Shown: piece after piece, positions 1-64,000 of the stretch | Numbering within the stretch: the first letter of the stretch is position 1 | Layout: each line of letters starts with the position of its first letter | DNA from: Candidatus Omnitrophota bacterium | GTDB lineage: Bacteria; Omnitrophota; Gorgyraeia; Gygaellales; Gygaellaceae | Reading direction: 5' to 3' | NCBI GenBank assembly: GCA_018400015.1 | Contig: JAGYNB010000001.1 | Coordinates: 6,815-70,814, forward strand | Length of the DNA stretch: 64,000 bases | Notes under the pieces: model-generated | Databases searched by the model: none | The model's input: only the letters and a program-made list of their open reading frames with translations | Told to the model about the DNA's origin: nothing | Position numbers and translations under genes: made by a program

Positions 1-1
1 T

Positions 2-1702
2 GAGCAGCAAAAACAGAGCAAGGAAGCAATCGTTGTCACAGAAATTCCTTACCAGGTAAACAAGACCAACATAATTGAAAACATTGCCCACTTAATAACC
101 AGTAAAAAAATTGATGGCATAAGCGACTTAAGAGATGAATCCGACAAAGACGGAATTAGAATAGTTATCGAGTTAAAAAGGGATGCCGATTCACAGATTG
201 TGCTCAACGGACTTTTTAAAAATACCCAATTGGAAGTTACTTATGGCATTATCAATTTGGCTCTTGTGGGCGGTCGACCAAAAGTGCTAAGCCTCAAAGA
301 GCTTATTGAACAGTATGTTTTGCACAGAAAACAAGTTATCAAAAGAAGAACTAAATTTGAATTAGATAAAGCCGAGCGCAGAGCGCACATACTAGAAGGT
401 TTAAAAATTGCCTTAAATAATATTGATGCGATAATCAAAACGATTAAAAGCAGCAAAAGTACGCCCGATGCGAAAAACAGTCTGATTAAGAAATTTGATT
501 TAAGCGAAATCCAGGCGCAGGCAATATTAGAGATGCAGCTTCAGCGTCTTACTGCTTTAGAGCGCAGTAAAATTGATACCGAATACGCAGAGTTATTGAA
601 AAGAATCGAAATGTTAAAATCCATTCTTGCTTCGGAAAAGAAAGTAGAGCAGATCATAAAAGATGAGCTAGGCGAGTTGAAGAAAAAATTTGCTGACGAG
701 CGCAGGACTGAAATTGTTGGGGAGGTGCAGGACATCGACATTGAGGATTTGATCGCAGAAGAAGACATGGTTATTACAATATCCCATACCGGTTATATAA
801 AAAGACTCGCTATAAGTTCTTATCGAAAGCAAAGAAGAGGCGGTAGGGGTGTTACAGGAATGGGGACAAAAGAAGATGATTTTGTAGAGCGGTTATTTAT
901 TGCTTCGACTAAGGATTATCTGCTTGTGTTTACTACCGCAGGCAAAATATTTTGGCTTAAAGTTTATGAGATTCCCGAAGTATCGCGAGCAGCAAAAGGT
1001 AAGGCAATAGTAAATTTATTGCAACTTTCTTCGGGCGAGGGAATTAGCTCCGTAGTGGCAGTGAAGGAGTTTAGCGACGATAAGTTTTTAGTGATGTGTA
1101 CAAAAAACGGGCTCATAAAAAAAACAATACTTTCCAGCTTCAGCAATCCCAGAAAAGCCGGAATTACCGCAATCGGTTTAGAGAAAGATGATTATTTGGT
1201 CGCCGCTGATTTAACCGACGGTAAAAACGATATTCTTGTGGCAACAAGAGAGGGCAAATCCTTGCGGTTTCCTGAGAAGTTAGTGCGCGATATGGGTAGG
1301 CAGGCAAAAGGGGTGAAGGCAATAAATCTGGCAAAAAAAGATTATGTTGTGGGCATGGAAAAGGTCTGGCCGGGTATGGAAAAAACCAATCTTTCACTTT
1401 TGACAGTTACGGCTTTAGGCTTTGCCAAAAGAACAGACTTTACAGAATACAGAACTCAGGCGCGCGCGGGGAAGGGAATTATAAATATTAAGGTTACTGC
1501 CAAAAACGGAGAAGTGTCCAGCATAAAATCTGTTGCTGAAGAAGATGAAATCATGGCTGTTACCTATAAAGGTATGACCGTAAGATGCGCTGTAAAAGAT
1601 ATTCGTAAAACCGGTCGCTCAACACAAGGCGTAAAGCTGGTAAATTTAGAAAAAAGCGATAAGGTTGCCGGTGTTGCAAAGATAGCCGGGAAAGATGAAT
1701 AA
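2..1702 (+). CDS. gyrA: DNA gyrase subunit A, C-terminal part (5'-truncated by the window edge)
   Basis: The frame is open from nt 2 (EQQKQSKEAIVVTEIPYQVNKT...). It continues into the GyrA coiled-coil/tower region and the C-terminal beta-pinwheel repeats (GRGVTGM, GKGIINI motifs). Confidence 0.9.
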   Translation, partial: EQQKQSKEAIVVTEIPYQVNKTNIIENIAHLITSKKIDGISDLRDESDKDGIRIVIELKRDADSQIVLNGLFKNTQLEVTYGIINLALVGGRPKVLSLKELIEQYVLHRKQVIKRRTKFELDKAERRAHILEGLKIALNNIDAIIKTIKSSKSTPDAKNSLIKKFDLSEIQAQAILEMQLQRLTALERSKIDTEYAELLKRIEMLKSILASEKKVEQIIKDELGELKKKFADERRTEIVGEVQDIDIEDLIAEEDMVITISHTGYIKRLAISSYRKQRRGGRGVTGMGTKEDDFVERLFIASTKDYLLVFTTAGKIFWLKVYEIPEVSRAAKGKAIVNLLQLSSGEGISSVVAVKEFSDDKFLVMCTKNGLIKKTILSSFSNPRKAGITAIGLEKDDYLVAADLTDGKNDILVATREGKSLRFPEKLVRDMGRQAKGVKAINLAKKDYVVGMEKVWPGMEKTNLSLLTVTALGFAKRTDFTEYRTQARAGKGIINIKVTAKNGEVSSIKSVAEEDEIMAVTYKGMTVRCAVKDIRKTGRSTQGVKLVNLEKSDKVAGVAKIAGKDE

Positions 1703-1762
1703 AAAGAATTTGATATTTTTCTGTTTTATGGTATATTTACAAAACTAAAACTTTTAAGTTTT

Positions 1763-1837
1763 GACCCCATCGTCTAGCCTGGTCTAGGACAAGAGCTTTT
1801 CAAGCTCTCGACGCGGGTTCAAATCCCGCTGGGGTCA
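1763..1837 (+). tRNA. tRNA-Glu (anticodon UUC)
   Basis: 75-nt cloverleaf. Acceptor stem GACCCCA/TGGGGTC. Anticodon stem AGAGC/GCTCT with loop TTTTCAA. T-arm GGGTTCAAATCCC. Confidence 0.85.
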
Positions 1838-1944
1838 CTTTTATTAAGGTGATTTTTGTTTTTCGCGTTTCCTCCCGATAATCTTTATTTGTTGATTTAT
1901 TCTCCCAAGTATGATAATTTAGCAAAAAAGAAAGCAGATTTTCA

Positions 1945-2979
1945 ATGTTCTCGCCAAAACCAGAATTAAAAATCATATTTTTAGAAACTACCACAGCATG
2001 TAATCTTAATTGTGTTCATTGTAGGCGTAAAGTTTCTCATTTTGAACGCCAAAACGGCGAGCTTATTTTTAAGCAAATCACGGATTTAATAGATGAGGTT
2101 GTTGATTTTGCTAAGCCGTTTATTGTTTTAAGCGGCGGAGAACCGCTTTTAAGAAATGACATTTTTGAGATAGCACGCTATATTAAAAGTAAAAATTTAA
2201 AAGTCGGTCTTGCTACCAATGCGGTTTTGATAGACGAGCTGAAGGCGGAAAAAATAAAACAGGCAAAAATTGACATTGTAAGCGTAAGTATCGACAGCAT
2301 TGACGAAAGCGCTCATGATGCATTCCGTAATAGCCGGGGCGCTTTTAAAGCTACCTTAGAAGGCATAAGGTTATTAAAAAAACATAAAATCGCTTTTCAA
2401 ATCAATACAACCGTTACCAAACATAATTACTTGCAGATCGCGCAGATGACCACATTTAGTAAAAACTTGGGTGCATCGGCGCTTCATCTTTTTATCCTTG
2501 TGCCTGTTGGTTGCGGAAAAAAAATTCCTGTTAATGATATGCTCTCAAGCAGAGAATGCGAAGGCTTGTTAAGGCAGGTATTTTTAATGAATAAAAATAA
2601 CGATTTTAATATTCGTCCGACATGCGCCCCGTTTTTTGCAAGAATATCCGACGATAACAGCAAAACAAAGGCGGGCGGTTGTCTTGCCGGTAAAAGTATT
2701 ATTTTTGTTTCTTCAACCGGGGAAGTTTTTCCCTGTGGATATTTTGATCGCCCTGTGGCGAATATTAAAAATATCGGATTAAAAAAGATATGGCAGGAAA
2801 ATAGTTTTCTAAAAAAGCTAAGAGATCCTTTAGAATTAAAAGGGAAATGTTCTATTTGCGAATATAAAATTAGTTGCGGTGGGTGCCGGGCAAGAGCGTT
2901 TGCTCAGACTGGGGATTATTTTGCCCAAGACCCGGTTTGTAATTATGCGCCTGCTAAGTTGAGTGAAATAAAAAAATGA
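1945..2979 (+). CDS. Radical SAM enzyme with C-terminal SPASM domain (AhbD/NirJ/PqqE/anSME-like)
   Basis: CNLNCVHC (CxxxCxxC) near the N-terminus. C-terminal seven-Cys tail: ...CSICEYKISCGGCRARAFAQTGDYFAQDPVC. Its stop overlaps the next start (ATGA). Confidence 0.85.
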   Translation: MFSPKPELKIIFLETTTACNLNCVHCRRKVSHFERQNGELIFKQITDLIDEVVDFAKPFIVLSGGEPLLRNDIFEIARYIKSKNLKVGLATNAVLIDELKAEKIKQAKIDIVSVSIDSIDESAHDAFRNSRGAFKATLEGIRLLKKHKIAFQINTTVTKHNYLQIAQMTTFSKNLGASALHLFILVPVGCGKKIPVNDMLSSRECEGLLRQVFLMNKNNDFNIRPTCAPFFARISDDNSKTKAGGCLAGKSIIFVSSTGEVFPCGYFDRPVANIKNIGLKKIWQENSFLKKLRDPLELKGKCSICEYKISCGGCRARAFAQTGDYFAQDPVCNYAPAKLSEIKK

Positions 2980-3767
2980 GAGAAATTGCAATTTACGGTA
3001 AAGGCGGAATCGGCAAAAGTTTTATTGCCAGCCACATATCTTATTGTCTTGCCGAAAAAGGTTTTAATGTTTTGCAAATTGGTTGTGACCCAAAACAGGA
3101 TAGCTGTGCGTTATTGCTCGATCGCAAAAGGATTCTTTCGGTTTTGGATTGGTTGAAAGAACGCGATTTTAATAAAGAAGATATAAATACGGAAGAGTTT
3201 ATTTTTGCTGTCAGCAAAAATAAAATCACCAACGGCAAAGTTTATTGTATAGAATCCGGAGGTCCTGAACCAGGCGTGGGTTGTGCAGGTAAAGGTATCG
3301 CCGAGGCTGTAGAGCTTATTAAGCAAAGCGGCCTGCAGCAGAGAAAAAAAATAGATTTTACTATCTACGATGTTTTAGGCGACGTAGTCTGCGGTGGTTT
3401 TTCGCTGCCGATAAGAGAGGGCTTTGCCAAGGAGATTTATATTGTTACTAGTTCCGAGCCAGAGTCCATTTATGCCGCTGTTAATATTTCTAAAGCGATA
3501 ATTAAATTTTCTCAAAGATCCGGAGCGAAGCTTGCAGGGATAATCGGCAACTCTAGAAACGGCCGTACAAATGAAGACCGGCTTAATAATTTCGTGCACA
3601 TATTAGGCTCTAATTTATTGGGCATAGTACCTTTTGAGGATATTTATGAAACCGGGATCAGCAAGGATACAGCTGTTTATAGCAATATAAGAACATTAAC
3701 GGAAAAAATAATTGCGCAACCTAATTGTACAATCCCTAAAAATATTGACTCAGAACAAATTTATTAA
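2976..3767 (+). CDS. Nitrogenase iron-protein-like ATPase/reductase (NifH/BchL/CfbC family)
   Basis: P-loop YGKGGIGKS. Both cluster-Cys motifs are present: CIESGGPEPGVGCAGKGI and DVLGDVVCGGFSLPIREG. 263 aa. Confidence 0.85.
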   Translation: MREIAIYGKGGIGKSFIASHISYCLAEKGFNVLQIGCDPKQDSCALLLDRKRILSVLDWLKERDFNKEDINTEEFIFAVSKNKITNGKVYCIESGGPEPGVGCAGKGIAEAVELIKQSGLQQRKKIDFTIYDVLGDVVCGGFSLPIREGFAKEIYIVTSSEPESIYAAVNISKAIIKFSQRSGAKLAGIIGNSRNGRTNEDRLNNFVHILGSNLLGIVPFEDIYETGISKDTAVYSNIRTLTEKIIAQPNCTIPKNIDSEQIY

Positions 3768-3770
3768 ATT

Positions 3771-5009
3771 TTGAATCAAAAAGCGACAATAAACTTAGAG
3801 CATACATGTTCTACTTTGCAGGCGCTGGCAACGCTTAATAGAATTGATGGCGTAGTTGCGGTATTGCACGCCAACAGAAGTTGTTCGTTTTGCATGCAGA
3901 TTGGTTCTTTTTCCTGTGCCAAAGCCGGTTTTCCCGTGCTTGTCTCGACAGAGATCGAGGCTAAGGATTTAATTTTTGGAGCCGAGAAAAAACTTAAAAA
4001 AACAATATTGGATGTGTTTGAACGGGTTTGCCCTCAAGCCATAGTTGTGTTAAATACCTGCACAGCGCAAATTAATAATGAGGACATAGAAGGATGTTTA
4101 AGCGCGCTAAGAAAGCAAATCCCTTGCGTTTTAAGTTTCTGCAATACAGGATGTAATATTTTGGGTTCACAGAGCGCGGGTAACGATTTTGCGTGGCAGG
4201 CGTTATTAAAACAAATTACACCTACGGATAAGAAAATTAAAGCTATTGGTCTTCTCGGCCGTTCGGGGATGGACACCGGTTCCCTTTCAGGCATAGAAGC
4301 CATTCTTGATAATTCAGGCATTGGTTATTTTTCTTTTCCGCAAAAAACCTTTCAAGAAACACACAAGATTACTTTGGTAAAAGACATTTTTGTTTTAAGC
4401 CCGGTTCCTTATTTTTCGTGCAAGACGTTAAAGGATAGGTTCGGCGTGAATTGTCATTATGGGGAGGTTCCAGCAGGCATAGAGGCGACAACCAAATTCC
4501 TTTTATTGTTGGCGGAGCACACCAAAAGCAAAAAACTTATTGATGTAGTAAAAAAAGAAAAAGCCAAGATTTTGCCAAAAGCAGGGTTATTAAAAAGTAA
4601 GCTTAGGGCAAAAAGACCGAATGTTTTATGCGCCTATGGTCCGGGCAATGAGTTTTCCATCGCCAAGATCCTCGCTGAATTCGGCGCGAACGTTTTTTTA
4701 TTAACCCAGCTGGACAATGAGTTTGCCAAGAAAGAAAAAATGATATTGAACGATAGGTACGGAGTAAACGTTTTAGATGATTCACCTGCGGATATACAGC
4801 AGATTATAGAAGAAAATAAAATCAACGCTGTCTTTACTGAGATTCAGTTTCCCCGAAAGCTGATTTCAAACAGGCCAATTTTTTATAATATGTTTTATTC
4901 TGGAGAATACGGTTATGGTTTTGCAATCAATTTTGTTGAAAACTTTCTTAGGTGTATAAATAATAAGGCCTACTATCAATGGGGGAAAATTAATGAACGC
5001 TATAGATAA
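3771..5009 (+). CDS. Nitrogenase component-1-like subunit (NifD/NifE/BchN-like)
   Basis: 412 aa. The N-terminus carries a cluster of Cys (HTCST, RSCSFCMQ, RVCPQ, NTCTAQ) as in the NifD/BchN fold. It is translationally coupled to the NifH-like gene, with a TTG start 4 nt after the upstream stop. Confidence 0.65.
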   Translation: MNQKATINLEHTCSTLQALATLNRIDGVVAVLHANRSCSFCMQIGSFSCAKAGFPVLVSTEIEAKDLIFGAEKKLKKTILDVFERVCPQAIVVLNTCTAQINNEDIEGCLSALRKQIPCVLSFCNTGCNILGSQSAGNDFAWQALLKQITPTDKKIKAIGLLGRSGMDTGSLSGIEAILDNSGIGYFSFPQKTFQETHKITLVKDIFVLSPVPYFSCKTLKDRFGVNCHYGEVPAGIEATTKFLLLLAEHTKSKKLIDVVKKEKAKILPKAGLLKSKLRAKRPNVLCAYGPGNEFSIAKILAEFGANVFLLTQLDNEFAKKEKMILNDRYGVNVLDDSPADIQQIIEENKINAVFTEIQFPRKLISNRPIFYNMFYSGEYGYGFAINFVENFLRCINNKAYYQWGKINERYR

Positions 5010-6518
5010 ATGAAAGATTTAAGAATAAAAAAAATATATAGGCCTACATTCGTAGAAGGGGTATTTTGGACGCTTGCCGGGATAAAAGATGCGGTTGTTG
5101 TGTTTCATTCTCCCGGAGGTTGTTATGTTTCTCAAATGCAGACTTTATTGAGCCTCGATGAACCTTACGCTGATTTTTACACAAGCAACCTTTCTATGCC
5201 CAGCTTAATTATTTCTGGAGAGGATAGATTAAAAAGCGTTCTTGAGAAAGCAAAAGTAAATTCGAGCGATTGTTTGTTCGTTATCGATTCAGTGCCCGCT
5301 AGCATGATCAAGGAGGATTTAGACGGGGTTGTCGAATGTTTTGGGTTTAAGAATGCCGTTGTATTGAATGTCGATTCGGATAAAACCTTGAATGAAGGCA
5401 GAGATTATGCTTTGCTTAGACTTCTGCCCATGATGCAAAAGGGTTTAGAAAAAAAAGACAAAACTGTTAATATTATCGGCCCCACATGCTGTATGTATAA
5501 TTGGCGTTCAGATGTAGCTGAAATAAAGCGCGTTCTTAATGATATCGGGGTCAGCGTAAATACAGTTTTGTGCGCAGGCTGTACGCTCGAACAGATAAAA
5601 AAAGCGCCCCAGGCCCGTCTTAATCTTTGTGTATACCCGCATGATTGCGGATTGAGTCTTGCAAAGAAGATGGAGAGCAGTTTTAATATTCCGTACTTTA
5701 AAGATGTTGTTCCTATTGGTTTTGAGCAAACCGCAAACTGGCTGGAGCAGGTGGCCCAATTTTTTTCTTTGGATCCCAATGATTATTTGAAAAAACAGAT
5801 GAAAGAAGCAATGAGGTTCATGGATTCTAATTTTATTTTTTCTGTTAGTCATGATTCAAAAGCAGCATTAAGCGTGCAAAATCATAATACTTACGCTTTA
5901 GGGATAAGCCGGTTTTTGCAAAATGAATTAGGCACGGAGGTTTCCGCAGTAATAACTACCGATAAGAATATTCATAGCAAGTTAAGAAATGATGTTGGGC
6001 GCGTATTATTTTCTCCCGATATCAATCAGATAAGAAGTTTATTTATAGAAGTCTGTCCTACAGTCGTATTAGGCAGTTTTTACGAATTTGCCATCACTAA
6101 AGAAGTTGGGATAAAGAATTTTCTTTATTGCGATATACCTATGCCGAAAAATATCATTACACAAAGTTCTCCCTATATGGGGTTTAGGGGAGCGGTAAAT
6201 TTAATCCAACAGATAGCCACTCAGACGATTTCCAGCCTGTTTATAGATGCCAAAAGCGATACGGATGTTGAGCTTGGCAAGTCTGTTGTGAAATGGGAAC
6301 CTTTTGCTATTTCTGCGTTGGGCGAGATTGCAGAAATGATCCCTTATTTTGTAAGGACCGTGGCAATTAAAAAAATAAAACTGGAAGCAGAACAGTTGGC
6401 AAAAAAGCTGGCAACTCCAGTAGATACAGATATTTTAAGGCGCTCTCTAGAAAAAAACAGCCATTTTAGAAACAATCAAAAAGTCGATATGATATTTAAA
6501 AAGCAGAACCAGGCATGA
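5010..6518 (+). CDS. Nitrogenase component-1-like subunit (NifK/NifN/BchB-like)
   Basis: 502 aa. HSPGGC motif and the overall NifK/BchB-like pattern. Its start abuts the upstream stop, and its stop overlaps the next gene. Confidence 0.65.
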   Translation: MKDLRIKKIYRPTFVEGVFWTLAGIKDAVVVFHSPGGCYVSQMQTLLSLDEPYADFYTSNLSMPSLIISGEDRLKSVLEKAKVNSSDCLFVIDSVPASMIKEDLDGVVECFGFKNAVVLNVDSDKTLNEGRDYALLRLLPMMQKGLEKKDKTVNIIGPTCCMYNWRSDVAEIKRVLNDIGVSVNTVLCAGCTLEQIKKAPQARLNLCVYPHDCGLSLAKKMESSFNIPYFKDVVPIGFEQTANWLEQVAQFFSLDPNDYLKKQMKEAMRFMDSNFIFSVSHDSKAALSVQNHNTYALGISRFLQNELGTEVSAVITTDKNIHSKLRNDVGRVLFSPDINQIRSLFIEVCPTVVLGSFYEFAITKEVGIKNFLYCDIPMPKNIITQSSPYMGFRGAVNLIQQIATQTISSLFIDAKSDTDVELGKSVVKWEPFAISALGEIAEMIPYFVRTVAIKKIKLEAEQLAKKLATPVDTDILRRSLEKNSHFRNNQKVDMIFKKQNQA

Positions 6519-7627
6519 AACAAAATTTTTTAAATAGGGTTCACTTTAAGGTTATTCTGTTTATGGTAAAAAGAGCCATAGGGATAAAAAAGGGCCCAGT
6601 TAAAGTTGGTTTACAGATAACAAAAAGGTGTAATCTTAATTGTGTCCAATGTTCTGTAAAAGATACGGATGATTCTTTTGATGAACTTGACATCCAAGAA
6701 ATCGAAAAAGTTTTATTGAGTCTTAATAAGCTTGGTTGCGGGTTTTTGGTTTTGACTGGAGGAGAGCCTTTGTTAAGAGGCGATATTTGTCAGATAGTCG
6801 AGCTAACTTCCAAGTTTGGTTATACGACCGCACTGGCTACCAACGGGACAATTTTAACAAAAGAAATTGCCGAAAAGCTTAAGTTTGCCGGATTAAGCCT
6901 TTTTCACCTTTCATTAGACGCAGCCACTGCTGATAAACACGATGCCTTTCGCGGCGAAGGATCATTTAAAAAAACGCTTCAAGGTATTAGAATTGCAGTT
7001 GCAACAGGGTTGCCCGTGTGTGTCACAACTACAATAACAAGACAGAACAAAAACGAATTAGAGGAAATAGTAAAGCTTTTAGAAAAAGAAAAGGTACAGC
7101 AATGGTCGCCGATTTTTCTTGTTCCCTGCGGCCAGGCTGAAAAGATATATCACTCGCAAGCGGTAAAAGAAACAAATGAAATCCTGGCCTTATTTGATAA
7201 GTTGTATATAATAGAAAATAAGTTTAATAAAAGAATCAAAATATATATACACGATCCGCACACATATTTTGCTTATCTTTTGTTTAATAAAAAAGCAAGC
7301 TTTATGAGAAGAGTATTTTTTCATATAAGAAAAGGCTGCGGTATCTTAAACAGGTTTACGCTTTATATAAATAGCGACGGCACAATTAAGCCTTGCGCGT
7401 ATTATCCCGAGAGTCTCAAAGAGGTTAATGTAAAAACACACGATTTAAAAGATGTGTTTATAACAAATGGCGAGTTGGCAATGTTAAGAAATAAGCGTGC
7501 CTTAAAAGGTCAATGCAGGGAGTGTAGGTTTCTTTTTTGTTGCGGTGGGTGCCGAGCGAAAGCGCTTATTATAGGCGGAGACCATTTCGTCGAGGAAAAA
7601 AGCTGCCCCTTTTTTTTAAAAAGATGA
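6515..7627 (+). CDS. Radical SAM enzyme with SPASM domain (paralog 2)
   Basis: CNLNCVQCSVK motif. C-terminal ...CRECRFLFCCGGCRAKALIIGGDHFVEEKSCPFF. Confidence 0.85.
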   Translation: MKQNFLNRVHFKVILFMVKRAIGIKKGPVKVGLQITKRCNLNCVQCSVKDTDDSFDELDIQEIEKVLLSLNKLGCGFLVLTGGEPLLRGDICQIVELTSKFGYTTALATNGTILTKEIAEKLKFAGLSLFHLSLDAATADKHDAFRGEGSFKKTLQGIRIAVATGLPVCVTTTITRQNKNELEEIVKLLEKEKVQQWSPIFLVPCGQAEKIYHSQAVKETNEILALFDKLYIIENKFNKRIKIYIHDPHTYFAYLLFNKKASFMRRVFFHIRKGCGILNRFTLYINSDGTIKPCAYYPESLKEVNVKTHDLKDVFITNGELAMLRNKRALKGQCRECRFLFCCGGCRAKALIIGGDHFVEEKSCPFFLKR

Positions 7628-7893
7628 AAGAACAGAAAAAACTATTTTTTCAAAAAATTGCCACCTTGATTTTAATTTTTACTAGTTATGCTTTTAATTA
7701 TTATTGGGTTTTTAACAATCTTTATTGGGTGGGCATTTTGTTTGTTTTGATAGGTTTGTATTTATTTTTTAAGCTTGTCAAAGCAAAAATCATGGCAGAG
7801 ATAGTTTTTTGGTCTTTTTGTCTTGCCACAGTTACGATATTTATCATAAAGGCGATTTATTTTTGGTTTGGAATACACATAAGAACATGTTAA
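7624..7893 (+). CDS. Small hydrophobic membrane protein (2-3 predicted TM helices)
   Basis: Internal ATG of the 7537 ORF, placed right at the rSAM stop. The product is almost entirely hydrophobic (ILIFTSYAFNYYWVF..., LFVLIGLYLFF...). Confidence 0.35.
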   Translation: MKEQKKLFFQKIATLILIFTSYAFNYYWVFNNLYWVGILFVLIGLYLFFKLVKAKIMAEIVFWSFCLATVTIFIIKAIYFWFGIHIRTC

Positions 7894-8132
7894 AAAAAAT
7901 TAAATCCGCATTGTTAAAGACAGGATTGGTTGTTGCTATTTTATTTTGGCATGACTTTTGTCATATTTGGGTTGGGAAAAGGCTTTATTTTATGATTCCC
8001 ATTGTTATAATCATTTCTTTTTATTCAATCATAAAAGCTTTTATGGAAAAGAATATTTACCGTTCGGGAGTTTGGCTGTGGGTATTTTTTTATGCTTCAG
8101 TTAATTTTATTGTTATGGCAATTTACCATTAG
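7887..8132 (+). CDS. Small hydrophobic membrane protein, paralog of the preceding one
   Basis: Similar hydrophobic pattern and similar C-terminus (..NFIVMAIYH versus ..IFIIKAIYFW). The start overlaps the previous ORF's end. Confidence 0.35.
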   Translation: MLKKIKSALLKTGLVVAILFWHDFCHIWVGKRLYFMIPIVIIISFYSIIKAFMEKNIYRSGVWLWVFFYASVNFIVMAIYH

Positions 8133-8135
8133 TTT

Positions 8136-8963
8136 ATGAAAATAGACGCGCTAGAGAAAACGCATTTTAATTATTTTCATTTCCATAAATGGAGCTTTGT
8201 TTTAAGGCAAAACAAGCATTTGTCTTTCTATAAACCATACTGGAAGAATATGGTTGTTAAAATGCACATAGCGCAGGAATTGTTTTTAAAGCACCTAGGT
8301 AGCTTAAAAAAAGAAATATCGATCGATAGTAAAGACACTGAAAAGTTAAATAACTTTTTTATATTCGACGCGGAGAAAATATTGGGTGATGCTAGATTAA
8401 CAGATACACAAAAGCAATGCCTTGATTACAGGATATCCGAACACAGAGAAATAGTCAAAACAGCGTATTTATTGCGCGAAATTTCCGGTCGTTTGGGGAT
8501 TAAGGCGTTGAAAGAAGCCGCCGGTTCTATAAAAAAAGATTTTGCATTGCGTCTTCAGAAAGTCACAGCAGAAAGCATTGATCGCAGAAAGAAAAAGAAA
8601 CTAAGTTTTCGTTATATGTTGGGGGATCACTTTATTACAATAGAAAAAACGCATTCTGCTTGCAGGCTTGTTTTTTTAAATTGCCCCATTTACGGAGTTT
8701 TCCATTATTTAGGATTTATGGCTGAAGGAGAGATTTTTTGTCAGCTGTGCGAAGCTCATGGAGAAATTATGACCAAAAGCAATATTCCAATAAGACATAA
8801 GTTTTCTTTATCGCACAGTCTATGTGCAGGAAGCAAAAGATGTGAATTCTCGATGAATGTTATTAACCCCGCCGTCAATTTATTATTAAAGTGCGTTCCT
8901 GATAAAACAATAAATTTTCTTTTGGGTTTGAGCGAGCCAAAACATATTAAGAATGAGTTTTAA
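8136..8963 (+). CDS. Hypothetical protein with a C-terminal Cys/His-rich region
   Basis: 275-aa ORF in operon context. The C-terminal region is CRLVFLNCPIYGV...CQLCEAHGE...CAGSKRCEF. I recognise no family with confidence. Confidence 0.45.
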   Translation: MKIDALEKTHFNYFHFHKWSFVLRQNKHLSFYKPYWKNMVVKMHIAQELFLKHLGSLKKEISIDSKDTEKLNNFFIFDAEKILGDARLTDTQKQCLDYRISEHREIVKTAYLLREISGRLGIKALKEAAGSIKKDFALRLQKVTAESIDRRKKKKLSFRYMLGDHFITIEKTHSACRLVFLNCPIYGVFHYLGFMAEGEIFCQLCEAHGEIMTKSNIPIRHKFSLSHSLCAGSKRCEFSMNVINPAVNLLLKCVPDKTINFLLGLSEPKHIKNEF

Positions 8964-10041
8964 ATTCCTTTTAGCGGTTATTGCCCACAGGTTTAGATTT
9001 AGCAAAAGTCCCATAGTTGCTTTCTTAGAGGTTACCCAAAAGTGCAATATGAATTGTATATATTGTTCAAGCGACATGGGTTTATCCTCCGGAGAAGAGC
9101 TGAGCTTGGAACAGATCAAGAAATTAATTCGGGATTTTAAGAAGCTGGGTGTTTTTGTTTTTAATATTATTGGCGGCGAGCCGTTGTTGCGCAAAGATTT
9201 AATTGATATTGTACGTTTTGGTGCAAAGCAGGGCCTGATGACCAATATTTTGACTAACGCAACATTGTTAGACCTTCAGACAGCCCAGAATATAAAAAAA
9301 AGCGGTTTGAGCTTGTTTTCCCTTTCTTTGGACGGTTCTAATGAGGCAATTAATTCGTTGACAAGAGGCAAAGGAAGTTTTGAGAGAATTTTAACCGGTA
9401 TCGCTAATGCTATTTCAACAGGTTTGCCGGTTATGGTTAAGATCACCCTGCAGAAACAAAACATCGATGATTTAGAAAATATTGTAAGGTTGTTAATTGA
9501 AAAAAGGGTGAGTTTGTGGACAGCTGATTTTGCCATTCCCTGCGGCAGGGCAAAGGAAATGAGCCCGCTTCAAGATTTTTCAGTACAAGAAAGAGGTAAA
9601 ATTATCGAAAAGATTTATGAGTTGGCGCAAAAGTTTAAAAAACAAATTAGTTTTTTTACAATGGATAAAATTTATTATAATGTTTATTCTTTGAAGCGAG
9701 AAAAGCCCAATGTTTTGCAGAAATTAATGCTTTATTCAAAAGGCGGCTGCGGGGTTTTGGACGGTAATAGCATATATATAAATTGTGATGGTTCTATCCG
9801 CCCGTGTCCATTCTTTCCTTTTGTGTTGCCAGAGGTAAATATAAAAACTCGTAGTGTAATAGATGTGTACCGGTATAATGAATATTTCGGAAAATTACGC
9901 GACAGAAAGAATTTAAAGGGCAAATGTTCAAGGTGTAAATTTAGCTTTATTTGCGGTGGGTGCCGGGCAAGAATATATGCTCAAACCGGAGACTTTTTTG
10001 CCGAAGACGCCTCTTGTGATTTGTTTGAAAGCGCTAGTTAG
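8953..10041 (+). CDS. Radical SAM enzyme with SPASM domain (paralog 3)
   Basis: CNMNCIYCSS motif. C-terminal ...CSRCKFSFICGGCRARIYAQTGDFFAEDASC. Confidence 0.85.
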   Translation: MSFKFLLAVIAHRFRFSKSPIVAFLEVTQKCNMNCIYCSSDMGLSSGEELSLEQIKKLIRDFKKLGVFVFNIIGGEPLLRKDLIDIVRFGAKQGLMTNILTNATLLDLQTAQNIKKSGLSLFSLSLDGSNEAINSLTRGKGSFERILTGIANAISTGLPVMVKITLQKQNIDDLENIVRLLIEKRVSLWTADFAIPCGRAKEMSPLQDFSVQERGKIIEKIYELAQKFKKQISFFTMDKIYYNVYSLKREKPNVLQKLMLYSKGGCGVLDGNSIYINCDGSIRPCPFFPFVLPEVNIKTRSVIDVYRYNEYFGKLRDRKNLKGKCSRCKFSFICGGCRARIYAQTGDFFAEDASCDLFESAS

Positions 10042-10088
10042 GAGGTTAGCTTGACAGCAGTTTATTTATATGCAAGAATACTATCATT

Positions 10089-11921
10089 ATGTGCGGAATA
10101 ATAGGTTATGTAGGTAAAAGGCAGGCTGCAGATGTTGTTCTAAGCGGGCTCAAGCTGCTTGAATACAGAGGTTATGATTCTTGCGGCATGGCCTCTATTG
10201 TGCCTAATAAGAATGCAATTTCAGTGCGGAAACTTCCTTTAAAGGTAGCGGAACTAGAGAAGCTTTTAAAGAAAAAACCGTTATTGGGGCAGATAGCCAT
10301 TGGCCATGTGCGTTGGGCTACGCATGGGGCGCCTAATCAAGTAAATGCCCATCCGCATTGCGATTTCAATGGTGAAATAAGCGTTGTACACAACGGTATT
10401 ATTGAAAACTATCAGCAGCTAAAGAAAGACTTGGTAAAACAAGGAGTTCGTTTCAAAAGTAGTACAGATACAGAAATTATCCCTTATTTGGTTGCAAAAT
10501 ATCATAAAGACAAAACCCTTTTGGATGCGGTTAAAGAAACGGTAGGTGTTTTAGAGGGGTCTTTTGCAATCTGCGTTATGTCGAATAAAGAGCCGGATAC
10601 AATAGTAGGAGCGAGAAAAAATTCACCTTTAGTTGTGGGCATTGGAAAAGAAGAGAATTTTCTTGCCTCCGACATACCAGCATTTTTAAAGTACACAAAA
10701 GATGTTTTGTATCTTAACGATGAAGAGTTGGTGGCGATAACAAAAGACAGTGTTTCGTTATATGATTTTTCCGGCAAAAAAATAGACAGAAAATCTTCTT
10801 TGGTAAAGTGGGATCACGAGCAGGCACAGAAAAAAGGTTTTAGCCACTTTATGCTAAAAGAAATAAATGAACAGCCAGACATATTAGAAAATATGTTGAT
10901 CCACCGTTTGAAGAATAATCAAGTAGGGTTTGAGGAAATGACCATAAAGGACGATTTCTTCCGCGAAGTGGAAAATATTACTATCGTTGCCTGCGGAACA
11001 GCTTTTCACGCCGGGTTAGTAGGTAAATACATAATCGAGTCCACCTGCGGCATAAATGTAAATGTAGCTTATTCCAGCGAGCTAAGATATTCGCGTTTTA
11101 TTCCAAAGAAAAATACCGTGCTTATTGCCATAAGCCAATCCGGAGAAACCGCGGATACGTTAGCAGCCGTAAAAGAAATCAGGAAAGAAGGGGTTAAGGT
11201 ATTGTCTATCTGCAATGTGTTGGGTAGTTCTTTAGCCAGAGATTCCGACGGTGTTATATACACACACGCAGGACCGGAAATAAGTGTTGCTTCTACTAAA
11301 GCATACACAGCCCAGATCGCCATACTTGTTTTATTTATGTTTTATTTATCGCAAATAAAGAACATAGGATTAAAGCCGAATAAAGAAACTTTGTTAAAAA
11401 AACTATTAGAGATTCCGCAATTACAAAGAGATATATTAAAGAATCAAAAGGGTATTCTTAGCTTGGCCAAAAGGCATTCGCATTTTGGTTCTTTTTTGTA
11501 TTTAGGGCGCAATGTTAATTATCCTTCTGCTTTAGAAGGGGCTTTGAAGCTGAAAGAAATTTCTTATATCCCGGCAGAGGGGTATGCCGCAGGAGAAATG
11601 AAGCATGGACCAATTGCTTTAATTGATGAATATAGGGCGGTTGTTTGTATCGCTACAAGATCTTTTGTGTATGACAAGATGATTTCTAACATTCAGGAAA
11701 TCAATGCCCGCAAAGCAAAGATTATAATGGTTGCCAACGAAACAAGCGAGACCCTAAAATCTTTTACCAAAGAAATCATTTGTGTTCCCGCAACAGAAGA
11801 AATATTTTCTCCGCTTCTTGTGGCGCTTCCTTTACAGATTTTAGCTTATGGAATCGCTGTTAAACGCGGATGCGATGTTGATCAGCCTAGGAATCTTGCC
11901 AAATCCGTTACCGTGGAATAA
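10089..11921 (+). CDS. glmS: Glutamine--fructose-6-phosphate aminotransferase (isomerising)
   Basis: MCGIIGY N-terminal nucleophile. Two SIS domains. Ends ...NLAKSVTVE. Confidence 0.95.
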   Translation: MCGIIGYVGKRQAADVVLSGLKLLEYRGYDSCGMASIVPNKNAISVRKLPLKVAELEKLLKKKPLLGQIAIGHVRWATHGAPNQVNAHPHCDFNGEISVVHNGIIENYQQLKKDLVKQGVRFKSSTDTEIIPYLVAKYHKDKTLLDAVKETVGVLEGSFAICVMSNKEPDTIVGARKNSPLVVGIGKEENFLASDIPAFLKYTKDVLYLNDEELVAITKDSVSLYDFSGKKIDRKSSLVKWDHEQAQKKGFSHFMLKEINEQPDILENMLIHRLKNNQVGFEEMTIKDDFFREVENITIVACGTAFHAGLVGKYIIESTCGINVNVAYSSELRYSRFIPKKNTVLIAISQSGETADTLAAVKEIRKEGVKVLSICNVLGSSLARDSDGVIYTHAGPEISVASTKAYTAQIAILVLFMFYLSQIKNIGLKPNKETLLKKLLEIPQLQRDILKNQKGILSLAKRHSHFGSFLYLGRNVNYPSALEGALKLKEISYIPAEGYAAGEMKHGPIALIDEYRAVVCIATRSFVYDKMISNIQEINARKAKIIMVANETSETLKSFTKEIICVPATEEIFSPLLVALPLQILAYGIAVKRGCDVDQPRNLAKSVTVE

Positions 11922-12589
11922 TGCTCTATATAATATCAAGCCCGATAGGTAACCTTAAGGATATAACTTATAGAGCCGTAGAATGTTTAAAATCGTGCGA
12001 TCTCATCGCGTGCGAGGATACACGTAAATCCAGAATTTTACTCAATGCTTATGGTATAGACAAACCAACAACAAGCTATTTTCAATATAACCGCTTTAAG
12101 AAAGAAGCAATGTTGTTGGAAATGCTTAAAAAGAACAAAAACGTAGCTTTACTCAGTGAAGCCGGAACTCCCGGTATAAGCGACCCGGGTTTACATTTAG
12201 TGAGTCTTGCCGTAAAAGAAGGCATGGCGGTTAGTGCTTTGCCCGGGCCATGCGCTTTTATTAATGCTGTTGTTTTGTCAGGTCTGCCAACCGATAAAAT
12301 ACTTTTTGCCGGTTTTTTGCCAAAAAAAGACGGTCCGCAACAAAAAAAACTTATAGAATTTGCTAATACTGGCCATACGGTCGTAATATACGAATCTTGT
12401 CATCGCGTTGTAAGGCTTTTGAATAATATTGAAAAGACACTAGGCAATATAGCTATTGTTTGCTGCAGGGAGATGACCAAGAAATTCGAAGAAGTTTTAA
12501 GAAAAGATGCCGCCGGTCTTGTTAAGCACTTTCAAAACACGAAACCTAAGGGTGAGTTTACCCTTGTGCTCAGATTATTCAACAAATAA
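11921..12589 (+). CDS. rsmI: 16S rRNA (cytidine1402-2'-O)-methyltransferase
   Basis: Tetrapyrrole-methylase-fold RsmI signature: LYIISSPIGNLKDITYRA...CEDTRKS. Confidence 0.9.
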   Translation: MLYIISSPIGNLKDITYRAVECLKSCDLIACEDTRKSRILLNAYGIDKPTTSYFQYNRFKKEAMLLEMLKKNKNVALLSEAGTPGISDPGLHLVSLAVKEGMAVSALPGPCAFINAVVLSGLPTDKILFAGFLPKKDGPQQKKLIEFANTGHTVVIYESCHRVVRLLNNIEKTLGNIAIVCCREMTKKFEEVLRKDAAGLVKHFQNTKPKGEFTLVLRLFNK

Positions 12590-12722
12590 TCCTTACGTAT
12601 GGTCCGAAAACAAAAGAAAACGCTTTCTCGATAGTGCTTTCTTTATATTGTATATAGCATTCCTATATACGATACTTTCCTTAGAGGGCTGATAAACTTT
12701 TATTTAAAAACACAGGTTAAGG

Positions 12723-15700
12723 ATGCGTAAATTTATCAAAAAGGCAATTGCTATTTTTGTATGCTTTGTGTTTGTCTTTGAGCAGGCCGGTTTTGCCCAA
12801 AGCTTAAGCCGGATTGATTTTACTACCCATATAAACACTTTAAACAATCAGTATAGTTATGAAAAGTTTCAACCTGCGCATTTAAGGATGCTTTCTTACG
12901 ATAGATATTCGCAGCAATTTAGTTTTTTGGTCGATAGAGGAGACTACAATAACATAGAAAAAGAATTTTTGAAGCAGGTAACAGATAAGTTGTTTAGGAT
13001 GTTTCTTATCGGTTTAACCCTGCCAGACGATTCATTCTGGGTCAATCTTAGGCCTGATTCTCCCGAAGATATAATTGATAGTAATCTTGCCAAGACAGAT
13101 ATGGGCAGAATTTTTCTTGAGGCAGACCTGCAGCTTAAAAAAGATACAGCACGCTTTACATCTCCAGCAACAAAAGAAGGCAACCTTTATTGGCAGAGGC
13201 TGCAAGAAAAAGCTAATGAGCTTTTTGGGGTTCCAAACGTAAATATTCCTACATTGGCTAGACCATGGATAGTGCCAGGAGAAATAATATTGCGCGAGAC
13301 CGCCAGCGACGTTTATATCTATAAGGCGACTATCAACGTGATGCTCGAAGAAGACTATATAAAAGATTATCCAAGGTTTAATTTTAAGGATAAGCGCATG
13401 AAGGAGTTAAATGAGCATGCCTCAAGGTTGATGCGCGAAATAATAATCCCTCGTCTGGTCAAGGAAGTTAACACAGCTAAAAGATACGCGAGGCTTCGGC
13501 AGGTGTTTTATTCTTTAGTTATGGCGAAATGGTTTAAAGAAAGATTTAAGAATTCATCAGGCCGTTATGTTAGGCTTATCAATCAAGGCAGGCTTGAAGG
13601 TTTATTGTCAAAAGAAAAATGGTCTGTTAAGCCGTATTTTGAAGCCTACCAGAAGTCATTTCAGGAGGGAGAATATGAAATAAAAGTTTTCGGCAAAGGC
13701 GGATCTAACAAGGTAAGAGTTTATTTTAGCGGCGGGGCTTTACCCATGCCTAATGTAATACCTGATCCAGGGGAAACTATTGTTGATTCCGCTACCGGAA
13801 CAACGATAACTTCTATTTCCGCGCAAGAACAAATAGTTTTAGAGCAGGCGCCCCGGATTATCAAACAGGATACAAACGTTTTGATTAGCGAAGGAGAAGA
13901 CGTTTCCATTAATCCCGATGCCGTAGATGAAGACAGAAGATATCATGCTGACGAGAGAGAAAAATATAACCGTATACTTAAGTGGACAGAGACGGCAGAT
14001 CTTTTAAAAAGTGTATGGATCAGAGCATTGTCAGCAATGAATCCGGAAAGAAAAGAAAATCTGTTTAATACCGAAATTGAGCTTTTGATTGATTATCTAC
14101 AGACGCAGAATCCTTTGGGGCAGATTTTAAATAAAGGGAACACCGGCGATAGAATCGTAGTTTTTCAGGTTCCTGGAATTGCCAGGGAAGGTTTTGGCAT
14201 AAAAGACTTAAATGATAAGTTAGGGTACGAGCTTAATACAAGGCTTATCGGTGTTAGAAGGCAGATGATTTCGGAGTTAATGAAAGAAAAAGGGCTTATT
14301 GAAAATGACGGGTTAATTTATAGTACGTACAAAGAAGATGTTTTTCTTGTATCAAGCGATATTCAAATATCGCCGCAGATGTTGCAGGAAATTCAGCATG
14401 AATTGATTGCAAGAATCGGGCAGATTTTAAGAGGCCAATTCGAGTTTAGCAATGCCTTGCGCGTTAATGGTGTTAAGATCCAGCAGTTCAATAATGAGCC
14501 TCTCTATGCTTTAGGTTTTGGCATAGCGCAAATTACCGGTTCTTTGCCGCATGAAAGGATTTTAGCTGACATAAATGCACACCAGGCAATCGTTATAGGA
14601 GAGAATAACGCTGGTTCCAATTACACATTTTCTGAAAAAGATTACAACAAGGTTATTTTCGAGATTGATAGACTTCGTGGTCAACTTAATGAAAATTCGT
14701 ATATTTTTGAAGCAAACGAAGCAGGAGAATTATTTTTGTCACAAGAAGTCGCTGTCGCCCTAAGGGATAATTTGGATTGGGATGGCTTATCAATGCAAGC
14801 GAGAGAACAATTTATAAACGAAGTTAATTTCAATAACGCCAGGCAGTATTTCAGGCTTATTAAAATACAGGATTATATTAAAAAATGGCAGATTGATTTT
14901 GAAAAAGCAAGGGGCCGCTCTCAGCAAATAACCGCTTTAACAGAAAAACTTAAACAGAAGATAGCTCAAAGAGAAGAAAAATATCTTGTACCTATAGATA
15001 ACGAATTGCTTGAATTGGTTGTCCAGGCAAGAGATTTTATTGAAACAGAAACAAAATTGCCGGAGTTTGATTCTGAATTCGCTTTTTACTCCCGCGGTCC
15101 CCCTATGGAGAAGCCGATTTTTGTAACTCTGGATATCAAGAAAATGGGCATTATGAATATAAACGCCAACGAAATAGAACTGCAAAGAGTTTCATCTGCT
15201 CTTCAGTCAGGAGAAGTAGCGTCTTTAGAGGATATTTGGCTTTCGGCCGCAGACAGTGTTACAGAAAATCTTATTGAAACAATGAGAATAGCCAAAGACG
15301 GCATTATCCGAGAATTGGGTATTTCGGAAGATGATTTAACTGTATTAATGGGAGGAGATGAATTTACGTTAGTTTTTGAAGATAATTTGTCTGACAGGTT
15401 AGAAGAAGTTTTATATAAGGTAAAGAACCAGATAAAAGATAAAACTGGGATTGAAGCGAGAATCTGCGCCTCTACTGCAGCTTTAGAATTCGAAAGCGAA
15501 TTTTTTAACCGCAAAGACAATAATTATGAACATTTGGCCTTTGCAAAAACCATTTTAAGTTTAGAGGATGGCATTGCACGGTTAAAAGCATTAGAAAAAC
15601 AAGGCATCCAAGATTTTATAATTATTCAAGATGAAAAAGGTAATTGGCCTGATGTAAAGTCAAGAGTTGAATCAGAAATCAAAAAAGATAAAACTATAAC

Positions 15701-18700
15701 TAGAAGAAGTTTTCTTAGAACACTCGGTTTAGGAACATTGGCTTTAGCAGGCGCAGCTTTTGTCCCTGAATCGGCGAAAGCCGGTATCAGGATGGTTTTA
15801 AGTGATGTGACAGAAGAAAAAGTTTCTGAGTATGAGATGTGGGCGAATCGTTTAGCCGAACTATCCGGGAATAAACAAGAATTTATAGCTGCCTGTAATC
15901 AGCTGCAGCGGCTCATCCATGAAGAAAAAAAACTACATCTTTATAAAGCATACGAAACTGTTATTCAAAGCTCTTTTAATAGATTCCCTCGCGATATTCA
16001 AAGAAGGATTGTTGCTGATACTATAGAATATGTTATTTTCCAGACGGTTAATTTAAAACTTAGCGAACAAGCCAATGCGATTGTTTTAAATTGGCTTTCC
16101 CGCGAAGAAAATCTTAAGTTTGACTCAAAAGACGATTATCAAGTTCAGGCAGATATTGCTTCGCATATAATTCTTTTTTCCTCTAAGTATACCGATACAT
16201 TAGGCAAGGTTTTTAATGGTTATGCAGATGGCGCAATAAAACTCATGAATAAATCAGTTTTCAGGTATTTTGATACGATTAGCAACCAAACTATACAAAA
16301 TAGGTTGATCGATTTTATATCAAATCTCCAGATCAGCGAAAGCAATTTGGATTTGATTAATGAGGTTTTCGCTTCTTTAGGGAGAAAAATCAATGTTATA
16401 CATGATGCAAATGAATATGGCGATTGGCAGGGAGAGATAGTAAAATTTTTAGCTTCTTTTGGAAACAAAGACAGAATATTGCATTTGCTTATTGCTTATG
16501 GAGGCTTTGAACTTTATACGGGAACATTCCAGACTGTCTACAAACTGGCAGAGAAAAGCATAGCGGCAACAGGAGGTATGATTAATTGGTTAAAAAGGGT
16601 CGATGCAGAAAATCTTACCCGTGAACAATTCTTATTAGCCATATCCAGCCGCAATAAGTTGATCGATTTGGTTAGGAATACCAATGCTGATCCGCAGGAA
16701 ATAACGGGCGTATTAATAAATGTATGCGATGTTGTTAAAGAGATAATTGTTAATAAGCACCAGGATAGAAGAAGCTTGGCCTACATATCCAATGCCATAG
16801 AGCAGATATTTCGGTTTGATAACGATCAGGTAAAAGAATATTTAAAAGATATTGTTCTCGCCTTGGCAAAAGAAAACAACCTAACCCTTGTAGTTTTTTC
16901 TTATGTGGTTATTGCTAAGTTTAATGATATTTTTGAAGAAGATATAAAAGAATTTGAAAATGTAGAAAAAAAATTTCTTAATTTAATTAACTATCTTAAT
17001 GCGCCACCAAAAACAGTTTTGATAAACAACCGTTTAGTTGTTTTGGTTGATTATGCAAGTTCAGCTGCAAGTTATTTGGAAGATTTGAAAACCCTTTTTT
17101 CCACTCGTTACAGGTCAAATTATGATATTACTTATCCCAATAAGACAGAGCGGGATGCCGGTATAAAATATAAAATTACCGGGCAGGTTGACGGTATTGA
17201 TATCGAGTTTCATCTTGCAGAAAATATCAAAGGAGAGGATTTTAGAAAAGCTCTCGAGTCCGGTAGGTATTCTATGTTTTGTACAAGACACCATTCTTTT
17301 GAAGGGGCAGAGTTCGCGGGGGTTGGTTCAGATAAGGTATTGCCACAGTTTATTGGTACAATCGGTACTGGCCAAGGAGGAGAAAATAATAGTATGGCAG
17401 TTGTTTTGGCTGAAGAGGTGGCTAAGGCTGTTTCCAGGGATAAACATAACAGTTGGCAAGATATCCGTATGGTGATCGAATCAGGATTAAATCCACAGAC
17501 AGGAAAATTCAATAACGCCGATAGAAGAATGGGTTTGGATAATTTTATTCTTCCAGATTTTCTTGCTAACGTTATGTCATATGTTTTAAATGCCTCTTGG
17601 GATGGATTGCCGGATGCCCAAGAAGTTCGGCCTGTTATTATATTTGACGGCGGATGCGGAGGCGTTAATAGGATTCCCGAATATATCCCCAAGTATAATA
17701 AGGCGTTAGGGAATACGGATTTCTCAAGATTGATTTCTTTGGGTGCGGCTGTTGGCGGGATACAAGGATTAATGAGCGGCAATTTACAGGTCAGCGAGGA
17801 TATTAAGATCGAAATTGATTCAACCGTGGGTTCTAATTACGGATATGGAGAAAGAGTTCCAGAAGAAGAAGTTTTTGAGATTATCAAAAGGGAACGCGAT
17901 GTACAAGAGTTTATGCTTAAAAACCATCCTGAAGTGATACAACAGACGATAGACAATCTTGGTTTTGGTTTTAGTCTAGGCGATTTGGCAAGAATTGTAA
18001 TTTCCTATGAGGCATCCGGAAGCAATAAGCATGTTTTAAAGATCAAAGTTTTTACGGTAACAGGCGAAGAGAAGGCGTTTTTGATAGCTAAAAAAATTCC
18101 AGTAAAAGAAGGGTTTTTATTTGAAGAAGGCGAGGAGTCTGCCCAGCGCAATTTACAAAAAACAGGTTTAGTGCCTAGATTAGGCAAAGTTTATTATTTG
18201 AAAGAAACAGATTCAGGGTTTGAGTATCATGAAAACCCACCAGAAGAAGGCAATTTTGAAACAAGGGTCGCGGAAGAATTTATAAACGGTTTTACTTTAG
18301 CTGAATTAGAGTTTTTTATAGAGCAGTTTTTAGGTACAAAAAAAGCAAGAGAGACAATAAACGGTTTGTTGCAATCTGATCGCGGCAGCAGAGAATATAA
18401 CCTATATCTTGAAAAGTTGAAATCGTTAATTCAAAGTAAGGGGTTTTCAAAGGTTCAGACAGCCAGGCTTATTGAGCTTGCTCAGACCTTGGTGGATTTT
18501 GACAACGAATATAAAATATTGTCCGATGCTGCTGGTCAGTTGTTGCCCGTTAGCTTTATTACTCAGGCTACAAATACTATATTTGATATATTCGCAGCTT
18601 TAAATGAGAACAGCTATTCATTAGAGGCAATATGGTCGCACGATGTTCATTGGAGCAATATAATGTTTGAAAAATCCACAGGCAGGTTAGTCGTAGTTGA

Positions 18701-19382
18701 TTTAGGTAAAACAACAACCGATTCTTTAAATAAATTCTTGCTAGAAACACTTTATTATTATGGTATCAGCGTAGAGCACGGCAAGGGAATTTTAGAAAAT
18801 CTTTTTGTTAATCTAAATGCCGAAAACAGATCGATAGTTTTGCAAACCCTAAGGCCGCTTATAGAGGAAAAAGCAGTTAAGAATTTTCTTTTACAGGCAT
18901 TAAGAGACAGGATCGACACAACGCGCTTAAATAAATTAGATGCTCCGGCAAAAAGGATATCAAAAGCAATTAAGGAATTTTTAGACAGTCAAAAAAGTAA
19001 TTTTGATTCCGGCGGCATAGATTTTACCAATATATCGCCATTGGCATTAGAAGGCAGATCTGTGGCGGAAGGTTTCAGGTTTGACAAACAGGACAGTTTT
19101 TTAAGGGATATGAACGCTTTAATCAATAAGCGTATTATTCCTTCACCAGAAGGCATAAAAGAATATGTTCAGCAAAATTCTGATAAAGAAAACCTGGAAG
19201 ACTTATTAGATGGTGTGTATAATTTGCTGGTTTCAGTATTAAGATTAGAGGAAGAAAAAGTTGTTTTAACAGATGACAAGACAAAAGAATTGCTCAAGGT
19301 TATAGGCTCGACGCACGACTTAACAGATCTACATAACCACTTGCAGGATATAGAGTTTAGCGCCAAAGGGCCAGAGATTTAA
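12723..19382 (+). CDS. Giant secreted or surface protein of unknown function (2219 aa)
   Basis: 6.66-kb uninterrupted ORF in an AT-rich genome. N-terminal signal peptide MRKFIKKAIAIFVCFVFVFEQAGFAQS. RBS AAGGA upstream. I recognise no catalytic domain. Confidence 0.8.
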   Translation: MRKFIKKAIAIFVCFVFVFEQAGFAQSLSRIDFTTHINTLNNQYSYEKFQPAHLRMLSYDRYSQQFSFLVDRGDYNNIEKEFLKQVTDKLFRMFLIGLTLPDDSFWVNLRPDSPEDIIDSNLAKTDMGRIFLEADLQLKKDTARFTSPATKEGNLYWQRLQEKANELFGVPNVNIPTLARPWIVPGEIILRETASDVYIYKATINVMLEEDYIKDYPRFNFKDKRMKELNEHASRLMREIIIPRLVKEVNTAKRYARLRQVFYSLVMAKWFKERFKNSSGRYVRLINQGRLEGLLSKEKWSVKPYFEAYQKSFQEGEYEIKVFGKGGSNKVRVYFSGGALPMPNVIPDPGETIVDSATGTTITSISAQEQIVLEQAPRIIKQDTNVLISEGEDVSINPDAVDEDRRYHADEREKYNRILKWTETADLLKSVWIRALSAMNPERKENLFNTEIELLIDYLQTQNPLGQILNKGNTGDRIVVFQVPGIAREGFGIKDLNDKLGYELNTRLIGVRRQMISELMKEKGLIENDGLIYSTYKEDVFLVSSDIQISPQMLQEIQHELIARIGQILRGQFEFSNALRVNGVKIQQFNNEPLYALGFGIAQITGSLPHERILADINAHQAIVIGENNAGSNYTFSEKDYNKVIFEIDRLRGQLNENSYIFEANEAGELFLSQEVAVALRDNLDWDGLSMQAREQFINEVNFNNARQYFRLIKIQDYIKKWQIDFEKARGRSQQITALTEKLKQKIAQREEKYLVPIDNELLELVVQARDFIETETKLPEFDSEFAFYSRGPPMEKPIFVTLDIKKMGIMNINANEIELQRVSSALQSGEVASLEDIWLSAADSVTENLIETMRIAKDGIIRELGISEDDLTVLMGGDEFTLVFEDNLSDRLEEVLYKVKNQIKDKTGIEARICASTAALEFESEFFNRKDNNYEHLAFAKTILSLEDGIARLKALEKQGIQDFIIIQDEKGNWPDVKSRVESEIKKDKTITRRSFLRTLGLGTLALAGAAFVPESAKAGIRMVLSDVTEEKVSEYEMWANRLAELSGNKQEFIAACNQLQRLIHEEKKLHLYKAYETVIQSSFNRFPRDIQRRIVADTIEYVIFQTVNLKLSEQANAIVLNWLSREENLKFDSKDDYQVQADIASHIILFSSKYTDTLGKVFNGYADGAIKLMNKSVFRYFDTISNQTIQNRLIDFISNLQISESNLDLINEVFASLGRKINVIHDANEYGDWQGEIVKFLASFGNKDRILHLLIAYGGFELYTGTFQTVYKLAEKSIAATGGMINWLKRVDAENLTREQFLLAISSRNKLIDLVRNTNADPQEITGVLINVCDVVKEIIVNKHQDRRSLAYISNAIEQIFRFDNDQVKEYLKDIVLALAKENNLTLVVFSYVVIAKFNDIFEEDIKEFENVEKKFLNLINYLNAPPKTVLINNRLVVLVDYASSAASYLEDLKTLFSTRYRSNYDITYPNKTERDAGIKYKITGQVDGIDIEFHLAENIKGEDFRKALESGRYSMFCTRHHSFEGAEFAGVGSDKVLPQFIGTIGTGQGGENNSMAVVLAEEVAKAVSRDKHNSWQDIRMVIESGLNPQTGKFNNADRRMGLDNFILPDFLANVMSYVLNASWDGLPDAQEVRPVIIFDGGCGGVNRIPEYIPKYNKALGNTDFSRLISLGAAVGGIQGLMSGNLQVSEDIKIEIDSTVGSNYGYGERVPEEEVFEIIKRERDVQEFMLKNHPEVIQQTIDNLGFGFSLGDLARIVISYEASGSNKHVLKIKVFTVTGEEKAFLIAKKIPVKEGFLFEEGEESAQRNLQKTGLVPRLGKVYYLKETDSGFEYHENPPEEGNFETRVAEEFINGFTLAELEFFIEQFLGTKKARETINGLLQSDRGSREYNLYLEKLKSLIQSKGFSKVQTARLIELAQTLVDFDNEYKILSDAAGQLLPVSFITQATNTIFDIFAALNENSYSLEAIWSHDVHWSNIMFEKSTGRLVVVDLGKTTTDSLNKFLLETLYYYGISVEHGKGILENLFVNLNAENRSIVLQTLRPLIEEKAVKNFLLQALRDRIDTTRLNKLDAPAKRISKAIKEFLDSQKSNFDSGGIDFTNISPLALEGRSVAEGFRFDKQDSFLRDMNALINKRIIPSPEGIKEYVQQNSDKENLEDLLDGVYNLLVSVLRLEEEKVVLTDDKTKELLKVIGSTHDLTDLHNHLQDIEFSAKGPEI

Positions 19383-19455
19383 GGGGTGTCTATGCCTTTC
19401 GGTTTATCAGCCAAAATGGGGCCCTCCATTAAAATTAGACACCCCTTGTTTTATT
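19383..19455 (+). terminator. Putative intrinsic terminator after the giant gene
   Basis: 10-bp inverted repeat GGGGTGTCTA...TAGACACCCC with a nested AATGG/CCATT hairpin, followed by TTGTTTTATT. Confidence 0.4.
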
Positions 19456-19463
19456 AAAAGCTC

Positions 19464-19492
19464 TTGACAATTTAAACAGCGTGTGTTATATT
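19464..19492 (+). promoter_or_regulatory. Sigma70-type promoter for the pyr operon
   Basis: TTGACA - 17 nt - TATATT, exact consensus spacing, about 130 nt upstream of pyrR. Confidence 0.5.
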
Positions 19493-19517
19493 TCTAAAAA
19501 TTACTGATACCTTTAAA

Positions 19518-19540
19518 CTTGGCCCAGAGAGGCTAAAAAG
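19518..19540 (+). promoter_or_regulatory. PyrR-binding loop in the pyr leader RNA
   Basis: GGCCCAGAGAGGCUAAAAAGG matches the conserved PyrR box (..UCCAGAGAGGCU..). It lies just upstream of the leader terminator. Confidence 0.55.
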
Positions 19541-19572
19541 GCAAAATGAATAAAATAATTAAAAAAATTATA

Positions 19573-19610
19573 AACCCAACTGCTAAAAAAGTGGTTGGGT
19601 TTTTCTTTTA
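19573..19610 (+). terminator. Attenuator (intrinsic) terminator of the pyr leader
   Basis: 8-bp stem AACCCAAC/GTTGGGTT with a 13-nt loop, then TTTTCTTTTA, immediately 5' of pyrR. Confidence 0.55.
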
Positions 19611-19619
19611 TTGGAGTCA

Positions 19620-20159
19620 ATGATGAGAGAAAAGGCAACAATATTAGATAAAATAATGATTCAAAGAGCAATAACAAGGATTGCGCATGAGGTTATTGAA
19701 AAGAATAAAGGAATTAATAATCTTTGCCTTGTGGGCATTAGAAATAGAGGCGTATTTATTGCAGAGCGGCTCAAGGAGAACATAAAGACAATAGAAAACA
19801 AAGAAGTTGATATCGGCATACTCGATATTACATTATACAGGGATGATTTGACTTTAATTTCGGAAAAGCCTGTTGTTCACAAGACCGAAATTAACTTTGA
19901 CATAAGCGATAAGAAAATAGTTTTAGTTGACGATGTTTTATATACGGGAAGGACGATTCGCGCTGCCTTAGACGCACTAAATGATTTTGGCCGGCCTAAA
20001 TCCATACAGCTTGCCGTGTTGATTGATAGAGGACACAGGGAACTTCCTATAAGGGCAGATTTTGTAGGTAAAAATATTCCTACGGCGACAAATGAAACGA
20101 TAGAAGTTCGCCTTATGGAAATAGACAAGAAAGAAGAAGTTGTTATCGTGGAGAAATAA
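19620..20159 (+). CDS. pyrR: Pyrimidine operon regulator / uracil phosphoribosyltransferase
   Basis: [31 protein letters not shown]... and the PRTase motif [12 protein letters not shown]. The true start is at 19620 or 19623, not the TTG at 19611. Confidence 0.9.
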
Positions 20160-20161
20160 AT

Positions 20162-21082
20162 ATGGTTTGGACAAAAAAAGACCTATTGGCTTTGGAAGAT
20201 TTAACCAAAGAAGAGATCGAGCATATTTTAGATACCGCAGGTTCGTTTAAAGAGGTTTCAACTCGCGATATAAAAAAGGTTCCCGCCTTAAGAGGCAAAA
20301 CGGTGGTAAATTTATTTTACGAACCTTCCACAAGGACTAGGATATCATTTGAAGTAGCAGCAAAAAGGCTTTCAGCAGACGTTATCAATGTTAATATTGA
20401 AACTTCCAGTGTGAAAAAAGGAGAAACTTTAATTGATACAGGCCGTAATATACAGGCATTAAAAGCAGATATTGTAGTGTTAAGGCATAAACATTCAGGT
20501 GCAGCAGCAATGTTGGCACGCCATTTAAATATAGGAGTTGTTAATGCTGGTGACGGCTGGCATGAACATCCTACGCAGGCCTTGCTCGATATGCTTACAA
20601 TAAAAGAAAAACTCGGGAAAATTAAGGGGTTAAAAGTGAGCATAATCGGAGATATTGCTCATTCACGAGTTGCACGTTCTAATATCTGGGGTTTGACTAA
20701 GTTAGGCGCTATCGTTACGGTATGCGCGCCAAAAATGCTTATCCCCGTAGGCATTGAACAAATGGGAGCTAAAGTTACCAACGATATAGAAGTTGCTTTA
20801 AAAGATGCGGATGCGATAAATATTTTACGCATGCAGTTTGAGCGTGATGATCGGGTTAATTTTCCAGTGCAGCTGGAATATTTTAAGACCTTTGGTATTA
20901 CTAAAGAGCGTTTGGAAAAGGTAAAGAAAAATATTCTGGTAATGCATCCCGGGCCGATCAATAGGGGTATTGAGATGTCCAGCGAAGTTGCCGATGGAGA
21001 ACATTCTGTCATATTAGAACAAGTTACAAACGGCATTGCTGCGAGAATGGCTGTTTTGTATTTAGTAGCACAGGGAAAATAA
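20162..21082 (+). CDS. pyrB: Aspartate carbamoyltransferase catalytic subunit
   Basis: STRTR motif (YEPSTRTRISFE). HPTQ and HPGP motifs. Confidence 0.95.
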   Translation: MVWTKKDLLALEDLTKEEIEHILDTAGSFKEVSTRDIKKVPALRGKTVVNLFYEPSTRTRISFEVAAKRLSADVINVNIETSSVKKGETLIDTGRNIQALKADIVVLRHKHSGAAAMLARHLNIGVVNAGDGWHEHPTQALLDMLTIKEKLGKIKGLKVSIIGDIAHSRVARSNIWGLTKLGAIVTVCAPKMLIPVGIEQMGAKVTNDIEVALKDADAINILRMQFERDDRVNFPVQLEYFKTFGITKERLEKVKKNILVMHPGPINRGIEMSSEVADGEHSVILEQVTNGIAARMAVLYLVAQGK

Positions 21083-21083
21083 T

Positions 21084-22364
21084 ATGGGATTATTAATTAA
21101 AAACGGTTTTGTTATAGACTCAGCAAATAAGATAAGCGAGCCAAGAGATATTTTAGTGTCTAATGGTAAGATTGAAAAAGTCGATAAAAAAATTAATAAT
21201 AAAACTAAAAATACCATAAACGCAAGAGGCAAAATTGTTATTCCTGGTATATTTGATATGCATGTTCATTTACGAGAGCCGGGCAGAGAAGATAAAGAAA
21301 CAGTTTATACGGGAACTCTCGCAGCATTGGCAGGCGGGGTAACTCAGGTGTTAGCAATGCCTAATACTGATCCTGCTATAGACAGCCCCGAGAATAGTGA
21401 AATCTTAAAGCAAATTATCACCAAAAGCGCAAATTGTAATGTGAGTATTTGCGCAGCTATTACTAAAAAAAGACAAGGAGAAGAGCTTGTTGATTTCGGT
21501 AAGCTAAAATCAAATGGTGTAGTTGCTTTTTCTGACGATGGCAATTCTGTGGACAACCAAGAGATTATGGATGAAGCATTTAGACATGCGGCGGAACACG
21601 ATTTATTAATAATATGTCATAGCGAAGATAAAACGCTTTCTAAAAAAGGTGTAGTTAATTACGGGTTTACCTCAACACGCATGGGCTTAAGAGGGGTTTC
21701 CAACGAATCAGAATACAAAAGAATCAGCCGCGATATCGAATTAGCCAAAAAGCATAATGCGCGAATTCATATTGCGCATGTTAGCTGCAAAGAGTCCGTT
21801 GGCATAATCAAAAAAGCAAAAGAGCAAGGGGTAAAAGTAACCTGTGAGACCGCTCCGCATTACTTTTCGCTTACAGAAGAAGACGTTTTAGGTTACGATA
21901 CGAATAAAAAGATGAACCCTCCTTTACGAAGCGAACAAGATAAACAGGCGATTATCGATGGTTTAAAAGAAGGCATTATTGACGTGATAGCATCTGATCA
22001 TGCTCCGCATACGGAAAATGAAAAAAATATAGAATTTGATAAGGCGGAATTTGGAGTTATTGGCTTGCAGAGCATTCTTTCAGTTTGTACGACAGAACTT
22101 TTGCATAAACATGTACTAGGTTGGACGGATATTGTGGAAAAATTGTGTTTGGCCCCAGCTCGCATATTAGACGTTGATTGCGGGACGCTTTCAGTTGGTA
22201 AAAACGCAGATATTGCTATAGTTTCACCGGAGCAAGATTGGACGTTAGATAAAAAACAGATATTGTCCAAATCGAAAAACTCAGCTTTTTTAAACAAAAA
22301 ACTAAAAGGCCAAGTGTGGTGTACTATCCATAACGGCCAGATAGTTTATATGGATAAGGAATAG
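21084..22364 (+). CDS. pyrC: Dihydroorotase
   Basis: Amidohydrolase fold with the metal-binding DMHVHLREPG. Confidence 0.9.
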   Translation: MGLLIKNGFVIDSANKISEPRDILVSNGKIEKVDKKINNKTKNTINARGKIVIPGIFDMHVHLREPGREDKETVYTGTLAALAGGVTQVLAMPNTDPAIDSPENSEILKQIITKSANCNVSICAAITKKRQGEELVDFGKLKSNGVVAFSDDGNSVDNQEIMDEAFRHAAEHDLLIICHSEDKTLSKKGVVNYGFTSTRMGLRGVSNESEYKRISRDIELAKKHNARIHIAHVSCKESVGIIKKAKEQGVKVTCETAPHYFSLTEEDVLGYDTNKKMNPPLRSEQDKQAIIDGLKEGIIDVIASDHAPHTENEKNIEFDKAEFGVIGLQSILSVCTTELLHKHVLGWTDIVEKLCLAPARILDVDCGTLSVGKNADIAIVSPEQDWTLDKKQILSKSKNSAFLNKKLKGQVWCTIHNGQIVYMDKE

Positions 22365-22366
22365 AT

Positions 22367-23608
22367 ATGCAATTTATCGCAGATTTTCATATTCACTCAA
22401 AATACAGCCGTGCAACATCACGCGATATGAATGTTGATAATATCGCTCATTGGGCAAAACTCAAAGGAATTCAGCTTATGGGTACAGGGGATTTTACGTT
22501 TCACTTGTGGGTTGAGGAATTAAAGTCAAAATTGGAAGATACTTCAAACGGATTATTCCAATATAACGGAATTAATTTTATTTTAACAAGTGAGATATCC
22601 TGCATATATTCAAAAAATAAACGCACCTACAGGGTACATATTATAATATTTGCTCCGGATTTTAAGACTGTTGAGAAAATTAATTCAACCTTGGCTACAT
22701 ATGGTAATCTTGCATCTGACGGCAGGCCGATTCTAGGAATGGATGTGCAGGATATTGCGCGCATTGTTTTTGATATAAATGAAAATTGTTTTATTGTGCC
22801 AGCGCATATTTGGACTCCTTGGTTTAGCATGTTCGGTTCCATGTCCGGGTTTGACAGGATCGAAGATTGTTTCGGAGAGTTTACTGATAGGATACATTGT
22901 GTGGAGACAGGTCTTTCTTCGGATCCGGCAATGAACTGGCGGCTTTCCAGGCTTGATAATATTAGTTTGATTTCCAATTCGGACAGTCATTCTCCGGCAA
23001 AGATCGGCAGAGAAGCTAATGTGTTTGATTGCGACATGAACTACCAGGAAATAACAAAGGTATTAAAAAATAAAGATAAGAGTAAATTTTTGTACACAAT
23101 TGAGTTTTTTCCCGAAGAAGGTAAGTATCATTACGACGGCCACAGAAATTGTAAAATAAATTTTTCACCAAAAGAATCCAGAGAGCATAAAAATATCTGT
23201 CCTGTATGCAATAAACCGCTGACGATCGGAGTGATGAATCGCGTTGAACAGCTTGCCGATAGAGAAGAAGGTTTTATTCCAAAAACCGCAATTCCTTATA
23301 AAAGTTTGATTCCGTTACAGGAGATTATTGCAGAAGCAAGATCCGTAAAATCCATAACAAAGCAGGTGATGCAGGATTATATGAATTTGGTTTCCAGATT
23401 CAAGAATGAATTTAATGTACTTTTAAATGTTTCTAAAACTGACTTAGTTAGCGCAACGTCATCACGCATTGCCGAAGGGATTATTTGCGTAAGGGAAAGA
23501 AAAGTATCGATAACTCCCGGTCATGACGGAGAATACGGAATTGTAAAGATTTTTCAGGGCAAAGAAGAGGATAAAAAAGACGAACAGCTAAACCTATTTA
23601 AATTATGA
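22367..23608 (+). CDS. PHP-domain nuclease with C-terminal zinc finger (endonuclease Q-like)
   Basis: N-terminal PHP motif FIADFHIHSKYSRATS. C-terminal CPVCNKPLTIGVMNRVEQLADRE Zn-finger, as in EndoQ. Confidence 0.5.
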   Translation: MQFIADFHIHSKYSRATSRDMNVDNIAHWAKLKGIQLMGTGDFTFHLWVEELKSKLEDTSNGLFQYNGINFILTSEISCIYSKNKRTYRVHIIIFAPDFKTVEKINSTLATYGNLASDGRPILGMDVQDIARIVFDINENCFIVPAHIWTPWFSMFGSMSGFDRIEDCFGEFTDRIHCVETGLSSDPAMNWRLSRLDNISLISNSDSHSPAKIGREANVFDCDMNYQEITKVLKNKDKSKFLYTIEFFPEEGKYHYDGHRNCKINFSPKESREHKNICPVCNKPLTIGVMNRVEQLADREEGFIPKTAIPYKSLIPLQEIIAEARSVKSITKQVMQDYMNLVSRFKNEFNVLLNVSKTDLVSATSSRIAEGIICVRERKVSITPGHDGEYGIVKIFQGKEEDKKDEQLNLFKL

Positions 23609-24090
23609 AAAGCGCAATCTGTTATTATTCCTTTACGGGTAACACAAAAATCGCAGCAGAAATTTTAAAAGATATTTTAGCTGAAAAAGGTATCGTGGAT
23701 TTAGTCGAGCTTAGGCCAAAAAAAGAAGATAAAAATTTTTTTATGCAAGGTTTTAAGTCTTTTTTGAAAAAAGAAACCGAACTTAACAACATAAAGTATG
23801 ATTTTACAGAGTATGATTTTATAGCCGTGGGTTCTCCTGTGTGGGCATTTGGTCCTGCACCAGCAGTGAGAACGTTTTTAAAACATGTTACCGGTGTAAA
23901 TGACAAGCAAGTAATTTTATTCGTGACTTCGCGCGGGGCAGGCGATCATAAGGCAATGAAGGAAATGGCAAGATACCTGAAAGAAAAAGGCGTTAAAGAT
24001 TTTAAATATGTAAGCATTAATCATAATAGGATAAAAGATACCAAATATCTAAAAACAAAGATCATTAAAGTAATAGATGAGCGCCTGTAG
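23605..24090 (+). CDS. Flavodoxin-like protein
   Basis: ICYYSFTGNTK FMN-binding loop. 161 aa. Confidence 0.6.
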   Translation: MKSAICYYSFTGNTKIAAEILKDILAEKGIVDLVELRPKKEDKNFFMQGFKSFLKKETELNNIKYDFTEYDFIAVGSPVWAFGPAPAVRTFLKHVTGVNDKQVILFVTSRGAGDHKAMKEMARYLKEKGVKDFKYVSINHNRIKDTKYLKTKIIKVIDERL

Positions 24091-24152
24091 CCTAATGGAT
24101 AGGGCACTAGCCTCCGGAGCTGGTTGTACAGGTTCGATTCCTGTCAGGCGCA
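24081..24152 (+). tRNA. tRNA-Arg (anticodon CCG)
   Basis: Acceptor stem GCGCCTG/CAGGCGC. Anticodon arm CTAGC-CTCCGGA-GCTGG. T-arm GGTTCGATTCC. The 5' end overlaps the flavodoxin stop codon. Confidence 0.8.
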
Positions 24153-24165
24153 AAAATAGAAATCT

Positions 24166-24627
24166 ATGAAGAGGAAAATAGTAGCTGTAATTGGTGGGCG
24201 TAGATGTAATAGCAAAGTGGAGCAAACTGCACTAGAAGTAGGGAGAATAGTTGCTAAAGTGGGGGCAATACTTGTTTGTGGTGGACTAAGTGGAGTAATG
24301 CAGGCAGCTTGCAAAGGAGCAAGTACTTGTAAAAACAGCCTTACAATAGGGATATTGCCAGGAGATGATAAAGAGGTTGGTAACCCTTTTGTAGATATAA
24401 CTATTCCAACAGGAATGGGCTTAGCAAGAAATATTCTTGTTGTGAAAACAGCAGATATTGTTATTGCTATAGATGGTGAATATGGAACGCTTTCTGAGAT
24501 TGCCATTGCCCTGCAAAGTAATAAACCTGTTTTGGGCATTGGAACTTGGGATATTAAAGGAGTAAGAAAGATAGGTAGTTTAAAGAATTTAGAAAGAATA
24601 TTGTTAAAATTTTTAAAGGAGAAATAA
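24166..24627 (+). CDS. TIGR00725/LOG-family Rossmann-fold protein
   Basis: KIVAVIGGRR...VCGGLSGVMQAA...PVLGIG, the typical LOG/SLOG pattern. G-richer codon usage than its neighbours. Confidence 0.55.
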   Translation: MKRKIVAVIGGRRCNSKVEQTALEVGRIVAKVGAILVCGGLSGVMQAACKGASTCKNSLTIGILPGDDKEVGNPFVDITIPTGMGLARNILVVKTADIVIAIDGEYGTLSEIAIALQSNKPVLGIGTWDIKGVRKIGSLKNLERILLKFLKEK

Positions 24628-24629
24628 CA

Positions 24630-27600
24630 ATGCCGCGTAGAAACGACCTTAAAAAGATTCTTATTATTGGTTCTGGACCGATTATTATCGGCCAGGCATG
24701 TGAATTTGATTATTCCGGAACTCAGGCTTGCAAGGCTTTAAAAGAAGAAGGTTATGAAGTAGTATTGGTTAATTCTAATCCGGCAACGATTATGACTGAC
24801 CCTCAAACTGCGGACAGGACTTACATCGAGCCTTTGACAGTTGAAAGTATTGAAAAAATTATAAAAAAAGAACGTCCTGATGGATTGCTTCCTAATCTGG
24901 GAGGGCAAACCGGACTTAATTTATCCGCTGCTTTAAGCAAACAAGGAGTTTTAGAAAAATATAATGTTGAGCTTATCGGTGTTACTGCAGATACGATTGA
25001 GCGTGGAGAAGATAGAATTGCTTTTAAAGAGACTATGGCTAAGATTAACATTCCTGTACCGAGAAGTTTTCCTTGTTATTCTGTAAAAGAGGCGGAAAGT
25101 GTTGCAAAAAAACTTGGCTATCCGGTGGCTGTTAGACCAGCATATACAATGGGCGGTACAGGCGGCGGATTGGTAAAAGACGAAGAAGAGCTTCGAGTGA
25201 TTGTTTCTCGCGGGCTATCCGCCAGTCTTATCGGTCAGGTTTTGATAGAGGAGTCTGTATTAGGTTGGGAAGAGCTTGAGTTAGAAGTTGTAAGAGACAA
25301 AAAAGGCCAGAAGATCACAGTTTGTTTTATTGAAAATATCGACCCTATGGGCGTGCATACCGGAGATAGTTTTTGTGTTGCCCCCATGCTTACAGTACCG
25401 GAAAAGCTGCAAAAAAGAATGCAGGAAGCATCATACAAAATAGTTGATGCAATCGGTGTAATTGGCGGTACTAATGTACAGTTTGCCCATAATCCGGTTG
25501 ATGATAGATTATTGGTTATTGAAATAAATCCAAGAACTTCGCGGTCTTCGGCTTTAGCTAGCAAAGCAACAGGATTTCCTATTGCCAGAATTTCCACTAA
25601 ACTTGCTGTTGGGATCACTCTTGATGAGATTCCTTATTGGCGAGACGGAACGCTTGAGAAATATACTCCTTCAGGTGATTATGTGGTAGTAAAGTTTGCC
25701 CGTTGGGCGTTTGAGAAATTTACCCAGGAAAAAGATGTTTTAGGTACTCAGATGAAAGCCGTGGGTGAAGTTATGAGTATTGGTAAGAATTTTAAAGAGG
25801 CATTTCAGAAAGCAATACGCTCACTTGAAATAAAAAGATACGGCCTTGGGTTTGCCAAAGATTTTAATTCAATGACGTTAGATGAGTTAAAGAAACGGTT
25901 GGAAAACCCGACAAGCGAACGAGTGTTTTTGATGTACGAGGCCCTAAGAAAAGGTTTGAGCGTGGAAGAGCTCCACGGGATGACAGACATACATAGATTC
26001 TTCTTGGAAGACATGAAAGAGTTAGTTGAAGAAGAAAAAGAAATTCTAAATTTTAAAGACAAGCAATTGCCGGATGCGATGTTGCTTAAGGCAAAAGAAA
26101 GCGGGTTTTCAGATAAATACCTTGCCCAGATATTAAATACAAAAGAAAGCGACCTCAGACAAAGACGTCTGGAGTTAGGCAAAAAACAAGTCTATGATGC
26201 TGTACCTGTAAGCGGGGTTGAAAACGCAGCTTATTATTACTCAACCTATATTAAAGATGATAAAGTGGATGTTTCAAAAGCCAAGAAAATACTTATTTTA
26301 GGGGGAGGTCCGAACAGAATCGGCCAGGGGATTGAGTTTGATTATACCTGTGTACACGCAGCTTTTGCCTTAAGAGAAAAACGCATTGAATCAGTAATGG
26401 TTAATTGTAATCCTGAGACGGTTTCAACCGACTATGATACTTCCAACAAGCTTTATTTTGAACCTCTGACTGTAGAAGATGTTTTAACCATTTATAATAA
26501 GGAAAAACCCGATGGGGTAATTGTGCAGTTTGGCGGGCAGACGCCTTTGAATATTGCCAAAGAACTGGAAGATGCGGGAGTGAATATTTTAGGGACAAGT
26601 CCAGATAGTATTCATTTGGCAGAGGATAGAAAGCGTTTTAAGAAAATAATGGACGATCTTAATATTCCTCAGCCGGAAAGCGGCACAGCAAGTTCGATTG
26701 AAGAAGCTTTAAAGGTTGCAAACAAAATCGGTTATCCTTTAATGGTCAGGCCTTCATTTGTTCTAGGCGGAAGAGGCATGGAGATAGTTTACAATGAAAA
26801 GATGCTTTTAGAATACGTAAAGGCAGCAACAGAGGTAACACCCGAGTATCCGATGCTTATTGACAGGTTCTTGGAAGAAGCCATCGAAGTAGAGGTTGAT
26901 GCTATTTCAGACGGAGAAGAGATAATTATACCGGCAGTTATGGAACATATCGAGCTTGCCGGGGTTCATTCCGGAGATAGTGCTTGCATGGTGCCGTCGC
27001 TTAACATTTCAAAAGAGAATATCAATACGATAAAAGATTATTCTAAAAAAATTGCTAAGGAGTTAAAAGTGGTGGGATTGATGAATATTCAGTATGCTAT
27101 CGCAAACAACAAAGTTTATATACTGGAAGCAAACCCACGAGCATCCCGGACGGTCCCATTGGTAAGTAAAGTTATGGGCATTTCCATGGCAAAGATCGCT
27201 ACGAAAATCATGATGGGTGAAAAAATCAAGGATATGGATATTAAGATTTCTGAAAAGATCGACCATGTAGGAGTAAAAGAAGCGGTGTTTCCTTTTAATA
27301 TGTTTCCTTCGGTCGATCCTGTATTAGGCCCGGAGATGAAAGCTACAGGTGAAGTTATGGGTATGGCAATTTCTTTTGGTGTAGCTTTTTATAAGGCCCA
27401 AGAAGCAGCTGGGACAAAACTTCCTCTAAAAGGTAAAGTGTTTATTTCGGTTGCGGATAAGGATAAGAATAAGATCATCGATGTGGCAAAACGTTTGGCA
27501 AGATTAGGTTTTGATATATTAGCCACCAAAGGAACAAAAGAGCTGTTAGAAAAAAATAATATTAAATCTGATTTAGCTGTTAAGGTGCATGAAGGTTCCC

Positions 27601-27824
27601 CTAACGTCAGCGAGGATATCGAAAACAAGAAAATCGATATTATTATAAATACTCCTATCGGCAGAGAAAGTAAATACGACGATAGCTATATCAGGAAATT
27701 AGCGATAAGGCACAAAATCCCATATATAACCACAACTGCCGCTGCTATTGCTGCAGTTAAAGGGATAGAGGATATCGCTAACGATAAAGCAGATATTAAG
27801 TGTCTACAGGATTATCATAGTTGA
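24630..27824 (+). CDS. carB: Carbamoyl-phosphate synthase large subunit
   Basis: 1064 aa. Duplicated ATP-grasp halves: [24 protein letters not shown] and [19 protein letters not shown]. C-terminal MGS-like domain. Confidence 0.95.
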   Translation: [1064 protein letters not shown]

Positions 27825-28225
27825 TGAACACAAAAAAAATTCAAATCAAAACAAAAACACAAACAGAATTTGTGGATATAACTAGAAACATTAAGGAATT
27901 TATATCCGCAAGCGGGGTCAAAGAGGGTATTTGTATTATCTATGTAGTGCATACCACAGCAGCGCTTACAATAAATGAAAATGCAGATCCTTTAGTTAAG
28001 AGAGATATTTTAAGAAAGCTGAATATGATTGTTCCTTGGGAGGATGGTTATGAGCATGCAGAAGGCAATTCTGCTGCGCACATCAAGTCTAGCATATTGG
28101 GCTTTTCGCAAAGCTTAATTATCGATAATCACGAGCTTATTTTGGGGACTTGGCAGGGGGTTTATTTTGCTGAGTTTGACGGACCAAGGACCAGAGAGGT
28201 ATTTGTTAAAATTATCGTAGGTTAA
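27821..28225 (+). CDS. yjbQ: YjbQ/UPF0047 family protein (secondary thiamine-phosphate synthase-like)
   Basis: TEFVDIT...VHTTAALTINENADP...HIKSSILG. 134 aa. Confidence 0.8.
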   Translation: MMNTKKIQIKTKTQTEFVDITRNIKEFISASGVKEGICIIYVVHTTAALTINENADPLVKRDILRKLNMIVPWEDGYEHAEGNSAAHIKSSILGFSQSLIIDNHELILGTWQGVYFAEFDGPRTREVFVKIIVG

Positions 28226-28228
28226 ATT

Positions 28229-29029
28229 ATGCCAGAGCTTCCGGAAGTCGAGACTATAAAAAGAGAATTAATGCAGCAGCTGGTAGATAAAAAAATCACT
28301 GCTGTTGTAGTAAACAATGCCAAGGTAATCAAGCAGCCCAGCAGAAGCGTTTTTATAAAAACCGTTAAAGGAAGTACTATTAAAAGAATCATAAGAAAAG
28401 GAAAGCTTCTGATATTTGGACTCAGTAACGGTAAGTTCTTGACAGTGCATTTAAGGATGACCGGTCAGTTTGTTTATCCTGGAGACGGTATAAAGTCAAG
28501 AGTTAGCTTTCGGCTTTCGAATAACAGATTATTGGATTATAAGGATCAACGATTGCTTGGAGAATTGCGCGTTGTGAAAAATTTCAACAATATTCCTTTT
28601 GTAAAAGAATTGGGCCCTGAGCCTTTTGATTTGACTGCCAGTAAATTTGAGAGTATGCTAACTAATAGAAAAACTAAGATAAAACCTCTTTTGATGGATC
28701 AAAAGTTTATTGCCGGAATTGGCAATCTTTATGCTGCAGAAGTTCTTTTTCGTGCACGTATTAGCCCGTTAAGATCGGCATTGAGTCTAAGTAAGAAAGA
28801 AAAGAGAAACCTTTTTAATGAGATTATAAAAACTTTAAAAGAGGCGATTCGCTGCAGAGGATCATCGATGGATCAATATATACAGCTTTCTGGTAAACCC
28901 GGAAGTTATGTTAAACACCATAAGGTTTATGATAAAAAAGGTAAACCCTGTATTGTATGTAATACTGCCATAAAAAGGATTTCTTTAGCCGGAAGAGGAA
29001 CTTATTTTTGCCCAAAATGCCAGAAATGA
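28229..29029 (+). CDS. mutM: Formamidopyrimidine-DNA glycosylase
   Basis: N-terminal MPELPEVE. C-terminal zinc finger CIVCNTAIKRISLAGRGTYFCPKCQ. Confidence 0.9.
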   Translation: MPELPEVETIKRELMQQLVDKKITAVVVNNAKVIKQPSRSVFIKTVKGSTIKRIIRKGKLLIFGLSNGKFLTVHLRMTGQFVYPGDGIKSRVSFRLSNNRLLDYKDQRLLGELRVVKNFNNIPFVKELGPEPFDLTASKFESMLTNRKTKIKPLLMDQKFIAGIGNLYAAEVLFRARISPLRSALSLSKKEKRNLFNEIIKTLKEAIRCRGSSMDQYIQLSGKPGSYVKHHKVYDKKGKPCIVCNTAIKRISLAGRGTYFCPKCQK

Positions 29030-29805
29030 AGATAATAAATAAAAAATACCGGGTTTTAGAGAATAAGAAAATTGCCAGCAATCGTTTCATGATGAAATTG
29101 GCGGTTTGTAAAAGTTTCTTAAAAATATGTAAGCCGGGTCAGTTTATTCATATAAAGGTATCGGATTCGTTGGATCCTTTCTTGAGAAGGCCGATAAGTA
29201 TACATAAAGTTAATGCCAGCAGTATTGATATAATCTACGATGTTAAAGGAAAAGGCACAACGATTTTATCAAGTAAAAAAAAGAATTCTTTTTTAGATAT
29301 AGTAGGTCCTTTAGGCAATGGTTTTAATTTAAATAATAATAAAAATAAAATTCCTAAGATTTTAATTGCCGGCGGTATGGGAGCTGCGCCGTTAGTATTT
29401 TTAGCCCAGAGATTTAAAAAACCAAAAGGTTTAGTATTGATCGGCGCAAGGACAAAAAAAGAAGTTGTTTGTAAACACGAGTTTAAGAAAATAGGTTGTA
29501 GTGTTAAAATCGCTACAGATGACGGCACAGAAGGAATCAAAGGTAGCGTTGTAGAACTTTTTAAGCGGGTAATAACTTCGGTTGAAAATAAGGCTAAGGT
29601 TGAAATATTTGCCTGTGGCCCAGAAGTTATGCTTAAATCGCTAAAGAATATTCTTAAGGCAAACAGACTCGATGCCCAAGTGTCGTTAGAGAATTTTATG
29701 GGTTGCGGTATAGGTGTATGTTTGGGGTGTGCGGTTAAGACAGAATCAGGTTACAAAAGAGTATGTAAAGACGGACCGGTTTTTAAATTAAGCGAGGTTT
29801 TTTAA
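29026..29805 (+). CDS. pyrK: Dihydroorotate dehydrogenase electron-transfer subunit
   Basis: FNR-like fold. C-terminal 2Fe-2S Cys cluster CGIGVCLGCAV. The start was trimmed to an ATG inside the longer TTG-initiated ORF. Confidence 0.85.
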   Translation: MKIINKKYRVLENKKIASNRFMMKLAVCKSFLKICKPGQFIHIKVSDSLDPFLRRPISIHKVNASSIDIIYDVKGKGTTILSSKKKNSFLDIVGPLGNGFNLNNNKNKIPKILIAGGMGAAPLVFLAQRFKKPKGLVLIGARTKKEVVCKHEFKKIGCSVKIATDDGTEGIKGSVVELFKRVITSVENKAKVEIFACGPEVMLKSLKNILKANRLDAQVSLENFMGCGIGVCLGCAVKTESGYKRVCKDGPVFKLSEVF

Positions 29806-29818
29806 AATAGGAGCAAAT

Positions 29819-30175
29819 ATGTATTTACTTTATATAGCTTTGGGTTTGGCAGCAGGAATTTTAAGCGGGATTTTAGGAATAGGCGGAGGCAGTATTCTTA
29901 TACCCGCGTTTGTTTTTTTACTTGGCATGACGCAACATCAGGCTCAAGGGACAACTCTTGCCTTGATGGTGCCTCCTATAGGGCTACTGGCAGCCATGCG
30001 TTATTATCAAAGCGGGAATGTAAAAATAAATGTGGCAATTTTTGTCTGTGTGGGTTTTTTTATCGGAGGGCTCATAGGGGCTATGTTTGTAGATAAAATT
30101 CCCGATGTAATGTTAAAAAGAGGGTTTGGAGCGTTTTTGTTATTTGTCGGTTTAAGGATGGTATTTGCGAAATAG
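29819..30175 (+). CDS. Half-size TSUP (TauE/SafE, DUF81) membrane protein
   Basis: 118-aa single 4-TM repeat with GILGIGGGSILIPA and a Gly-rich second helix. Confidence 0.55.
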   Translation: MYLLYIALGLAAGILSGILGIGGGSILIPAFVFLLGMTQHQAQGTTLALMVPPIGLLAAMRYYQSGNVKINVAIFVCVGFFIGGLIGAMFVDKIPDVMLKRGFGAFLLFVGLRMVFAK

Positions 30176-30176
30176 C

Positions 30177-31085
30177 ATGAACTCAAAAATCAAAATAGCA
30201 AAACTAGAATTAAGAAATCCTGTAGTGACTGCTTCAGGAACTTTTGGTTACGGCAAAGAATTTAGCGAAATAATAGATTTAAAAGATATCGGCGCAGTTA
30301 TTACTAAAACGATTACAGTTTATCCAAGAGAAGGTAATCCTGCTCCGAGAATCGTTGAAACTCCATCAGGGATGATTAATTCTATTGGTTTAGAAAATAA
30401 AGGGTTGGATGATTTTTTAAAAAATAAACTTTGTAGTTTAAAAAAATTTAAAACAAAAGTTATCGTAAGCATTGCCGGTTTTTGCAATGAAGATTTTATT
30501 GCTTTGTCTAAGGGCTTAAATGTCGCAGGCGTTGATGCTCTTGAGCTTAATCTGTCCTGCCCGAATCTAAATAAAAAAATAATCGCTCAGAATAAAAAGC
30601 TTACTTCTCAAGCGGTATATTTGGTGAGAAAATATTCCAAAAAAACCTTGATTGTAAAACTTTCTCCCAATGTCTCGGATATTGCTGAATTTGCTTCTGT
30701 CGCCGAAGACTGCGGGGCAGATGCGGTGTCTTTGGTGAATACTTTTTACGCCATGGCAATTGACATTGGAAGAAAAAAGCCTGCTCTTGGAAATATTATC
30801 GGTGGGCTAAGCGGCCCGGCAATTAAACCGATTGCCTTAAAGATGGTTTTTGACGTGTTTAAAAAAGTAAAGATTCCAATAATCGCTTCAGGCGGAATAG
30901 CGGATGTAAAAGATGCCTTGGAATTTATCATGGCCGGGGCAAGTGTGGTTTCAGCGGGAAGCATTAACTTTGTAAACACGACTTCTTGCGTTGAAATTGC
31001 AAAAGGAATAAACAGGTATCTAGACAAGAATAAAATAAAAACATTAAAACAAATAATCGGTTGCGCGCATGAAAAGAAAAACTAA
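30177..31085 (+). CDS. pyrD: Dihydroorotate dehydrogenase catalytic subunit (class 1B)
   Basis: LRNPVVTASGTFGYG...LSCPN...ASGGI. The start was trimmed to ATG 30177. Confidence 0.9.
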   Translation: MNSKIKIAKLELRNPVVTASGTFGYGKEFSEIIDLKDIGAVITKTITVYPREGNPAPRIVETPSGMINSIGLENKGLDDFLKNKLCSLKKFKTKVIVSIAGFCNEDFIALSKGLNVAGVDALELNLSCPNLNKKIIAQNKKLTSQAVYLVRKYSKKTLIVKLSPNVSDIAEFASVAEDCGADAVSLVNTFYAMAIDIGRKKPALGNIIGGLSGPAIKPIALKMVFDVFKKVKIPIIASGGIADVKDALEFIMAGASVVSAGSINFVNTTSCVEIAKGINRYLDKNKIKTLKQIIGCAHEKKN

Positions 31086-31767
31086 TCTCATTGTAGCCAT
31101 AGACGTAGACAGTTTTACAAAAGCCAAATATTTAGTTAGAAAACTTTATCCGTCAGTAAAAATATTTAAGGTAGGCTCGCATTTATTTACTAACTGCGGG
31201 CCAAAGATAATTAATTATATAAATTCATTGGGGGCGAAGGTATTTCTTGATTTAAAGTATTATGATATCCCTAGTGTTGTGGCTAGTGCCGTAAAGGAGG
31301 CCGCTAAATTAAAAGTTTTTATGGTTGACGTGCATGCTTCAGGCGGGAGCAGCATGATAAAAGAAGTTTTAAAAGCGACAAAGGGCATTAAAAATAGACC
31401 TATTATTTTAGGGGTTACTGTTTTAACCAGTTTTAATCAAAAAGAGTTAAACGAATTAGGCATATCGCGAAGTTTAAATAATCAGGTTTTGACTTTGGCT
31501 AAAAATGCGCTAAAATTAGGTATAGATGGCATTGTTTGCTCGCCTCATGAGATAAGTTTATTACGTAAAAAGCTCGGCAGAAAGTTTATTATTGTTAGTC
31601 CTGGAATAAGACCATGTAGTATGGGTGATGACCAAAAAAGATTTATGAGCCCTCAAGAGGCTGCCGTATTAGGAGCTGATTACATAGTTGTAGGAAGACC
31701 AATCATAAAAGCAATTGATCCTCAGGAAGAAGCAAAAATAATTATTCGCAGCATCAAAAATAAATGA
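31069..31767 (+). CDS. pyrF: Orotidine-5'-phosphate decarboxylase
   Basis: LIVAIDV...FKVG...FLDLKYYDIP motifs. Confidence 0.9.
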   Translation: MKRKTNLIVAIDVDSFTKAKYLVRKLYPSVKIFKVGSHLFTNCGPKIINYINSLGAKVFLDLKYYDIPSVVASAVKEAAKLKVFMVDVHASGGSSMIKEVLKATKGIKNRPIILGVTVLTSFNQKELNELGISRSLNNQVLTLAKNALKLGIDGIVCSPHEISLLRKKLGRKFIIVSPGIRPCSMGDDQKRFMSPQEAAVLGADYIVVGRPIIKAIDPQEEAKIIIRSIKNK

Positions 31768-32339
31768 AACATAACGAAATTATAAGTGTTTTTAAGAAAA
31801 CACAAGCATTGTTAAGCGGACATTTTTTACTTACAAGTGGTTTGCACAGCGCTAATTACGTTCAGTGTGCCAAGGTTTTGCAGTATCCTAAATACACACA
31901 AGTTTTATGTAATGAATTAGCGAAGAAGTTTAAACATAAGAAAATTGATGTTGTTGTTGGGCCTGCCTTAGGCGGAATAATTGTTGCTTATGAAGTTGCC
32001 CGCAGTTTAAATGTAAAAGGCATTTTTACCGAGAGAGACAAGACGGGAAGTATGTGTTTAAGGCGCGATTTTTCTATTGCCCCAAAAAGTAATGTTTTGG
32101 TGGTTGAAGACGTTGTTACAACTGCCGGCTCGGTTAAGGAAGTTGTTAAGTTGCTTAAAAAATTAAAGGTAAATGTGGTTGGCTTGGGGTGTCTAGTTGA
32201 CAGGACCAAGTCTAAACCAAAATTTGTTAAGTGTTTTAAATCTTTAGTAAGGTTAAAATTTCAGACATATAAATCTTCTAATTGCCCTCTCTGTAAAGAT
32301 TCTATTGCGCTTATTAAACCAGGTTCGAGGAAAATTTAA
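31764..32339 (+). CDS. pyrE: Orotate phosphoribosyltransferase
   Basis: PRPP-binding VLVVEDVVTTAGS. 191 aa. Confidence 0.9.
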   Translation: MKHNEIISVFKKTQALLSGHFLLTSGLHSANYVQCAKVLQYPKYTQVLCNELAKKFKHKKIDVVVGPALGGIIVAYEVARSLNVKGIFTERDKTGSMCLRRDFSIAPKSNVLVVEDVVTTAGSVKEVVKLLKKLKVNVVGLGCLVDRTKSKPKFVKCFKSLVRLKFQTYKSSNCPLCKDSIALIKPGSRKI

Positions 32340-32350
32340 GGAAACTTGCC

Positions 32351-32661
32351 ATGGACAGCAAAAAAGCATTAGACAATATTATTAAGGAAGAGAATGATTT
32401 TACACAAAAAATAGAATTTGCAAAACAAAAGGCAAAAGCGATTGTTAATAAAGCTCGTCAGGAAAAAGAGAATATCATCAAGGAAGCGTACTCGTTAGTA
32501 AAAAATGAATCAGAAAAATTACGTAAAAAGATTTCCGACGAGACGAAAATAGAAGCCGAGTTAATAAAAAAGAAAATAAACGATCGGATAAAGGACGTTG
32601 AGGAATCAGCCAAGAAGAACCTTAACAACGCAGTAAGTTTTATAAAAAATAAACTTCGCTA

Positions 32662-32662
<1 letters not shown>
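32351..32662 (+). CDS. V/A-type ATPase small coiled-coil stator subunit (G/H-like; NtpF position)
   Basis: 103-aa Lys/Glu-rich coiled coil at the head of the ntp-type operon. Confidence 0.5.
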
Positions 32663-35125
<2,463 letters not shown>

Positions 35126-35130
35126 TAATT

Positions 35131-35541
35131 ATGTCACTGGAAAACATAATCGCACATATTCAATCCGAATCAGATAAGGAAAAACAAGCTATTTTAGATC
35201 AGGCCAAGAAAGATGAGCAGTCTATCATTGAAGAGGCTTGGGCGCAGCGAGATGAGCTTTATAAAGATCTTTTTAAGAAAGAAGAAGAAAGTATTCTTGC
35301 TGAAAAGAAACGTGTAATCGTGAATGAAAGCATAGAAGGTAAAAAAAGGATATTGAAACGTAAGCAGGAATTGATTGATGCACTTTTTCAGCAAGTGGAA
35401 AATTCTTTGAAAAAAAGCGATTTGAAGAAAAAACAAGTGTTTAATGATAAAGAAATAGATGCGCAAGAAGATGTTACAGATTTCTTGAAAAGAATTAGGT
35501 TTGAGCTGGAGCCAGAGATCGTAAAAATTTTATTTTCTTAA
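35131..35541 (+). CDS. ntpE: V/A-type ATPase subunit E (short form)
   Basis: N-terminal E-subunit-like coiled coil. Only 136 aa. Confidence 0.55.
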   Translation: MSLENIIAHIQSESDKEKQAILDQAKKDEQSIIEEAWAQRDELYKDLFKKEEESILAEKKRVIVNESIEGKKRILKRKQELIDALFQQVENSLKKSDLKKKQVFNDKEIDAQEDVTDFLKRIRFELEPEIVKILFS

Positions 35542-35556
35542 AAATAAGGGGAGTAA

Positions 35557-35718
35557 ATGTTTGATTTTTCTAAGTTGTCAGATATGACAAAATTGGCGAA
35601 CGAAGCCAAAAATTTACAGAAACAACAAGAGGGAATGCAAAAAGAGCAAATTTCGCTTTTAAAAGATATCTCTCACAAGCTCGATAAGGTTATTAGTCTT
35701 TTGGAAAAAGATGAATAA
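35557..35718 (+). CDS. Small coiled-coil ORF (54 aa) between the E and C subunits
   Basis: Strong RBS AAGGGGAG 7 nt upstream of the ATG. Absent from the >=60-aa ORF track. Overlaps the start of the C-subunit gene. Confidence 0.3.
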   Translation: MFDFSKLSDMTKLANEAKNLQKQQEGMQKEQISLLKDISHKLDKVISLLEKDE

Positions 35719-36514
35719 ATCAGCTTCGATATACGAATATGCCTATGGTGTTGGCAAGGTAAGGGCTATGGAAAGGCACCTTATTAAAGATGAGGTTTTT
35801 ATGGAGTCTGTAAGTTTAGACCTAAAGGATGCTCTGCGTCTTTTCGCTGAAACCGGTATTTTTCAGGAAGGGCTAGGTAAAATCAATACCAGCGATGAAT
35901 TAGAAAAAGTTCTAAAAAATGAAAAAGAAAATTTAGATAATTTAGCCAGTAAGCTTTTGGTTGATAAAGAGCTCATATTTCTTCTTGACGCAACAGATTT
36001 AATCAGGGCAAAGAGAGTATCGCTTAGCTACAATTTCAAGCTGTTACAGGATTTTATTATGCATATGATCGATATGAACAATATTAAGACTTTCTTAAGA
36101 AATTTTGTTTTTAAAGACAGCTTGGATAAATTACGCAGCGTGATAACAGAGTCAGGTTTTATAAATAAAAATGATTTTTTTTCTGTTTATGACAAAGAGC
36201 TGTCTTTTTTCTTGGCCAAGCTCGAATTTGTACACAGGCGATATTCTATTGTCGACTACACTTTATTCTTGAAAGACGCCATAAAACTTATAGAGGAAAA
36301 AAAGTCTTTTATCGCATTGGAAAAAGCAATTGCCGGATTTTTGATTGAAGTGTTAAGGCCGGCTAAATATCTGTGTTTTGGTCCAGAAGCAATCCTGGCT
36401 TATTATTATGCCAGGATAAATGAAATAAATTTAGTTAGATTGATAGTTTTGGCTAAACTTAACGATTTAGACAATAGCATTATAAAACAAAGACTGAACA
36501 GAACATATGCCTGA
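35711..36514 (+). CDS. ntpC: V/A-type ATPase subunit C (d-type)
   Basis: Position in the operon and a helical ~267-aa protein. Confidence 0.65.
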   Translation: MNKSASIYEYAYGVGKVRAMERHLIKDEVFMESVSLDLKDALRLFAETGIFQEGLGKINTSDELEKVLKNEKENLDNLASKLLVDKELIFLLDATDLIRAKRVSLSYNFKLLQDFIMHMIDMNNIKTFLRNFVFKDSLDKLRSVITESGFINKNDFFSVYDKELSFFLAKLEFVHRRYSIVDYTLFLKDAIKLIEEKKSFIALEKAIAGFLIEVLRPAKYLCFGPEAILAYYYARINEINLVRLIVLAKLNDLDNSIIKQRLNRTYA

Positions 36515-36827
36515 TAAAATTATAGAAAATCATAATTTTGCTATTATTGGGAGAGAAGAGGCAGTTATTTCCTTTAAGGCAATAGGATTTGACACGTATC
36601 CAATTATAAACGATAAAAGCGTGAGAGATGCAATAAAAGAAATCGTTTCAAAAGCTATTAAGATTTGTTTGGTAGAAGAAAGTTTCTTTGTAGATAACAA
36701 AGATCTTTTTATTGATTTCAAAGAAAAGACATTTCCGATCTTTGTTCCTTTTTCTGTCAAAGAATCAAAAGGGTCAATGGAAGAGCTTGTTAAGGAAATA
36801 AGGCTTAAGGCAACAGGGAAAATCTAG
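36507..36827 (+). CDS. ntpG: V/A-type ATPase subunit F
   Basis: FAIIGREEAVISFKAIGFD motif. 106 aa. Confidence 0.75.
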   Translation: MPDKIIENHNFAIIGREEAVISFKAIGFDTYPIINDKSVRDAIKEIVSKAIKICLVEESFFVDNKDLFIDFKEKTFPIFVPFSVKESKGSMEELVKEIRLKATGKI

Positions 36828-36859
36828 TTAATGTTTACAGGTAAAATTAATAGGAGTAT

Positions 36860-38617
36860 TTGATGAGTAAGAAATCAAAGATTGTAAAAGTGGCCGGTCC
36901 TTTGGTTATTGCCTCAGGTTGTAGAGGCGCAAGGATGTTTGATTTGGTAAGGGTGTCTGATAAAAATTTGGTTGGTGAGATAATCGAACTTAAGTCAGAC
37001 AAGGCTTATATTCAGGTATATGAAGAAACAAGCGGTATCGGGCCGGGAGAAAATGTAGAGCTTATTAATAGCCCGTTAACTGTAGAATTGGGTCCGGGTC
37101 TTTTAGGTTCGATTTATGATGGAGTGCAAAGGCCTTTGGATAAAATAAGTTTAAAGTATGGAGATTTTATTCCTAGAGGCGTAGAGTTCAGTGCTTTGGA
37201 TTATGAGAAAAAATGGCATTTTAGACCGATTGCTAAAAAAGGCGATCACATTGGGCCAGGAGATATATTAGGAGAAGTAGATGAAACAGTTTTGATTAAG
37301 CATAAAATTATGGTTCCTGCTTCTGTGGAAGGTAAGATCGTTGAGATAGCAGAGGGAGATTTTAACATAAAAGAAAAAATTGCTTTGGTTAATAATAAAG
37401 ATAAAGATATTTCTATAAGTATGTCTTCTAAATGGCCTGTGAGAAATCCAAAGCCATTTAAGAAAAAGTTTTCGCCCAGCGTTCCTTTGACTACCGGTCA
37501 ACGGGTAATCGATACTTTCTTTCCGATGACAAAAGGAGGGACTGCCTGTATTCCCGGGCCATTTGGAGCAGGCAAAACCGTTACTATGCATGAGGTGGCT
37601 AAGTGGTCAGATGCAGATATTATTGTTTATATTGCCTGCGGAGAAAGAGGAAACGAATGCGCAGATCTTTTATTGAGTTTTCCAGAGTTAAAAGATCCGC
37701 GTACCGGAAGGCCTTTACTAGAGCGCACTGTGGTTATTGCTAACACATCGAACATGCCAGTTGCCGCAAGGGAAGCTTCAGTTTATACAGGGATAACCAT
37801 AGCCGAATATTACAGAGATATGGGTTATAATGTGGCAATAATGGCTGATTCTACATCGCGTTGGGCAGAGGCGTTACGTGAAATATCCGGTCGTCTTGAA
37901 GAAATGCCCGGAGAAGAAGGATACCCGGCGTATTTATCCAGTCGTTTAGCACAATTCTATGAAAGAGCGGGTTCTGTAGAGTGTTTGGGGTCGGATAGAA
38001 GAAAAGGCACTTTAAGCATTATGGGTGCGGTATCTCCTCCAGGTGGTGATTTGTCTGATCCGGTTGTCCAAGCAACCTTAAGAGTGGTTAAGGTTTTCTG
38101 GGGGTTGGATGAAAAGTTGGCCCATGCAAGACATTTTCCGGCGATAAACTGGCTGGAGAGCTATTCATTGTACCACGATAATTTAAGAGAATTTATTAAA
38201 AATAATATTTCTCAAGATCAGATTGATTTGAAAATAGAGGCTATGCGGTTATTGGGAGAGGAGAGTTCTCTTCTAGAAATTGCGCGTTTGGTAGGAATCG
38301 ATTCTTTGTCATTCGAAGATAGACTTATTCTGGAGGTAGCAAAGTCAATAAGAGAAGATTTTTTGCATCAAAACGCATTTCACGAAATCGATACATACAC
38401 CTCTTTAATTAAGCAGCACAGGATACTAAAAGTAATTATGCTATTTTTTTCCTTGGCGAAAACAAAATTAAAAGAGGGCATGTCTTTTGAAGAAATTTTA
38501 AAACTCGAAGCAAAGGAAAAGATAAGCAGACTTAAATATATTGAAGAAAGCAAATTAGAAGAATTTGATAATATCGAGAAAGAGCTTAAAGAAGCTTTTG
38601 GAAAGAGCAAGGAGTAG
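36860..38617 (+). CDS. ntpA: V/A-type ATPase catalytic subunit A
   Basis: Walker [10 protein letters not shown]. Non-homologous insert region. Confidence 0.95.
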
Positions 38618-38623
38618 TTTTTT

Positions 38624-39994
38624 ATGCAAAAAGAATACTTAACGGTTAATTCAATATCAGGTCCTTTGGTTATTGTTGAAAAAACTAGGGATGTCAAATA
38701 TGCCGAACTTGTAGAGGTGGAGTTTTCAAATAATGAAATAAGACGAGGTAAAGTATTGGAGGTTCAGGAAGATAAAGCCTTAATACAGATGTTCGAGGGT
38801 ACTATTGGATTGGATGTGGAAAATTCTAAGGTTAGATTTTTAGGGCGCGTGCAGGAATTGGGGGTATCGAAGGATTTACTGGGAAGGATTTTTGACGGCG
38901 CAGGCAGGGCAAAAGATGAGGGCCCGGAGATTATTCCTGAAAAACGCCTAGATATAAACGGTAATTCGATTAATCCGTATACGAGAGATTACCCGTCAGA
39001 ATTTATTCAAACCGGGATCTCCACCATAGACTGTATGAATCCTTTAGTAAGAGGACAAAAGCTCCCTGTGTTTTCCGGAGCCGGGCTTCCTCATGCCAAA
39101 GTTAGTGCGCAAATTGCAAGGCAGGCCACAGTATTGGGCAAAAAAGATTCATTTGCGGTAGTTTTTGCTGCCATGGGTATTACTTTTGAAGAAGCAGATT
39201 TTTTTATGAAGGATTTTTATAAGACCGGGGCGATCGAGCGCAGCACTCTTTTTATCAATTTAGCCAATGACCCGGCGATTGAACGAATTTCAACCCCTCG
39301 CCTTGCATTGACCTGTGCTGAGTATCTGGCCTTTGATTTAGATATGCATGTTTTGGTAATTCTTATAGATATGTCTTTTTACTGCGAATCATTAAGAGAG
39401 GTTTCTGCTGCCAGAAAAGAGATTCCCGGTAGGCGCGGATATCCGGGGTATCTTTATACGGATCTAGCATCGCTTTATGAAAGAGCAGGGCGTATTAAAG
39501 GCAAGAAAGGTTCGATTACGCTTTTGCCTGTTTTGACCATGCCTGAAGACGACAAGACTCATCCCATACCGGATTTAACAGGGTATATTACCGAAGGGCA
39601 AATTATTATTTCACGAGAGCTTCATAGAAAAGGTATTTATCCGCCGGTAGATGTATTGCCCAGTTTGTCTCGTCTTAAAGATAAAGGAATCGGCAAGGGA
39701 AAAACCAGAGAAGATCATTCAGATGTATTAAATCAATTGTTTGCCTGTTATGCAAAAGGCAAAGAAGCAAGAGAGCTTTCCGTGATTTTAGGAGAAGCAG
39801 CGCTTTCCGATGTGGATAAAATCTATTTGCAGTTTGCCAATGAATTTGAGGAAAGTTTTGTCAAACAATCAGAGTACGAAAACCGTTCTATAGAAGAATC
39901 TCTTTCTATAGGTTGGAAATTATTGAATAAGCTTCCCTTGCAAGAACTCAAGAGGATCAGGGAAGAATATTTGGATAAATATTACAAGAAATGA
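38624..39994 (+). CDS. ntpB: V/A-type ATPase subunit B
   Basis: Typical B-subunit sequence ([21 protein letters not shown]). Confidence 0.95.
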
Positions 39995-40611
39995 TTTTAA
40001 GGGTTAATCCTAACAGAATGGAGTTGTTGCGGCTTAGGAAACGTTTGGGCCTTGCTAAAAGAGGCCACAAGCTTTTGCAGGATAAGCTTGAAGAAATGAT
40101 GCGTAGATTTTTAATCTTTATAAAAGATTTCGATGAGATCAAAGACGAGTTTACAAAAAAAACTAAAATAATTTATAATGATTTTCTTTACTCAAGAATA
40201 AATTCCTCCAAAGACGCGTTTCTAGAAAGCCTTTCTAAAATAGACACAAAGATAGACGTAGATATTTCTTCACAGCGGATAATGAATGTTGAGGTGCCTG
40301 TTTTCAATCTTCAAAAAATCGATATTTCAAAAGAATACGATTATTTTACAACCAGTGCTCAATTAGATGTTGCGCTTGACTATTCAAAAGAGTATTTGAT
40401 TACTCTTTGTAGATTAGCATCAAGCATGAAGGCTTTGGAAATTCTTGCAATTGAAATAGAGCGCACCCGCAGGCGCGTAAATGCGTTAGAATATACGCTT
40501 ATCCCTTCAATCGAGGCTACCATTAGAAATATTACTCAAAAACTTAGCGAAATCGAACGAGGCAATCTTGTTAGGTTAATGAGAGTAAAAGACATCGTAA
40601 GAAGTCATTAA
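39991..40611 (+). CDS. ntpD: V/A-type ATPase subunit D
   Basis: [15 protein letters not shown]-terminus. 206 aa. Confidence 0.85.
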
Positions 40612-40677
40612 AAGATAAATAATTATTTTACTCTTTATGGGTTTTTGTTATAGTAGATAATGGAAAGGTAAAACGAC

Positions 40678-41046
40678 ATGAGCAAGATATTGATAATAGA
40701 GGATGAATCAGATGCAGCGCGTGTAGTGTCTAAACGTCTTAAAAGTCATGGTTTTGAAGTGATGATTGCCGAAGATGCCTATCAGGGCGTGAAAATGGCC
40801 CATGAAAATAACCCTGATTTGATAGTCTTAGATCTTATGCTTCCTGCAGGAGGGGGTTTAAGCGTATTAAAAAACATAAGACTTTCTTCGCAACTACAAA
40901 ATACCCCAGTTTTAGTGCTTACCGCTTCCAAAGACGAGCCTTATAAGAAGAAAATCATTGATGAAGGTGTAGATGCTTTCATGGAAAAGCCATATGACGC
41001 AGACCAATTTATCGCAAAGGTCGTTAATCTTCTAGATAATAAATAA
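40678..41046 (+). CDS. Standalone response-regulator receiver (CheY-like)
   Basis: ILIIEDE...DLIVLDLMLP...K phospho-acceptor architecture. Confidence 0.85.
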   Translation: MSKILIIEDESDAARVVSKRLKSHGFEVMIAEDAYQGVKMAHENNPDLIVLDLMLPAGGGLSVLKNIRLSSQLQNTPVLVLTASKDEPYKKKIIDEGVDAFMEKPYDADQFIAKVVNLLDNK

Positions 41047-41050
41047 AAAA

Positions 41051-43159
41051 ATGTCTTTACTTACAGATACATTAATTAAACAAGGTTTGATTACCGCGGA
41101 ACAGCTTGAAGACGCCAAAGCCAAACAAAGGGGAGCGAAAAAGCCGATTCAAGATCTTTTGGTGGATATGGGATTTGTTACAGAAGATGACATGTTGAAA
41201 GTTTCTTCTTCGGTATTTAACCAGCCGGCAGTAGATCTAACAAATGAAAAATTAGACTCAGAAGTACTAAAACTCATTCCCTATGAATTGGCGAAGCGTT
41301 ATAGCGTATTTGCTTTAAGAAAAGAGTCCGGCCATGTAATTGTTGCCACAAGCGACGTGCAAAATGTAATAGCTTTAGATGATTTAAGGGCAATTACAAA
41401 ACAGAATATAAAAGCATTTCTTTGTAAAAAATCACAAGTAAGCGAATTTATCGAAAAAAGTTATAATTTTGACGATTCTCTTTATGACATAATGAAGAAT
41501 TTTAAGGATGATGTAAAAATTGAACTTGTTAAGACCGATAATGACGAACTGGTTTCGAATAAAAGGTATGAGAAAACATTTGAAATCTCCCCTACAGTGA
41601 GATTGACGAGCCTGATAATAAATGATGCTGTCAAAAAAAGAGCAAGCGATATACATATTGAAGCGCAAGAAAAAATCAGTAAGGTGCGTTATAGGATAGA
41701 CGGGGATCTGAGAAACATTATGGATATCCCCATAAGTATTCACGCCGGTTTAGTCAGCAGAATCAAGGTTCTATCCGGTCTTGATATAGCCGAGACCAGA
41801 AAGCCTCAAGACGGAAGAGTTAAAATATCCCTTAACGGTAAAAGAATAGATCTTAGGATATCAACCATTCCTACCTTTCATGGAGAGAAGCTTGAAATAA
41901 GAGTGCTTGATCCGGAAGAGGCAAAAATTGAACTGTCAAAAATCGGTTTTGAAGATAGTGAAAGTAAGCTTTATAAAGAAGCAATTGTTAAGCCCCAAGG
42001 GATTATTTTGATAACTGGTCCCACAGGTTCAGGTAAAACAAGTACGCTTTACGCAACACTTAATTTTATAAAATCAGAAAATAAAAATATTGTAACTATA
42101 GAAGACCCGATAGAGTATTTGATTGAAGGCGTTAATCAGATGCAGGTTAATCCCGCTAAGGACGTTACTTTTGCCAATGGTTTAAGAAGTCTTTTGCGTC
42201 AAGACCCCAATATTATATTAGTAGGAGAAATAAGAGATAAAGATACCGCTGAGATCGCTTTTAGGTCGTCTTTAACAGGACACTTGGTTTTTTCCACACT
42301 ACATACTAATAATGCAGTAAGCTCAATAACCAGGCTTTTTGATATAGGTTTGGAGCCATATTTGGTGGCTTCTTCTTTGATGATTGTTGTAGCACAACGA
42401 TTGGTAAAGCTTCTTTGTCCTGACTGTAAAGAGGAATACATTCCGGAAGAAAAAATAAAAGAAGATTTTAAAAAATACATAGACCAGCTTAAAATTGATA
42501 AGTTTTACAAGGCAAAGGGATGCCAGAAATGCGGTTATTCCGGGTATTTTGGCAGAACCGCTGTTTTCGAGGTCTTAACGATTAACGATAAGTTGAAAGA
42601 TTTAATAGTTGCAAAAAGTTCTGAAAACATGATTTTGAACGAAGCGCAAAACGCAGGATTAAATTCACTTACCTTATCAGCGATGAAAAAAGTAAAAGCG
42701 GGGATTGTTTGTATTGAGGATGTAGCAAAAATAATCGGCGTAGCAGAGAAAGACAAAATCGTTCAAAAGTCCGTGGAAACCGGAGAAAAGCTAAGAATTC
42801 TTGTTGCCGATGACGAGGAAGATTTATTGGCTTTGGTTAAAAAACGTTTAGAGGCAGCCGGGTATGAAATTATCATCTCCAGAGACGGCGAAGAGTTGGT
42901 CGAGTTGGCACATAATAAAAAACCAGATTTGATTATTACCGATGTAACTATGCCAAAACTTAACGGATACGAAGCAGTCAATGCTTTAAAGACAAGTTTA
43001 GAAACCGCCTCTATTCCAATTATTATGCTTACTGCCCGTCAAGATAAGGATAGTGAAATTAAAGGGATAGATGTTGGTGCCGATGATTATATTACCAAAC
43101 CGTTCGATAAAGATAAGTTGTTAGCAAGGATAAAAATGCTTTTGAGAAGGAAAAAGTAA
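41051..43159 (+). CDS. GspE/PilB-family secretion ATPase with C-terminal receiver domain
   Basis: N-terminal T2SSE_N domain. Walker A GPTGSGKTST. Tetracysteine CPDC...CQKCGYSGY. C-terminal REC (ILVADDEEDLL...DLIITDVTMP...K). Confidence 0.85.
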   Translation: MSLLTDTLIKQGLITAEQLEDAKAKQRGAKKPIQDLLVDMGFVTEDDMLKVSSSVFNQPAVDLTNEKLDSEVLKLIPYELAKRYSVFALRKESGHVIVATSDVQNVIALDDLRAITKQNIKAFLCKKSQVSEFIEKSYNFDDSLYDIMKNFKDDVKIELVKTDNDELVSNKRYEKTFEISPTVRLTSLIINDAVKKRASDIHIEAQEKISKVRYRIDGDLRNIMDIPISIHAGLVSRIKVLSGLDIAETRKPQDGRVKISLNGKRIDLRISTIPTFHGEKLEIRVLDPEEAKIELSKIGFEDSESKLYKEAIVKPQGIILITGPTGSGKTSTLYATLNFIKSENKNIVTIEDPIEYLIEGVNQMQVNPAKDVTFANGLRSLLRQDPNIILVGEIRDKDTAEIAFRSSLTGHLVFSTLHTNNAVSSITRLFDIGLEPYLVASSLMIVVAQRLVKLLCPDCKEEYIPEEKIKEDFKKYIDQLKIDKFYKAKGCQKCGYSGYFGRTAVFEVLTINDKLKDLIVAKSSENMILNEAQNAGLNSLTLSAMKKVKAGIVCIEDVAKIIGVAEKDKIVQKSVETGEKLRILVADDEEDLLALVKKRLEAAGYEIIISRDGEELVELAHNKKPDLIITDVTMPKLNGYEAVNALKTSLETASIPIIMLTARQDKDSEIKGIDVGADDYITKPFDKDKLLARIKMLLRRKK

Positions 43160-44758
43160 ATGGACGATAATAAGTTTTTTCAAAGCTTGATAGACGCCAT
43201 AACCTTACCTATTTTTTATAAAGATAAAAACGGTACTTACCTTGGTTGTAATAAGGCATTTGAGATGTTTTTGGACTTACCAAAAGAAAAAATCATAAAT
43301 AATACGGTTTATGATATCTCTCCAAAAGATCTTGCCAAAATTTATGAACTAAAAGATAAAGAGCTTATTGATTCAAAAGGCGTCCAGGAATATGAGTCAA
43401 GCGTTGAGCATGCCGATGGGACAAGATCAAATGTGTTATTTAAGAAGAGTATTTTCAAAGACGAAAAAGGCGATGTTTCAGGGCTTATCGGGATAATTAT
43501 TGATATCACTGATAAAAAGCAGTTTGAAAACCTGTTGGTTAATGCCGTTAATGATTGGAAGTATACTTTCGATGCTATCACCGATTCGGTATCTATAATG
43601 GATAACGATTTTAACATTGTAAAGGTAAATAAAGCATTTTTAGATTTATTTAAGCTTAAAGAAGACCAAGTTATAGGTAAAAAATGTTATGAGATAGTCC
43701 ACCGAACCAACCAACCAATAGATAATTGCCCCCATACGAAAACAATTGCAAGTAAAAAAGCAGAAGAATCAGAACTTGCTTTTTCTCTAGAGGGTCCATT
43801 TGTCAGCGTTACTACATCACCGATATTCGATAAGGATAATAATTTTAACGGTGTGGTACACATAATACACGATATTACCAAAAGAAAAAAGACCGAGAAT
43901 GAATTAAGAGAGTCCGAACAGAAATTAAAAGCAATACTTGATAATATTGAAATAGGAGTGGCTTTGATCAGCCCAGATATGGAGATAATATCGTTAAATA
44001 AAAAGATGAAAAGTTGGTTTCCGGGTATAGATGTTAGCAAAAAACCTATTTGCTATAAGGCATTTAATAATCCGCCTAGAGACGAAAAGTGCGGTTATTG
44101 CCCTACGATTTTGAGTTTAAAAGACGGGCAGGTTCATGAGGCGATTACGGAAACACCAACAGGGGAAAAGATTGTAAATTTTAGAATTGTTTCATCAGTT
44201 GTAAAAGACGAAAAGGGCAATATTATTGCAGCAATAGAGATGGTTGAAGACGTTACAAAAAGAATAAAAGCTGAAATAGCCCAGAACAGGCTTGCTTCTA
44301 TTATTGACAATTCTGAAGATGCCATAATCGGTAAAGATTTAAATGGTAATATTTTATCTTGGAACAAAGGAGCAGAGAAAATCTACGGATATACCACAGA
44401 AGAGATAATGGGTAAACATATAACCAAGATTGTGCCACCTGAGAAGGCACAGGAAATAGAAATAATTTTGGATAAAGTAAAGAAAGGCGAAAGTATTATT
44501 CGAATGGAAACAATTCGCCTGACGAAAAAGAATATGAAAATAGATGTTTCTTTGACTATCTCTCCTATAGTGGATGCAGAAAAAAAGATTATTGGAGCTT
44601 CTGTTATTACACGAGACATTACTGAACAAAAAAAGCTTGAAAAAGAGCTTAAGAAAAGAATAGATTCTTTAGAGAGATTTCAAAAAATTACTATCGGGAG
44701 AGAACTGCGCATGAAAGAACTTAAAGAGGAAATAAAAAGTCTTAAATCAAAGCCATAG
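43160..44758 (+). CDS. Multi-PAS-domain sensor protein without a recognisable output domain
   Basis: Three or four PAS repeats (e.g. IIDNSEDAIIGKDLNGNILSWNKGAEKIYGYTTEEIMGKH). Ends in a coiled coil. Confidence 0.7.
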   Translation: MDDNKFFQSLIDAITLPIFYKDKNGTYLGCNKAFEMFLDLPKEKIINNTVYDISPKDLAKIYELKDKELIDSKGVQEYESSVEHADGTRSNVLFKKSIFKDEKGDVSGLIGIIIDITDKKQFENLLVNAVNDWKYTFDAITDSVSIMDNDFNIVKVNKAFLDLFKLKEDQVIGKKCYEIVHRTNQPIDNCPHTKTIASKKAEESELAFSLEGPFVSVTTSPIFDKDNNFNGVVHIIHDITKRKKTENELRESEQKLKAILDNIEIGVALISPDMEIISLNKKMKSWFPGIDVSKKPICYKAFNNPPRDEKCGYCPTILSLKDGQVHEAITETPTGEKIVNFRIVSSVVKDEKGNIIAAIEMVEDVTKRIKAEIAQNRLASIIDNSEDAIIGKDLNGNILSWNKGAEKIYGYTTEEIMGKHITKIVPPEKAQEIEIILDKVKKGESIIRMETIRLTKKNMKIDVSLTISPIVDAEKKIIGASVITRDITEQKKLEKELKKRIDSLERFQKITIGRELRMKELKEEIKSLKSKP

Positions 44759-44771
44759 GTTAAGTTAGAAA

Positions 44772-45110
44772 ATGAGTTGTCCATATTTTAAAGATTATAC
44801 AAGAGAGTGCTGGGAAAAGATTGGCGAGCTTCCTGTGGATACGTTTTATTTTTGTGATAGTGAGAAATATATCGATTGTCCATTTTATATCAAAATTGAA
44901 AAGACTAAAAATATTTGCAAGAATGTAGATAACTGCGAGGCCTTTAAATTTTTTAAAAGCATAAATTTTGATGAATTTTTGAAAATTACTACGATTTTTT
45001 GTCTTAGCGATAATAGCATTAATTGTAAACGCTATATTTTAAAAGATTCAGGAAAAGAAGTTCCTTTAGACCTGCATCCTGACGGATCAAAAATAGAAGA
45101 GAATATATAA
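44772..45110 (+). CDS. Small Cys-rich protein (8 Cys in 112 aa)
   Basis: MSCPYF...CWEK...FCDSEKYIDCPFY...CKNVDNCEAF. Lies between the PAS protein and the kinase. Confidence 0.4.
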   Translation: MSCPYFKDYTRECWEKIGELPVDTFYFCDSEKYIDCPFYIKIEKTKNICKNVDNCEAFKFFKSINFDEFLKITTIFCLSDNSINCKRYILKDSGKEVPLDLHPDGSKIEENI

Positions 45111-47171
45111 ATGGCACAGCGCAAAACAGGCGTTAAAAGAAAAATTATTTTATTTGTATTGTTTACAGGAATAATTATATCTGTAGTTTCGCTTATTTTA
45201 AGTTTTGTAATTGCCAGCCGCACGATTAAGCAAGAAGCAGGAAGAAATTTTTCTAAGACCGCTTTTATAGTATCAAGGTATGCAAATGATATATTGATGC
45301 AGAAGGTTGAGGAAATCCGCATGCATTTAACCAGCCCTATGTGGCAGAACGCAATAAATGATCAAAATTCTGATTATGCAGGAAAGACGAACGAGGGAAT
45401 TATAAAGTTTTTAAAAGTCAATGACATCGAGTGGCTTAAAGCTAAAAAAGACAGCGGTTTTATAAAAAAATATCTTGATAACCCAATGGGTATAAGGTTA
45501 AGGAATTTAGCTAATGCAGATAATAATTTATTAGAGATCTTCTTAACCGACAGATACGGAGGTTTAGTTGCCGCAAGCAGCAAAACAAGCGATTTTTATC
45601 AAGCAGATGAATCGTGGTGGCAAAAAGCATATAATCAGGGAAAAGGGGCAGTTGTCATTGAAGATATTTCTTTTGATGAATCCGCAAGACAAATGACTTT
45701 AGATATTGCTGTTCCCTACATAGAGAATGGGGAGGTTTTAGGAGTGTGTAAGGTAGTATTGAATATACAGCAAATATTCAGCACATTAGAAACTTTGCCT
45801 TTTTTGGACACAAGCCATGTTTCAATATTGAAAAAAAGCGGACTTGTAGTTTTTCATAAAGATGTTAAACCTTTAAGCACGCATATTATTTCAGGGGACA
45901 TAATTCCACAGTGGTTGGCATCTAATAAGCTTGCAGGAGTTTTAAAAGAACACCTTGATAATCATAAGATATTTGCTTCCATAATCAGACTTGATAATCC
46001 CTTGTTGATACAAAACGGTGTTGAATGGTACGTGCTTTATGGGAAAAACCTTAAAGACGTATTTTTCCCTCAAAAGGATCTAATCTTTGGATTGATTTTA
46101 GCTTTTTTATTGACTGTTAGTTTTACTGTGCCTTTGGGGTATTATTTGGGAGGTATTTTTACAAAACCTTTATACGAGCTTCATGTTGCTACAGAAAAAA
46201 TAATTGATGGTGACTGGAATTTTAACCTAGATATAAATACTAATGATGAAATTGAACAGTTTGCTGACGACTTTAAAAATATGGTTGAGCGTTTAAAGAA
46301 TCAGCAGCTTGAAACCAGCAATGCTAGGTTTGAACTGGAAGAGTTAAATAAGAATCTTGAAAAAAAAGTAGAAGAGCGTACGAAAGAATTAAACGATGCA
46401 CAAGATGCCAGTTTAAACATATTAGAGGATTTAACTTTAGCAAAAGACAGTTTAGATAAATACTCTAAAGAATTAGAAAAGGCAATTAGGATAAAGTCCG
46501 AGTTTACTTCTATGGTTTCTCATGAGCTGAGGACTCCCTTGGCTGCTATAAAAGAAGGGATTTCTATAGTTTATGATGAAGAGACAGGTAAAATTAGCCC
46601 TGAGCAAAAAGAATTTTTGGAAATAGCCAAGCGTAATGTTGATAGATTGGCGCGTTTGATTAATGATGTGTTGGATTTTTCAAAGCTTGAGGCAGGCAAG
46701 TTAGATTTTAATATAAAAGGGAATAATATTAATGAAATTATTCAAGAAGTTCAAGATATAATGATGCCTATTGTTTCTGAAAAGGGTTTGGCTATTGAGG
46801 TAGATTTGCAAAAAGATATTCTTTTGGTTAATTTTGACAGGGATAAGATTATCCAGGTTTTGACCAATCTTGTTAATAACGCGGTTAAATTTACAGATAA
46901 AGGTAAAATTACGATTTCTAGTGTTCTAAAAGGTGATGTCTTGTTGGTTTCTGTAAAAGATACCGGTAGAGGAATTAAAAAAGAAGATTTACCTAGATTG
47001 TTCCATCAGTTTGAACAGCTTGAGAAGGGCAGCGGAAGAAAAACAGGCGGTACAGGTTTAGGTTTGGCGATAAGCAAGCAAATAATAAAAGCACATAATG
47101 GTAGTATCTGGGTAGAATCGAAATTCGGAGAAGGATCGATTTTTAATTTCACTTTACCGGTAGGAGAATAA
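45111..47171 (+). CDS. Membrane sensor histidine kinase
   Basis: N-terminal TM, a ~280-aa periplasmic sensor, second TM, HAMP, HisKA (SHELRTPL), HATPase_c (G-boxes GTGLGLAI). Confidence 0.9.
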   Translation: MAQRKTGVKRKIILFVLFTGIIISVVSLILSFVIASRTIKQEAGRNFSKTAFIVSRYANDILMQKVEEIRMHLTSPMWQNAINDQNSDYAGKTNEGIIKFLKVNDIEWLKAKKDSGFIKKYLDNPMGIRLRNLANADNNLLEIFLTDRYGGLVAASSKTSDFYQADESWWQKAYNQGKGAVVIEDISFDESARQMTLDIAVPYIENGEVLGVCKVVLNIQQIFSTLETLPFLDTSHVSILKKSGLVVFHKDVKPLSTHIISGDIIPQWLASNKLAGVLKEHLDNHKIFASIIRLDNPLLIQNGVEWYVLYGKNLKDVFFPQKDLIFGLILAFLLTVSFTVPLGYYLGGIFTKPLYELHVATEKIIDGDWNFNLDINTNDEIEQFADDFKNMVERLKNQQLETSNARFELEELNKNLEKKVEERTKELNDAQDASLNILEDLTLAKDSLDKYSKELEKAIRIKSEFTSMVSHELRTPLAAIKEGISIVYDEETGKISPEQKEFLEIAKRNVDRLARLINDVLDFSKLEAGKLDFNIKGNNINEIIQEVQDIMMPIVSEKGLAIEVDLQKDILLVNFDRDKIIQVLTNLVNNAVKFTDKGKITISSVLKGDVLLVSVKDTGRGIKKEDLPRLFHQFEQLEKGSGRKTGGTGLGLAISKQIIKAHNGSIWVESKFGEGSIFNFTLPVGE

Positions 47172-47173
47172 AA

Positions 47174-47548
47174 GTGGCAAGAAAGATATTAATTGTTGAT
47201 GATGAAGAAGATGTTTTAAAAGTTGCCAGTTACAGGATAAGGAAAATGGGGTTTGATGTAATACAGGCTATGGATGGTCAGCAATGCCTAGATATGTTAA
47301 AAAAAGATAAGCCAGATCTTATACTATTAGATTTGAGATTGCCTGTTATCGACGGAGGAGAGGTTTGTAAGAATATCAAGGCTGATGAAGACTTAAAGAA
47401 AATACCGGTAATCATCTTTACAGCCAGCACGGATAAACTTGAAGATAAAACAATTAAAATGGGAGCAGATGCTTATTTAACAAAGCCATTTGATCCGGAG
47501 AAAATGCGCTTAAAAATCAATGAGCTTTTGGGGATAGAAAATGGATAA
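47174..47548 (+). CDS. Standalone response-regulator receiver
   Basis: ILIVDDEEDVL...DLILLDLRLP. Confidence 0.85.
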   Translation: MARKILIVDDEEDVLKVASYRIRKMGFDVIQAMDGQQCLDMLKKDKPDLILLDLRLPVIDGGEVCKNIKADEDLKKIPVIIFTASTDKLEDKTIKMGADAYLTKPFDPEKMRLKINELLGIENG

Positions 47549-47933
47549 AATAAAGATTTTATTGATAGATGACGAGAAAGATTTTCTTAAGATAATCGGC
47601 TCTCGGTTAGAGAAATGGGGTTATGAATTGTTAATTGCTGAAGATGCAACTAGCGGTCTAAAACAATTTCAGGAAAATAATCCCGATATAATAATTTTGG
47701 ATTATTTAATGCCGCATGAAGACGGGCTAGAGTTGTTGAAGAAAATCAGAAGAATAAACGCAGACGTACCTGTTGTGATGTTTACTGCCTTTGCGAATAC
47801 AGAACTTATGAAGGAGACTCAGAAGTTCAATATTAGTGCATTTATTCCCAAAATGAGTGTTTATTCCGATGCCCAGGTGTCTTTAAAATCTAGCCTGGAG
47901 TTGATTGCTAACAATTTAAAAAATGAACGATAA
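47541..47933 (+). CDS. Standalone response-regulator receiver
   Basis: ILLIDDEKDFL...DIIILDYLMP. Confidence 0.85.
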   Translation: MDKIKILLIDDEKDFLKIIGSRLEKWGYELLIAEDATSGLKQFQENNPDIIILDYLMPHEDGLELLKKIRRINADVPVVMFTAFANTELMKETQKFNISAFIPKMSVYSDAQVSLKSSLELIANNLKNER

Positions 47934-48300
47934 GAGAAAAATTCTGATTGTAGACGATGAAAAGGATTTAGTCAAAACCCTTAAATTTAGGCTAGAAAAA
48001 AATAATTACGAAGTAATATATGCATATGATGGATTTGAAGGCTTGGAAAGGGCGAAAAAAGAAAACCCAGATCTTATAATTCTGGACTTAATGCTGCCGA
48101 AAAAAGATGGTTATAAGGTTTGCCGGATGCTTAAGTTCGATATAAATTACAGAGATATACCGATAATAATTCTTAGCGCGCGCAAGAAACAGGAAGATAT
48201 AGATTTGGCAATGTCATCGGGAGCAAATAAATATGTTACTAAGCCGTTTGATTTTGAAGATATTTTGAGTAAAATTAAGTTTCATTTGAAAGATAAATGA
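47923..48300 (+). CDS. Standalone response-regulator receiver
   Basis: ILIVDDEKDLV...DLIILDLMLPKKDG. Confidence 0.85.
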   Translation: MNDKRKILIVDDEKDLVKTLKFRLEKNNYEVIYAYDGFEGLERAKKENPDLIILDLMLPKKDGYKVCRMLKFDINYRDIPIIILSARKKQEDIDLAMSSGANKYVTKPFDFEDILSKIKFHLKDK

Positions 48301-48343
48301 ATTTGACTTAAAGGCCACATTATTTTATAATACATACTTCTTT

Positions 48344-48420
48344 GGGCGGTTAGTTCAGCTGGTTAGAACGCATGACTTACATTCATGAGGTCAGGGGTTC
48401 AAGTCCTCTACCGCCCACCA
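48344..48420 (+). tRNA. tRNA-Val (anticodon UAC)
   Basis: GGGCGGT acceptor. Anticodon arm CATGA-CTTACAT-TCATG. T-arm GGTTCAAGTCC. Encoded CCA. Confidence 0.85.
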
Positions 48421-48474
48421 ATTAAAAAAAACTTGCCAAGCGAGGGTTTTTAGGATAAAATTACTTTGCTTTTG

Positions 48475-48553
48475 GGGCCCGTGGTGCAGTCTGGTTCAGC
48501 ACGTCAGATTGTCGATCTGAAGACCGCGAGTTCAAATCTCGTCGGGCCCGCCA
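48475..48553 (+). tRNA. tRNA-Asp (anticodon GUC)
   Basis: Acceptor GGGCCCG/CGGGCCC. Anticodon arm TCAGA-TTGTCGA-TCTGA. T-arm GCGAGTTCAAATCTCGT. Encoded CCA. Confidence 0.8.
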
Positions 48554-48662
48554 AATTATTTTTTATTGCCTTAGAAATTTTAAAATATCAAAGGTTAATC
48601 CAATAGTTAATTTTATAAAGAAATTCCATCCAAGAAAGCTATTAAAATTTCTTATTTTTATT

Positions 48663-49637
48663 TTGTTTCTGACAGTAAGTTCTTTAGTTTTATTAGAATT
48701 GACTGTAAGAATATTTCTTCCAAAAGGTTCCTCCGCTTTTTATGACAAATTAGAAGATTGGCCCTTTCCGAAATTGTCTGACAAATACCACATTGTGGCT
48801 TCAGATACGTTAGGATTCGAATTAGTTTCAAATGCAAACACGCCAGAATATTCTTTTAATACAAATTCATTAGGCATGTTAGATAAGGAGTATTCTTTAG
48901 AAAAAAAAGACAGTGTTTATAGAATAATCTGCGTTGGTGATTCAACGACTTCGTTTCCCGGCAAGATGACATTTCCACATTTTCTCGAACAGTTATTGTT
49001 TAGAGAAACCAAAGATAAGAATTTTGAAGTCTGGAAGGCAGGGGTTCCCGGATATAATCTTATTCAAAACTGTAAAGCGATAAGAAAAAAATGGATCAAT
49101 TATGATCCTGATTTAGTAATATTGGGTTTTTGTTTAAACGATTTTGATACCACGCCCATAATTACTTTTGAAGAAAATATGGTCGTTGCATATTTTTCAG
49201 ATAGGGAGATTGCTAGTTTGGCTAATTCATTTCTTCTACGGTTTTCTGCCTTGTATCGGGCAGTATTTGAAATATTTATGAAATTTAAAAGTGATTCGCT
49301 CTATGGTCTCGAAGCGCATACCAAAGAGCTTATTAAAATTAAAAGTGTGTTGGAAGAAAACAATATTCCTTTTGTTTTAGCAATTATACCTTTTGCTGCA
49401 GAATACAATGATTATCCAAAGAGATTTAAATATCATTATAATATAATTAAGTATGTTTGTGAACATTCTGGAATTAAATATTTAGATTTTGTTAAAGCCT
49501 TCGAGGGGAGTTCACCAGAAAAGTTAGCGTTTAGCAGCGCAGACCACGTACATTTAAATAAAAAAGGGAATACGGCTATAGCTAATAAACTGTTTAATTA
49601 TTTAAAAGATAACTATTTAACAACAAATTCCTATTGA
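48663..49637 (+). CDS. SGNH/GDSL-family hydrolase with N-terminal membrane anchor
   Basis: Block I ICVGDSTT. Later GxND-like (CLNDFD) and D-x-x-H (DHVHLNKKGN) motifs. Confidence 0.65.
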   Translation: MFLTVSSLVLLELTVRIFLPKGSSAFYDKLEDWPFPKLSDKYHIVASDTLGFELVSNANTPEYSFNTNSLGMLDKEYSLEKKDSVYRIICVGDSTTSFPGKMTFPHFLEQLLFRETKDKNFEVWKAGVPGYNLIQNCKAIRKKWINYDPDLVILGFCLNDFDTTPIITFEENMVVAYFSDREIASLANSFLLRFSALYRAVFEIFMKFKSDSLYGLEAHTKELIKIKSVLEENNIPFVLAIIPFAAEYNDYPKRFKYHYNIIKYVCEHSGIKYLDFVKAFEGSSPEKLAFSSADHVHLNKKGNTAIANKLFNYLKDNYLTTNSY

Positions 49638-49661
49638 CAAAAGCTCCATGCATGATATTAT
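49634..49661 (+). promoter_or_regulatory. Sigma70-type promoter for cspA
   Basis: TTGACA - 16 nt - TATTAT, followed by a ~105-nt 5'UTR. Confidence 0.45.
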
Positions 49662-49764
49662 TAAAATATAATAAGGAGCAAGAATCACAAGCCGTAAGGT
49701 TGGATCTCTGAGCTTTGCGGTTTTTGTTTAGTTAACAGGGATACGTTGTCGAAAGGAGAAAGCA

Positions 49765-49968
49765 GTGGCAACAAAAGGCAAGGTAAAGTGGTTTAATAAC
49801 AAAAAAGGTTACGGATTTATTACTCTTGAATCCGGGAATGATGTTTTCGTTCATTATAAGTCGATAGGTGGCGATGGTTATAAGACTTTGAACGAAGGAG
49901 ACGCTGTTGAGTTTGATGTTGAACAAGGCCCAAAAGGCGAGCATGCAGTCAACGTAGTTAAGTTATAA
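49765..49968 (+). CDS. cspA: Cold-shock protein (CspA family)
   Basis: [16 protein letters not shown]...VFVHY RNP motifs. GTG start with RBS AAAGGAGAAAG. Confidence 0.9.
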
Positions 49969-49985
49969 AACCGAACAAACAGATA

Positions 49986-50019
49986 GGCCCGAGCATTTTT
50001 TGCTTCGGGCCTGTTTTTT
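49986..50019 (+). terminator. Intrinsic terminator after cspA
   Basis: GGCCCGAGCA/TGCTTCGGGCC hairpin followed by TGTTTTTT. Confidence 0.6.
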
Positions 50020-50071
50020 AATAAAACCTTTGATTTCATAGTGCATATATGCTAATTTATAACTTAATATT

Positions 50072-51850
50072 ATGGATAAATTACATAGACTTAAAACTTG
50101 GATAGATAAATGTGCCGGTCTTTGTCAACCTGATAATATCGTTTGGGTTGATGGGACAGAAAAGCAGAAAAAAGACCTGCAGCAGAAAGCTTGCGCTACA
50201 GGAGAGATCACCGCATTAAATAAGAAAAAACTTCCCGGATGTTTTCTTCATCGGACTGCCGTTAACGACGTTGCCAGAACAGAGCACTTAACTTTCATAT
50301 GTACAAAAAATAAGCGCGATGCCGGCCCGACCAATAATTGGATGTTGCCTAAAGATGCCTACAATAGAGCTTCTGAGATTTTCAAAGGTGCAATGAAAGG
50401 CCGCACTATGTATGTTATACCATTTTCTATGGGGCCTGTGGGGTCGGAATTTAGTAAAATCGGAGTAGAGTTAACCGACTCAATATATGTTGTTTTGAAT
50501 ATGTTGATTATGACCAGGGTTGGTAACGATGTTTTAGAATATCTAAAGAAAATCCAGATTTTTACCAAATGCCTTCATTCGAAAGCCGAGCTTGACATAT
50601 CAAGACGTCTTATTCTGCATTTTCCTGAAGACAATGCAATTTGGAGCGTTGGTTCCGGCTACGGCGGCAATGTTCTTTTAGGAAAGAAATGTTTAGCACT
50701 TCGTATTGCGAGTGCCCAAGCGCGTCATGAAGGTTGGCTTGCAGAACATATGTTGATAATGGGCATAGAAGAGCCTAATGGGCATATAGAATATATTGCT
50801 GCAGCATTCCCCAGCGCATGCGGTAAAACAAATCTTGCTATGCTTATTCCTCCGGAAGGGTTAAAAAGTAAAGGCTATAGAATTTGGACCGTGGGTGATG
50901 ATATCGCTTGGATGCGCATTGATAGCGACGGATCATTGTGGGCAATAAATCCTGAGGCTGGGTTTTTTGGCGTTGGCCCGGGGACCAACTATAAAACCAA
51001 TCCCGTAATGATGGAGACGATAAAAAAAGATACGATTTTTACCAATGTTTTGCTTACTCCTGATAAAAACGTATGGTGGGAAGGTAAAGATGAAGCGCCG
51101 CCAGCAAAAGGTATTGATTGGCAAGGGCGTCCTTGGAAGCCGGGCACGAAGGATGTTTCCGGAAAAGAAATTCTTGGAGCGCATCCTAATAGCAGGTTTA
51201 CGGCTCCAATTGCGAATTGTCCTTCAGCCTCATTTAGATTGGACCAACATCACGGTGTGCCGATTTCCGCAATTATATTTGGAGGAAGACGTGAACACCT
51301 TGCTCCCTTGGTATATGAAGCGTTCAATTGGCAGCATGGTGTTTTTATAGGTTCAACAATGGCATCGGAGCGTACTGCCGCGCAAGTCGGTAAAGTCGGA
51401 GAAGTTAGGCGTGATCCTATGGCAATGTTACCATTCTGCGGATATAATATGGCGGATTATTTTAGGCATTGGTTGAATTTTGGCAAGCGTTTAAGAAAAC
51501 CGCCTAAAGTTTTTCATGTAAATTGGTTTAGAACGAACAATAAAGGTAAGTTTTTATGGCCAGGGTTTGGTGAGAATTTACGTATTCTAGAATGGATTTT
51601 AGACCGTTGCAACAATAAGACTGTTGCACGTAAAACTGCTATCGGTAATATTCCTTTTGTAAAAGATATAGATTTAACGGGATTAAGAATATCAAAAAAA
51701 GAAATGGAGCAGCTTTTTAAGATAAATAAGAAAGATTGGTTACAGGAAACCAACGATATCGCTAAATTCTTCTTAAAGTTCAATACTGATTTACCGCAGG
51801 AGTTGTCTGCAGAGCTTAAAAATCTTATTAAGAGGTTAAAATCTAAATGA
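50072..51850 (+). CDS. pckG: Phosphoenolpyruvate carboxykinase (GTP)
   Basis: GTP-PEPCK kinase-1a loop [11 protein letters not shown]. 592 aa. Confidence 0.95.
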
Positions 51851-52737
51851 AAGAAGAAGTTTTATTACAAACTGAATTTAAGGATTTAAAGCTTTTTCGT
51901 CGTGGTAAAGTGCGCGATGTGTATGATTTAGAAGATAAATTATTGATTGTTTCCACAGACAGGATTTCTTGTTTTGACGTTATTTTGCCAAGCGGGATTC
52001 CGCATAAAGGACAGGTACTTACTGCCATATCCGTATTTTGGTTTGATTTTTTAAAAGAAATCGTACCCAATCATTTTGAAACAAGCGAGATAGGTGATTA
52101 TCCGGGATGTTTAAAAAAGTACGCTGATATGCTAAAGGGCCGTTCGATGATTGTTAAAAAAAGCTCTCCTTTACCGGTTGAGTGTATAGTAAGAGGTTAT
52201 CTGTCCGGCTCTGGCTGGAAGGATTATTTAAAAACGGGAAGCGTTTGCGGTATCAAGCTTACCGAAGGGTTAAGGCAGTCTGAAAAGTTGCCGGAGATTA
52301 TTTTTACTCCTTCTACAAAGGCTGAATCCGGGCATGATATAAATATAACTGAATCTGCAGTCGAACAAAAGTTAGGTAAAGAGATAACCGATAAAATAAG
52401 AAAAGCGAGCATAGAGATTTATCAAAAGGCCAGCGAATACGCAGATAAACACGGCATAATCATCGCCGATACTAAGTTTGAGTTTGGTTTACAGGATAAC
52501 AAAATAATTCTTATTGATGAAGTTTTAACTCCAGATTCATCCCGTTTTTGGCCGAAAGATAGTTATGGTCCTGGTTCTGCGCAGCCAAGTTTTGACAAGC
52601 AGTTTGTCAGAGATTATTTAGAGACCCTTGATTGGGACAAGACCCCTCCGGGTCCAGAACTTCCAGAAGACATAATCAAGAAAACTACCCAAAAATACAA
52701 AGAAGCGTTTAACAAGCTTACCGGCAAAGCAATTTAA
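51847..52737 (+). CDS. purC: Phosphoribosylaminoimidazole-succinocarboxamide synthase
   Basis: [10 protein letters not shown]...[20 protein letters not shown] synthetase motifs. Confidence 0.9.
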
Positions 52738-52744
52738 AACTTCC

Positions 52745-53065
52745 ATGGCCACAATAGAGGATTTTAAAAAACTTGAATTTAAAACAGCTAAAATTATCGA
52801 AGTTGCGCCGCATCCTAATGCAGACAGGCTTATTGTTTTAAAAATAGATTTAGGCGATTCTACCCGTCAGATAGTAGCTGGCATAAGGAAATCTTATCAA
52901 GAACAAGATCTGATTAATAAGAATATTGTTATCATAGCTAATCTTGAACCGGCTGAGATTAGAGGTATTAAAAGCGAAGGCATGCTTTTGGCTGCATCAG
53001 ACGAAACAGTTATATCCATTTTAACTTTGGATAAGCCCGTAAAACCAGGAAGCGTAGTAAAATAA
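52745..53065 (+). CDS. tRNA-binding domain protein (CsaA/Trbp111/EMAPII-like OB fold)
   Basis: FKKLEFKTAKIIEVAPHPNADRLIVLKIDLG, the hallmark of the MetRS C-terminal-like tRNA-binding domain. Confidence 0.75.
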   Translation: MATIEDFKKLEFKTAKIIEVAPHPNADRLIVLKIDLGDSTRQIVAGIRKSYQEQDLINKNIVIIANLEPAEIRGIKSEGMLLAASDETVISILTLDKPVKPGSVVK

Positions 53066-53066
53066 T

Positions 53067-53486
53067 ATGGCGGTTATAACCAAAAGATTTAGCCTTTCCA
53101 CAAGCGGTGATTGTGATATAATCGATATTACCGATAGGGTACAATCTGTTTTAAGCCCCTCAAACATTAAAGCCGGAATTATAAATATTTCTATTGCTGG
53201 GTCTACGGCAGCAATTACCACTTGTGAGTATGAGCCTGGCTTGGTTAAAGACTTAAAAACTTTTTTTAATAAGTATATTCCTAAGAATCATAATTATGAA
53301 CATAATAATGCCTGGGGAGATGGAAATGGCCATGCACATATATCTTCTTCGCTAGTAGGCCCTTCTAAAAGCTTTCCTTTTTTTGATAAAAAAATAAATC
53401 TCGGCACTTGGCAGCAGATTATTTTGATTGATTTTGATAGCAGATCCCGCAAAAGAGAAGTTATTGTTCAGATTGTCGGAGAATAA
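53067..53486 (+). CDS. YjbQ/UPF0047 family protein, second paralog
   Basis: DIIDITD...ISIAGSTAAITTCEYEPGL...HAHISSSLVG. Confidence 0.8.
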   Translation: MAVITKRFSLSTSGDCDIIDITDRVQSVLSPSNIKAGIINISIAGSTAAITTCEYEPGLVKDLKTFFNKYIPKNHNYEHNNAWGDGNGHAHISSSLVGPSKSFPFFDKKINLGTWQQIILIDFDSRSRKREVIVQIVGE

Positions 53487-53487
53487 A

Positions 53488-53916
53488 ATGTTTGATCTGG
53501 ATAATTTTATGGATTCGCAAACATGTCTGGACTGCGATGGCTGCTGCAGATTTCATGATAAGGGTTCAATATGGGTTCCTTATGGAATCAATACAATAGC
53601 CTACCAAGATTATTTTATCTGTGAACGGTTTGATCCGCAGCTTAATAAGTGTAAAGAATATAATAACAGGCCTTTTGACTGCAGAATATACCCGTTTTTA
53701 TTACATAAAGATAAAGATAAGTTTTTTCTTGCTCTTCATATGCAGTGTATTTTTCTGCAGGAAATGTCTTCTGAAAAGTTAGACAAGTTGTGTGAAAATA
53801 TGGCTACTTTTTTTAAGAAGAAAGAAACCAAAGAATTTCTTAAAAAAAACAAGAATATGTTTGTTTCATATCCTGGAGAAATCAGAATTACGCACTCTTT
53901 GACTCTCGATGATTAA
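53488..53916 (+). CDS. YkgJ-type putative Fe-S/Zn-binding protein
   Basis: CLDCDGCCRF (CxxCxxCC) plus downstream Cys. The start was trimmed to ATG 53488. Confidence 0.55.
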   Translation: MFDLDNFMDSQTCLDCDGCCRFHDKGSIWVPYGINTIAYQDYFICERFDPQLNKCKEYNNRPFDCRIYPFLLHKDKDKFFLALHMQCIFLQEMSSEKLDKLCENMATFFKKKETKEFLKKNKNMFVSYPGEIRITHSLTLDD

Positions 53917-54799
53917 ACTAAGAAAGTTTTCTTTAAAAGAGAAACCACTTTTTGAAGATTATCTAAGGCGTTTTAATCACGGATTAAGCGCTTATTCTTT
54001 TATCTATGCTTATATCTGGAAGGATTTCTTTCGGTTTCAATATTGTATTATAGAAGGTAATTTTTGCCTTTTTGCCGAAGATTCATTCGGTATGTTTTTG
54101 TATATTGAACCTTTGGGTAAGATAAGTAAGAATGTTATAGAGAATTGCTTTGGTGTTATGGATAAGCGCAATAAAAACAAACAGGTTTCACGCATTGAAA
54201 ATGTGGAGAAAGAAAAACTAGCCATTTATAAAAAATTTGGATTTGAGAACTTTTTAAAATCCACAGATTATGTTTATGACAATATCAGTATATCTTCGTT
54301 TAAAGGCAATGCCTTAAAGCATAAACGTTCTTGCAGTAATTATTTTTTAAAGCATAATTCTTATGATTTTATTGATTATGATGAGAGTTGTTTTAAGAGC
54401 TGCAACCGGTTATATAAAAATTGGGCAAAGCAGAGAAGTCTTAAGTACAGCGATAATATTTATCAGCATATGTTAAAGCAAAGCTACAGCGCATTTCAAG
54501 TAGCATTAAAGGATTTCCGAAAACTCGATTTAGTGGTAAAATTAATAGTAATTGGTTCGCAAGTTAAGGCTTGTGCTGTCGGTTTTAAACTGAACAAGGA
54601 AACATTTTGTGTTTTATTCGAAATAACCGATTTAAGTATAAAGGGGTTAGCGCAGTTTATATTTAAACGCATGGCTCAGGAGACGGGGTTTTATAAATAT
54701 ATAAACGTCATGGATGACTCAGGGTTAAAAAATATAAAAAGAGTAAAGCTTTCTTATAGACCAATAGAGCTGATAGAAAGTTACAATGTCACAAGATAA
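53909..54799 (+). CDS. DUF2156 (MprF C-terminal-like) putative aminoacyl-tRNA-dependent transferase
   Basis: N-terminal LSAYSFIYAYIW and DYVYD...KHKRS..NYFLK patterns, typical of the PG-lysyltransferase C-domain family. Confidence 0.45.
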   Translation: MIKLRKFSLKEKPLFEDYLRRFNHGLSAYSFIYAYIWKDFFRFQYCIIEGNFCLFAEDSFGMFLYIEPLGKISKNVIENCFGVMDKRNKNKQVSRIENVEKEKLAIYKKFGFENFLKSTDYVYDNISISSFKGNALKHKRSCSNYFLKHNSYDFIDYDESCFKSCNRLYKNWAKQRSLKYSDNIYQHMLKQSYSAFQVALKDFRKLDLVVKLIVIGSQVKACAVGFKLNKETFCVLFEITDLSIKGLAQFIFKRMAQETGFYKYINVMDDSGLKNIKRVKLSYRPIELIESYNVTR

Positions 54800-55652
54800 A
54801 CAATCGATAAAGGATACGGTATTTACGGTTTTTGATGTTGAAACCACAGGTCTTTTTCCGCAGATGGGAGATAGGATATGCGAGATAGCCGCTTTAAAGA
54901 TTAAACAGGGGCAGGTAATAGACCAATTTTATTCTTTGGTTAATCCGTTGAAGAATATGCCTGTTGAGGCATATAACATCCACCATATATCCCAAGAGAT
55001 GGTAAAGGACGCTCCCAGCAGCGCTAAGGTTTTGCCAAAGTTTCTAAGCTTTGTAGAAGGAACATGCTTGTGTGGTTATAATGTTGGATTTGATATTGGT
55101 TTTCTTGAGAGCGAGCTAGGATTGATTAATCTAACGCTTGATGATAAATTACCGGTAGTAGATGTTTTAAAAATTGCCCGTAGGCTTTTTCCCGATTTAA
55201 CCAGCCATTCGCTGCTTAATTTTTCAAGAGCTATGGGTATTGCGGCTAATCAAAAGCACAGGGCTATGGATGATGTTGAGTTGACTATTAAGGTATTTAG
55301 TATGCTCATAAAGAACCTGGAAAATAATAACCTAACGAATTTTGAAGATATGCATAATTTGTTCGGTAATAACCTTAAGCTTATCAATAGTGTAAACCAG
55401 CTGAAGATTGACCGGATATCCAGGGCGATAGATAAACAAGTTAATCTTGATATAAAATATTTTACTATTTCTAACGGCAAAATTACAAACCGTTTGATAA
55501 AACCAATAGAGATAGTTGAGTTAGGCAATAATAAGTATGTGAATGCTTATTGTTATTTAAGAAAAGATAATAGAAATTTTAAAATTGAGGGTATATTGGA
55601 AATTTCTTCTGCAGTAGATTCTAAGGTTTCGCAGAAAGCAAAAAATTTATGA
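54786..55652 (+). CDS. DnaQ-like 3'-5' exonuclease fused to a C-terminal WYL-like domain
   Basis: Exo I FTVFDVETTGL. Exo II and III present (HRAMDD). C-terminal ...NNKYVNAYCYLRKDNRNFKIEGILEI resembles the WYL core (..WYL.AYC..R...R.FRLDRI). Confidence 0.65.
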   Translation: MSQDKQSIKDTVFTVFDVETTGLFPQMGDRICEIAALKIKQGQVIDQFYSLVNPLKNMPVEAYNIHHISQEMVKDAPSSAKVLPKFLSFVEGTCLCGYNVGFDIGFLESELGLINLTLDDKLPVVDVLKIARRLFPDLTSHSLLNFSRAMGIAANQKHRAMDDVELTIKVFSMLIKNLENNNLTNFEDMHNLFGNNLKLINSVNQLKIDRISRAIDKQVNLDIKYFTISNGKITNRLIKPIEIVELGNNKYVNAYCYLRKDNRNFKIEGILEISSAVDSKVSQKAKNL

Positions 55653-57991
55653 AGAGAGTTTTTATTACCATATTGGTTTTAATATCGGTTTGTGGCTGTG
55701 ATATGGATATTGCCCAAAGTTACTTTAAAATAAGCAACTTTTTCTATGCCCGGGCTGTAGACAGTTACCAGACTAGGCTCAAGAAAAATCCAGAAGATGA
55801 TACACTTAAGTACCGTTTAGGCAAATTATATTATGAACACGGTGATTTTAAGCAAGCGGAACAATATTTGGCACAGGCAGACACCAGAGATGCCAGTGTT
55901 TTATTAGCACATAATTATTATAATTTGGCTGACTATACAAGCGCATTGGCGGTTTTTGACTCATTGGGAGAAATTGATAATGGACGTTATTTGTATTTTT
56001 ACGGCCTTACATGCGAGAAGCTTAATCTTTTTGACCAGGCGATGAATATCTACGCTAAGATTAAAGACAATCTTTATGTTTCACAGGCAAAGGAAAGAAT
56101 CGCTATTATAAATTCTAATATTCAGCGGTCAATTATTAGAGAAAAAGATAATGAGATTTATGATTTGCTTATTAAAGCTGACGAAGAAAGATATCCACAG
56201 GCAGGGGCAGTAGTTTTTGTCGATGAAAAGATGCAGGTTTTTGATGACAACACCGCAGTTATAAAAATACATGTTATAGCGAAGATATTAAATGACCGCG
56301 GTAAAGAGGGTATGTCTGAAATCGAAATCGGTTATGATTCTACCTATGAGCAAGTTGAGCTTGAATTTGCGCGTACAATAAAGCCGGATTCAACGGTGAT
56401 AAGCGTAGGCACAAAGAACATAAGAGACGTTTCGAGGTATTTAAATTTTCCTTTATATAGCAATGCCCGAGTAAGGATTATTTCTATGCCTGAAGTGATG
56501 GAGGGTTCTATAATTGAATATAAAGCTACTATTAAACGCCACAAGTTGGTAGATGAAAATAAATTCGTTGTTAATTATTCGTTGCAGGAGTCGGATCCGA
56601 TAATAAAAGCATTATTTTCTCTGGTTATTCCAAAAAGCAAAGATATAAACATTAAAACAATAAACAGCGAGTACAACACTTTCAATGCCCAGATGAAGCC
56701 TTCTGTCGAGGTGGTTGGTAATAACAAAGTTTATAAATGGAGTTTTTCCAATATTCCCCAGATATTGCCAGAATCAAACATGGTTCCCACAAGTTGGGTT
56801 AATCCGATTTTCCTTGTTTCTAATTTTGATTCTTGGAAGCAGATTTATGATTGGTGGTGGGATTTGGCGTACGATAAAATAGTAGCCGATAGCAATATAA
56901 AGGGGAAAGTCAAAGAATTAATTCAGGATAAGGACAATGATTTTGAAAAAGCTCAAGCGATTGCTAATTTTTGCATTGAGAAAATTCGTTATGTAGCAGT
57001 GGAATACGGTCAGGCAGGATATCAACCGCATCAGGCAAAGGAGATATTTCAGAATAAATACGGAGACTGCAAGGATCAGGCGATATTATTGATTACGATG
57101 CTTAAAGAGGCCGGTTTCAAGGCTTATCCGGTCTTGATTGGGACGAAGGAGCTGCCTTCGTTAGAAGAAGATTTTCCAACCCTTCTTTTTAATCATGCGA
57201 TAGCAGCTGTAGAATTGTCTAGTGGCGAGTATACCTTTATTGATCCTACCGCACAGACTTGTTCTTTTGGAGATTTGCCTGAAGGTGATCAGAATAGATT
57301 GGTGCTTTTGTTTAGAGAGGATAATTTCGTATTGTTAAAAACCCCTGAGTTTAAAAGTGAAAAAAACTATATTTATAAAGAGCTGGATATGAAGATAAAT
57401 ACTGATGAAAGTATAACTGCTTCAAGGCGAGTTGTTTCTTCAGGTGTTTTTGATCAGGGACAACGCTATTGGCTTAAATTTACTCCTCCTCAGCTTATTG
57501 GAGAGTTTTTAGAAGAAAGTATCCAAGATATAAGTATTTCAGCAAAATTAGAAGATTATGAGATTGTCAATCTCGATAGGCTTGGTAGCCCAGTAGAGCT
57601 CAAGTATGTTTTTAGCGGAGCCCATTATTTGATTAAATCTGGGCCAGCAAGAATTTTGCCTGCATTTAGCCAAATAAATACCGCTATTGTTGCTAAAGAC
57701 AACAGGCGCTATCCGATAGATTTAGGGCTTCCCTATAAAAAAGAATTAATATTTAAGATTGAATTACCCCAGGATTATAAGATAAAATATATTCCAGACA
57801 GTATCACTTATGAAAATGAATGGATGTATTTTGATAATGGTTATGAAGTAAAGAGCCAGGAGTTGTATTTTCATGAAACCCAAATCAATAAAAAATCCGT
57901 TGTTGAAACTGTAAAATATAATGAATTTAAGAATGGTTTGGAAGAATTGGCTAAGAAAATAGATCAAAGGGTCATATTGGAAAAAAGGTAA
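55649..57991 (+). CDS. Secreted or lipoprotein transglutaminase-like protein with N-terminal TPR and DUF3857/3858-like regions
   Basis: Signal peptide ending VCGC. Catalytic-Cys motif YGDCKDQAILLITMLKEAGFKAYPV. 780 aa. Confidence 0.65.
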   Translation: MKRVFITILVLISVCGCDMDIAQSYFKISNFFYARAVDSYQTRLKKNPEDDTLKYRLGKLYYEHGDFKQAEQYLAQADTRDASVLLAHNYYNLADYTSALAVFDSLGEIDNGRYLYFYGLTCEKLNLFDQAMNIYAKIKDNLYVSQAKERIAIINSNIQRSIIREKDNEIYDLLIKADEERYPQAGAVVFVDEKMQVFDDNTAVIKIHVIAKILNDRGKEGMSEIEIGYDSTYEQVELEFARTIKPDSTVISVGTKNIRDVSRYLNFPLYSNARVRIISMPEVMEGSIIEYKATIKRHKLVDENKFVVNYSLQESDPIIKALFSLVIPKSKDINIKTINSEYNTFNAQMKPSVEVVGNNKVYKWSFSNIPQILPESNMVPTSWVNPIFLVSNFDSWKQIYDWWWDLAYDKIVADSNIKGKVKELIQDKDNDFEKAQAIANFCIEKIRYVAVEYGQAGYQPHQAKEIFQNKYGDCKDQAILLITMLKEAGFKAYPVLIGTKELPSLEEDFPTLLFNHAIAAVELSSGEYTFIDPTAQTCSFGDLPEGDQNRLVLLFREDNFVLLKTPEFKSEKNYIYKELDMKINTDESITASRRVVSSGVFDQGQRYWLKFTPPQLIGEFLEESIQDISISAKLEDYEIVNLDRLGSPVELKYVFSGAHYLIKSGPARILPAFSQINTAIVAKDNRRYPIDLGLPYKKELIFKIELPQDYKIKYIPDSITYENEWMYFDNGYEVKSQELYFHETQINKKSVVETVKYNEFKNGLEELAKKIDQRVILEKR

Positions 57992-57995
57992 ATGT

Positions 57996-58367
57996 ATGAA
58001 AAAAGAAAGCAACAGGGATTTAAATTACCAGATTAACTTTTTTGAAAAGTTGCTTCAGCGTAATCCTAATTATGTTGACGCAATGATTGCTTTAGCCGAA
58101 GCATATACAAAAAAAGGAATGTATCAAAAAGGTTTTGAAATAGATATGCGCTTATCACAAATTAAAAAACACGATCCGATAGTGCACTATAATCTTGCAT
58201 GCAGCCTGTCTCTTTTAGGTAAGATCGAAGAAGCGCTATCCGCGTTATCCAGAGCAATTTATTTAGGATATGATGATTTTGATTATATAAAGCAAGACCC
58301 AGACTTGAATAATTTACGCGAAGATAGAAGGTTCGATAAATTACTAAAGGCGGTAGCAAAAAAATGA
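57996..58367 (+). CDS. TPR-repeat protein
   Basis: Helical repeats such as AMIALAEAYTKKGMYQKG and HYNLACSLSLLGKIEEAL. Confidence 0.55.
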   Translation: MKKESNRDLNYQINFFEKLLQRNPNYVDAMIALAEAYTKKGMYQKGFEIDMRLSQIKKHDPIVHYNLACSLSLLGKIEEALSALSRAIYLGYDDFDYIKQDPDLNNLREDRRFDKLLKAVAKK

Positions 58368-60337
58368 AAAATGATTTTAAAGAAAGAAGAAGATACATTC
58401 GTTTAAGTACTGTTTTTCCAGTTGAGTTCAAATTGAATTCCGGCGAAGGAGTTTCTTTGTCTGACTGGTTAGAAGGTTTTACCTCTAATATCAGCAAAGG
58501 AGGTATTTGTCTTGTTGCAAATAATCTAAAAGTCGACACATTAAAAATAGTAGAATCAAAAAAAGCAAAAGTGTCTTTAAAGATAAATCTGCCTTTTAAG
58601 AAAAGTCCGATAGATGCGTTAACGAAAGTTGCCTGGTTGAGAAAAATAAAAACTGAGCCTTTCAATCAGTATATTATTGGTCTTGAATACGAAGTAATTA
58701 ACCAGGCAGACAATAAACAGATAGTTAAATTTGCAAAATTCAAGAGAAGATTTTCTTTTTTCGTCACTTTGCTGGTTGTTTTTCTTGCCGCATCGGTAAT
58801 CGCAAGTGGTGTCTATAATTATAAGTTGTACAGCCATAATAGGAAATTAGTTAAGCGGCTATTGACTAACGTTGACCAGTCTTCATTGCTGGAAGGAAGA
58901 ATCGATAGAATAAATAAAGAAAAAAGTCAAATCGAGGTTCGGATTTTTGAAGAAAAAAATAAAAATGCTGTTTTATTGGAAGAAATTAAGTCTTTAAAAT
59001 CTGCCATAGAGCGAACTAAGGGGATTGAGAAAAAAGAATACGAAGAAAAGTTGGCTGCCTTAGAAAAAGAAATTAATAGAGCGTTATTAGAGAAAAATAA
59101 GTTGGCTGAAAGATTAAAAACTCTCGAAGAAACTCAGACTAAAGCGCAGGAGAAACTTCTCGTGCTCAATAAAGAATATACTCCCATAAAGGAAGATGTA
59201 ATTGATAATATGTATGGTTGGTTGTTGTCACATCAGCATTCACGTACGGGACTTGTAGCAAGTTTTGAAGGGACAGATCAATTAAATGATTGCGCTTTTA
59301 TTTACGATCAGGCACTGGTAGCGATTGCCTACATAATTAGAGAAGATTACGATAAGGCAGAGGCAATATTTGATTTCTTCTCAAACGCAAAGCTTGTTAA
59401 AGGAGCATTTGCCAACGGCTATTATATTTCTACAAGAGATGTGTTTGAGTATATTGTTCATGCCGGCCCAAATCTTTGGCTTGGCATTGCAATATTACAG
59501 TATATACACAAATCAAACGATAACCAGTTTCTGCCTTTGGCTGAGAAAATAGCTTCTTGGATTATTGCTCTTCAGTCAGAGGATAAAGATGGCGGTATAA
59601 GGGGAGGACCCGATGTTTCATGGTATTCTACAGAACACAATTTAGACGCCTATGCTTTTTTTGATATGTTTTATACGCTTACCAAGAAAGAAAAATATAA
59701 GAATGCAAGGAATAAGGTTTTAAAATGGCTTGAAAAATATGCTTATGATAATCCTCAGATTCCGGTTAAAAGAGGCAAAGGGGATTCTACTATTGCCACC
59801 GATACTTATACTTGGTCTATTGCTAGCATTGGTCCGGAAAAACTAATTGCAATCGGGATGGATCCAGATAGAATAATTAGCTTTGCCGAGGATAATTGCA
59901 GTGTGGAAGTTGATTATAAATCTTCTTCCGGAGCAATGAAGAAAGTAAAAGGTTTTGATTTTGCTAAGGCGGCGAATATCGCACGCGGCGGAGTTATCTC
60001 TTGTGAATGGACCGCACAGATGGTACTTTCTTACAAAATAATGAGCGTGTATTATGCAGGAATAAAAGATAAAAATAATGCATTGTATTATAAAGACAAA
60101 GCAAATAAGCTTTTATCAGAGCTGGATAAGATGATTATGTGCAGTCCTTCGCGAACTGGCCAGGGATGTGGATGTCTGCCTTATGCTAGCAGTTCTTTTG
60201 TTGATACTGGTCATGGGTGGCGTACGCCAAAACAAGAGCAGACAGGTTCTTTGGCTGCAACTAGCTATGCCTTTTTTGCTTACTACGGTTTCAATCCTTT
60301 AGCTTTAGATGAAACAAGTCTTAACCAGGGTATATAG
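58364..60337 (+). CDS. PilZ-domain membrane protein with C-terminal alpha-helical-toroid (glycoside-hydrolase-like) domain
   Basis: PilZ motifs RRRYIRLS...FTSNISKGGI. One TM. Long coiled coil. C-terminal ~350 aa has (alpha/alpha)-repeat character. Confidence 0.6.
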   Translation: MKNDFKERRRYIRLSTVFPVEFKLNSGEGVSLSDWLEGFTSNISKGGICLVANNLKVDTLKIVESKKAKVSLKINLPFKKSPIDALTKVAWLRKIKTEPFNQYIIGLEYEVINQADNKQIVKFAKFKRRFSFFVTLLVVFLAASVIASGVYNYKLYSHNRKLVKRLLTNVDQSSLLEGRIDRINKEKSQIEVRIFEEKNKNAVLLEEIKSLKSAIERTKGIEKKEYEEKLAALEKEINRALLEKNKLAERLKTLEETQTKAQEKLLVLNKEYTPIKEDVIDNMYGWLLSHQHSRTGLVASFEGTDQLNDCAFIYDQALVAIAYIIREDYDKAEAIFDFFSNAKLVKGAFANGYYISTRDVFEYIVHAGPNLWLGIAILQYIHKSNDNQFLPLAEKIASWIIALQSEDKDGGIRGGPDVSWYSTEHNLDAYAFFDMFYTLTKKEKYKNARNKVLKWLEKYAYDNPQIPVKRGKGDSTIATDTYTWSIASIGPEKLIAIGMDPDRIISFAEDNCSVEVDYKSSSGAMKKVKGFDFAKAANIARGGVISCEWTAQMVLSYKIMSVYYAGIKDKNNALYYKDKANKLLSELDKMIMCSPSRTGQGCGCLPYASSSFVDTGHGWRTPKQEQTGSLAATSYAFFAYYGFNPLALDETSLNQGI

Positions 60338-60944
60338 TACTCTCTATAGGCATTTTGGTCCTCAATATTGGTGGCCTGCAGATAGTGTTTTTGAGATTAT
60401 AATCGGAGCGATATTAACTCAAAATACCAATTGGCAGAATGTCGAGATGGCGATTAGTAATTTAAGAAAAGCAAAACTGCTTCATGCGAAAAAACTTTAT
60501 TTGCTTAAGACCAAAAAACTCGCCCAGCTTATAAGGCCTTCCGGGTATTACAATATTAAAGCTAAAAGGTTGAAATGTTTCTTGAAGTTCCTGTTTAACA
60601 ATTACAACGGAAGTTTGAGCAAAATGTTAAATAAAGATTTGTTGAGCTTGCGCGAAGAGTTGTTATCGATTAAAGGTATAGGCGAGGAAACAGCAGATTC
60701 AATAATTCTTTATGCAGCTAAATTGCCAATATTTGTGGTGGATGCCTATACAAAAAGATTCTGCCAAAGACATCGGTTAACAGATATAAATGCAAGTTAT
60801 GCTGAAACGCAAAAGGTATTTATGGATAACCTTAAGGAAGACGCTAGATTGTTTAATGAATTTCACGCACTCTTAGTAAGATTAGGAAAAGAATTTTGTT
60901 TAAAAACTAAACCAAAATGCAAAGAATGCCCTTTAAAAAATTAG
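60309..60944 (+). CDS. HhH-GPD family DNA glycosylase (endonuclease III-like)
   Basis: HFGPQYWWPADS N-terminus. HhH-GPD block LLSIKGIGEETADSIILYA...VVDAYTKR. C-terminal partial Cys cluster. Confidence 0.6.
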   Translation: MKQVLTRVYSTLYRHFGPQYWWPADSVFEIIIGAILTQNTNWQNVEMAISNLRKAKLLHAKKLYLLKTKKLAQLIRPSGYYNIKAKRLKCFLKFLFNNYNGSLSKMLNKDLLSLREELLSIKGIGEETADSIILYAAKLPIFVVDAYTKRFCQRHRLTDINASYAETQKVFMDNLKEDARLFNEFHALLVRLGKEFCLKTKPKCKECPLKN

Positions 60945-63751
60945 TTTATTTATTTAGCGTGCTTTTATTTGTTGCGTTGTGGTCTATACCGGTTAAAGAT
61001 TGTTATGCAAAAGCATTAAGCTACGATATTAAAGCAGAGCTTGATTATGAAAATCATGTAATTGTTGCTACTGAGAAAGTAGATTTTATAAATAATTCAC
61101 AGTTTGATTTACGGGAGGTTTATTTTCATATTTATCCTAATAGGAAATATACAAAGAAAGAAATAGATTTTATTTATATGTATTCGGGATATTTTAAGAT
61201 GAATCCTTACCCGGAAGGTTTTGATCGGGGAGAGTTTAATATAAAGAACATATTTGTTAACGGACAAAATGCCAATTTCGTAATCGAAGGAGAAGATGAA
61301 ACGATTTTAAAAGTTAACCTACCAGGTAAGCTCCTTCCGGGAAAGAGCTTGAATATAAATATAGATTTTTCTTTGCGCATACCGCATGCCTATGGCCGTT
61401 TAGGATGGCATAAAAATATTATTTCTTTAAACAGGTGGTATCCAATTGTAAGCTACCTTGATGCTGATTCTTGGCGTAATCATCCATTTTATGTTTACCA
61501 TCAGCCTTTTGTTCAGGATGCAAGCAGTTATCAGGTAGAGCTTACCTTAAGGGACGATCTAAAAGTAATCAATTCTGCTGACCAACAAGAAATAAGCCTG
61601 GAAAACGGAAAAAAGACTTTGCTGTTGCAGTCTACTTATCCTGTTAGGGATTTCTCATTTGCAATCAGCCCGGATTATCAGATGATTGAAAAGAAATTCA
61701 ATAACATTTCCATAAAATCTTACTATTTATCCGGGGATGAAGATAAGGCCCGGCAGGCGCTGGAAAACGTTATTTCTTTATTTGCCTACTATACTGAAGA
61801 AATAGGCGACTATCCTTTTAAGAGTTTCAGCATAGCACCTGTATTCTTAGGCTACGGCGGTCATGAGACAAGCAATATGATTTTTATCGATACGCGCGCT
61901 TATAAAATGCCGGGTTTTCTAAAAAGACACTTTGATTTTTTAGTTTCGCATGAAACAGGACATCAGTGGTTTTATAATCTTATTGGTTCAGATGAATTTA
62001 AGGAAACATTTCTTGACGAGGGTCTAAATTCGTTTTTTTTACTGAAATATTTAGAGCATAAATACGGGAAAGATGCTCAAGTCTTAGATTTGCCAAACAG
62101 TTTAAAGTGGTTAGTGCCGAATTTTAGTTTTCAGGACGCAGGAAGGTTTCGGTATCTGTTTGCTGCTAAAAATGCATGGGATAGGCCTGTATTAGGAGAG
62201 CTATCTAGTTTTCAGGAGCCTTCAAGTATTTTTACGATTGCATATGGTAAAGGTACTCAGATTTTGACAGCCATTGAGTCTATTATTGGCACGGAAGAGT
62301 TTAATAAAGCGATAAAAGAGTATTTTCAGAACTTTAAGTTTAAACTTGCCAATACAAAAGATTTTATCGATATAGTTGACAAAGCAACGGAAATCGATTT
62401 AAAGCCGCTTATGGATAGGTTGCTTAATGAAGTCTATATATGTGATTATTCATTGGAGAAAATCGGCAATAAGTTATATTTGAAGAATAAAGGAACCCTT
62501 AAACAGCCCGTTGTTGTAAATATAGTTTATAAGGATAAAAGCAAAAAGCGATTATTTTTAGAAGGTAAAGATGAAATGACGGTTCTCCCGATAGAAAAAC
62601 TGGAAGATGTGGAAATTGTCTATTTGTCAGAGTCTGTTTTGTCTTTGGATGTAGATAAAACGAATAATTCTTTACCACGAAGGTTCAAATTAAGGATAGT
62701 TCCTCTATACTATTTTGTTTATGATTTACCTATCTTTGTTGATCCCACGGCAGTTAATTTTACAACCGGACCAACCATTGGTATAAACAGTCTGGGTATT
62801 AAGTCTTCATTACAGAAGATGCTTGATTATCACATTACGGCAGGCTCAGGCTATGATTTTAGCGAAAAACTTTTAATAAACGAAATGGGTGTAAATTTAT
62901 TTCATTTAAAAGACAAACAGATAAATCTTGGAATAAATTTATCAAAACAGAAGGACTATAAAGATAATAATTTTGTTAAAGACGATCTTGAAAGCATAAA
63001 AGTTTTTTTAAGAAAAGAGCTACGACCGGTTGGCTACGGGCTTTTTGAGCCCAACGATCATATAAGCGTTTATCTTTTACACGAAGACCGGCCAAAAGGT
63101 TTTTTAGTTAATAAAGGTATAGACCATTCGGGAAATAAAAATTATTATTTAAAAGATGAGTCTATGATCGGGATTGATTTTTGCATAAACCAGGCATCGA
63201 CATACCCTAACTATACTAAAGGGTACCAGGCATTTTTTAATATAGAACAGGCTGGACATTTCTTGTCGGGTGAAAGCGATTTTACAAGAGGCACGATTAA
63301 AATAAACAAGTTTTTGCCTGTTTCTGAAAAAGATTCATTGGGGCTGTTTTTTAAGCTGGGATTAGGCACTCCTAGGGATAAATACCTTTTTTTTGCCGGA
63401 GGTGCTAGTGGTTTAAGAGGGTATGACCGCAAAGACATCAAAGGCAGCAACATGTTTGTTTCGCGCATTGAGTACAAGAGCTCTATAGTTGAAGACTTAG
63501 GTTTGTATTTGGCAGATAATCTTATTCATTTTAATGAAGTTTATTTAATCCCATTTTTTGATATTGGTAAGTCATGGTTTGACAGCTTCAAAAGAGAAAG
63601 TTTTAAGAAAGATGCAGGTATTGGGGTTAGTTTTGATCTAGAATTAGCAGGGTTTCTAGAAGCAGTTTCTTTGCGTTTTGATTTTGCTCAGGCGATTGAT
63701 GAGCCGAAACAGGGTTCCCGAATCTGGTTTAGTTTAAATCAGTCATTTTAA
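60917..63751 (+). CDS. M1-family zinc aminopeptidase-like domain fused to a C-terminal Omp85 (surface antigen D15) beta-barrel
   Basis: Signal peptide. Gluzincin motif [30 protein letters not shown]-terminal [10 protein letters not shown] and terminal ...WFSLNQSF beta-signal. Confidence 0.7.
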
Positions 63752-63752
63752 T

Positions 63753-64000
63753 ATGAAAAAGATAAAAAAACATTTTGGTTTTGTTTCTATTGTTGGAAGA
63801 GCAAATGTTGGTAAGTCAAGCCTGCTGAATAAAATCTTTGAAAGAAAGATTTCCATAGTTTCTCATGTTCCTCAGACAACAAGATACCAGATAAAAGCAA
63901 TTCTTACTGATAAAGAAAAAGGCCAGATTGTTTTTTTGGATACCCCCGGGCTTTATGTAGCAAAAGATAGGCTCGGTAAATACATGAGGCTTTCTTTAAA
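63753..64000 (+). CDS. era: GTPase Era (3'-truncated by the window edge)
   Basis: [17 protein letters not shown]1 motif. TTRYQI. DTPG. Confidence 0.85.

Follow-up and report, generated by a model that had tools for sequence, protein, structure and literature searches.

[quoted passage not shown] Two kinds of input are known: c-di-GMP, whether acting directly (MshE) or via PilZ/FimX, and CheY-like regulators that work in trans (PilG, PixG, DrdR), whose stoichiometry and sites of contact are difficult to establish. The question is raised by a gene at 41051–43159 in the 64 kb stretch of Candidatus Omnitrophota DNA analyzed here (the window; this gene and the other features given with coordinates below lie on its + strand). 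Its product had been read, from the sequence alone, as a secretion ATPase of the GspE/PilB type joined to a response-regulator receiver and placed directly under phosphorelay control, with no pilus or T2SS partner genes nearby.

The gene starts with ATG and encodes 702 amino acids. A Pfam search recovers in this one protein the three domains proposed by the sequence-only reading, all above the curated cut-offs: MshEN (formerly T2SSE_N) at residues 57–142 (61.5 bits, E = 7.6e-17, cut-off 23.1), T2SSE at residues 180–559 (435.6 bits, E = 1.5e-130, cut-off 24.9) and Response_reg at residues 583–695 (98.6 bits, E = 3.1e-28, cut-off 30.2). An identical protein is also recorded on a 418,724-bp NCBI contig, and the same three-domain layout of about 700 aa is present in at least 119 distinct 90%-identity clusters from NCBI, JGI, ENA and Logan assemblies. 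We therefore reject, as having next to no probability, the idea that the fusion arose in assembly or gene calling or that its receiver is a degenerate pseudo-receiver with a purely structural role: four data sources yield 119 independent clusters with the same continuous reading frame, the locus of Ca. Gygaella obscura is syntenic at 87% identity, the residues of the acceptor pocket are kept in 117–119 of the 119 sequences (D588, D631, T661 and P684 in all, K683 in 118), and the AlphaFold2 (AF2) model contains a canonical receiver. No point in favor of this idea was found.

The ATPase core (N2 plus CTD, residues 181–561; 41591–42733) carries a Walker A box LITGPTGSGKTS (nt 42008–42043), the Asp box IVTIEDPIEYL, the Walker B box PNIILVGEIRDK and the His box TGHLVFSTLHTNN. 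It also contains the zinc-binding CM module CPDC-X31-CQKC (C456, C459, C491 and C494; 42416–42532). Translation confirms both the Walker A and the tetracysteine motif claimed for this protein. The core residues of all four boxes and the four zinc cysteines are invariant in the 119 family sequences. A CM module of the form CXXC-X21-40-CXXC is the mark of assembly ATPases and is missing from retraction ATPases (PMC5061722). By these motifs, the ATPase of the fusion has its catalytic elements complete and is an assembly-type enzyme. Among solved structures its closest relatives are the PilB proteins of Geobacter and Myxococcus (439–448 bits), followed by GspE (386–394 bits), with PilT at about 123 bits; the AF2-modelled core superposes on Geobacter PilB and Thermus PilF with TM scores of 0.92–0.95 and an rmsd of about 2 Å (Foldseek). 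The protein nevertheless scores below the cut-offs of both NCBIfam equivalogs, PilB (TIGR02538, 582.9 bits against 675.65) and GspE (TIGR02533, 549.0 bits against 630.25). The PilT/PilU retraction ATPases, proteins of about 350 aa without N1 domain or CM module that match TIGR01420, are a different class: the fusion has both the CM module and MshEN and reaches only 171 bits with that model (cut-off 319). The T2SSE boxes, the CM module and the N-terminal MshEN (N1E) that characterize the GspE/PilB subfamily are all present; the GspF/PilC platform and prepilin-type genes expected alongside are missing from the 64 kb window and are found next to the gene in relatives of clade A (L002, L003 and L005; see below).

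The N-terminal MshEN domain (residues 1–150; 41051–41500) is folded in the AF2 model (pLDDT about 78–90). Its four-helix scaffold is kept in the family, with hydrophobic scaffold positions 97–100% conserved. Binding of c-di-GMP by such domains was judged by the tandem 24-residue motif RLGxx(L/V/I)(L/V/I)xxG(L/V/I)(L/V/I)xxxxLxxxLxxQ and its relaxed form (Wang et al. 2016). Even the relaxed form is matched by 0 of the 119 family members: Gly-3 is absent from both 24-residue motifs in all of them, Gln-24 of motif II is kept in only three, and the substitutions are Leu/Thr for Arg/Gly in motif I, and Gln/His for Gly and, mostly, Val/Ile for Gln in motif II. On motif grounds, regulation of these proteins by c-di-GMP through MshEN is thus rejected as a predicted input.

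The C-terminal receiver (residues 582–702; 42794–43156) is intact. It has the fold and the residues of a CheY-like domain (PF00072), with five strand–helix repeats forming the (beta-alpha)5 topology in the AF2 model. The phospho-acceptor proposed within DLIITDVTMP (nt 42926–42955) is indeed in place as D631 (nt 42941–42943), accompanied by D587, D588, T661, Y680, K683 and P684. The domain stands apart from the rest of the protein on a variable, disordered linker (residues 562–581; 42734–42793), for which AF2 gives a pLDDT below 50 at residues 565–578; in the family alignment the linker is mostly 22–24 residues long, and up to 54. Across the 119 sequences the mean conservation of the receiver equals that of the ATPase core (0.73 each) and far exceeds that of the linker (mean column conservation 0.33); by this measure the receiver is under an apparent selection equal to that on the core. 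Its best NCBIfam REC match is PhoB (113.9 bits), and PDB matches are PleD, PhoP, CpxR, PrrA and PhoB. The alpha4-beta5-alpha5 sequence of the window protein (GADDYITKPF...LLARIKMLLRR) appears OmpR/PhoB-like, and the family consensus for this face (...GLDAGADDYITKPFDxDKLLARIKMLLRR, with E669, G676 and R693 invariant) is one that we take to resemble PhoB.

The surroundings of the gene are those of the signalling island that had been described. Together with one kinase and four stand-alone receivers, the fusion belongs to a tightly packed eight-gene operon (40678–48300). A 122-aa stand-alone receiver (40678–41046; Response_reg 88.1 bits), with acidic pocket, acceptor Asp, Thr and Lys, lies 4 nt upstream; most family loci, and the unfused relatives too, keep a single receiver there (L001, L004, L005, L167, L168, L171, L172, L094, L100 and L173). 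The start codon of a 532-aa sensor protein (43160–44758), with multiple PAS domains (PAS_4, PAS_9 and PAS in Pfam), a C-terminal coiled coil and no output domain, abuts the stop of the fusion gene, and comparable PAS proteins follow the fusion or the pilin genes in L004, L005 and L166. Between this gene and the kinase is encoded a conserved Cys-rich protein of 112 aa (44772–45110) without a Pfam or NCBIfam match; its counterpart at this place in L166 shares 43% identity with it, and it is found also in the Gygaella locus. The sole kinase of the island is a membrane sensor histidine kinase (45111–47171; Pfam dCache-HAMP-HisKA-HATPase_c), presumed to be the phosphodonor; in L004 and L166 a kinase of this architecture likewise lies downstream of the fusion. 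Three overlapping stand-alone receivers close the operon (47174–47548, 47541–47933 and 47923–48300; Response_reg 84–97.5 bits), all with acceptor Asp and Lys in the alignment.

The claim that no gspF/pilC, pilin or secretin genes occur in the window also stood up. Pfam searches of the window ORFs taken to be genes (100 aa or longer) gave no T2SSF/PilC, pilin, secretin, PilM/N/O or prepilin peptidase; phmmer with family-specific queries found no T2SSF or pseudopilin among all window ORFs of at least 50 aa, and a six-frame regular-expression scan of the window found no prepilin leader. The partner-free span thus covers 41 kb upstream and 21 kb downstream of the fusion. Scans of the window for promoters (38 against 28.9 ± 6.9 in shuffled sequence) and terminators (5 against 5.4) did not rise above expectation. 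A V-type ATPase operon lies 66 nt upstream, and a promoter-like site is seen in the 66-nt gap. A functional link with this operon is rejected, since the synteny is found only in the 87%-identical Gygaella locus and in no other locus.

The fusion is not peculiar to the window. The architecture is common to all of the best 120 database matches, of which nearly all that are named belong to Candidatus Omnitrophota; the closest among the matches listed is that of Ca. Gygaella obscura, whose MAG encodes MDP8259769.1 and whose locus (L004) is fully syntenic. A C-terminal REC is present in at least 78 of the best 150 representatives of 50%-identity clusters, among them proteins of Elusimicrobia, WOR-3, Deltaproteobacteria and Frankiaceae. 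A profile search of genome contigs with the family alignment (generic Walker-motif peptides; the matches listed were mostly ordinary PilB genes) likewise gave C-terminal REC fusions in MAGs of Deltaproteobacteria and Frankiaceae, as well as unfused outgroups. It is therefore an Omnitrophota-wide family that is recurrent in other phyla.

Within this family two types of locus can be distinguished. Clade A (200/200 neighbor-joining bootstraps) is a small clade, sister to or nested in the large island-type clade B that includes the window protein and is itself monophyletic in only 108 of 200 bootstraps. In clade A the gene order is fusion, T2SSF and pseudopilins, the latter with classic GFTL(V/I)E leaders and a match to T2SSG. 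For instance, in L005 the order is response regulator, fusion, T2SSF, pilins, PAS, kinase and response regulator, that is, the island of the window plus filament genes. By contrast, T2SSF is missing from all 14 fully sampled clade-B loci (including L171), in which only two-component genes surround the fusion (REC, HK, Hpt, PAS and sigma-54 response regulators; Hpt proteins follow it directly in L167 and L171); the separation from the platform genes therefore dates far back and has persisted; it is not the outcome of a recent rearrangement. A pilin-like gene still follows the fusion in one clade-B locus, L086. A close orthologue of the clade-A platform was found on no long clade-B contig, which is a weak test, and T2SSF clusters of the clade-A type number about 12–17 against more than 100 clusters of the clade-B ATPase. 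The distant REC fusions of Elusimicrobia (L169) and of L170 are orphans too. Secretin and GspC/L/M genes occur in none of the family loci examined. Overall, the absence of partners is true of the locus in the lineage of the window, not of the whole family; and since clade A retains T2SSF and pseudopilins immediately downstream, the fusion is most plausibly a filament ATPase with partners elsewhere.

Unfused relatives hint at how this arrangement may have come about. Operons of Omnitrophota (L094, L100 and L173) share with the fusion the phylum and the two-component island and run HK-REC-ATPase-T2SSF-pseudopilins, in part followed by PilM/N and PilO; their ATPases are of 538–566 aa, lack a receiver and are 40–44% identical to the fusion family, and the structural genes are present. 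L173 contains a complete filament cassette with PilM/N/O inside a signalling island whose flanks are collinear with, and 45–66% identical to, the genes around the clade-B fusion of L172. Among stand-alone receivers, the one that immediately precedes the unfused ATPases is closest to the fused receiver (44–47%). Other unfused PilB-like ATPases beside T2SSF and pilin genes (L065 and L039) are 37–40% identical to the fusion.

The reading that we favor, and hold to be on balance probable, is that of a phosphorelay-gated filament-assembly ATPase of the PilB/GspE class whose structural partners are encoded elsewhere. The ancestral locus would have been a two-component island controlling a small type-IV-filament or T2SS-like cassette, with the ATPase, a T2SSF platform, a GspG-like major pseudopilin, minor pseudopilins and possibly PilM/N/O. 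A stand-alone receiver would have stood beside the ATPase, and a receiver most closely related to this one would have become fused to the ATPase C-terminus. MshEN would have lost c-di-GMP binding, and with the receiver fused and this binding lost, phosphorylation would take over from the cyclic dinucleotide as direct input; the regulatory input of the family appears to have moved from MshEN to the receiver. In the lineage of the window the structural genes would then have left the locus, and the eight-gene operon would supply the signal: the Cache kinase may phosphorylate D631, with the PAS protein and the Cys-rich protein as likely co-sensors, while the four stand-alone receivers may compete as sinks or branches. 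Once phosphorylated, the OmpR/PhoB-type receiver could dimerize via alpha4-beta5-alpha5, and receiver pairs on a flexible tether of about 20 residues could stabilize or bias the hexamer and raise its ATPase activity, as Hcp1 fusions do (see below). The result would be a hexameric assembly ATPase gated in cis by its own C-terminal receiver, and the activated motor would power a platform whose gene lies elsewhere in the genome. In favor of this reading are the invariant assembly-type motifs, the intact and conserved receiver, the filament genes in clade A, L173 and L086, the relatedness of the fused receiver to the one beside the unfused ATPases, the missing c-di-GMP motif, the precedents in trans and the Hcp1 fusions (see below), and the T4aP components reported for the class of Gygaella. 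Against it stand the partner-free window, the clade-B loci lacking T2SSF, the long clade-B contigs on which no clade-A-type platform turned up (a weak test), the orphan fusions L169 and L170, the scores below both equivalog cut-offs and the low bootstrap of clade B. What the protein itself displays is a predicted competence for phosphorylation, from which we infer direct phosphorelay control of the ATPase; this inference is strengthened by the receiver being as conserved as the core, by the kinase and four receivers in the operon and by the loss of the c-di-GMP motif.

The orphan loci also lend themselves to a different interpretation, that the ATPase of the island-type clade no longer assembles filaments and has been repurposed as the output of a phosphorelay or as a sensor of the ATP/energy state, with a target other than a filament, or by protein–protein signalling alone. 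The 14 clade-B loci surrounded only by two-component genes, the orphan relatives in Elusimicrobia and L170, and the scarcity of clade-A-type T2SSF relative to clade-B ATPases are all in its favor; as for a precedent, M. xanthus PilB is reported to double as a signalling protein in exopolysaccharide control (PMC5544727). Against it, the zinc CM module, the Arg residues, the His box and the MshEN scaffold are invariant across the clade, and such invariance of the assembly apparatus is what continued engagement of a platform predicts. In addition, orthologous islands contain filament cassettes, one clade-B locus retains a pilin-like gene, and T4aP components are reported in 38 of 40 genomes of the class containing Gygaella. 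Moreover, the swapping of the PilB, PilT and PilU motors on one platform is established. We consider repurposing unlikely. It would be just as unlikely that in this clade of more than 100 sequence clusters a PilB-class hexameric motor is permanently uncoupled from filaments and wired into a multi-receiver phosphorelay, either as the enzymatic output or as a sensor of the ATP state; if true, this would be an unrecognized class of response regulator with a secretion-superfamily ATPase as output and a non-filament target.

Alternatively, the fusion could be an accessory, signal-specific motor that competes, only in its phosphorylated state, with a canonical, unfused PilB encoded elsewhere for the ordinary T4aP platform (PilC). 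This reading overlaps with the one that we favor and differs from it only in the platform used. It draws on the separate unfused PilB-like ATPases that Omnitrophota have beside T2SSF and pilins (L065 and L039), on T4aP clusters being near-universal in the class and on the fusion scoring nearer to PilB than to GspE. However, the partners of the family, where kept, are a dedicated set of GspG-like pseudopilins and T2SSF rather than a T4aP cluster, and a canonical PilB/PilC in the source genome is an assumption. We regard such use of the T4aP platform, which would give the cell another way of extending pili under certain conditions, as quite improbable.

In the literature searched we found no description of a REC-fused PilB/GspE; most subscription journals lay outside the scope of this search and an earlier description is possible. 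A 2024 review of PilB cofactors and the main Omnitrophota genomics papers do not mention a REC-fused motor, and Wang et al. (2016) refer to the co-occurrence of MshEN with REC in general terms only. A natural, strongly conserved 1:1 covalent fusion of receiver and motor, without a c-di-GMP site, offers a self-contained system. By the Rosetta-stone argument, it also suggests a direct action on the motor for those stand-alone receivers that, in many Omnitrophota operons, sit next to an unfused ATPase. The bacteria of this phylum are uncultivated and ultra-small, and are thought to need pili to attach to host or prey; a pilus or pseudopilus motor gated by a sensor kinase would be a place where this lifestyle might be controlled.

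The fusion can be compared with several known systems. Over residues 1–561 it has the same MshEN, N2 and CTD domains as PilB of Geobacter metallireducens/sulfurreducens (5TSG, 5TSH, 5ZFR and 6OLJ) and Myxococcus xanthus (3JC8) and as Thermus PilF, with a core identity of about 42–43% and all catalytic boxes and the zinc tetracysteine module shared. It differs from PilB in its C-terminal receiver, which is on no solved or characterized PilB compared, and in having no pilC, pilT, pilMNOPQ or pilin genes nearby in the 64 kb window. With GspE/EpsE it has in common the ATPase class and the CM zinc module, and its clade-A relatives have GspF-like and GspG-like partner genes. MshE (V. cholerae, 5HTL; P. 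aeruginosa PA14_29490) shows the same N-terminal fold of two 24-residue helical hairpins with a 5-residue spacer, but the ligand-contacting residues are gone in every member of the fusion family, which in this respect resembles the non-binder XpsE.

That a motor of this class tolerates an added C-terminal domain is illustrated by EpsE and PilB carrying an artificial Hcp1 oligomerizer (4KSR and 4KSS), which form active hexamers and are functional in vivo (PMC5061722); in the fusion, however, the added domain is natural and a phosphorylation-switchable receiver instead of a constitutive hexamer. A functional parallel is offered by the CheY-like regulators acting in trans, whose phosphorylated receivers act directly on the extension motor. 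For instance, DrdR of Xanthomonas binds PilB and PilT, raising ATPase activity, and phospho-PixG of Synechocystis binds PilB1. Among these regulators (PixG/PixH, DrdR and, in Pseudomonas, PilG/PilH) a second receiver serves as antagonist or sink; the window, too, groups several stand-alone receivers with a single kinase. The receivers of these systems are separate polypeptides, whereas that of the fusion is covalently attached at 1:1 stoichiometry, with another stand-alone receiver remaining immediately upstream.

The open reading frame at 41051..43159 (+) starts with ATG and encodes a protein of 702 aa, hereafter the fusion, in which the Pfam search finds three domains, all above the curated cut-offs: MshEN, as T2SSE_N is now called (residues 57-142, 61.5 bits), T2SSE (residues 180-559, 435.6 bits, E 1.5e-130) and Response_reg (residues 583-695, 98.6 bits, E 3.1e-28). 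The Walker A motif LITGPTGSGKTS lies at nt 42008-42043 (+), the tetracysteine motif CPDC-X31-CQKC at nt 42416-42532 (+) and the receiver motif DLIITDVTMP at nt 42926-42955 (+), which places the acceptor Asp at D631. The T2SSE_N domain, Walker-A core, tetracysteine motif and intact receiver with its phospho-acceptor, all described in the sequence-only reading, are thus confirmed. The AlphaFold2 model (mean pLDDT 84.6), based on an alignment of 119 proteins with this architecture (the Omnitrophota fusion family), consists of three folded units, namely MshEN (residues 1-150), ATPase (181-561) and a canonical (beta-alpha)5 receiver (582-701), and two disordered linkers (162-178 and 565-578). Geobacter PilB and Thermus PilF superpose on the modelled core with TM scores of 0.92-0.95 at ~2 A.

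Across the 119 family sequences the ATPase retains, without exception, Walker A, E351, E393, R395, D396, H418, several Arg and the four zinc Cys; the CXXC-X21-40-CXXC module is a mark of assembly ATPases that is missing in retraction ATPases (PMC5061722). By bit score, the fusion is nearer to T4aP PilB (448 bits with Geobacter 5ZFR, 439 with Myxococcus 3JC8) than to GspE/EpsE (386-394 bits), and far from PilT (about 123 bits). It falls under the NCBI equivalog cut-offs of both PilB (583 vs 676) and GspE (549 vs 630), and is therefore assigned to the GspE/PilB assembly-ATPase class, orthology to either named enzyme not being demonstrable.

The architecture is genuine. A 418,724-bp NCBI contig encodes an identical protein, and the best 120 database matches, drawn from NCBI, JGI, ENA and Logan assemblies, are ~700 aa long, 51-87% identical and carry the same three Pfam domains in every case. 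Nearly all named sequences among them belong to Candidatus Omnitrophota. The closest relative among the matches listed is Ca. Gygaella obscura MDP8259769.1 (87% identity; order Gygaellales, class Gorgyraeia), whose locus shows one-to-one synteny with the window over the whole interval that begins with the V-type ATPase operon and ends with PEPCK. An assembly artefact or a pseudo-receiver is consequently excluded, with a shared architecture in the 120 best matches and acceptor-pocket residues present in 114-119 of the 119 sequences. Receiver-fused ATPases also occur outside this phylum. In a HMMER scan over 1.84 billion 50%-identity representatives, where the whole Omnitrophota family collapses to essentially one, 78 of the best 150 representatives have the ATPase followed by a C-terminal receiver and 4 have an N-terminal receiver. 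Examples come from Elusimicrobia (OGS21113.1), WOR-3 (UniRef100_A0A350H7X6, annotated 'GspE') and Deltaproteobacteria and Frankiaceae MAG loci; the architecture is therefore common in databases under generic names. Other layouts are found in the representatives P0252 (1,081 aa), P0253 (1,199 aa), P0299 and P0335, among them three tandem receivers C-terminal to an ATPase, and versions in which the receiver comes first, including one ordered receiver, three MshEN-like repeats and ATPase.

In the fused receiver, D588, D631, T661 and P684 are each present in 119/119 sequences, K683 in 118, Y680 in 117 and D587 in 114 (Glu in the others), so that the receiver is not degenerate. Mean column conservation is 0.73 in the receiver, compared with 0.33 in the linker (mostly 22-24 residues, maximum 54), and 0.73 and 0.70 in the CTD and N2 of the ATPase; judged by these columns, the receiver is conserved as strongly as the catalytic core. 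Its best matches are PleD and OmpR/PhoB-class receivers, and its C-terminal sequence GADDYITKPF...LLARIKMLLRR presumably resembles the PhoB alpha4-beta5-alpha5 dimerisation region. The top stand-alone matches are receivers encoded directly upstream of unfused ATPases in three sampled loci (L094, 47%; L173, 45%; L100, 44%), whereas most other island receivers share 25-44%. As a Rosetta-stone argument, this kinship provides modest evidence that the ATPase-adjacent receiver acts on the motor.

The two-hairpin scaffold of the MshEN domain is retained throughout the family (hydrophobic positions 97-100% conserved, 5-residue spacer), but the c-di-GMP-contacting residues of V. cholerae MshE are missing: Gly-3 is found in 0/119 sequences in both motifs, Gln-24 of motif II is replaced by Val/Ile, and 0/119 fit the motif even in the relaxed form that Wang et al. 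2016 used for searching. The substitution pattern resembles that of XpsE, in which c-di-GMP binding is reported as lost (Wang et al. 2016), and we infer that the family is probably unable to bind c-di-GMP. Despite this, the organism may use c-di-GMP signalling, since a 657-aa protein at 58364-60337 (+) has at its N-terminus a PilZ domain that exceeds the cut-off (31.7 bits), followed by ~530 residues without a Pfam/NCBIfam match above cut-off.

The fusion belongs to a tightly packed eight-gene unit (gaps of at most 13 nt or small overlaps, all +). A nine-gene V-type ATPase operon (32351-40611, all +) ends 66 nt before this unit, pyrimidine biosynthesis genes also lie upstream, and a 362-nt gap follows the unit. 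Around the fusion, the unit encodes a stand-alone receiver (40678-41046), a PAS-only protein (43160-44758), a conserved Cys-rich 112-aa protein (44772-45110), a dCache-HAMP-HisKA-HATPase kinase (45111-47171) and three overlapping stand-alone receivers (47174-48300), and all five receivers keep the acceptor pocket. This bears out the signalling island proposed earlier, as well as its lack of partners: T2SSF, pilin, secretin, PilM/N/O and prepilin peptidase are absent from the 64-kb window by Pfam (ORFs of at least 100 aa judged genes), partner genes by phmmer with family-specific queries (all ORFs of at least 50 aa) and prepilin leaders by six-frame regex. The Cys-rich protein, which has no Pfam or NCBIfam family and may be a metal- or redox-sensing kinase accessory, occupies the same slot between PAS protein and dCache histidine kinase in L166 (12713-13063) and L004 (13722-14060).

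Genomic contexts, sampled for ~20 of the 119 family clusters (twenty-odd loci), fall into two types. In operon-type loci (L002/L003, corresponding to P0067, and L005, to P0118), a 402-404-aa T2SSF gene lies directly 3' of the fusion, followed by the gene of a GspG-like pseudopilin, which exceeds the cut-offs of both N_methyl (30.7 bits) and T2SSG (24.9 bits), two further genes with GFTL(V/I)E leaders and a larger leader-bearing protein. L005, ordered RR-fusion-T2SSF-pilins-PAS protein-HK-RR, corresponds to the window's island but retains the filament genes. Island-type loci (the window, L001, L004, L006, L087-L090, L092, L166-L168, L171 and L172) follow the order REC-fusion-PAS/HK/Hpt/REC and contain no platform gene; L166 has the same module as the window, with PAS, Cys-rich protein (43% identity, several cysteines aligned) and dCache kinase. 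L086 keeps a pilin-like gene (…KAFVFIELMIIVAIIAIF…) 3' of the fusion. In L167 (12133-12438) and L171 (10232-10537), a 101-aa Hpt phosphotransfer protein is encoded directly 3' of the fusion, and its neighbours include REC-HK-REC hybrid kinases as well as a sigma-54 response regulator. This arrangement points to a multi-step His-Asp-His-Asp relay as the input of the fused receiver in these lineages.

In a neighbour-joining tree of the ATPase columns (200 bootstraps, p-distance-type corrections), the family is monophyletic in 200/200 replicates, as is a 12-sequence clade A holding every operon-type member. The remaining ~105 clusters, including the window (clade B), are monophyletic in only 108/200, so that clade A could be either the sister group of these clusters or a lineage inside them; the 14 clade-B loci with fully sampled contexts are all islands. 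Unfused outgroup ATPases in L094, L095 and L100 (538-566 aa, 40-44% identical to the fusion) lie in the order HK-REC-ATPase-T2SSF-pseudopilin; since this order is shared, the simplest reading is that the operon layout came first. Among the relatives, the pair L173 and L172 is the most informative. In L173, an Omnitrophota locus, the genes for an unfused ATPase and T2SSF are joined by a GspG-like gene, three others, and genes for a PilM-PilN fusion (14118-15719; 533 aa, PilM_2 + PilN) and PilO, and a two-component island surrounds the whole set; four consecutive stand-alone receivers lie upstream of the ATPase, and no secretin is found within the 10 kb flanks. L172 contains a clade-B fusion, and its flanking signalling genes are collinear with those of L173: REC of 147/148 aa (66% identity), 499-aa REC-HK-REC hybrid (61%), REC-PAS-HK (65%), REC-GAF-HK (48%), REC of 129 aa (60%), REC (56%) and HK-REC (45%), the ATPases being 42% identical. 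Orthologous signalling islands therefore hold either a full filament cassette or a lone receiver-fused ATPase.

Several other features were observed in the window. A nitrogenase-like cluster (1945-10041, +), hosted by a fermentative Omnitrophota lineage, comprises a radical SAM/SPASM protein (1945-2979), a NifH-family ATPase (2976-3767; Fer4_NifH 254 bits), two NifD/K-like Oxidored_nitro proteins (3771-5009 and 5010-6518) and two more radical SAM/SPASM proteins (6515-7627 and 8953-10041) flanking a 275-aa protein without assigned function (8136-8963); it could be an Nfl/Cfb/Mar-type reductase system rather than a nitrogenase. The ORF at 12723-19382 (+) encodes 2,219 aa with no Pfam match at E <= 0.01; very long proteins, often flanked by pilus or secretion genes, are characteristic of Omnitrophota, especially Gygaellales. 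At 60917-63751 (+), a 944-aa protein pairs a Peptidase_M1 domain (residues 283-501) with a beta-barrel of the Omp85 superfamily at the C-terminus (666-944), which would be an unusual outer-membrane-anchored aminopeptidase architecture. Two UPF0047/YjbQ-family paralogues (27821-28225 and 53067-53486, +; 145 and 120 bits) lie 25 kb apart. The + strand carries all genes identified in 1-64000, and each of the 32 two-kb windows has a positive GC skew (0.09-0.30), in keeping with a long segment of leading strand on which gene co-orientation is extreme.

Overall, the fusion is a catalytically complete assembly-type ATPase with a phospho-competent receiver on a flexible tether; kinase and receivers are co-operonic with it, the c-di-GMP motif is lost, and the family and its signalling island are evolutionarily linked to T2SSF/pseudopilin cassettes. 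The Cache kinase would phosphorylate D631, perhaps aided in sensing by the PAS protein and the Cys-rich protein, and the four stand-alone receivers might serve as sinks or branches, in the way that PixH does for PixG. Phosphorylation would alter hexamer stability or ATP turnover. We propose that receivers of neighbouring subunits pair via a phospho-dependent alpha4-beta5-alpha5 interface, because EpsE activity rises greatly on hexamerisation, artificial C-terminal fusion of the oligomeriser Hcp1 to EpsE or PilB yields stable, more active hexamers that function in vivo, the receiver protein DrdR stimulates the PilB ATPase in trans, and PixG binds PilB only when phosphorylated. The effect could be activation or inhibition.

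Since 38/40 genomes of the class reportedly encode T4aP components, the platform could plausibly lie elsewhere in the genome. Alternatively, the motor of the island-type clade could have been repurposed and uncoupled from filaments: platform genes are absent from all 14 fully sampled clade-B loci, an old and stable condition, orphan receiver fusions exist in other phyla, and clade-A-type T2SSF clusters are far fewer than clade-B ATPase clusters. Yet every assembly-ATPase feature is invariant, and we consider such repurposing unlikely. That the fusion is an accessory, conditional motor serving an ordinary T4aP machine seems to us somewhat more doubtful still.

Our search of the full-text literature, most subscription journals being outside its reach, found no account of a receiver fused to a PilB/GspE ATPase. 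The words 'receiver' and 'fused' are absent from a 2024 review of PilB cofactors; the Omnitrophota genomics papers covered do not mention response regulators, 'two-component' being absent where searched; and Wang et al. 2016 go no further than to name REC as one of many domains found together with MshEN. What is already known are the proteins themselves, in public databases, their components, and the logic of a receiver controlling PilB in trans; the novelty lies in the conserved fusion in cis with the accompanying loss of the c-di-GMP site, and in its systematic separation from the structural genes in a large clade.

Follow-up and report, generated by a model that had tools for sequence, protein, structure and literature searches.

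A conserved Omnitrophota protein joins an M1 zinc peptidase to an Omp85-type outer-membrane β-barrel

A single gene of a Candidatus Omnitrophota bacterium encodes an M1-family zinc peptidase fused to an Omp85-type β-barrel. The gene lies on the forward strand of the window (the 64,000-nucleotide stretch of contig JAGYNB010000001.1 that was analysed), and its product has a four-part architecture: a signal peptide, the M1 domains I to III and a 16-stranded Omp85 barrel, with no POTRA domain between peptidase and barrel. Conservation of the fusion extends over the uncultured phylum Omnitrophota; relatives exist in Planctomycetota and, judging from profile comparisons, probably in Calditrichota as well, and no earlier description or study of it seems to exist. 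We propose that the protein is probably a periplasmic peptidase anchored in the outer membrane, docked under its own barrel and acting at the inner face of this membrane.

Results

A single reading frame encodes both modules

Positions 60917 to 63751 (+) form a single uninterrupted frame of 944 aa without any internal stop, and a protein 100% identical to this product is present in the NCBI database. The features of the gene and of its product are collected in Table 1. The signal peptide proposed in the initial annotation proved to be an ordinary Sec-type N-terminus: AF2 modelled a helix at residues 6-23, followed by a low-confidence segment, and N-termini resembling signal peptides were found in nearly all of 51 homologues. 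It should be mentioned that M4 (nt 60926) offers another possible start and that the ORF, at its beginning, shares 28 nt with the EndoIII-like gene upstream. The AF2 model of the full-length protein reached a pLDDT of 88.4 and a pTM of 0.88, with 16 barrel strands.

Table 1. Features of the M1-Omp85 gene and its product (positions are those of the window)
Feature	Position (nt)	Strand	Residues	Basis and remarks
Signal peptide, Sec-type	60917..61009	+	1-31	sequence reading; hydrophobic helix 6-23; ...CYA/KA
M1 domain I, N-terminal β domain	61016..61726	+	34-270	all-β secondary structure, pLDDT >90 (AF2)
M1 catalytic (thermolysin-like) domain II	61739..62428	+	275-504	PF01433 match, residues 283-501
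GxMEN-equivalent exopeptidase motif, G-G-H-E-T	61856..61870	+	314-318	aligned to GAMEN of 4kx7
Zinc-binding/catalytic motif HETGH-X18-E	61949..62020	+	H345, E346, H349, E368	
Catalytic Tyr motif YGKG	62243..62254	+	Y443	alignment to Y-x-K-G of M1 aminopeptidases
Small β-sandwich, M1 domain III-like	62447..62698	+	511-594	6-7 strands (AF2)
Linker into strand 1	62699..62749	+	595-611	17 residues; constant length, mean majority fraction 0.70 (51 sequences)
16-stranded Omp85-type β-barrel	62750..63748	+	612-944	~333 aa; AF2, Pfam, Foldseek
Periplasmic turn T3	63020..63058	+	702-714	candidate site of contact with the peptidase module
Loop 6 (strands 11-12)	63371..63448	+	GGASGLRGY, 828-836 (nt 63398-63424)	Omp85 (V/I/L)RG(Y/F) hallmark
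Last strand, C-terminal β-signal and stop codon	63719..63751	+		protein ends ...SLNQSF

The N-terminal module is an M1 peptidase with intact catalytic residues

The fusion of an M1 zinc peptidase to an Omp85 barrel, as first read from the letters of the DNA, was confirmed by Pfam, both domains being found above their curated cut-offs and far above chance: Peptidase_M1 (PF01433) matched residues 283-501 (E 9.8e-22, 78.1 bits versus a cut-off of 27.7) and Omp85 (PF01103) matched residues 666-944 (E 4.4e-12, 46.6 bits versus a cut-off of 24). When the PDB was searched with phmmer, glutamyl aminopeptidase (4kx7) was retrieved at 3e-12, and Foldseek aligned the N-terminal module with IRAP, ERAP1, ERAP2 and F3 over about 575-600 columns (E ~1e-25, probability 1.0). 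The alignment with the NCBIfam leukotriene-A4 hydrolase model begins at residue 103.

The announced gluzincin signature HETGH...E is present; HETGH occupies residues 345-349 and is followed, after a spacing of exactly 18 residues, by E368. Conservation was assessed on a set of 51 homologues sharing 39-71% identity, in which H345, E346, H349 and E368 are invariant (51/51), as are Y443, K445 and G446; the zinc motif is also retained in all the more distant fusion tiers. By its HEXXH-X18-E motif, its profile and fold matches and its catalytic tyrosine, the module is a member of the M1 family, and its intact catalytic and zinc-ligand residues predict a catalytically competent enzyme. Regarding the exopeptidase motif, the Asn of GxMEN is lost here (GGHET) and the equivalent site reads GGMEYP or GNE(C/T) in relatives. 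The Glu of this motif persists in the present protein and in 6 further homologues and is replaced by Gln in 44 of the 51, a substitution that makes both the database name "aminopeptidase" and the mode of cleavage uncertain.

In two AF2 models the chain goes from the β-sandwich of residues 511-594 into the barrel, and the helical domain IV known from long M1 enzymes is absent. Domain composition varies among M1 enzymes, and a missing domain IV does not bar membership of the family. The closest relatives by sequence are short (~500 aa), secreted, stand-alone M1 proteins in which domains III and IV are already missing, which weakens the idea that the barrel replaced domain IV in the course of evolution.

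No POTRA family was matched by Pfam at E<=1 with the whole protein or at E<=10 with residues 501-612 alone, and in the two AF2 models residues 511-594 are all-β and do not follow the β-α-α-β-β pattern. The presence of a POTRA domain between peptidase and barrel was therefore ruled out. The Foldseek alignments with M1 enzymes are long enough to reach residues 511-594, their query ranges not being given.

The C-terminal module is a 16-stranded Omp85 barrel

The GGxxxLRGY motif attributed by the initial annotation to a C-terminal region of about 300 aa was found in place, whereas the length had been underestimated, the barrel being larger (Table 1). A non-barrel C-terminus is contradicted by both types of structural evidence. 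Two independent AF2 models each contain 16 strands, with barrel pLDDT values of 83-88, and Foldseek matched the C-terminal module to TamA (8us3, 2.5e-9) and to BamA of E. coli, B. thetaiotaomicron and F. nucleatum, with a TamA/BamA probability of 1.0. With barrel-only chains, TMt values of 0.62 (4n74) and 0.63 (8us4) were obtained. L833, R834 and G835 are invariant among the 51 homologues, residue 836 being Y, F or W, and the LRGY sequence stands between strands 11 and 12, the canonical Omp85 register (L6). The terminal aromatic β-signal (..SLNQSF) is likewise present, and both W937 and F944 are invariant (51/51).

The protein thus belongs to the Omp85 superfamily by its 16-stranded profile and fold and by its loop 6 motif, and it does so without POTRA domains; this membership stands, since POTRA-less subfamilies have already been recognised (PMC4104836). 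The protein scored only 24.2 bits against the NCBIfam BamA equivalog model NF058613 (cut-off 1050) and 21.5 bits against the TamA equivalog model NF047950 (cut-off 625), lacks the several POTRA domains of BamA and the three of TamA, and falls outside both classes. A TpsB-type N-terminus (POTRA_2/ShlB) gave no Pfam match, and no TpsA-like neighbour was seen at the loci inspected.

The inter-strand elements of the barrel are unequally conserved. Turn T3, on the periplasmic side, is unusually long (13 residues in 51/51) and is the most conserved of them, with a mean majority fraction of 0.80. Turn T4 (residues 759-768) reached 0.70, compared to 0.28 for the extracellular loop L3, the length of which varies from 2 to 10 residues. 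The long, length-constant periplasmic turns T3 and T4 are better conserved than most extracellular loops. The extracellular loops of BamA are longer than those found here, and with such short loops the barrel might instead be an open pore with another role. Finally, the pTM was 0.88 for the full-length protein versus 0.73 for the C-terminal part modelled alone, a difference which suggests, as far as the models can be trusted, a fixed packing of the two domains against each other.

The fusion is conserved as a single-copy gene in Omnitrophota

A database search for the same fusion yielded more than 120 homologues of 899-978 aa carrying both Pfam domains in one frame. One copy per genome was found in 80 species-representative genomes, almost all of Omnitrophota, and the synteny is conserved. 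At 78 of the 80 loci, which come from independent assemblies, both halves are contained in one ORF, and the other two loci are cut by contig ends. The two halves also co-evolve (Mantel r = 0.85, a value reached by 0 of 2000 permutations). Neither a frameshift nor a merging of neighbouring genes was detected, and the M1 peptidase-Omp85 barrel fusion is a real single gene. The architecture had been called uncommon, which is accurate for studied bacteria but not for Omnitrophota, where it is phylum-wide and single-copy, nor does it stop at this phylum. A distant fusion was detected in a Gemmataceae (Planctomycetota) bin, with a barrel still recognised by HMM, and another in Calditrichota, in which the link to the barrel was seen by profile-profile comparison only. 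Single copy, conserved gene order and co-evolving halves together suggest a housekeeping character. One of the clusters bears the NCBI name "BamA/TamA family outer membrane protein".

To describe the gene neighbourhood, the ORFs of the 80 related loci were clustered. The conserved neighbours encode EndoIII-like HhH-GPD, PilZ/coiled-coil, TPR, DUF3857/transglutaminase and Ste24-like M48 proteins, as well as aminotransferases, an Lrp/AsnC-like protein (assigned by eye) and M20, PAC2, UPF0047 and PfkB proteins. This synteny looks like a general, phylum-wide gene order, and the neighbours point to no functional partner. Genes for TamB (large DUF490), TpsA, BamB-E and Skp were absent from the neighbours in the window and at the 80 related loci. 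A second Omp85/BamA gene, sought with the family barrel HMM without filters and with Pfam on the ten largest other ORFs, was found neither in the window nor in ~1 Mb of flanking DNA from related loci.

Discussion

Comparison with known systems

PlpD and FplA, patatin-like Omp85 proteins once grouped under "type Vd secretion", resemble the protein described here in that an N-terminal hydrolase and a C-terminal 16-stranded Omp85 barrel form one polypeptide. Their enzyme is a patatin-like phospholipase instead of an M1 zinc peptidase, and PlpD, a homodimer with a dynamic lid, has one POTRA domain where the M1-Omp85 protein has none; of the type Vd assembly as a whole (patatin-like passenger, single POTRA and Omp85 barrel), only the barrel is common to both. 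The enzyme domain of PlpD is periplasmic and packed beneath the barrel, not secreted, and even for PlpD, transfer of the N-terminal domain to the cell surface has come under dispute (PMC11116518).

In 2014, Heinz and Lithgow distinguished ten Omp85 architectures, including the non-POTRA classes "Metallo" (PF00149-Omp85), WD40-Omp85 and noNterm, classes of unassigned function for which a role in the periplasm was put forward (PMC4104836). These subfamilies share with the M1-Omp85 protein a barrel preceded by a non-POTRA N-terminal domain. An M1 peptidase occurs in none of the ten architectures, the term "peptidase" does not appear in that paper, and the PF00149 domain of the "Metallo" class is unrelated to PF01433 (PMC4104836).

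As for the enzyme, the long M1 aminopeptidases (IRAP, ERAP1/2, APN, PepN and tricorn factor F3) have in common with it the fold of domains I-III (Foldseek E ~1e-25, ~585 columns), HEXXH-X18-E and the catalytic Tyr; they continue into a helical domain IV, whereas here the barrel follows domain III and GxMEN is degenerate. The P. aeruginosa protein AaaA (type Va) displays an M28-family passenger on the surface through a classical 12-stranded autotransporter barrel; an Omp85 barrel and an M1 enzyme are both absent from it. The likeness lies in an aminopeptidase held covalently on an outer-membrane barrel (PMC3426542). BepA might be a functional analogue, as a periplasmic M48 zinc peptidase with a TPR domain that operates at the BAM complex, on the periplasmic face of an Omp85 barrel, in OMP quality control (PMC8423444). 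BepA comes from a different peptidase family and, being soluble and separate, binds BamA non-covalently, and there is no sign here of OMP substrates.

Proposed location and mechanism

In all known Omp85 proteins, strand 1 passes into the membrane from its periplasmic side. As LRGY occupies its canonical L6 position, strand 1 of the present barrel should begin on the periplasmic side too, and the peptidase module should consequently be periplasmic. By analogy with this canonical topology and with the revised PlpD precedent, a peptidase located in the periplasm and docked below the barrel is the most likely arrangement. For the same reason, the "surface-antigen" name given to the barrel in the initial annotation should not be taken to mean surface display.

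The protein would be exported by Sec as one secreted polypeptide, the C-terminal aromatic β-signal would guide the barrel to insert in the outer membrane, and the peptidase module would remain periplasmic, docked on the conserved, long turns at the periplasmic end of the barrel, which would serve as its anchor and platform. Where the outer membrane faces the periplasm, the enzyme may act on peptides or on polypeptides that are unfolded, its role being either envelope protein quality control or peptide processing. In a more ambitious version, which we consider rather doubtful, the two modules would form a coupled machine: the M1 cleft would open onto the periplasmic mouth of the barrel, the barrel would stand in for the domain IV that caps long M1 enzymes, and polypeptides passing through the barrel or handled by it (peptides on their way in, or proteins undergoing insertion or export) would be cut in passage. 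If so, a functional class new among Omp85 proteins would exist in Omnitrophota and Planctomycetota, with Calditrichota as a probable third phylum.

Alternative explanations

Surface display or secretion, autotransporter-like or as type Vd was first conceived, would have the M1 module digest extracellular peptides for nutrition or in an attack on host or prey cells. The order of passenger then barrel, as in PlpD/FplA, would suit this scheme, display of enzyme-Omp85 fusions was raised as a possibility by Heinz and Lithgow (PMC4104836), AaaA provides a surface-tethered aminopeptidase on a barrel (PMC3426542), and a host-dependent, predatory or parasitic life has been proposed for Omnitrophota (PMC10066038). 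We nevertheless regard it as unlikely, because the founding example was overturned when the patatin domain of PlpD proved to be periplasmic (PMC11116518), a globular, zinc-dependent, three-domain module of ~570 residues is unlike the β-helical passengers that fold outside, POTRA is absent, the strongest conservation is in the periplasmic turns and not in the outer loops, and a single copy throughout the phylum is easier to reconcile with a housekeeping role than with an offensive one.

A working Omp85 insertase or translocase, either a BamA/TamA substitute or a device for translocation-coupled processing in which the peptidase replaces POTRA and trims clients during insertion or export, would account for the preserved Omp85 hallmarks (the invariant L-R-G of L6, the 16 strands, TamA and BamA as closest folds), for the NCBI cluster name and for the lack of another Omp85 gene in the window or in ~1 Mb of flanking DNA from related loci. 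Its likelihood is small: the membrane-proximal POTRA is needed for BamA function and none is present here, the equivalog scores fall short of their cut-offs by far, no gene for TamB, TpsA or a Bam lipoprotein was found nearby, and the protein's own C-terminal β-signal implies that it is itself the client of a separate insertase. Even less credible is a non-catalytic scaffold binding peptide or protein without hydrolysis, like some M1 pseudo-enzymes; the degenerate GxMEN, with Glu changed to Gln in most homologues, would agree with it, but no homologue departs from the three zinc ligands, the catalytic Glu or the transition-state Tyr, and the distant tiers keep them too, which would not be expected of a dead enzyme. 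An artefact, adjacent genes having been merged by a sequencing or assembly frameshift, has a negligible chance of being the explanation: no evidence was found in its favour, and it is opposed by the identical NCBI protein, by the homologues with both domains and by the intact ORFs of the related loci.

Significance

Omp85 proteins are the universal builders of the outer membrane, and the members studied so far nearly always carry POTRA domains and serve in the insertion or movement of proteins. In 2024, PlpD showed that the Omp85 scaffold can instead bear a periplasmic enzyme (PMC11116518). If the periplasmic peptidase proposed here is correct, the M1-Omp85 family would be a second, independent enzyme-bearing case, with a protease and with a much stronger conservation, as a single copy per genome throughout an uncultured phylum and with deep branches outside it. 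It is missing from the standard ten-family Omp85 classification and would give a concrete, testable handle on the envelope biology of Omnitrophota.

No description of an M1-Omp85 fusion was found in the literature searched, including the 2014 classification (PMC4104836). In that literature the two Pfam accessions occur together in a single paper, on the surface immunoproteome of Burkholderia, presumably for separate proteins. The Gemmataceae family includes cultured planctomycetes, and a culturable relative might thus serve for study of the related form found in this family, if those species carry an orthologue. In the databases, the name "M1 family aminopeptidase" gives no hint of the barrel and probably claims more about the specificity of the enzyme than has been established.

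A single reading frame encodes an M1 peptidase and an Omp85 barrel

The M1-Omp85 protein is encoded in one frame with zero internal stops. Its ATG lies in a 28-nt overlap with the 3' end of the upstream gene, and an alternative in-frame ATG three codons downstream would leave the signal peptide unchanged. The features read from the sequence in the initial annotation were all recovered: the signal peptide is of the Sec type, the zinc motif is completed by Glu368 exactly 18 residues past its second histidine, and both the Omp85 hallmark and the terminal ...SLNQSF are present. Searching Pfam, as had been proposed, returned just two families at E<=1, Peptidase_M1 and Omp85, both scoring well beyond their gathering cut-offs. 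NCBIfam models for leukotriene-A4 hydrolase/PepN and BamA/TamA/Omp85 matched weakly, all sub-threshold. With phmmer against PDB sequences, the N-terminal half matched M1 aminopeptidases and residues 760-944 matched Fusobacterium nucleatum BamA (chain 9ccg_A).

A full-length AlphaFold2 model built from a 51-sequence alignment reached a mean pLDDT of 88.4 and a pTM of 0.88. The predicted barrel was reproduced when residues 505-944 were modelled separately, yielding the beta-sandwich and 16 strands again (pLDDT 83.4). Foldseek against the PDB placed IRAP, ERAP1, ERAP2 and tricorn factor F3 at the top for the full model (E ~1e-25), with alignments of ~575-600 columns, a length sufficient for M1 domains I, II and III; these enzymes own a helical domain IV, whereas the M1-Omp85 protein has no counterpart. 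For the C-terminal model, the leading matches were TamA (8us3, 2.5e-9) and BamA of Bacteroides, Fusobacterium, E. coli and Deinococcus; the TamA/BamA probability of 1.00 and TM-scores up to 0.62-0.63 (barrel-only chains) confirm an Omp85 barrel.

No POTRA domain, the usual N-terminal domain of Omp85 proteins, was detected by Pfam in the whole protein (E<=1) or in residues 501-612 alone (E<=10). Reading the small module before the barrel as a POTRA domain was rejected, its secondary structure being all-beta and not beta-alpha-alpha-beta-beta.

Features of the M1-Omp85 protein (residues) and of the window (nucleotides)
Feature	Position	Length	Side	Mean majority fraction	Basis
Signal-peptide helix	6-23				AlphaFold2
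All-beta domain	34-270				AlphaFold2
Mixed alpha/beta catalytic domain	275-504				AlphaFold2
Peptidase_M1 (PF01433)	283-501				Pfam, 78.1 bits (cut-off 27.7)
Zinc motif HETGH	345-349				sequence
Small all-beta module (beta-sandwich)	511-594				AlphaFold2
Linker	between module and barrel	17, constant			AlphaFold2
Barrel, 16 beta-strands	612-943				AlphaFold2
Omp85 (PF01103)	666-944				Pfam, 46.6 bits (cut-off 24)
L3	681-690	2-10	extracellular	0.28	alignment
T3	702-714	13, fixed	periplasmic	0.80	alignment
L4	725-747	22-24	extracellular	0.50	alignment
T4	759-768	10, fixed	periplasmic	0.70	alignment
Hallmark GGASGLRGY	828-836				sequence
L7	888-896	9	extracellular	0.47	alignment
PF00148 gene	5010-6518 (+)				Pfam, 196 bits
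Uncharacterised ORF	12723-19382 (+)	2,219 aa
Secretion ATPase gene	41051-43159 (+)
Conserved block	55649-63751 (+)
PilZ/coiled-coil gene	58364-60337 (+)	657 aa
M1-Omp85 gene	60917-63751 (+)	944 aa

The fusion is old and is inherited as a unit

A word-indexed search over 5.8 billion proteins gave 351 matches. The best 120 of these are 899-978 aa long and each carries both PF01433 and PF01103, which excludes the merging of two genes by a frameshift; their identity to the query is 39-71%, apart from one identical sequence (100%), deposited at NCBI on a contig of 418,724 bp. Named entries come from Candidatus Omnitrophota and are annotated as 'M1 family aminopeptidase', 'BamA/TamA family outer membrane protein' or 'hypothetical protein'.

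Searching one representative genome for each GTDB species yielded 80 loci (L001-L080), the nearest in Candidatus Gygaella obscura (70% identity). Both halves lie in one ORF in 78 of them, the remaining two being cut by contig ends, and no second M1 or Omp85 gene was found in the locus flanks or elsewhere in the window. Nearly all are labelled Omnitrophota/Omnitrophica; the others bear the labels 'uncultured Planctomycetales/Planctomycetia', 'Planctomycetales bacterium' and, once each, 'Deltaproteobacteria bacterium', 'uncultured bacterium' and 'bacterium'. Since differently labelled loci (L002, L004, L010, L013, L014, L018, L020, L053 and others) share gene orders with Omnitrophota-labelled ones, we infer that they belong to this lineage and that the taxonomy in their record titles is probably a placeholder or wrong. 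Pairwise identities of the N- and C-terminal halves of 51 sequences are correlated (Mantel r = 0.85, reached in 0 of 2000 permutations). Together with the single-ORF loci, this indicates that the fusion is old and inherited as a unit. The architecture, initially thought uncommon, is thus not rare within its own lineage, and purifying selection is strong on both halves.

Related fusions extend beyond the core Omnitrophota proteins

When 1.84 billion cluster representatives were searched exhaustively with HMMER, 9280 matched at E<=1e-3, 887 of them at E<=1e-30. Among the best 150, core (Omnitrophota-type) fusions form about 15-20 full-length clusters at 50% identity, with identities down to ~28%. 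Many others are stand-alone M1 proteins of ~480-520 aa that match residues ~35-500 only, with signal-peptide or lipoprotein-like N-termini and neither beta-sandwich nor barrel. Two tiers of more distant fusions also occur there. Tier A proteins (904-1058 aa) end in ...NQVF, ...YQAF or ...HPF, and their C-termini are recognised by the Omnitrophota-barrel HMM (E 1e-17 to 1e-40); one cluster holds HVK13363.1, 'M1 family metallopeptidase [Gemmataceae bacterium]', of the Planctomycetota. Tier B proteins (~830-1015 aa) combine M1 domains I-III with a C-terminal region of ~330 aa that neither Pfam nor that HMM matches. In profile-profile comparison this region is alignable with the Omnitrophota barrel over almost its full length, at 89.8% probability for subgroup B1 (E 1.8e-6, 270 columns) and 84.2% for B2 (E 7.4e-6); subgroup B3 scores 2% directly and 97% to B1. 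The Tier B barrel assignment rests on these moderate scores. One B1 cluster holds NOY77449.1, of the Calditrichota, and HEXXH-X18-E is kept in all tiers. Judged from these sequences, the architecture occurs in both Omnitrophota and Planctomycetota, and probably also in Calditrichota.

Distant fusions missed by the Pfam Omp85 model (within homologues P0141-P0267) come from a Calditrichota bin and several metagenomic lineages, some with L6-like motifs (GDGNMRGY, GGPGLRGY). P0146 (1,204 aa) lacks a barrel; its M1 module is duplicated in tandem, and there are two HEXXH sites.

Conservation and topology favour a periplasmic peptidase

Across the 51 aligned sequences H345, E346, H349, E368 and Y443 never vary, and neither do K445 and G446 of YGKG; the M1 module looks catalytically competent. 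At the position equivalent to the GxMEN exopeptidase motif the usual sequence is G-G-x-Q-S/M-S-N; Gln is found in 44 members and Glu in seven, among them the protein of the window (GGHET). Stand-alone relatives and more distant fusions show GGMEYP or GNE(C/T) here; the Glu is therefore ancestral and its change to Gln a trait of most core Omnitrophota. The name 'aminopeptidase' is not secured for this protein.

No variation is seen at L833-R834-G835 of the barrel's loop 6, at W937 or at the C-terminal F944. The LRGY motif is found in the connection from strand 11 to strand 12, which is where Omp85 proteins canonically carry L6. The register follows from this: odd-numbered connections are loops on the extracellular side, even-numbered ones are turns on the periplasmic side, and strand 1 starts from the periplasm. 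With sides so assigned, T3 and T4 are better conserved than L3, L4 and L7, placing the constraint mostly on the periplasmic face.

Taken together, these results demonstrate that the protein has a Sec signal peptide, that its M1 active site is intact and that its barrel is a genuine Omp85 barrel, lacking POTRA and with a beta-signal at the C-terminus. This signal would direct insertion of the barrel by the cell's own insertase, and the peptidase would remain periplasmic because strand 1 of an Omp85 barrel begins on that side; the high full-length pTM and the long conserved periplasmic turns suggest that it is docked beneath the barrel. The best precedent for this placement is PlpD, a patatin-like Omp85 protein long named a type Vd autotransporter, whose N-terminal patatin domain is now shown to be periplasmic, packing against its POTRA domain and barrel (PMC11116518).

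Display of the M1 module at the surface, or its secretion, appears unlikely given the revised location of PlpD, the size, globular form and metal dependence of the module, the lack of a POTRA domain and the conservation of the periplasmic face. The missing POTRA domain, together with very low BamA/TamA equivalog scores (NCBIfam), makes a true insertase or translocase more doubtful still, and a pseudo-enzyme is very improbable in view of the invariant catalytic residues. An artefactual fusion is excluded. On the barrel topology, the pTM and turn conservation and the PlpD precedent, we therefore prefer, with somewhat better than even confidence in location and general role, an outer-membrane-anchored periplasmic zinc peptidase whose targets would be peptides or unfolded polypeptides on the inner side of the outer membrane; any particular substrate would be proposed with less assurance. 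A housekeeping role in the envelope agrees better with the phylum-wide, single-copy, syntenic spread than does an accessory, offensive one.

The M1-Omp85 protein is an enzyme-bearing, POTRA-less Omp85 protein. An M1 peptidase fusion is absent from the 2014 Omp85 classification of Heinz & Lithgow (PMC4104836). Two major Omnitrophota genomics papers make no mention of Omp85, BamA or an aminopeptidase, and no paper in the searchable literature reports PF01433 and PF01103 together in a single protein. The sequences themselves are not new, since they are already publicly deposited with generic, automatically assigned names; as a class of its own the architecture appears undescribed, and so do its breadth and probable topology.

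Gene neighbourhood and other features of the window

The M1-Omp85 gene is the last in a conserved block of genes on one strand whose stops and starts overlap or abut (DUF3857/transglutaminase/TPR, small TPR, PilZ/coiled-coil, EndoIII-like HhH-GPD, M1-Omp85); this order recurs in many Omnitrophota loci. It may be an operon with a common envelope role or mere gene-order conservation. Of the 80 loci, 23 have an additional gene, for a Ste24-like M48 zinc peptidase, inserted upstream; the window lacks it. Besides an N-terminal PilZ domain of the c-di-GMP receptor type, the PilZ/coiled-coil protein contains a predicted membrane segment and a long coiled coil, and its ~370 C-terminal residues have no Pfam match; its gene is conserved beside the M1-Omp85 gene in 35 of the 80 loci.

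Gene-like ORFs of at least 120 aa all lie on the plus strand over the 64 kb, the few minus-strand ORFs being nested in longer plus-strand ones, and each 2-kb bin has a positive GC skew (0.09-0.30; window 1-64000); this extreme strand bias is consistent with one replichore. Very long proteins of unknown function are a known Omnitrophota trait, and the uncharacterised 2,219-aa ORF has zero Pfam families at E<=1e-5. The type II/IV secretion ATPase (T2SSE with an MshEN N-domain) carries a C-terminal response-regulator receiver, and its gene is followed by those of a triple-PAS protein and a Cache-domain histidine kinase, an arrangement suggesting that a two-component system may directly control a pilus or secretion motor. 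A member of the nitrogenase component 1-type oxidoreductase family (PF00148) is encoded in otherwise housekeeping surroundings.
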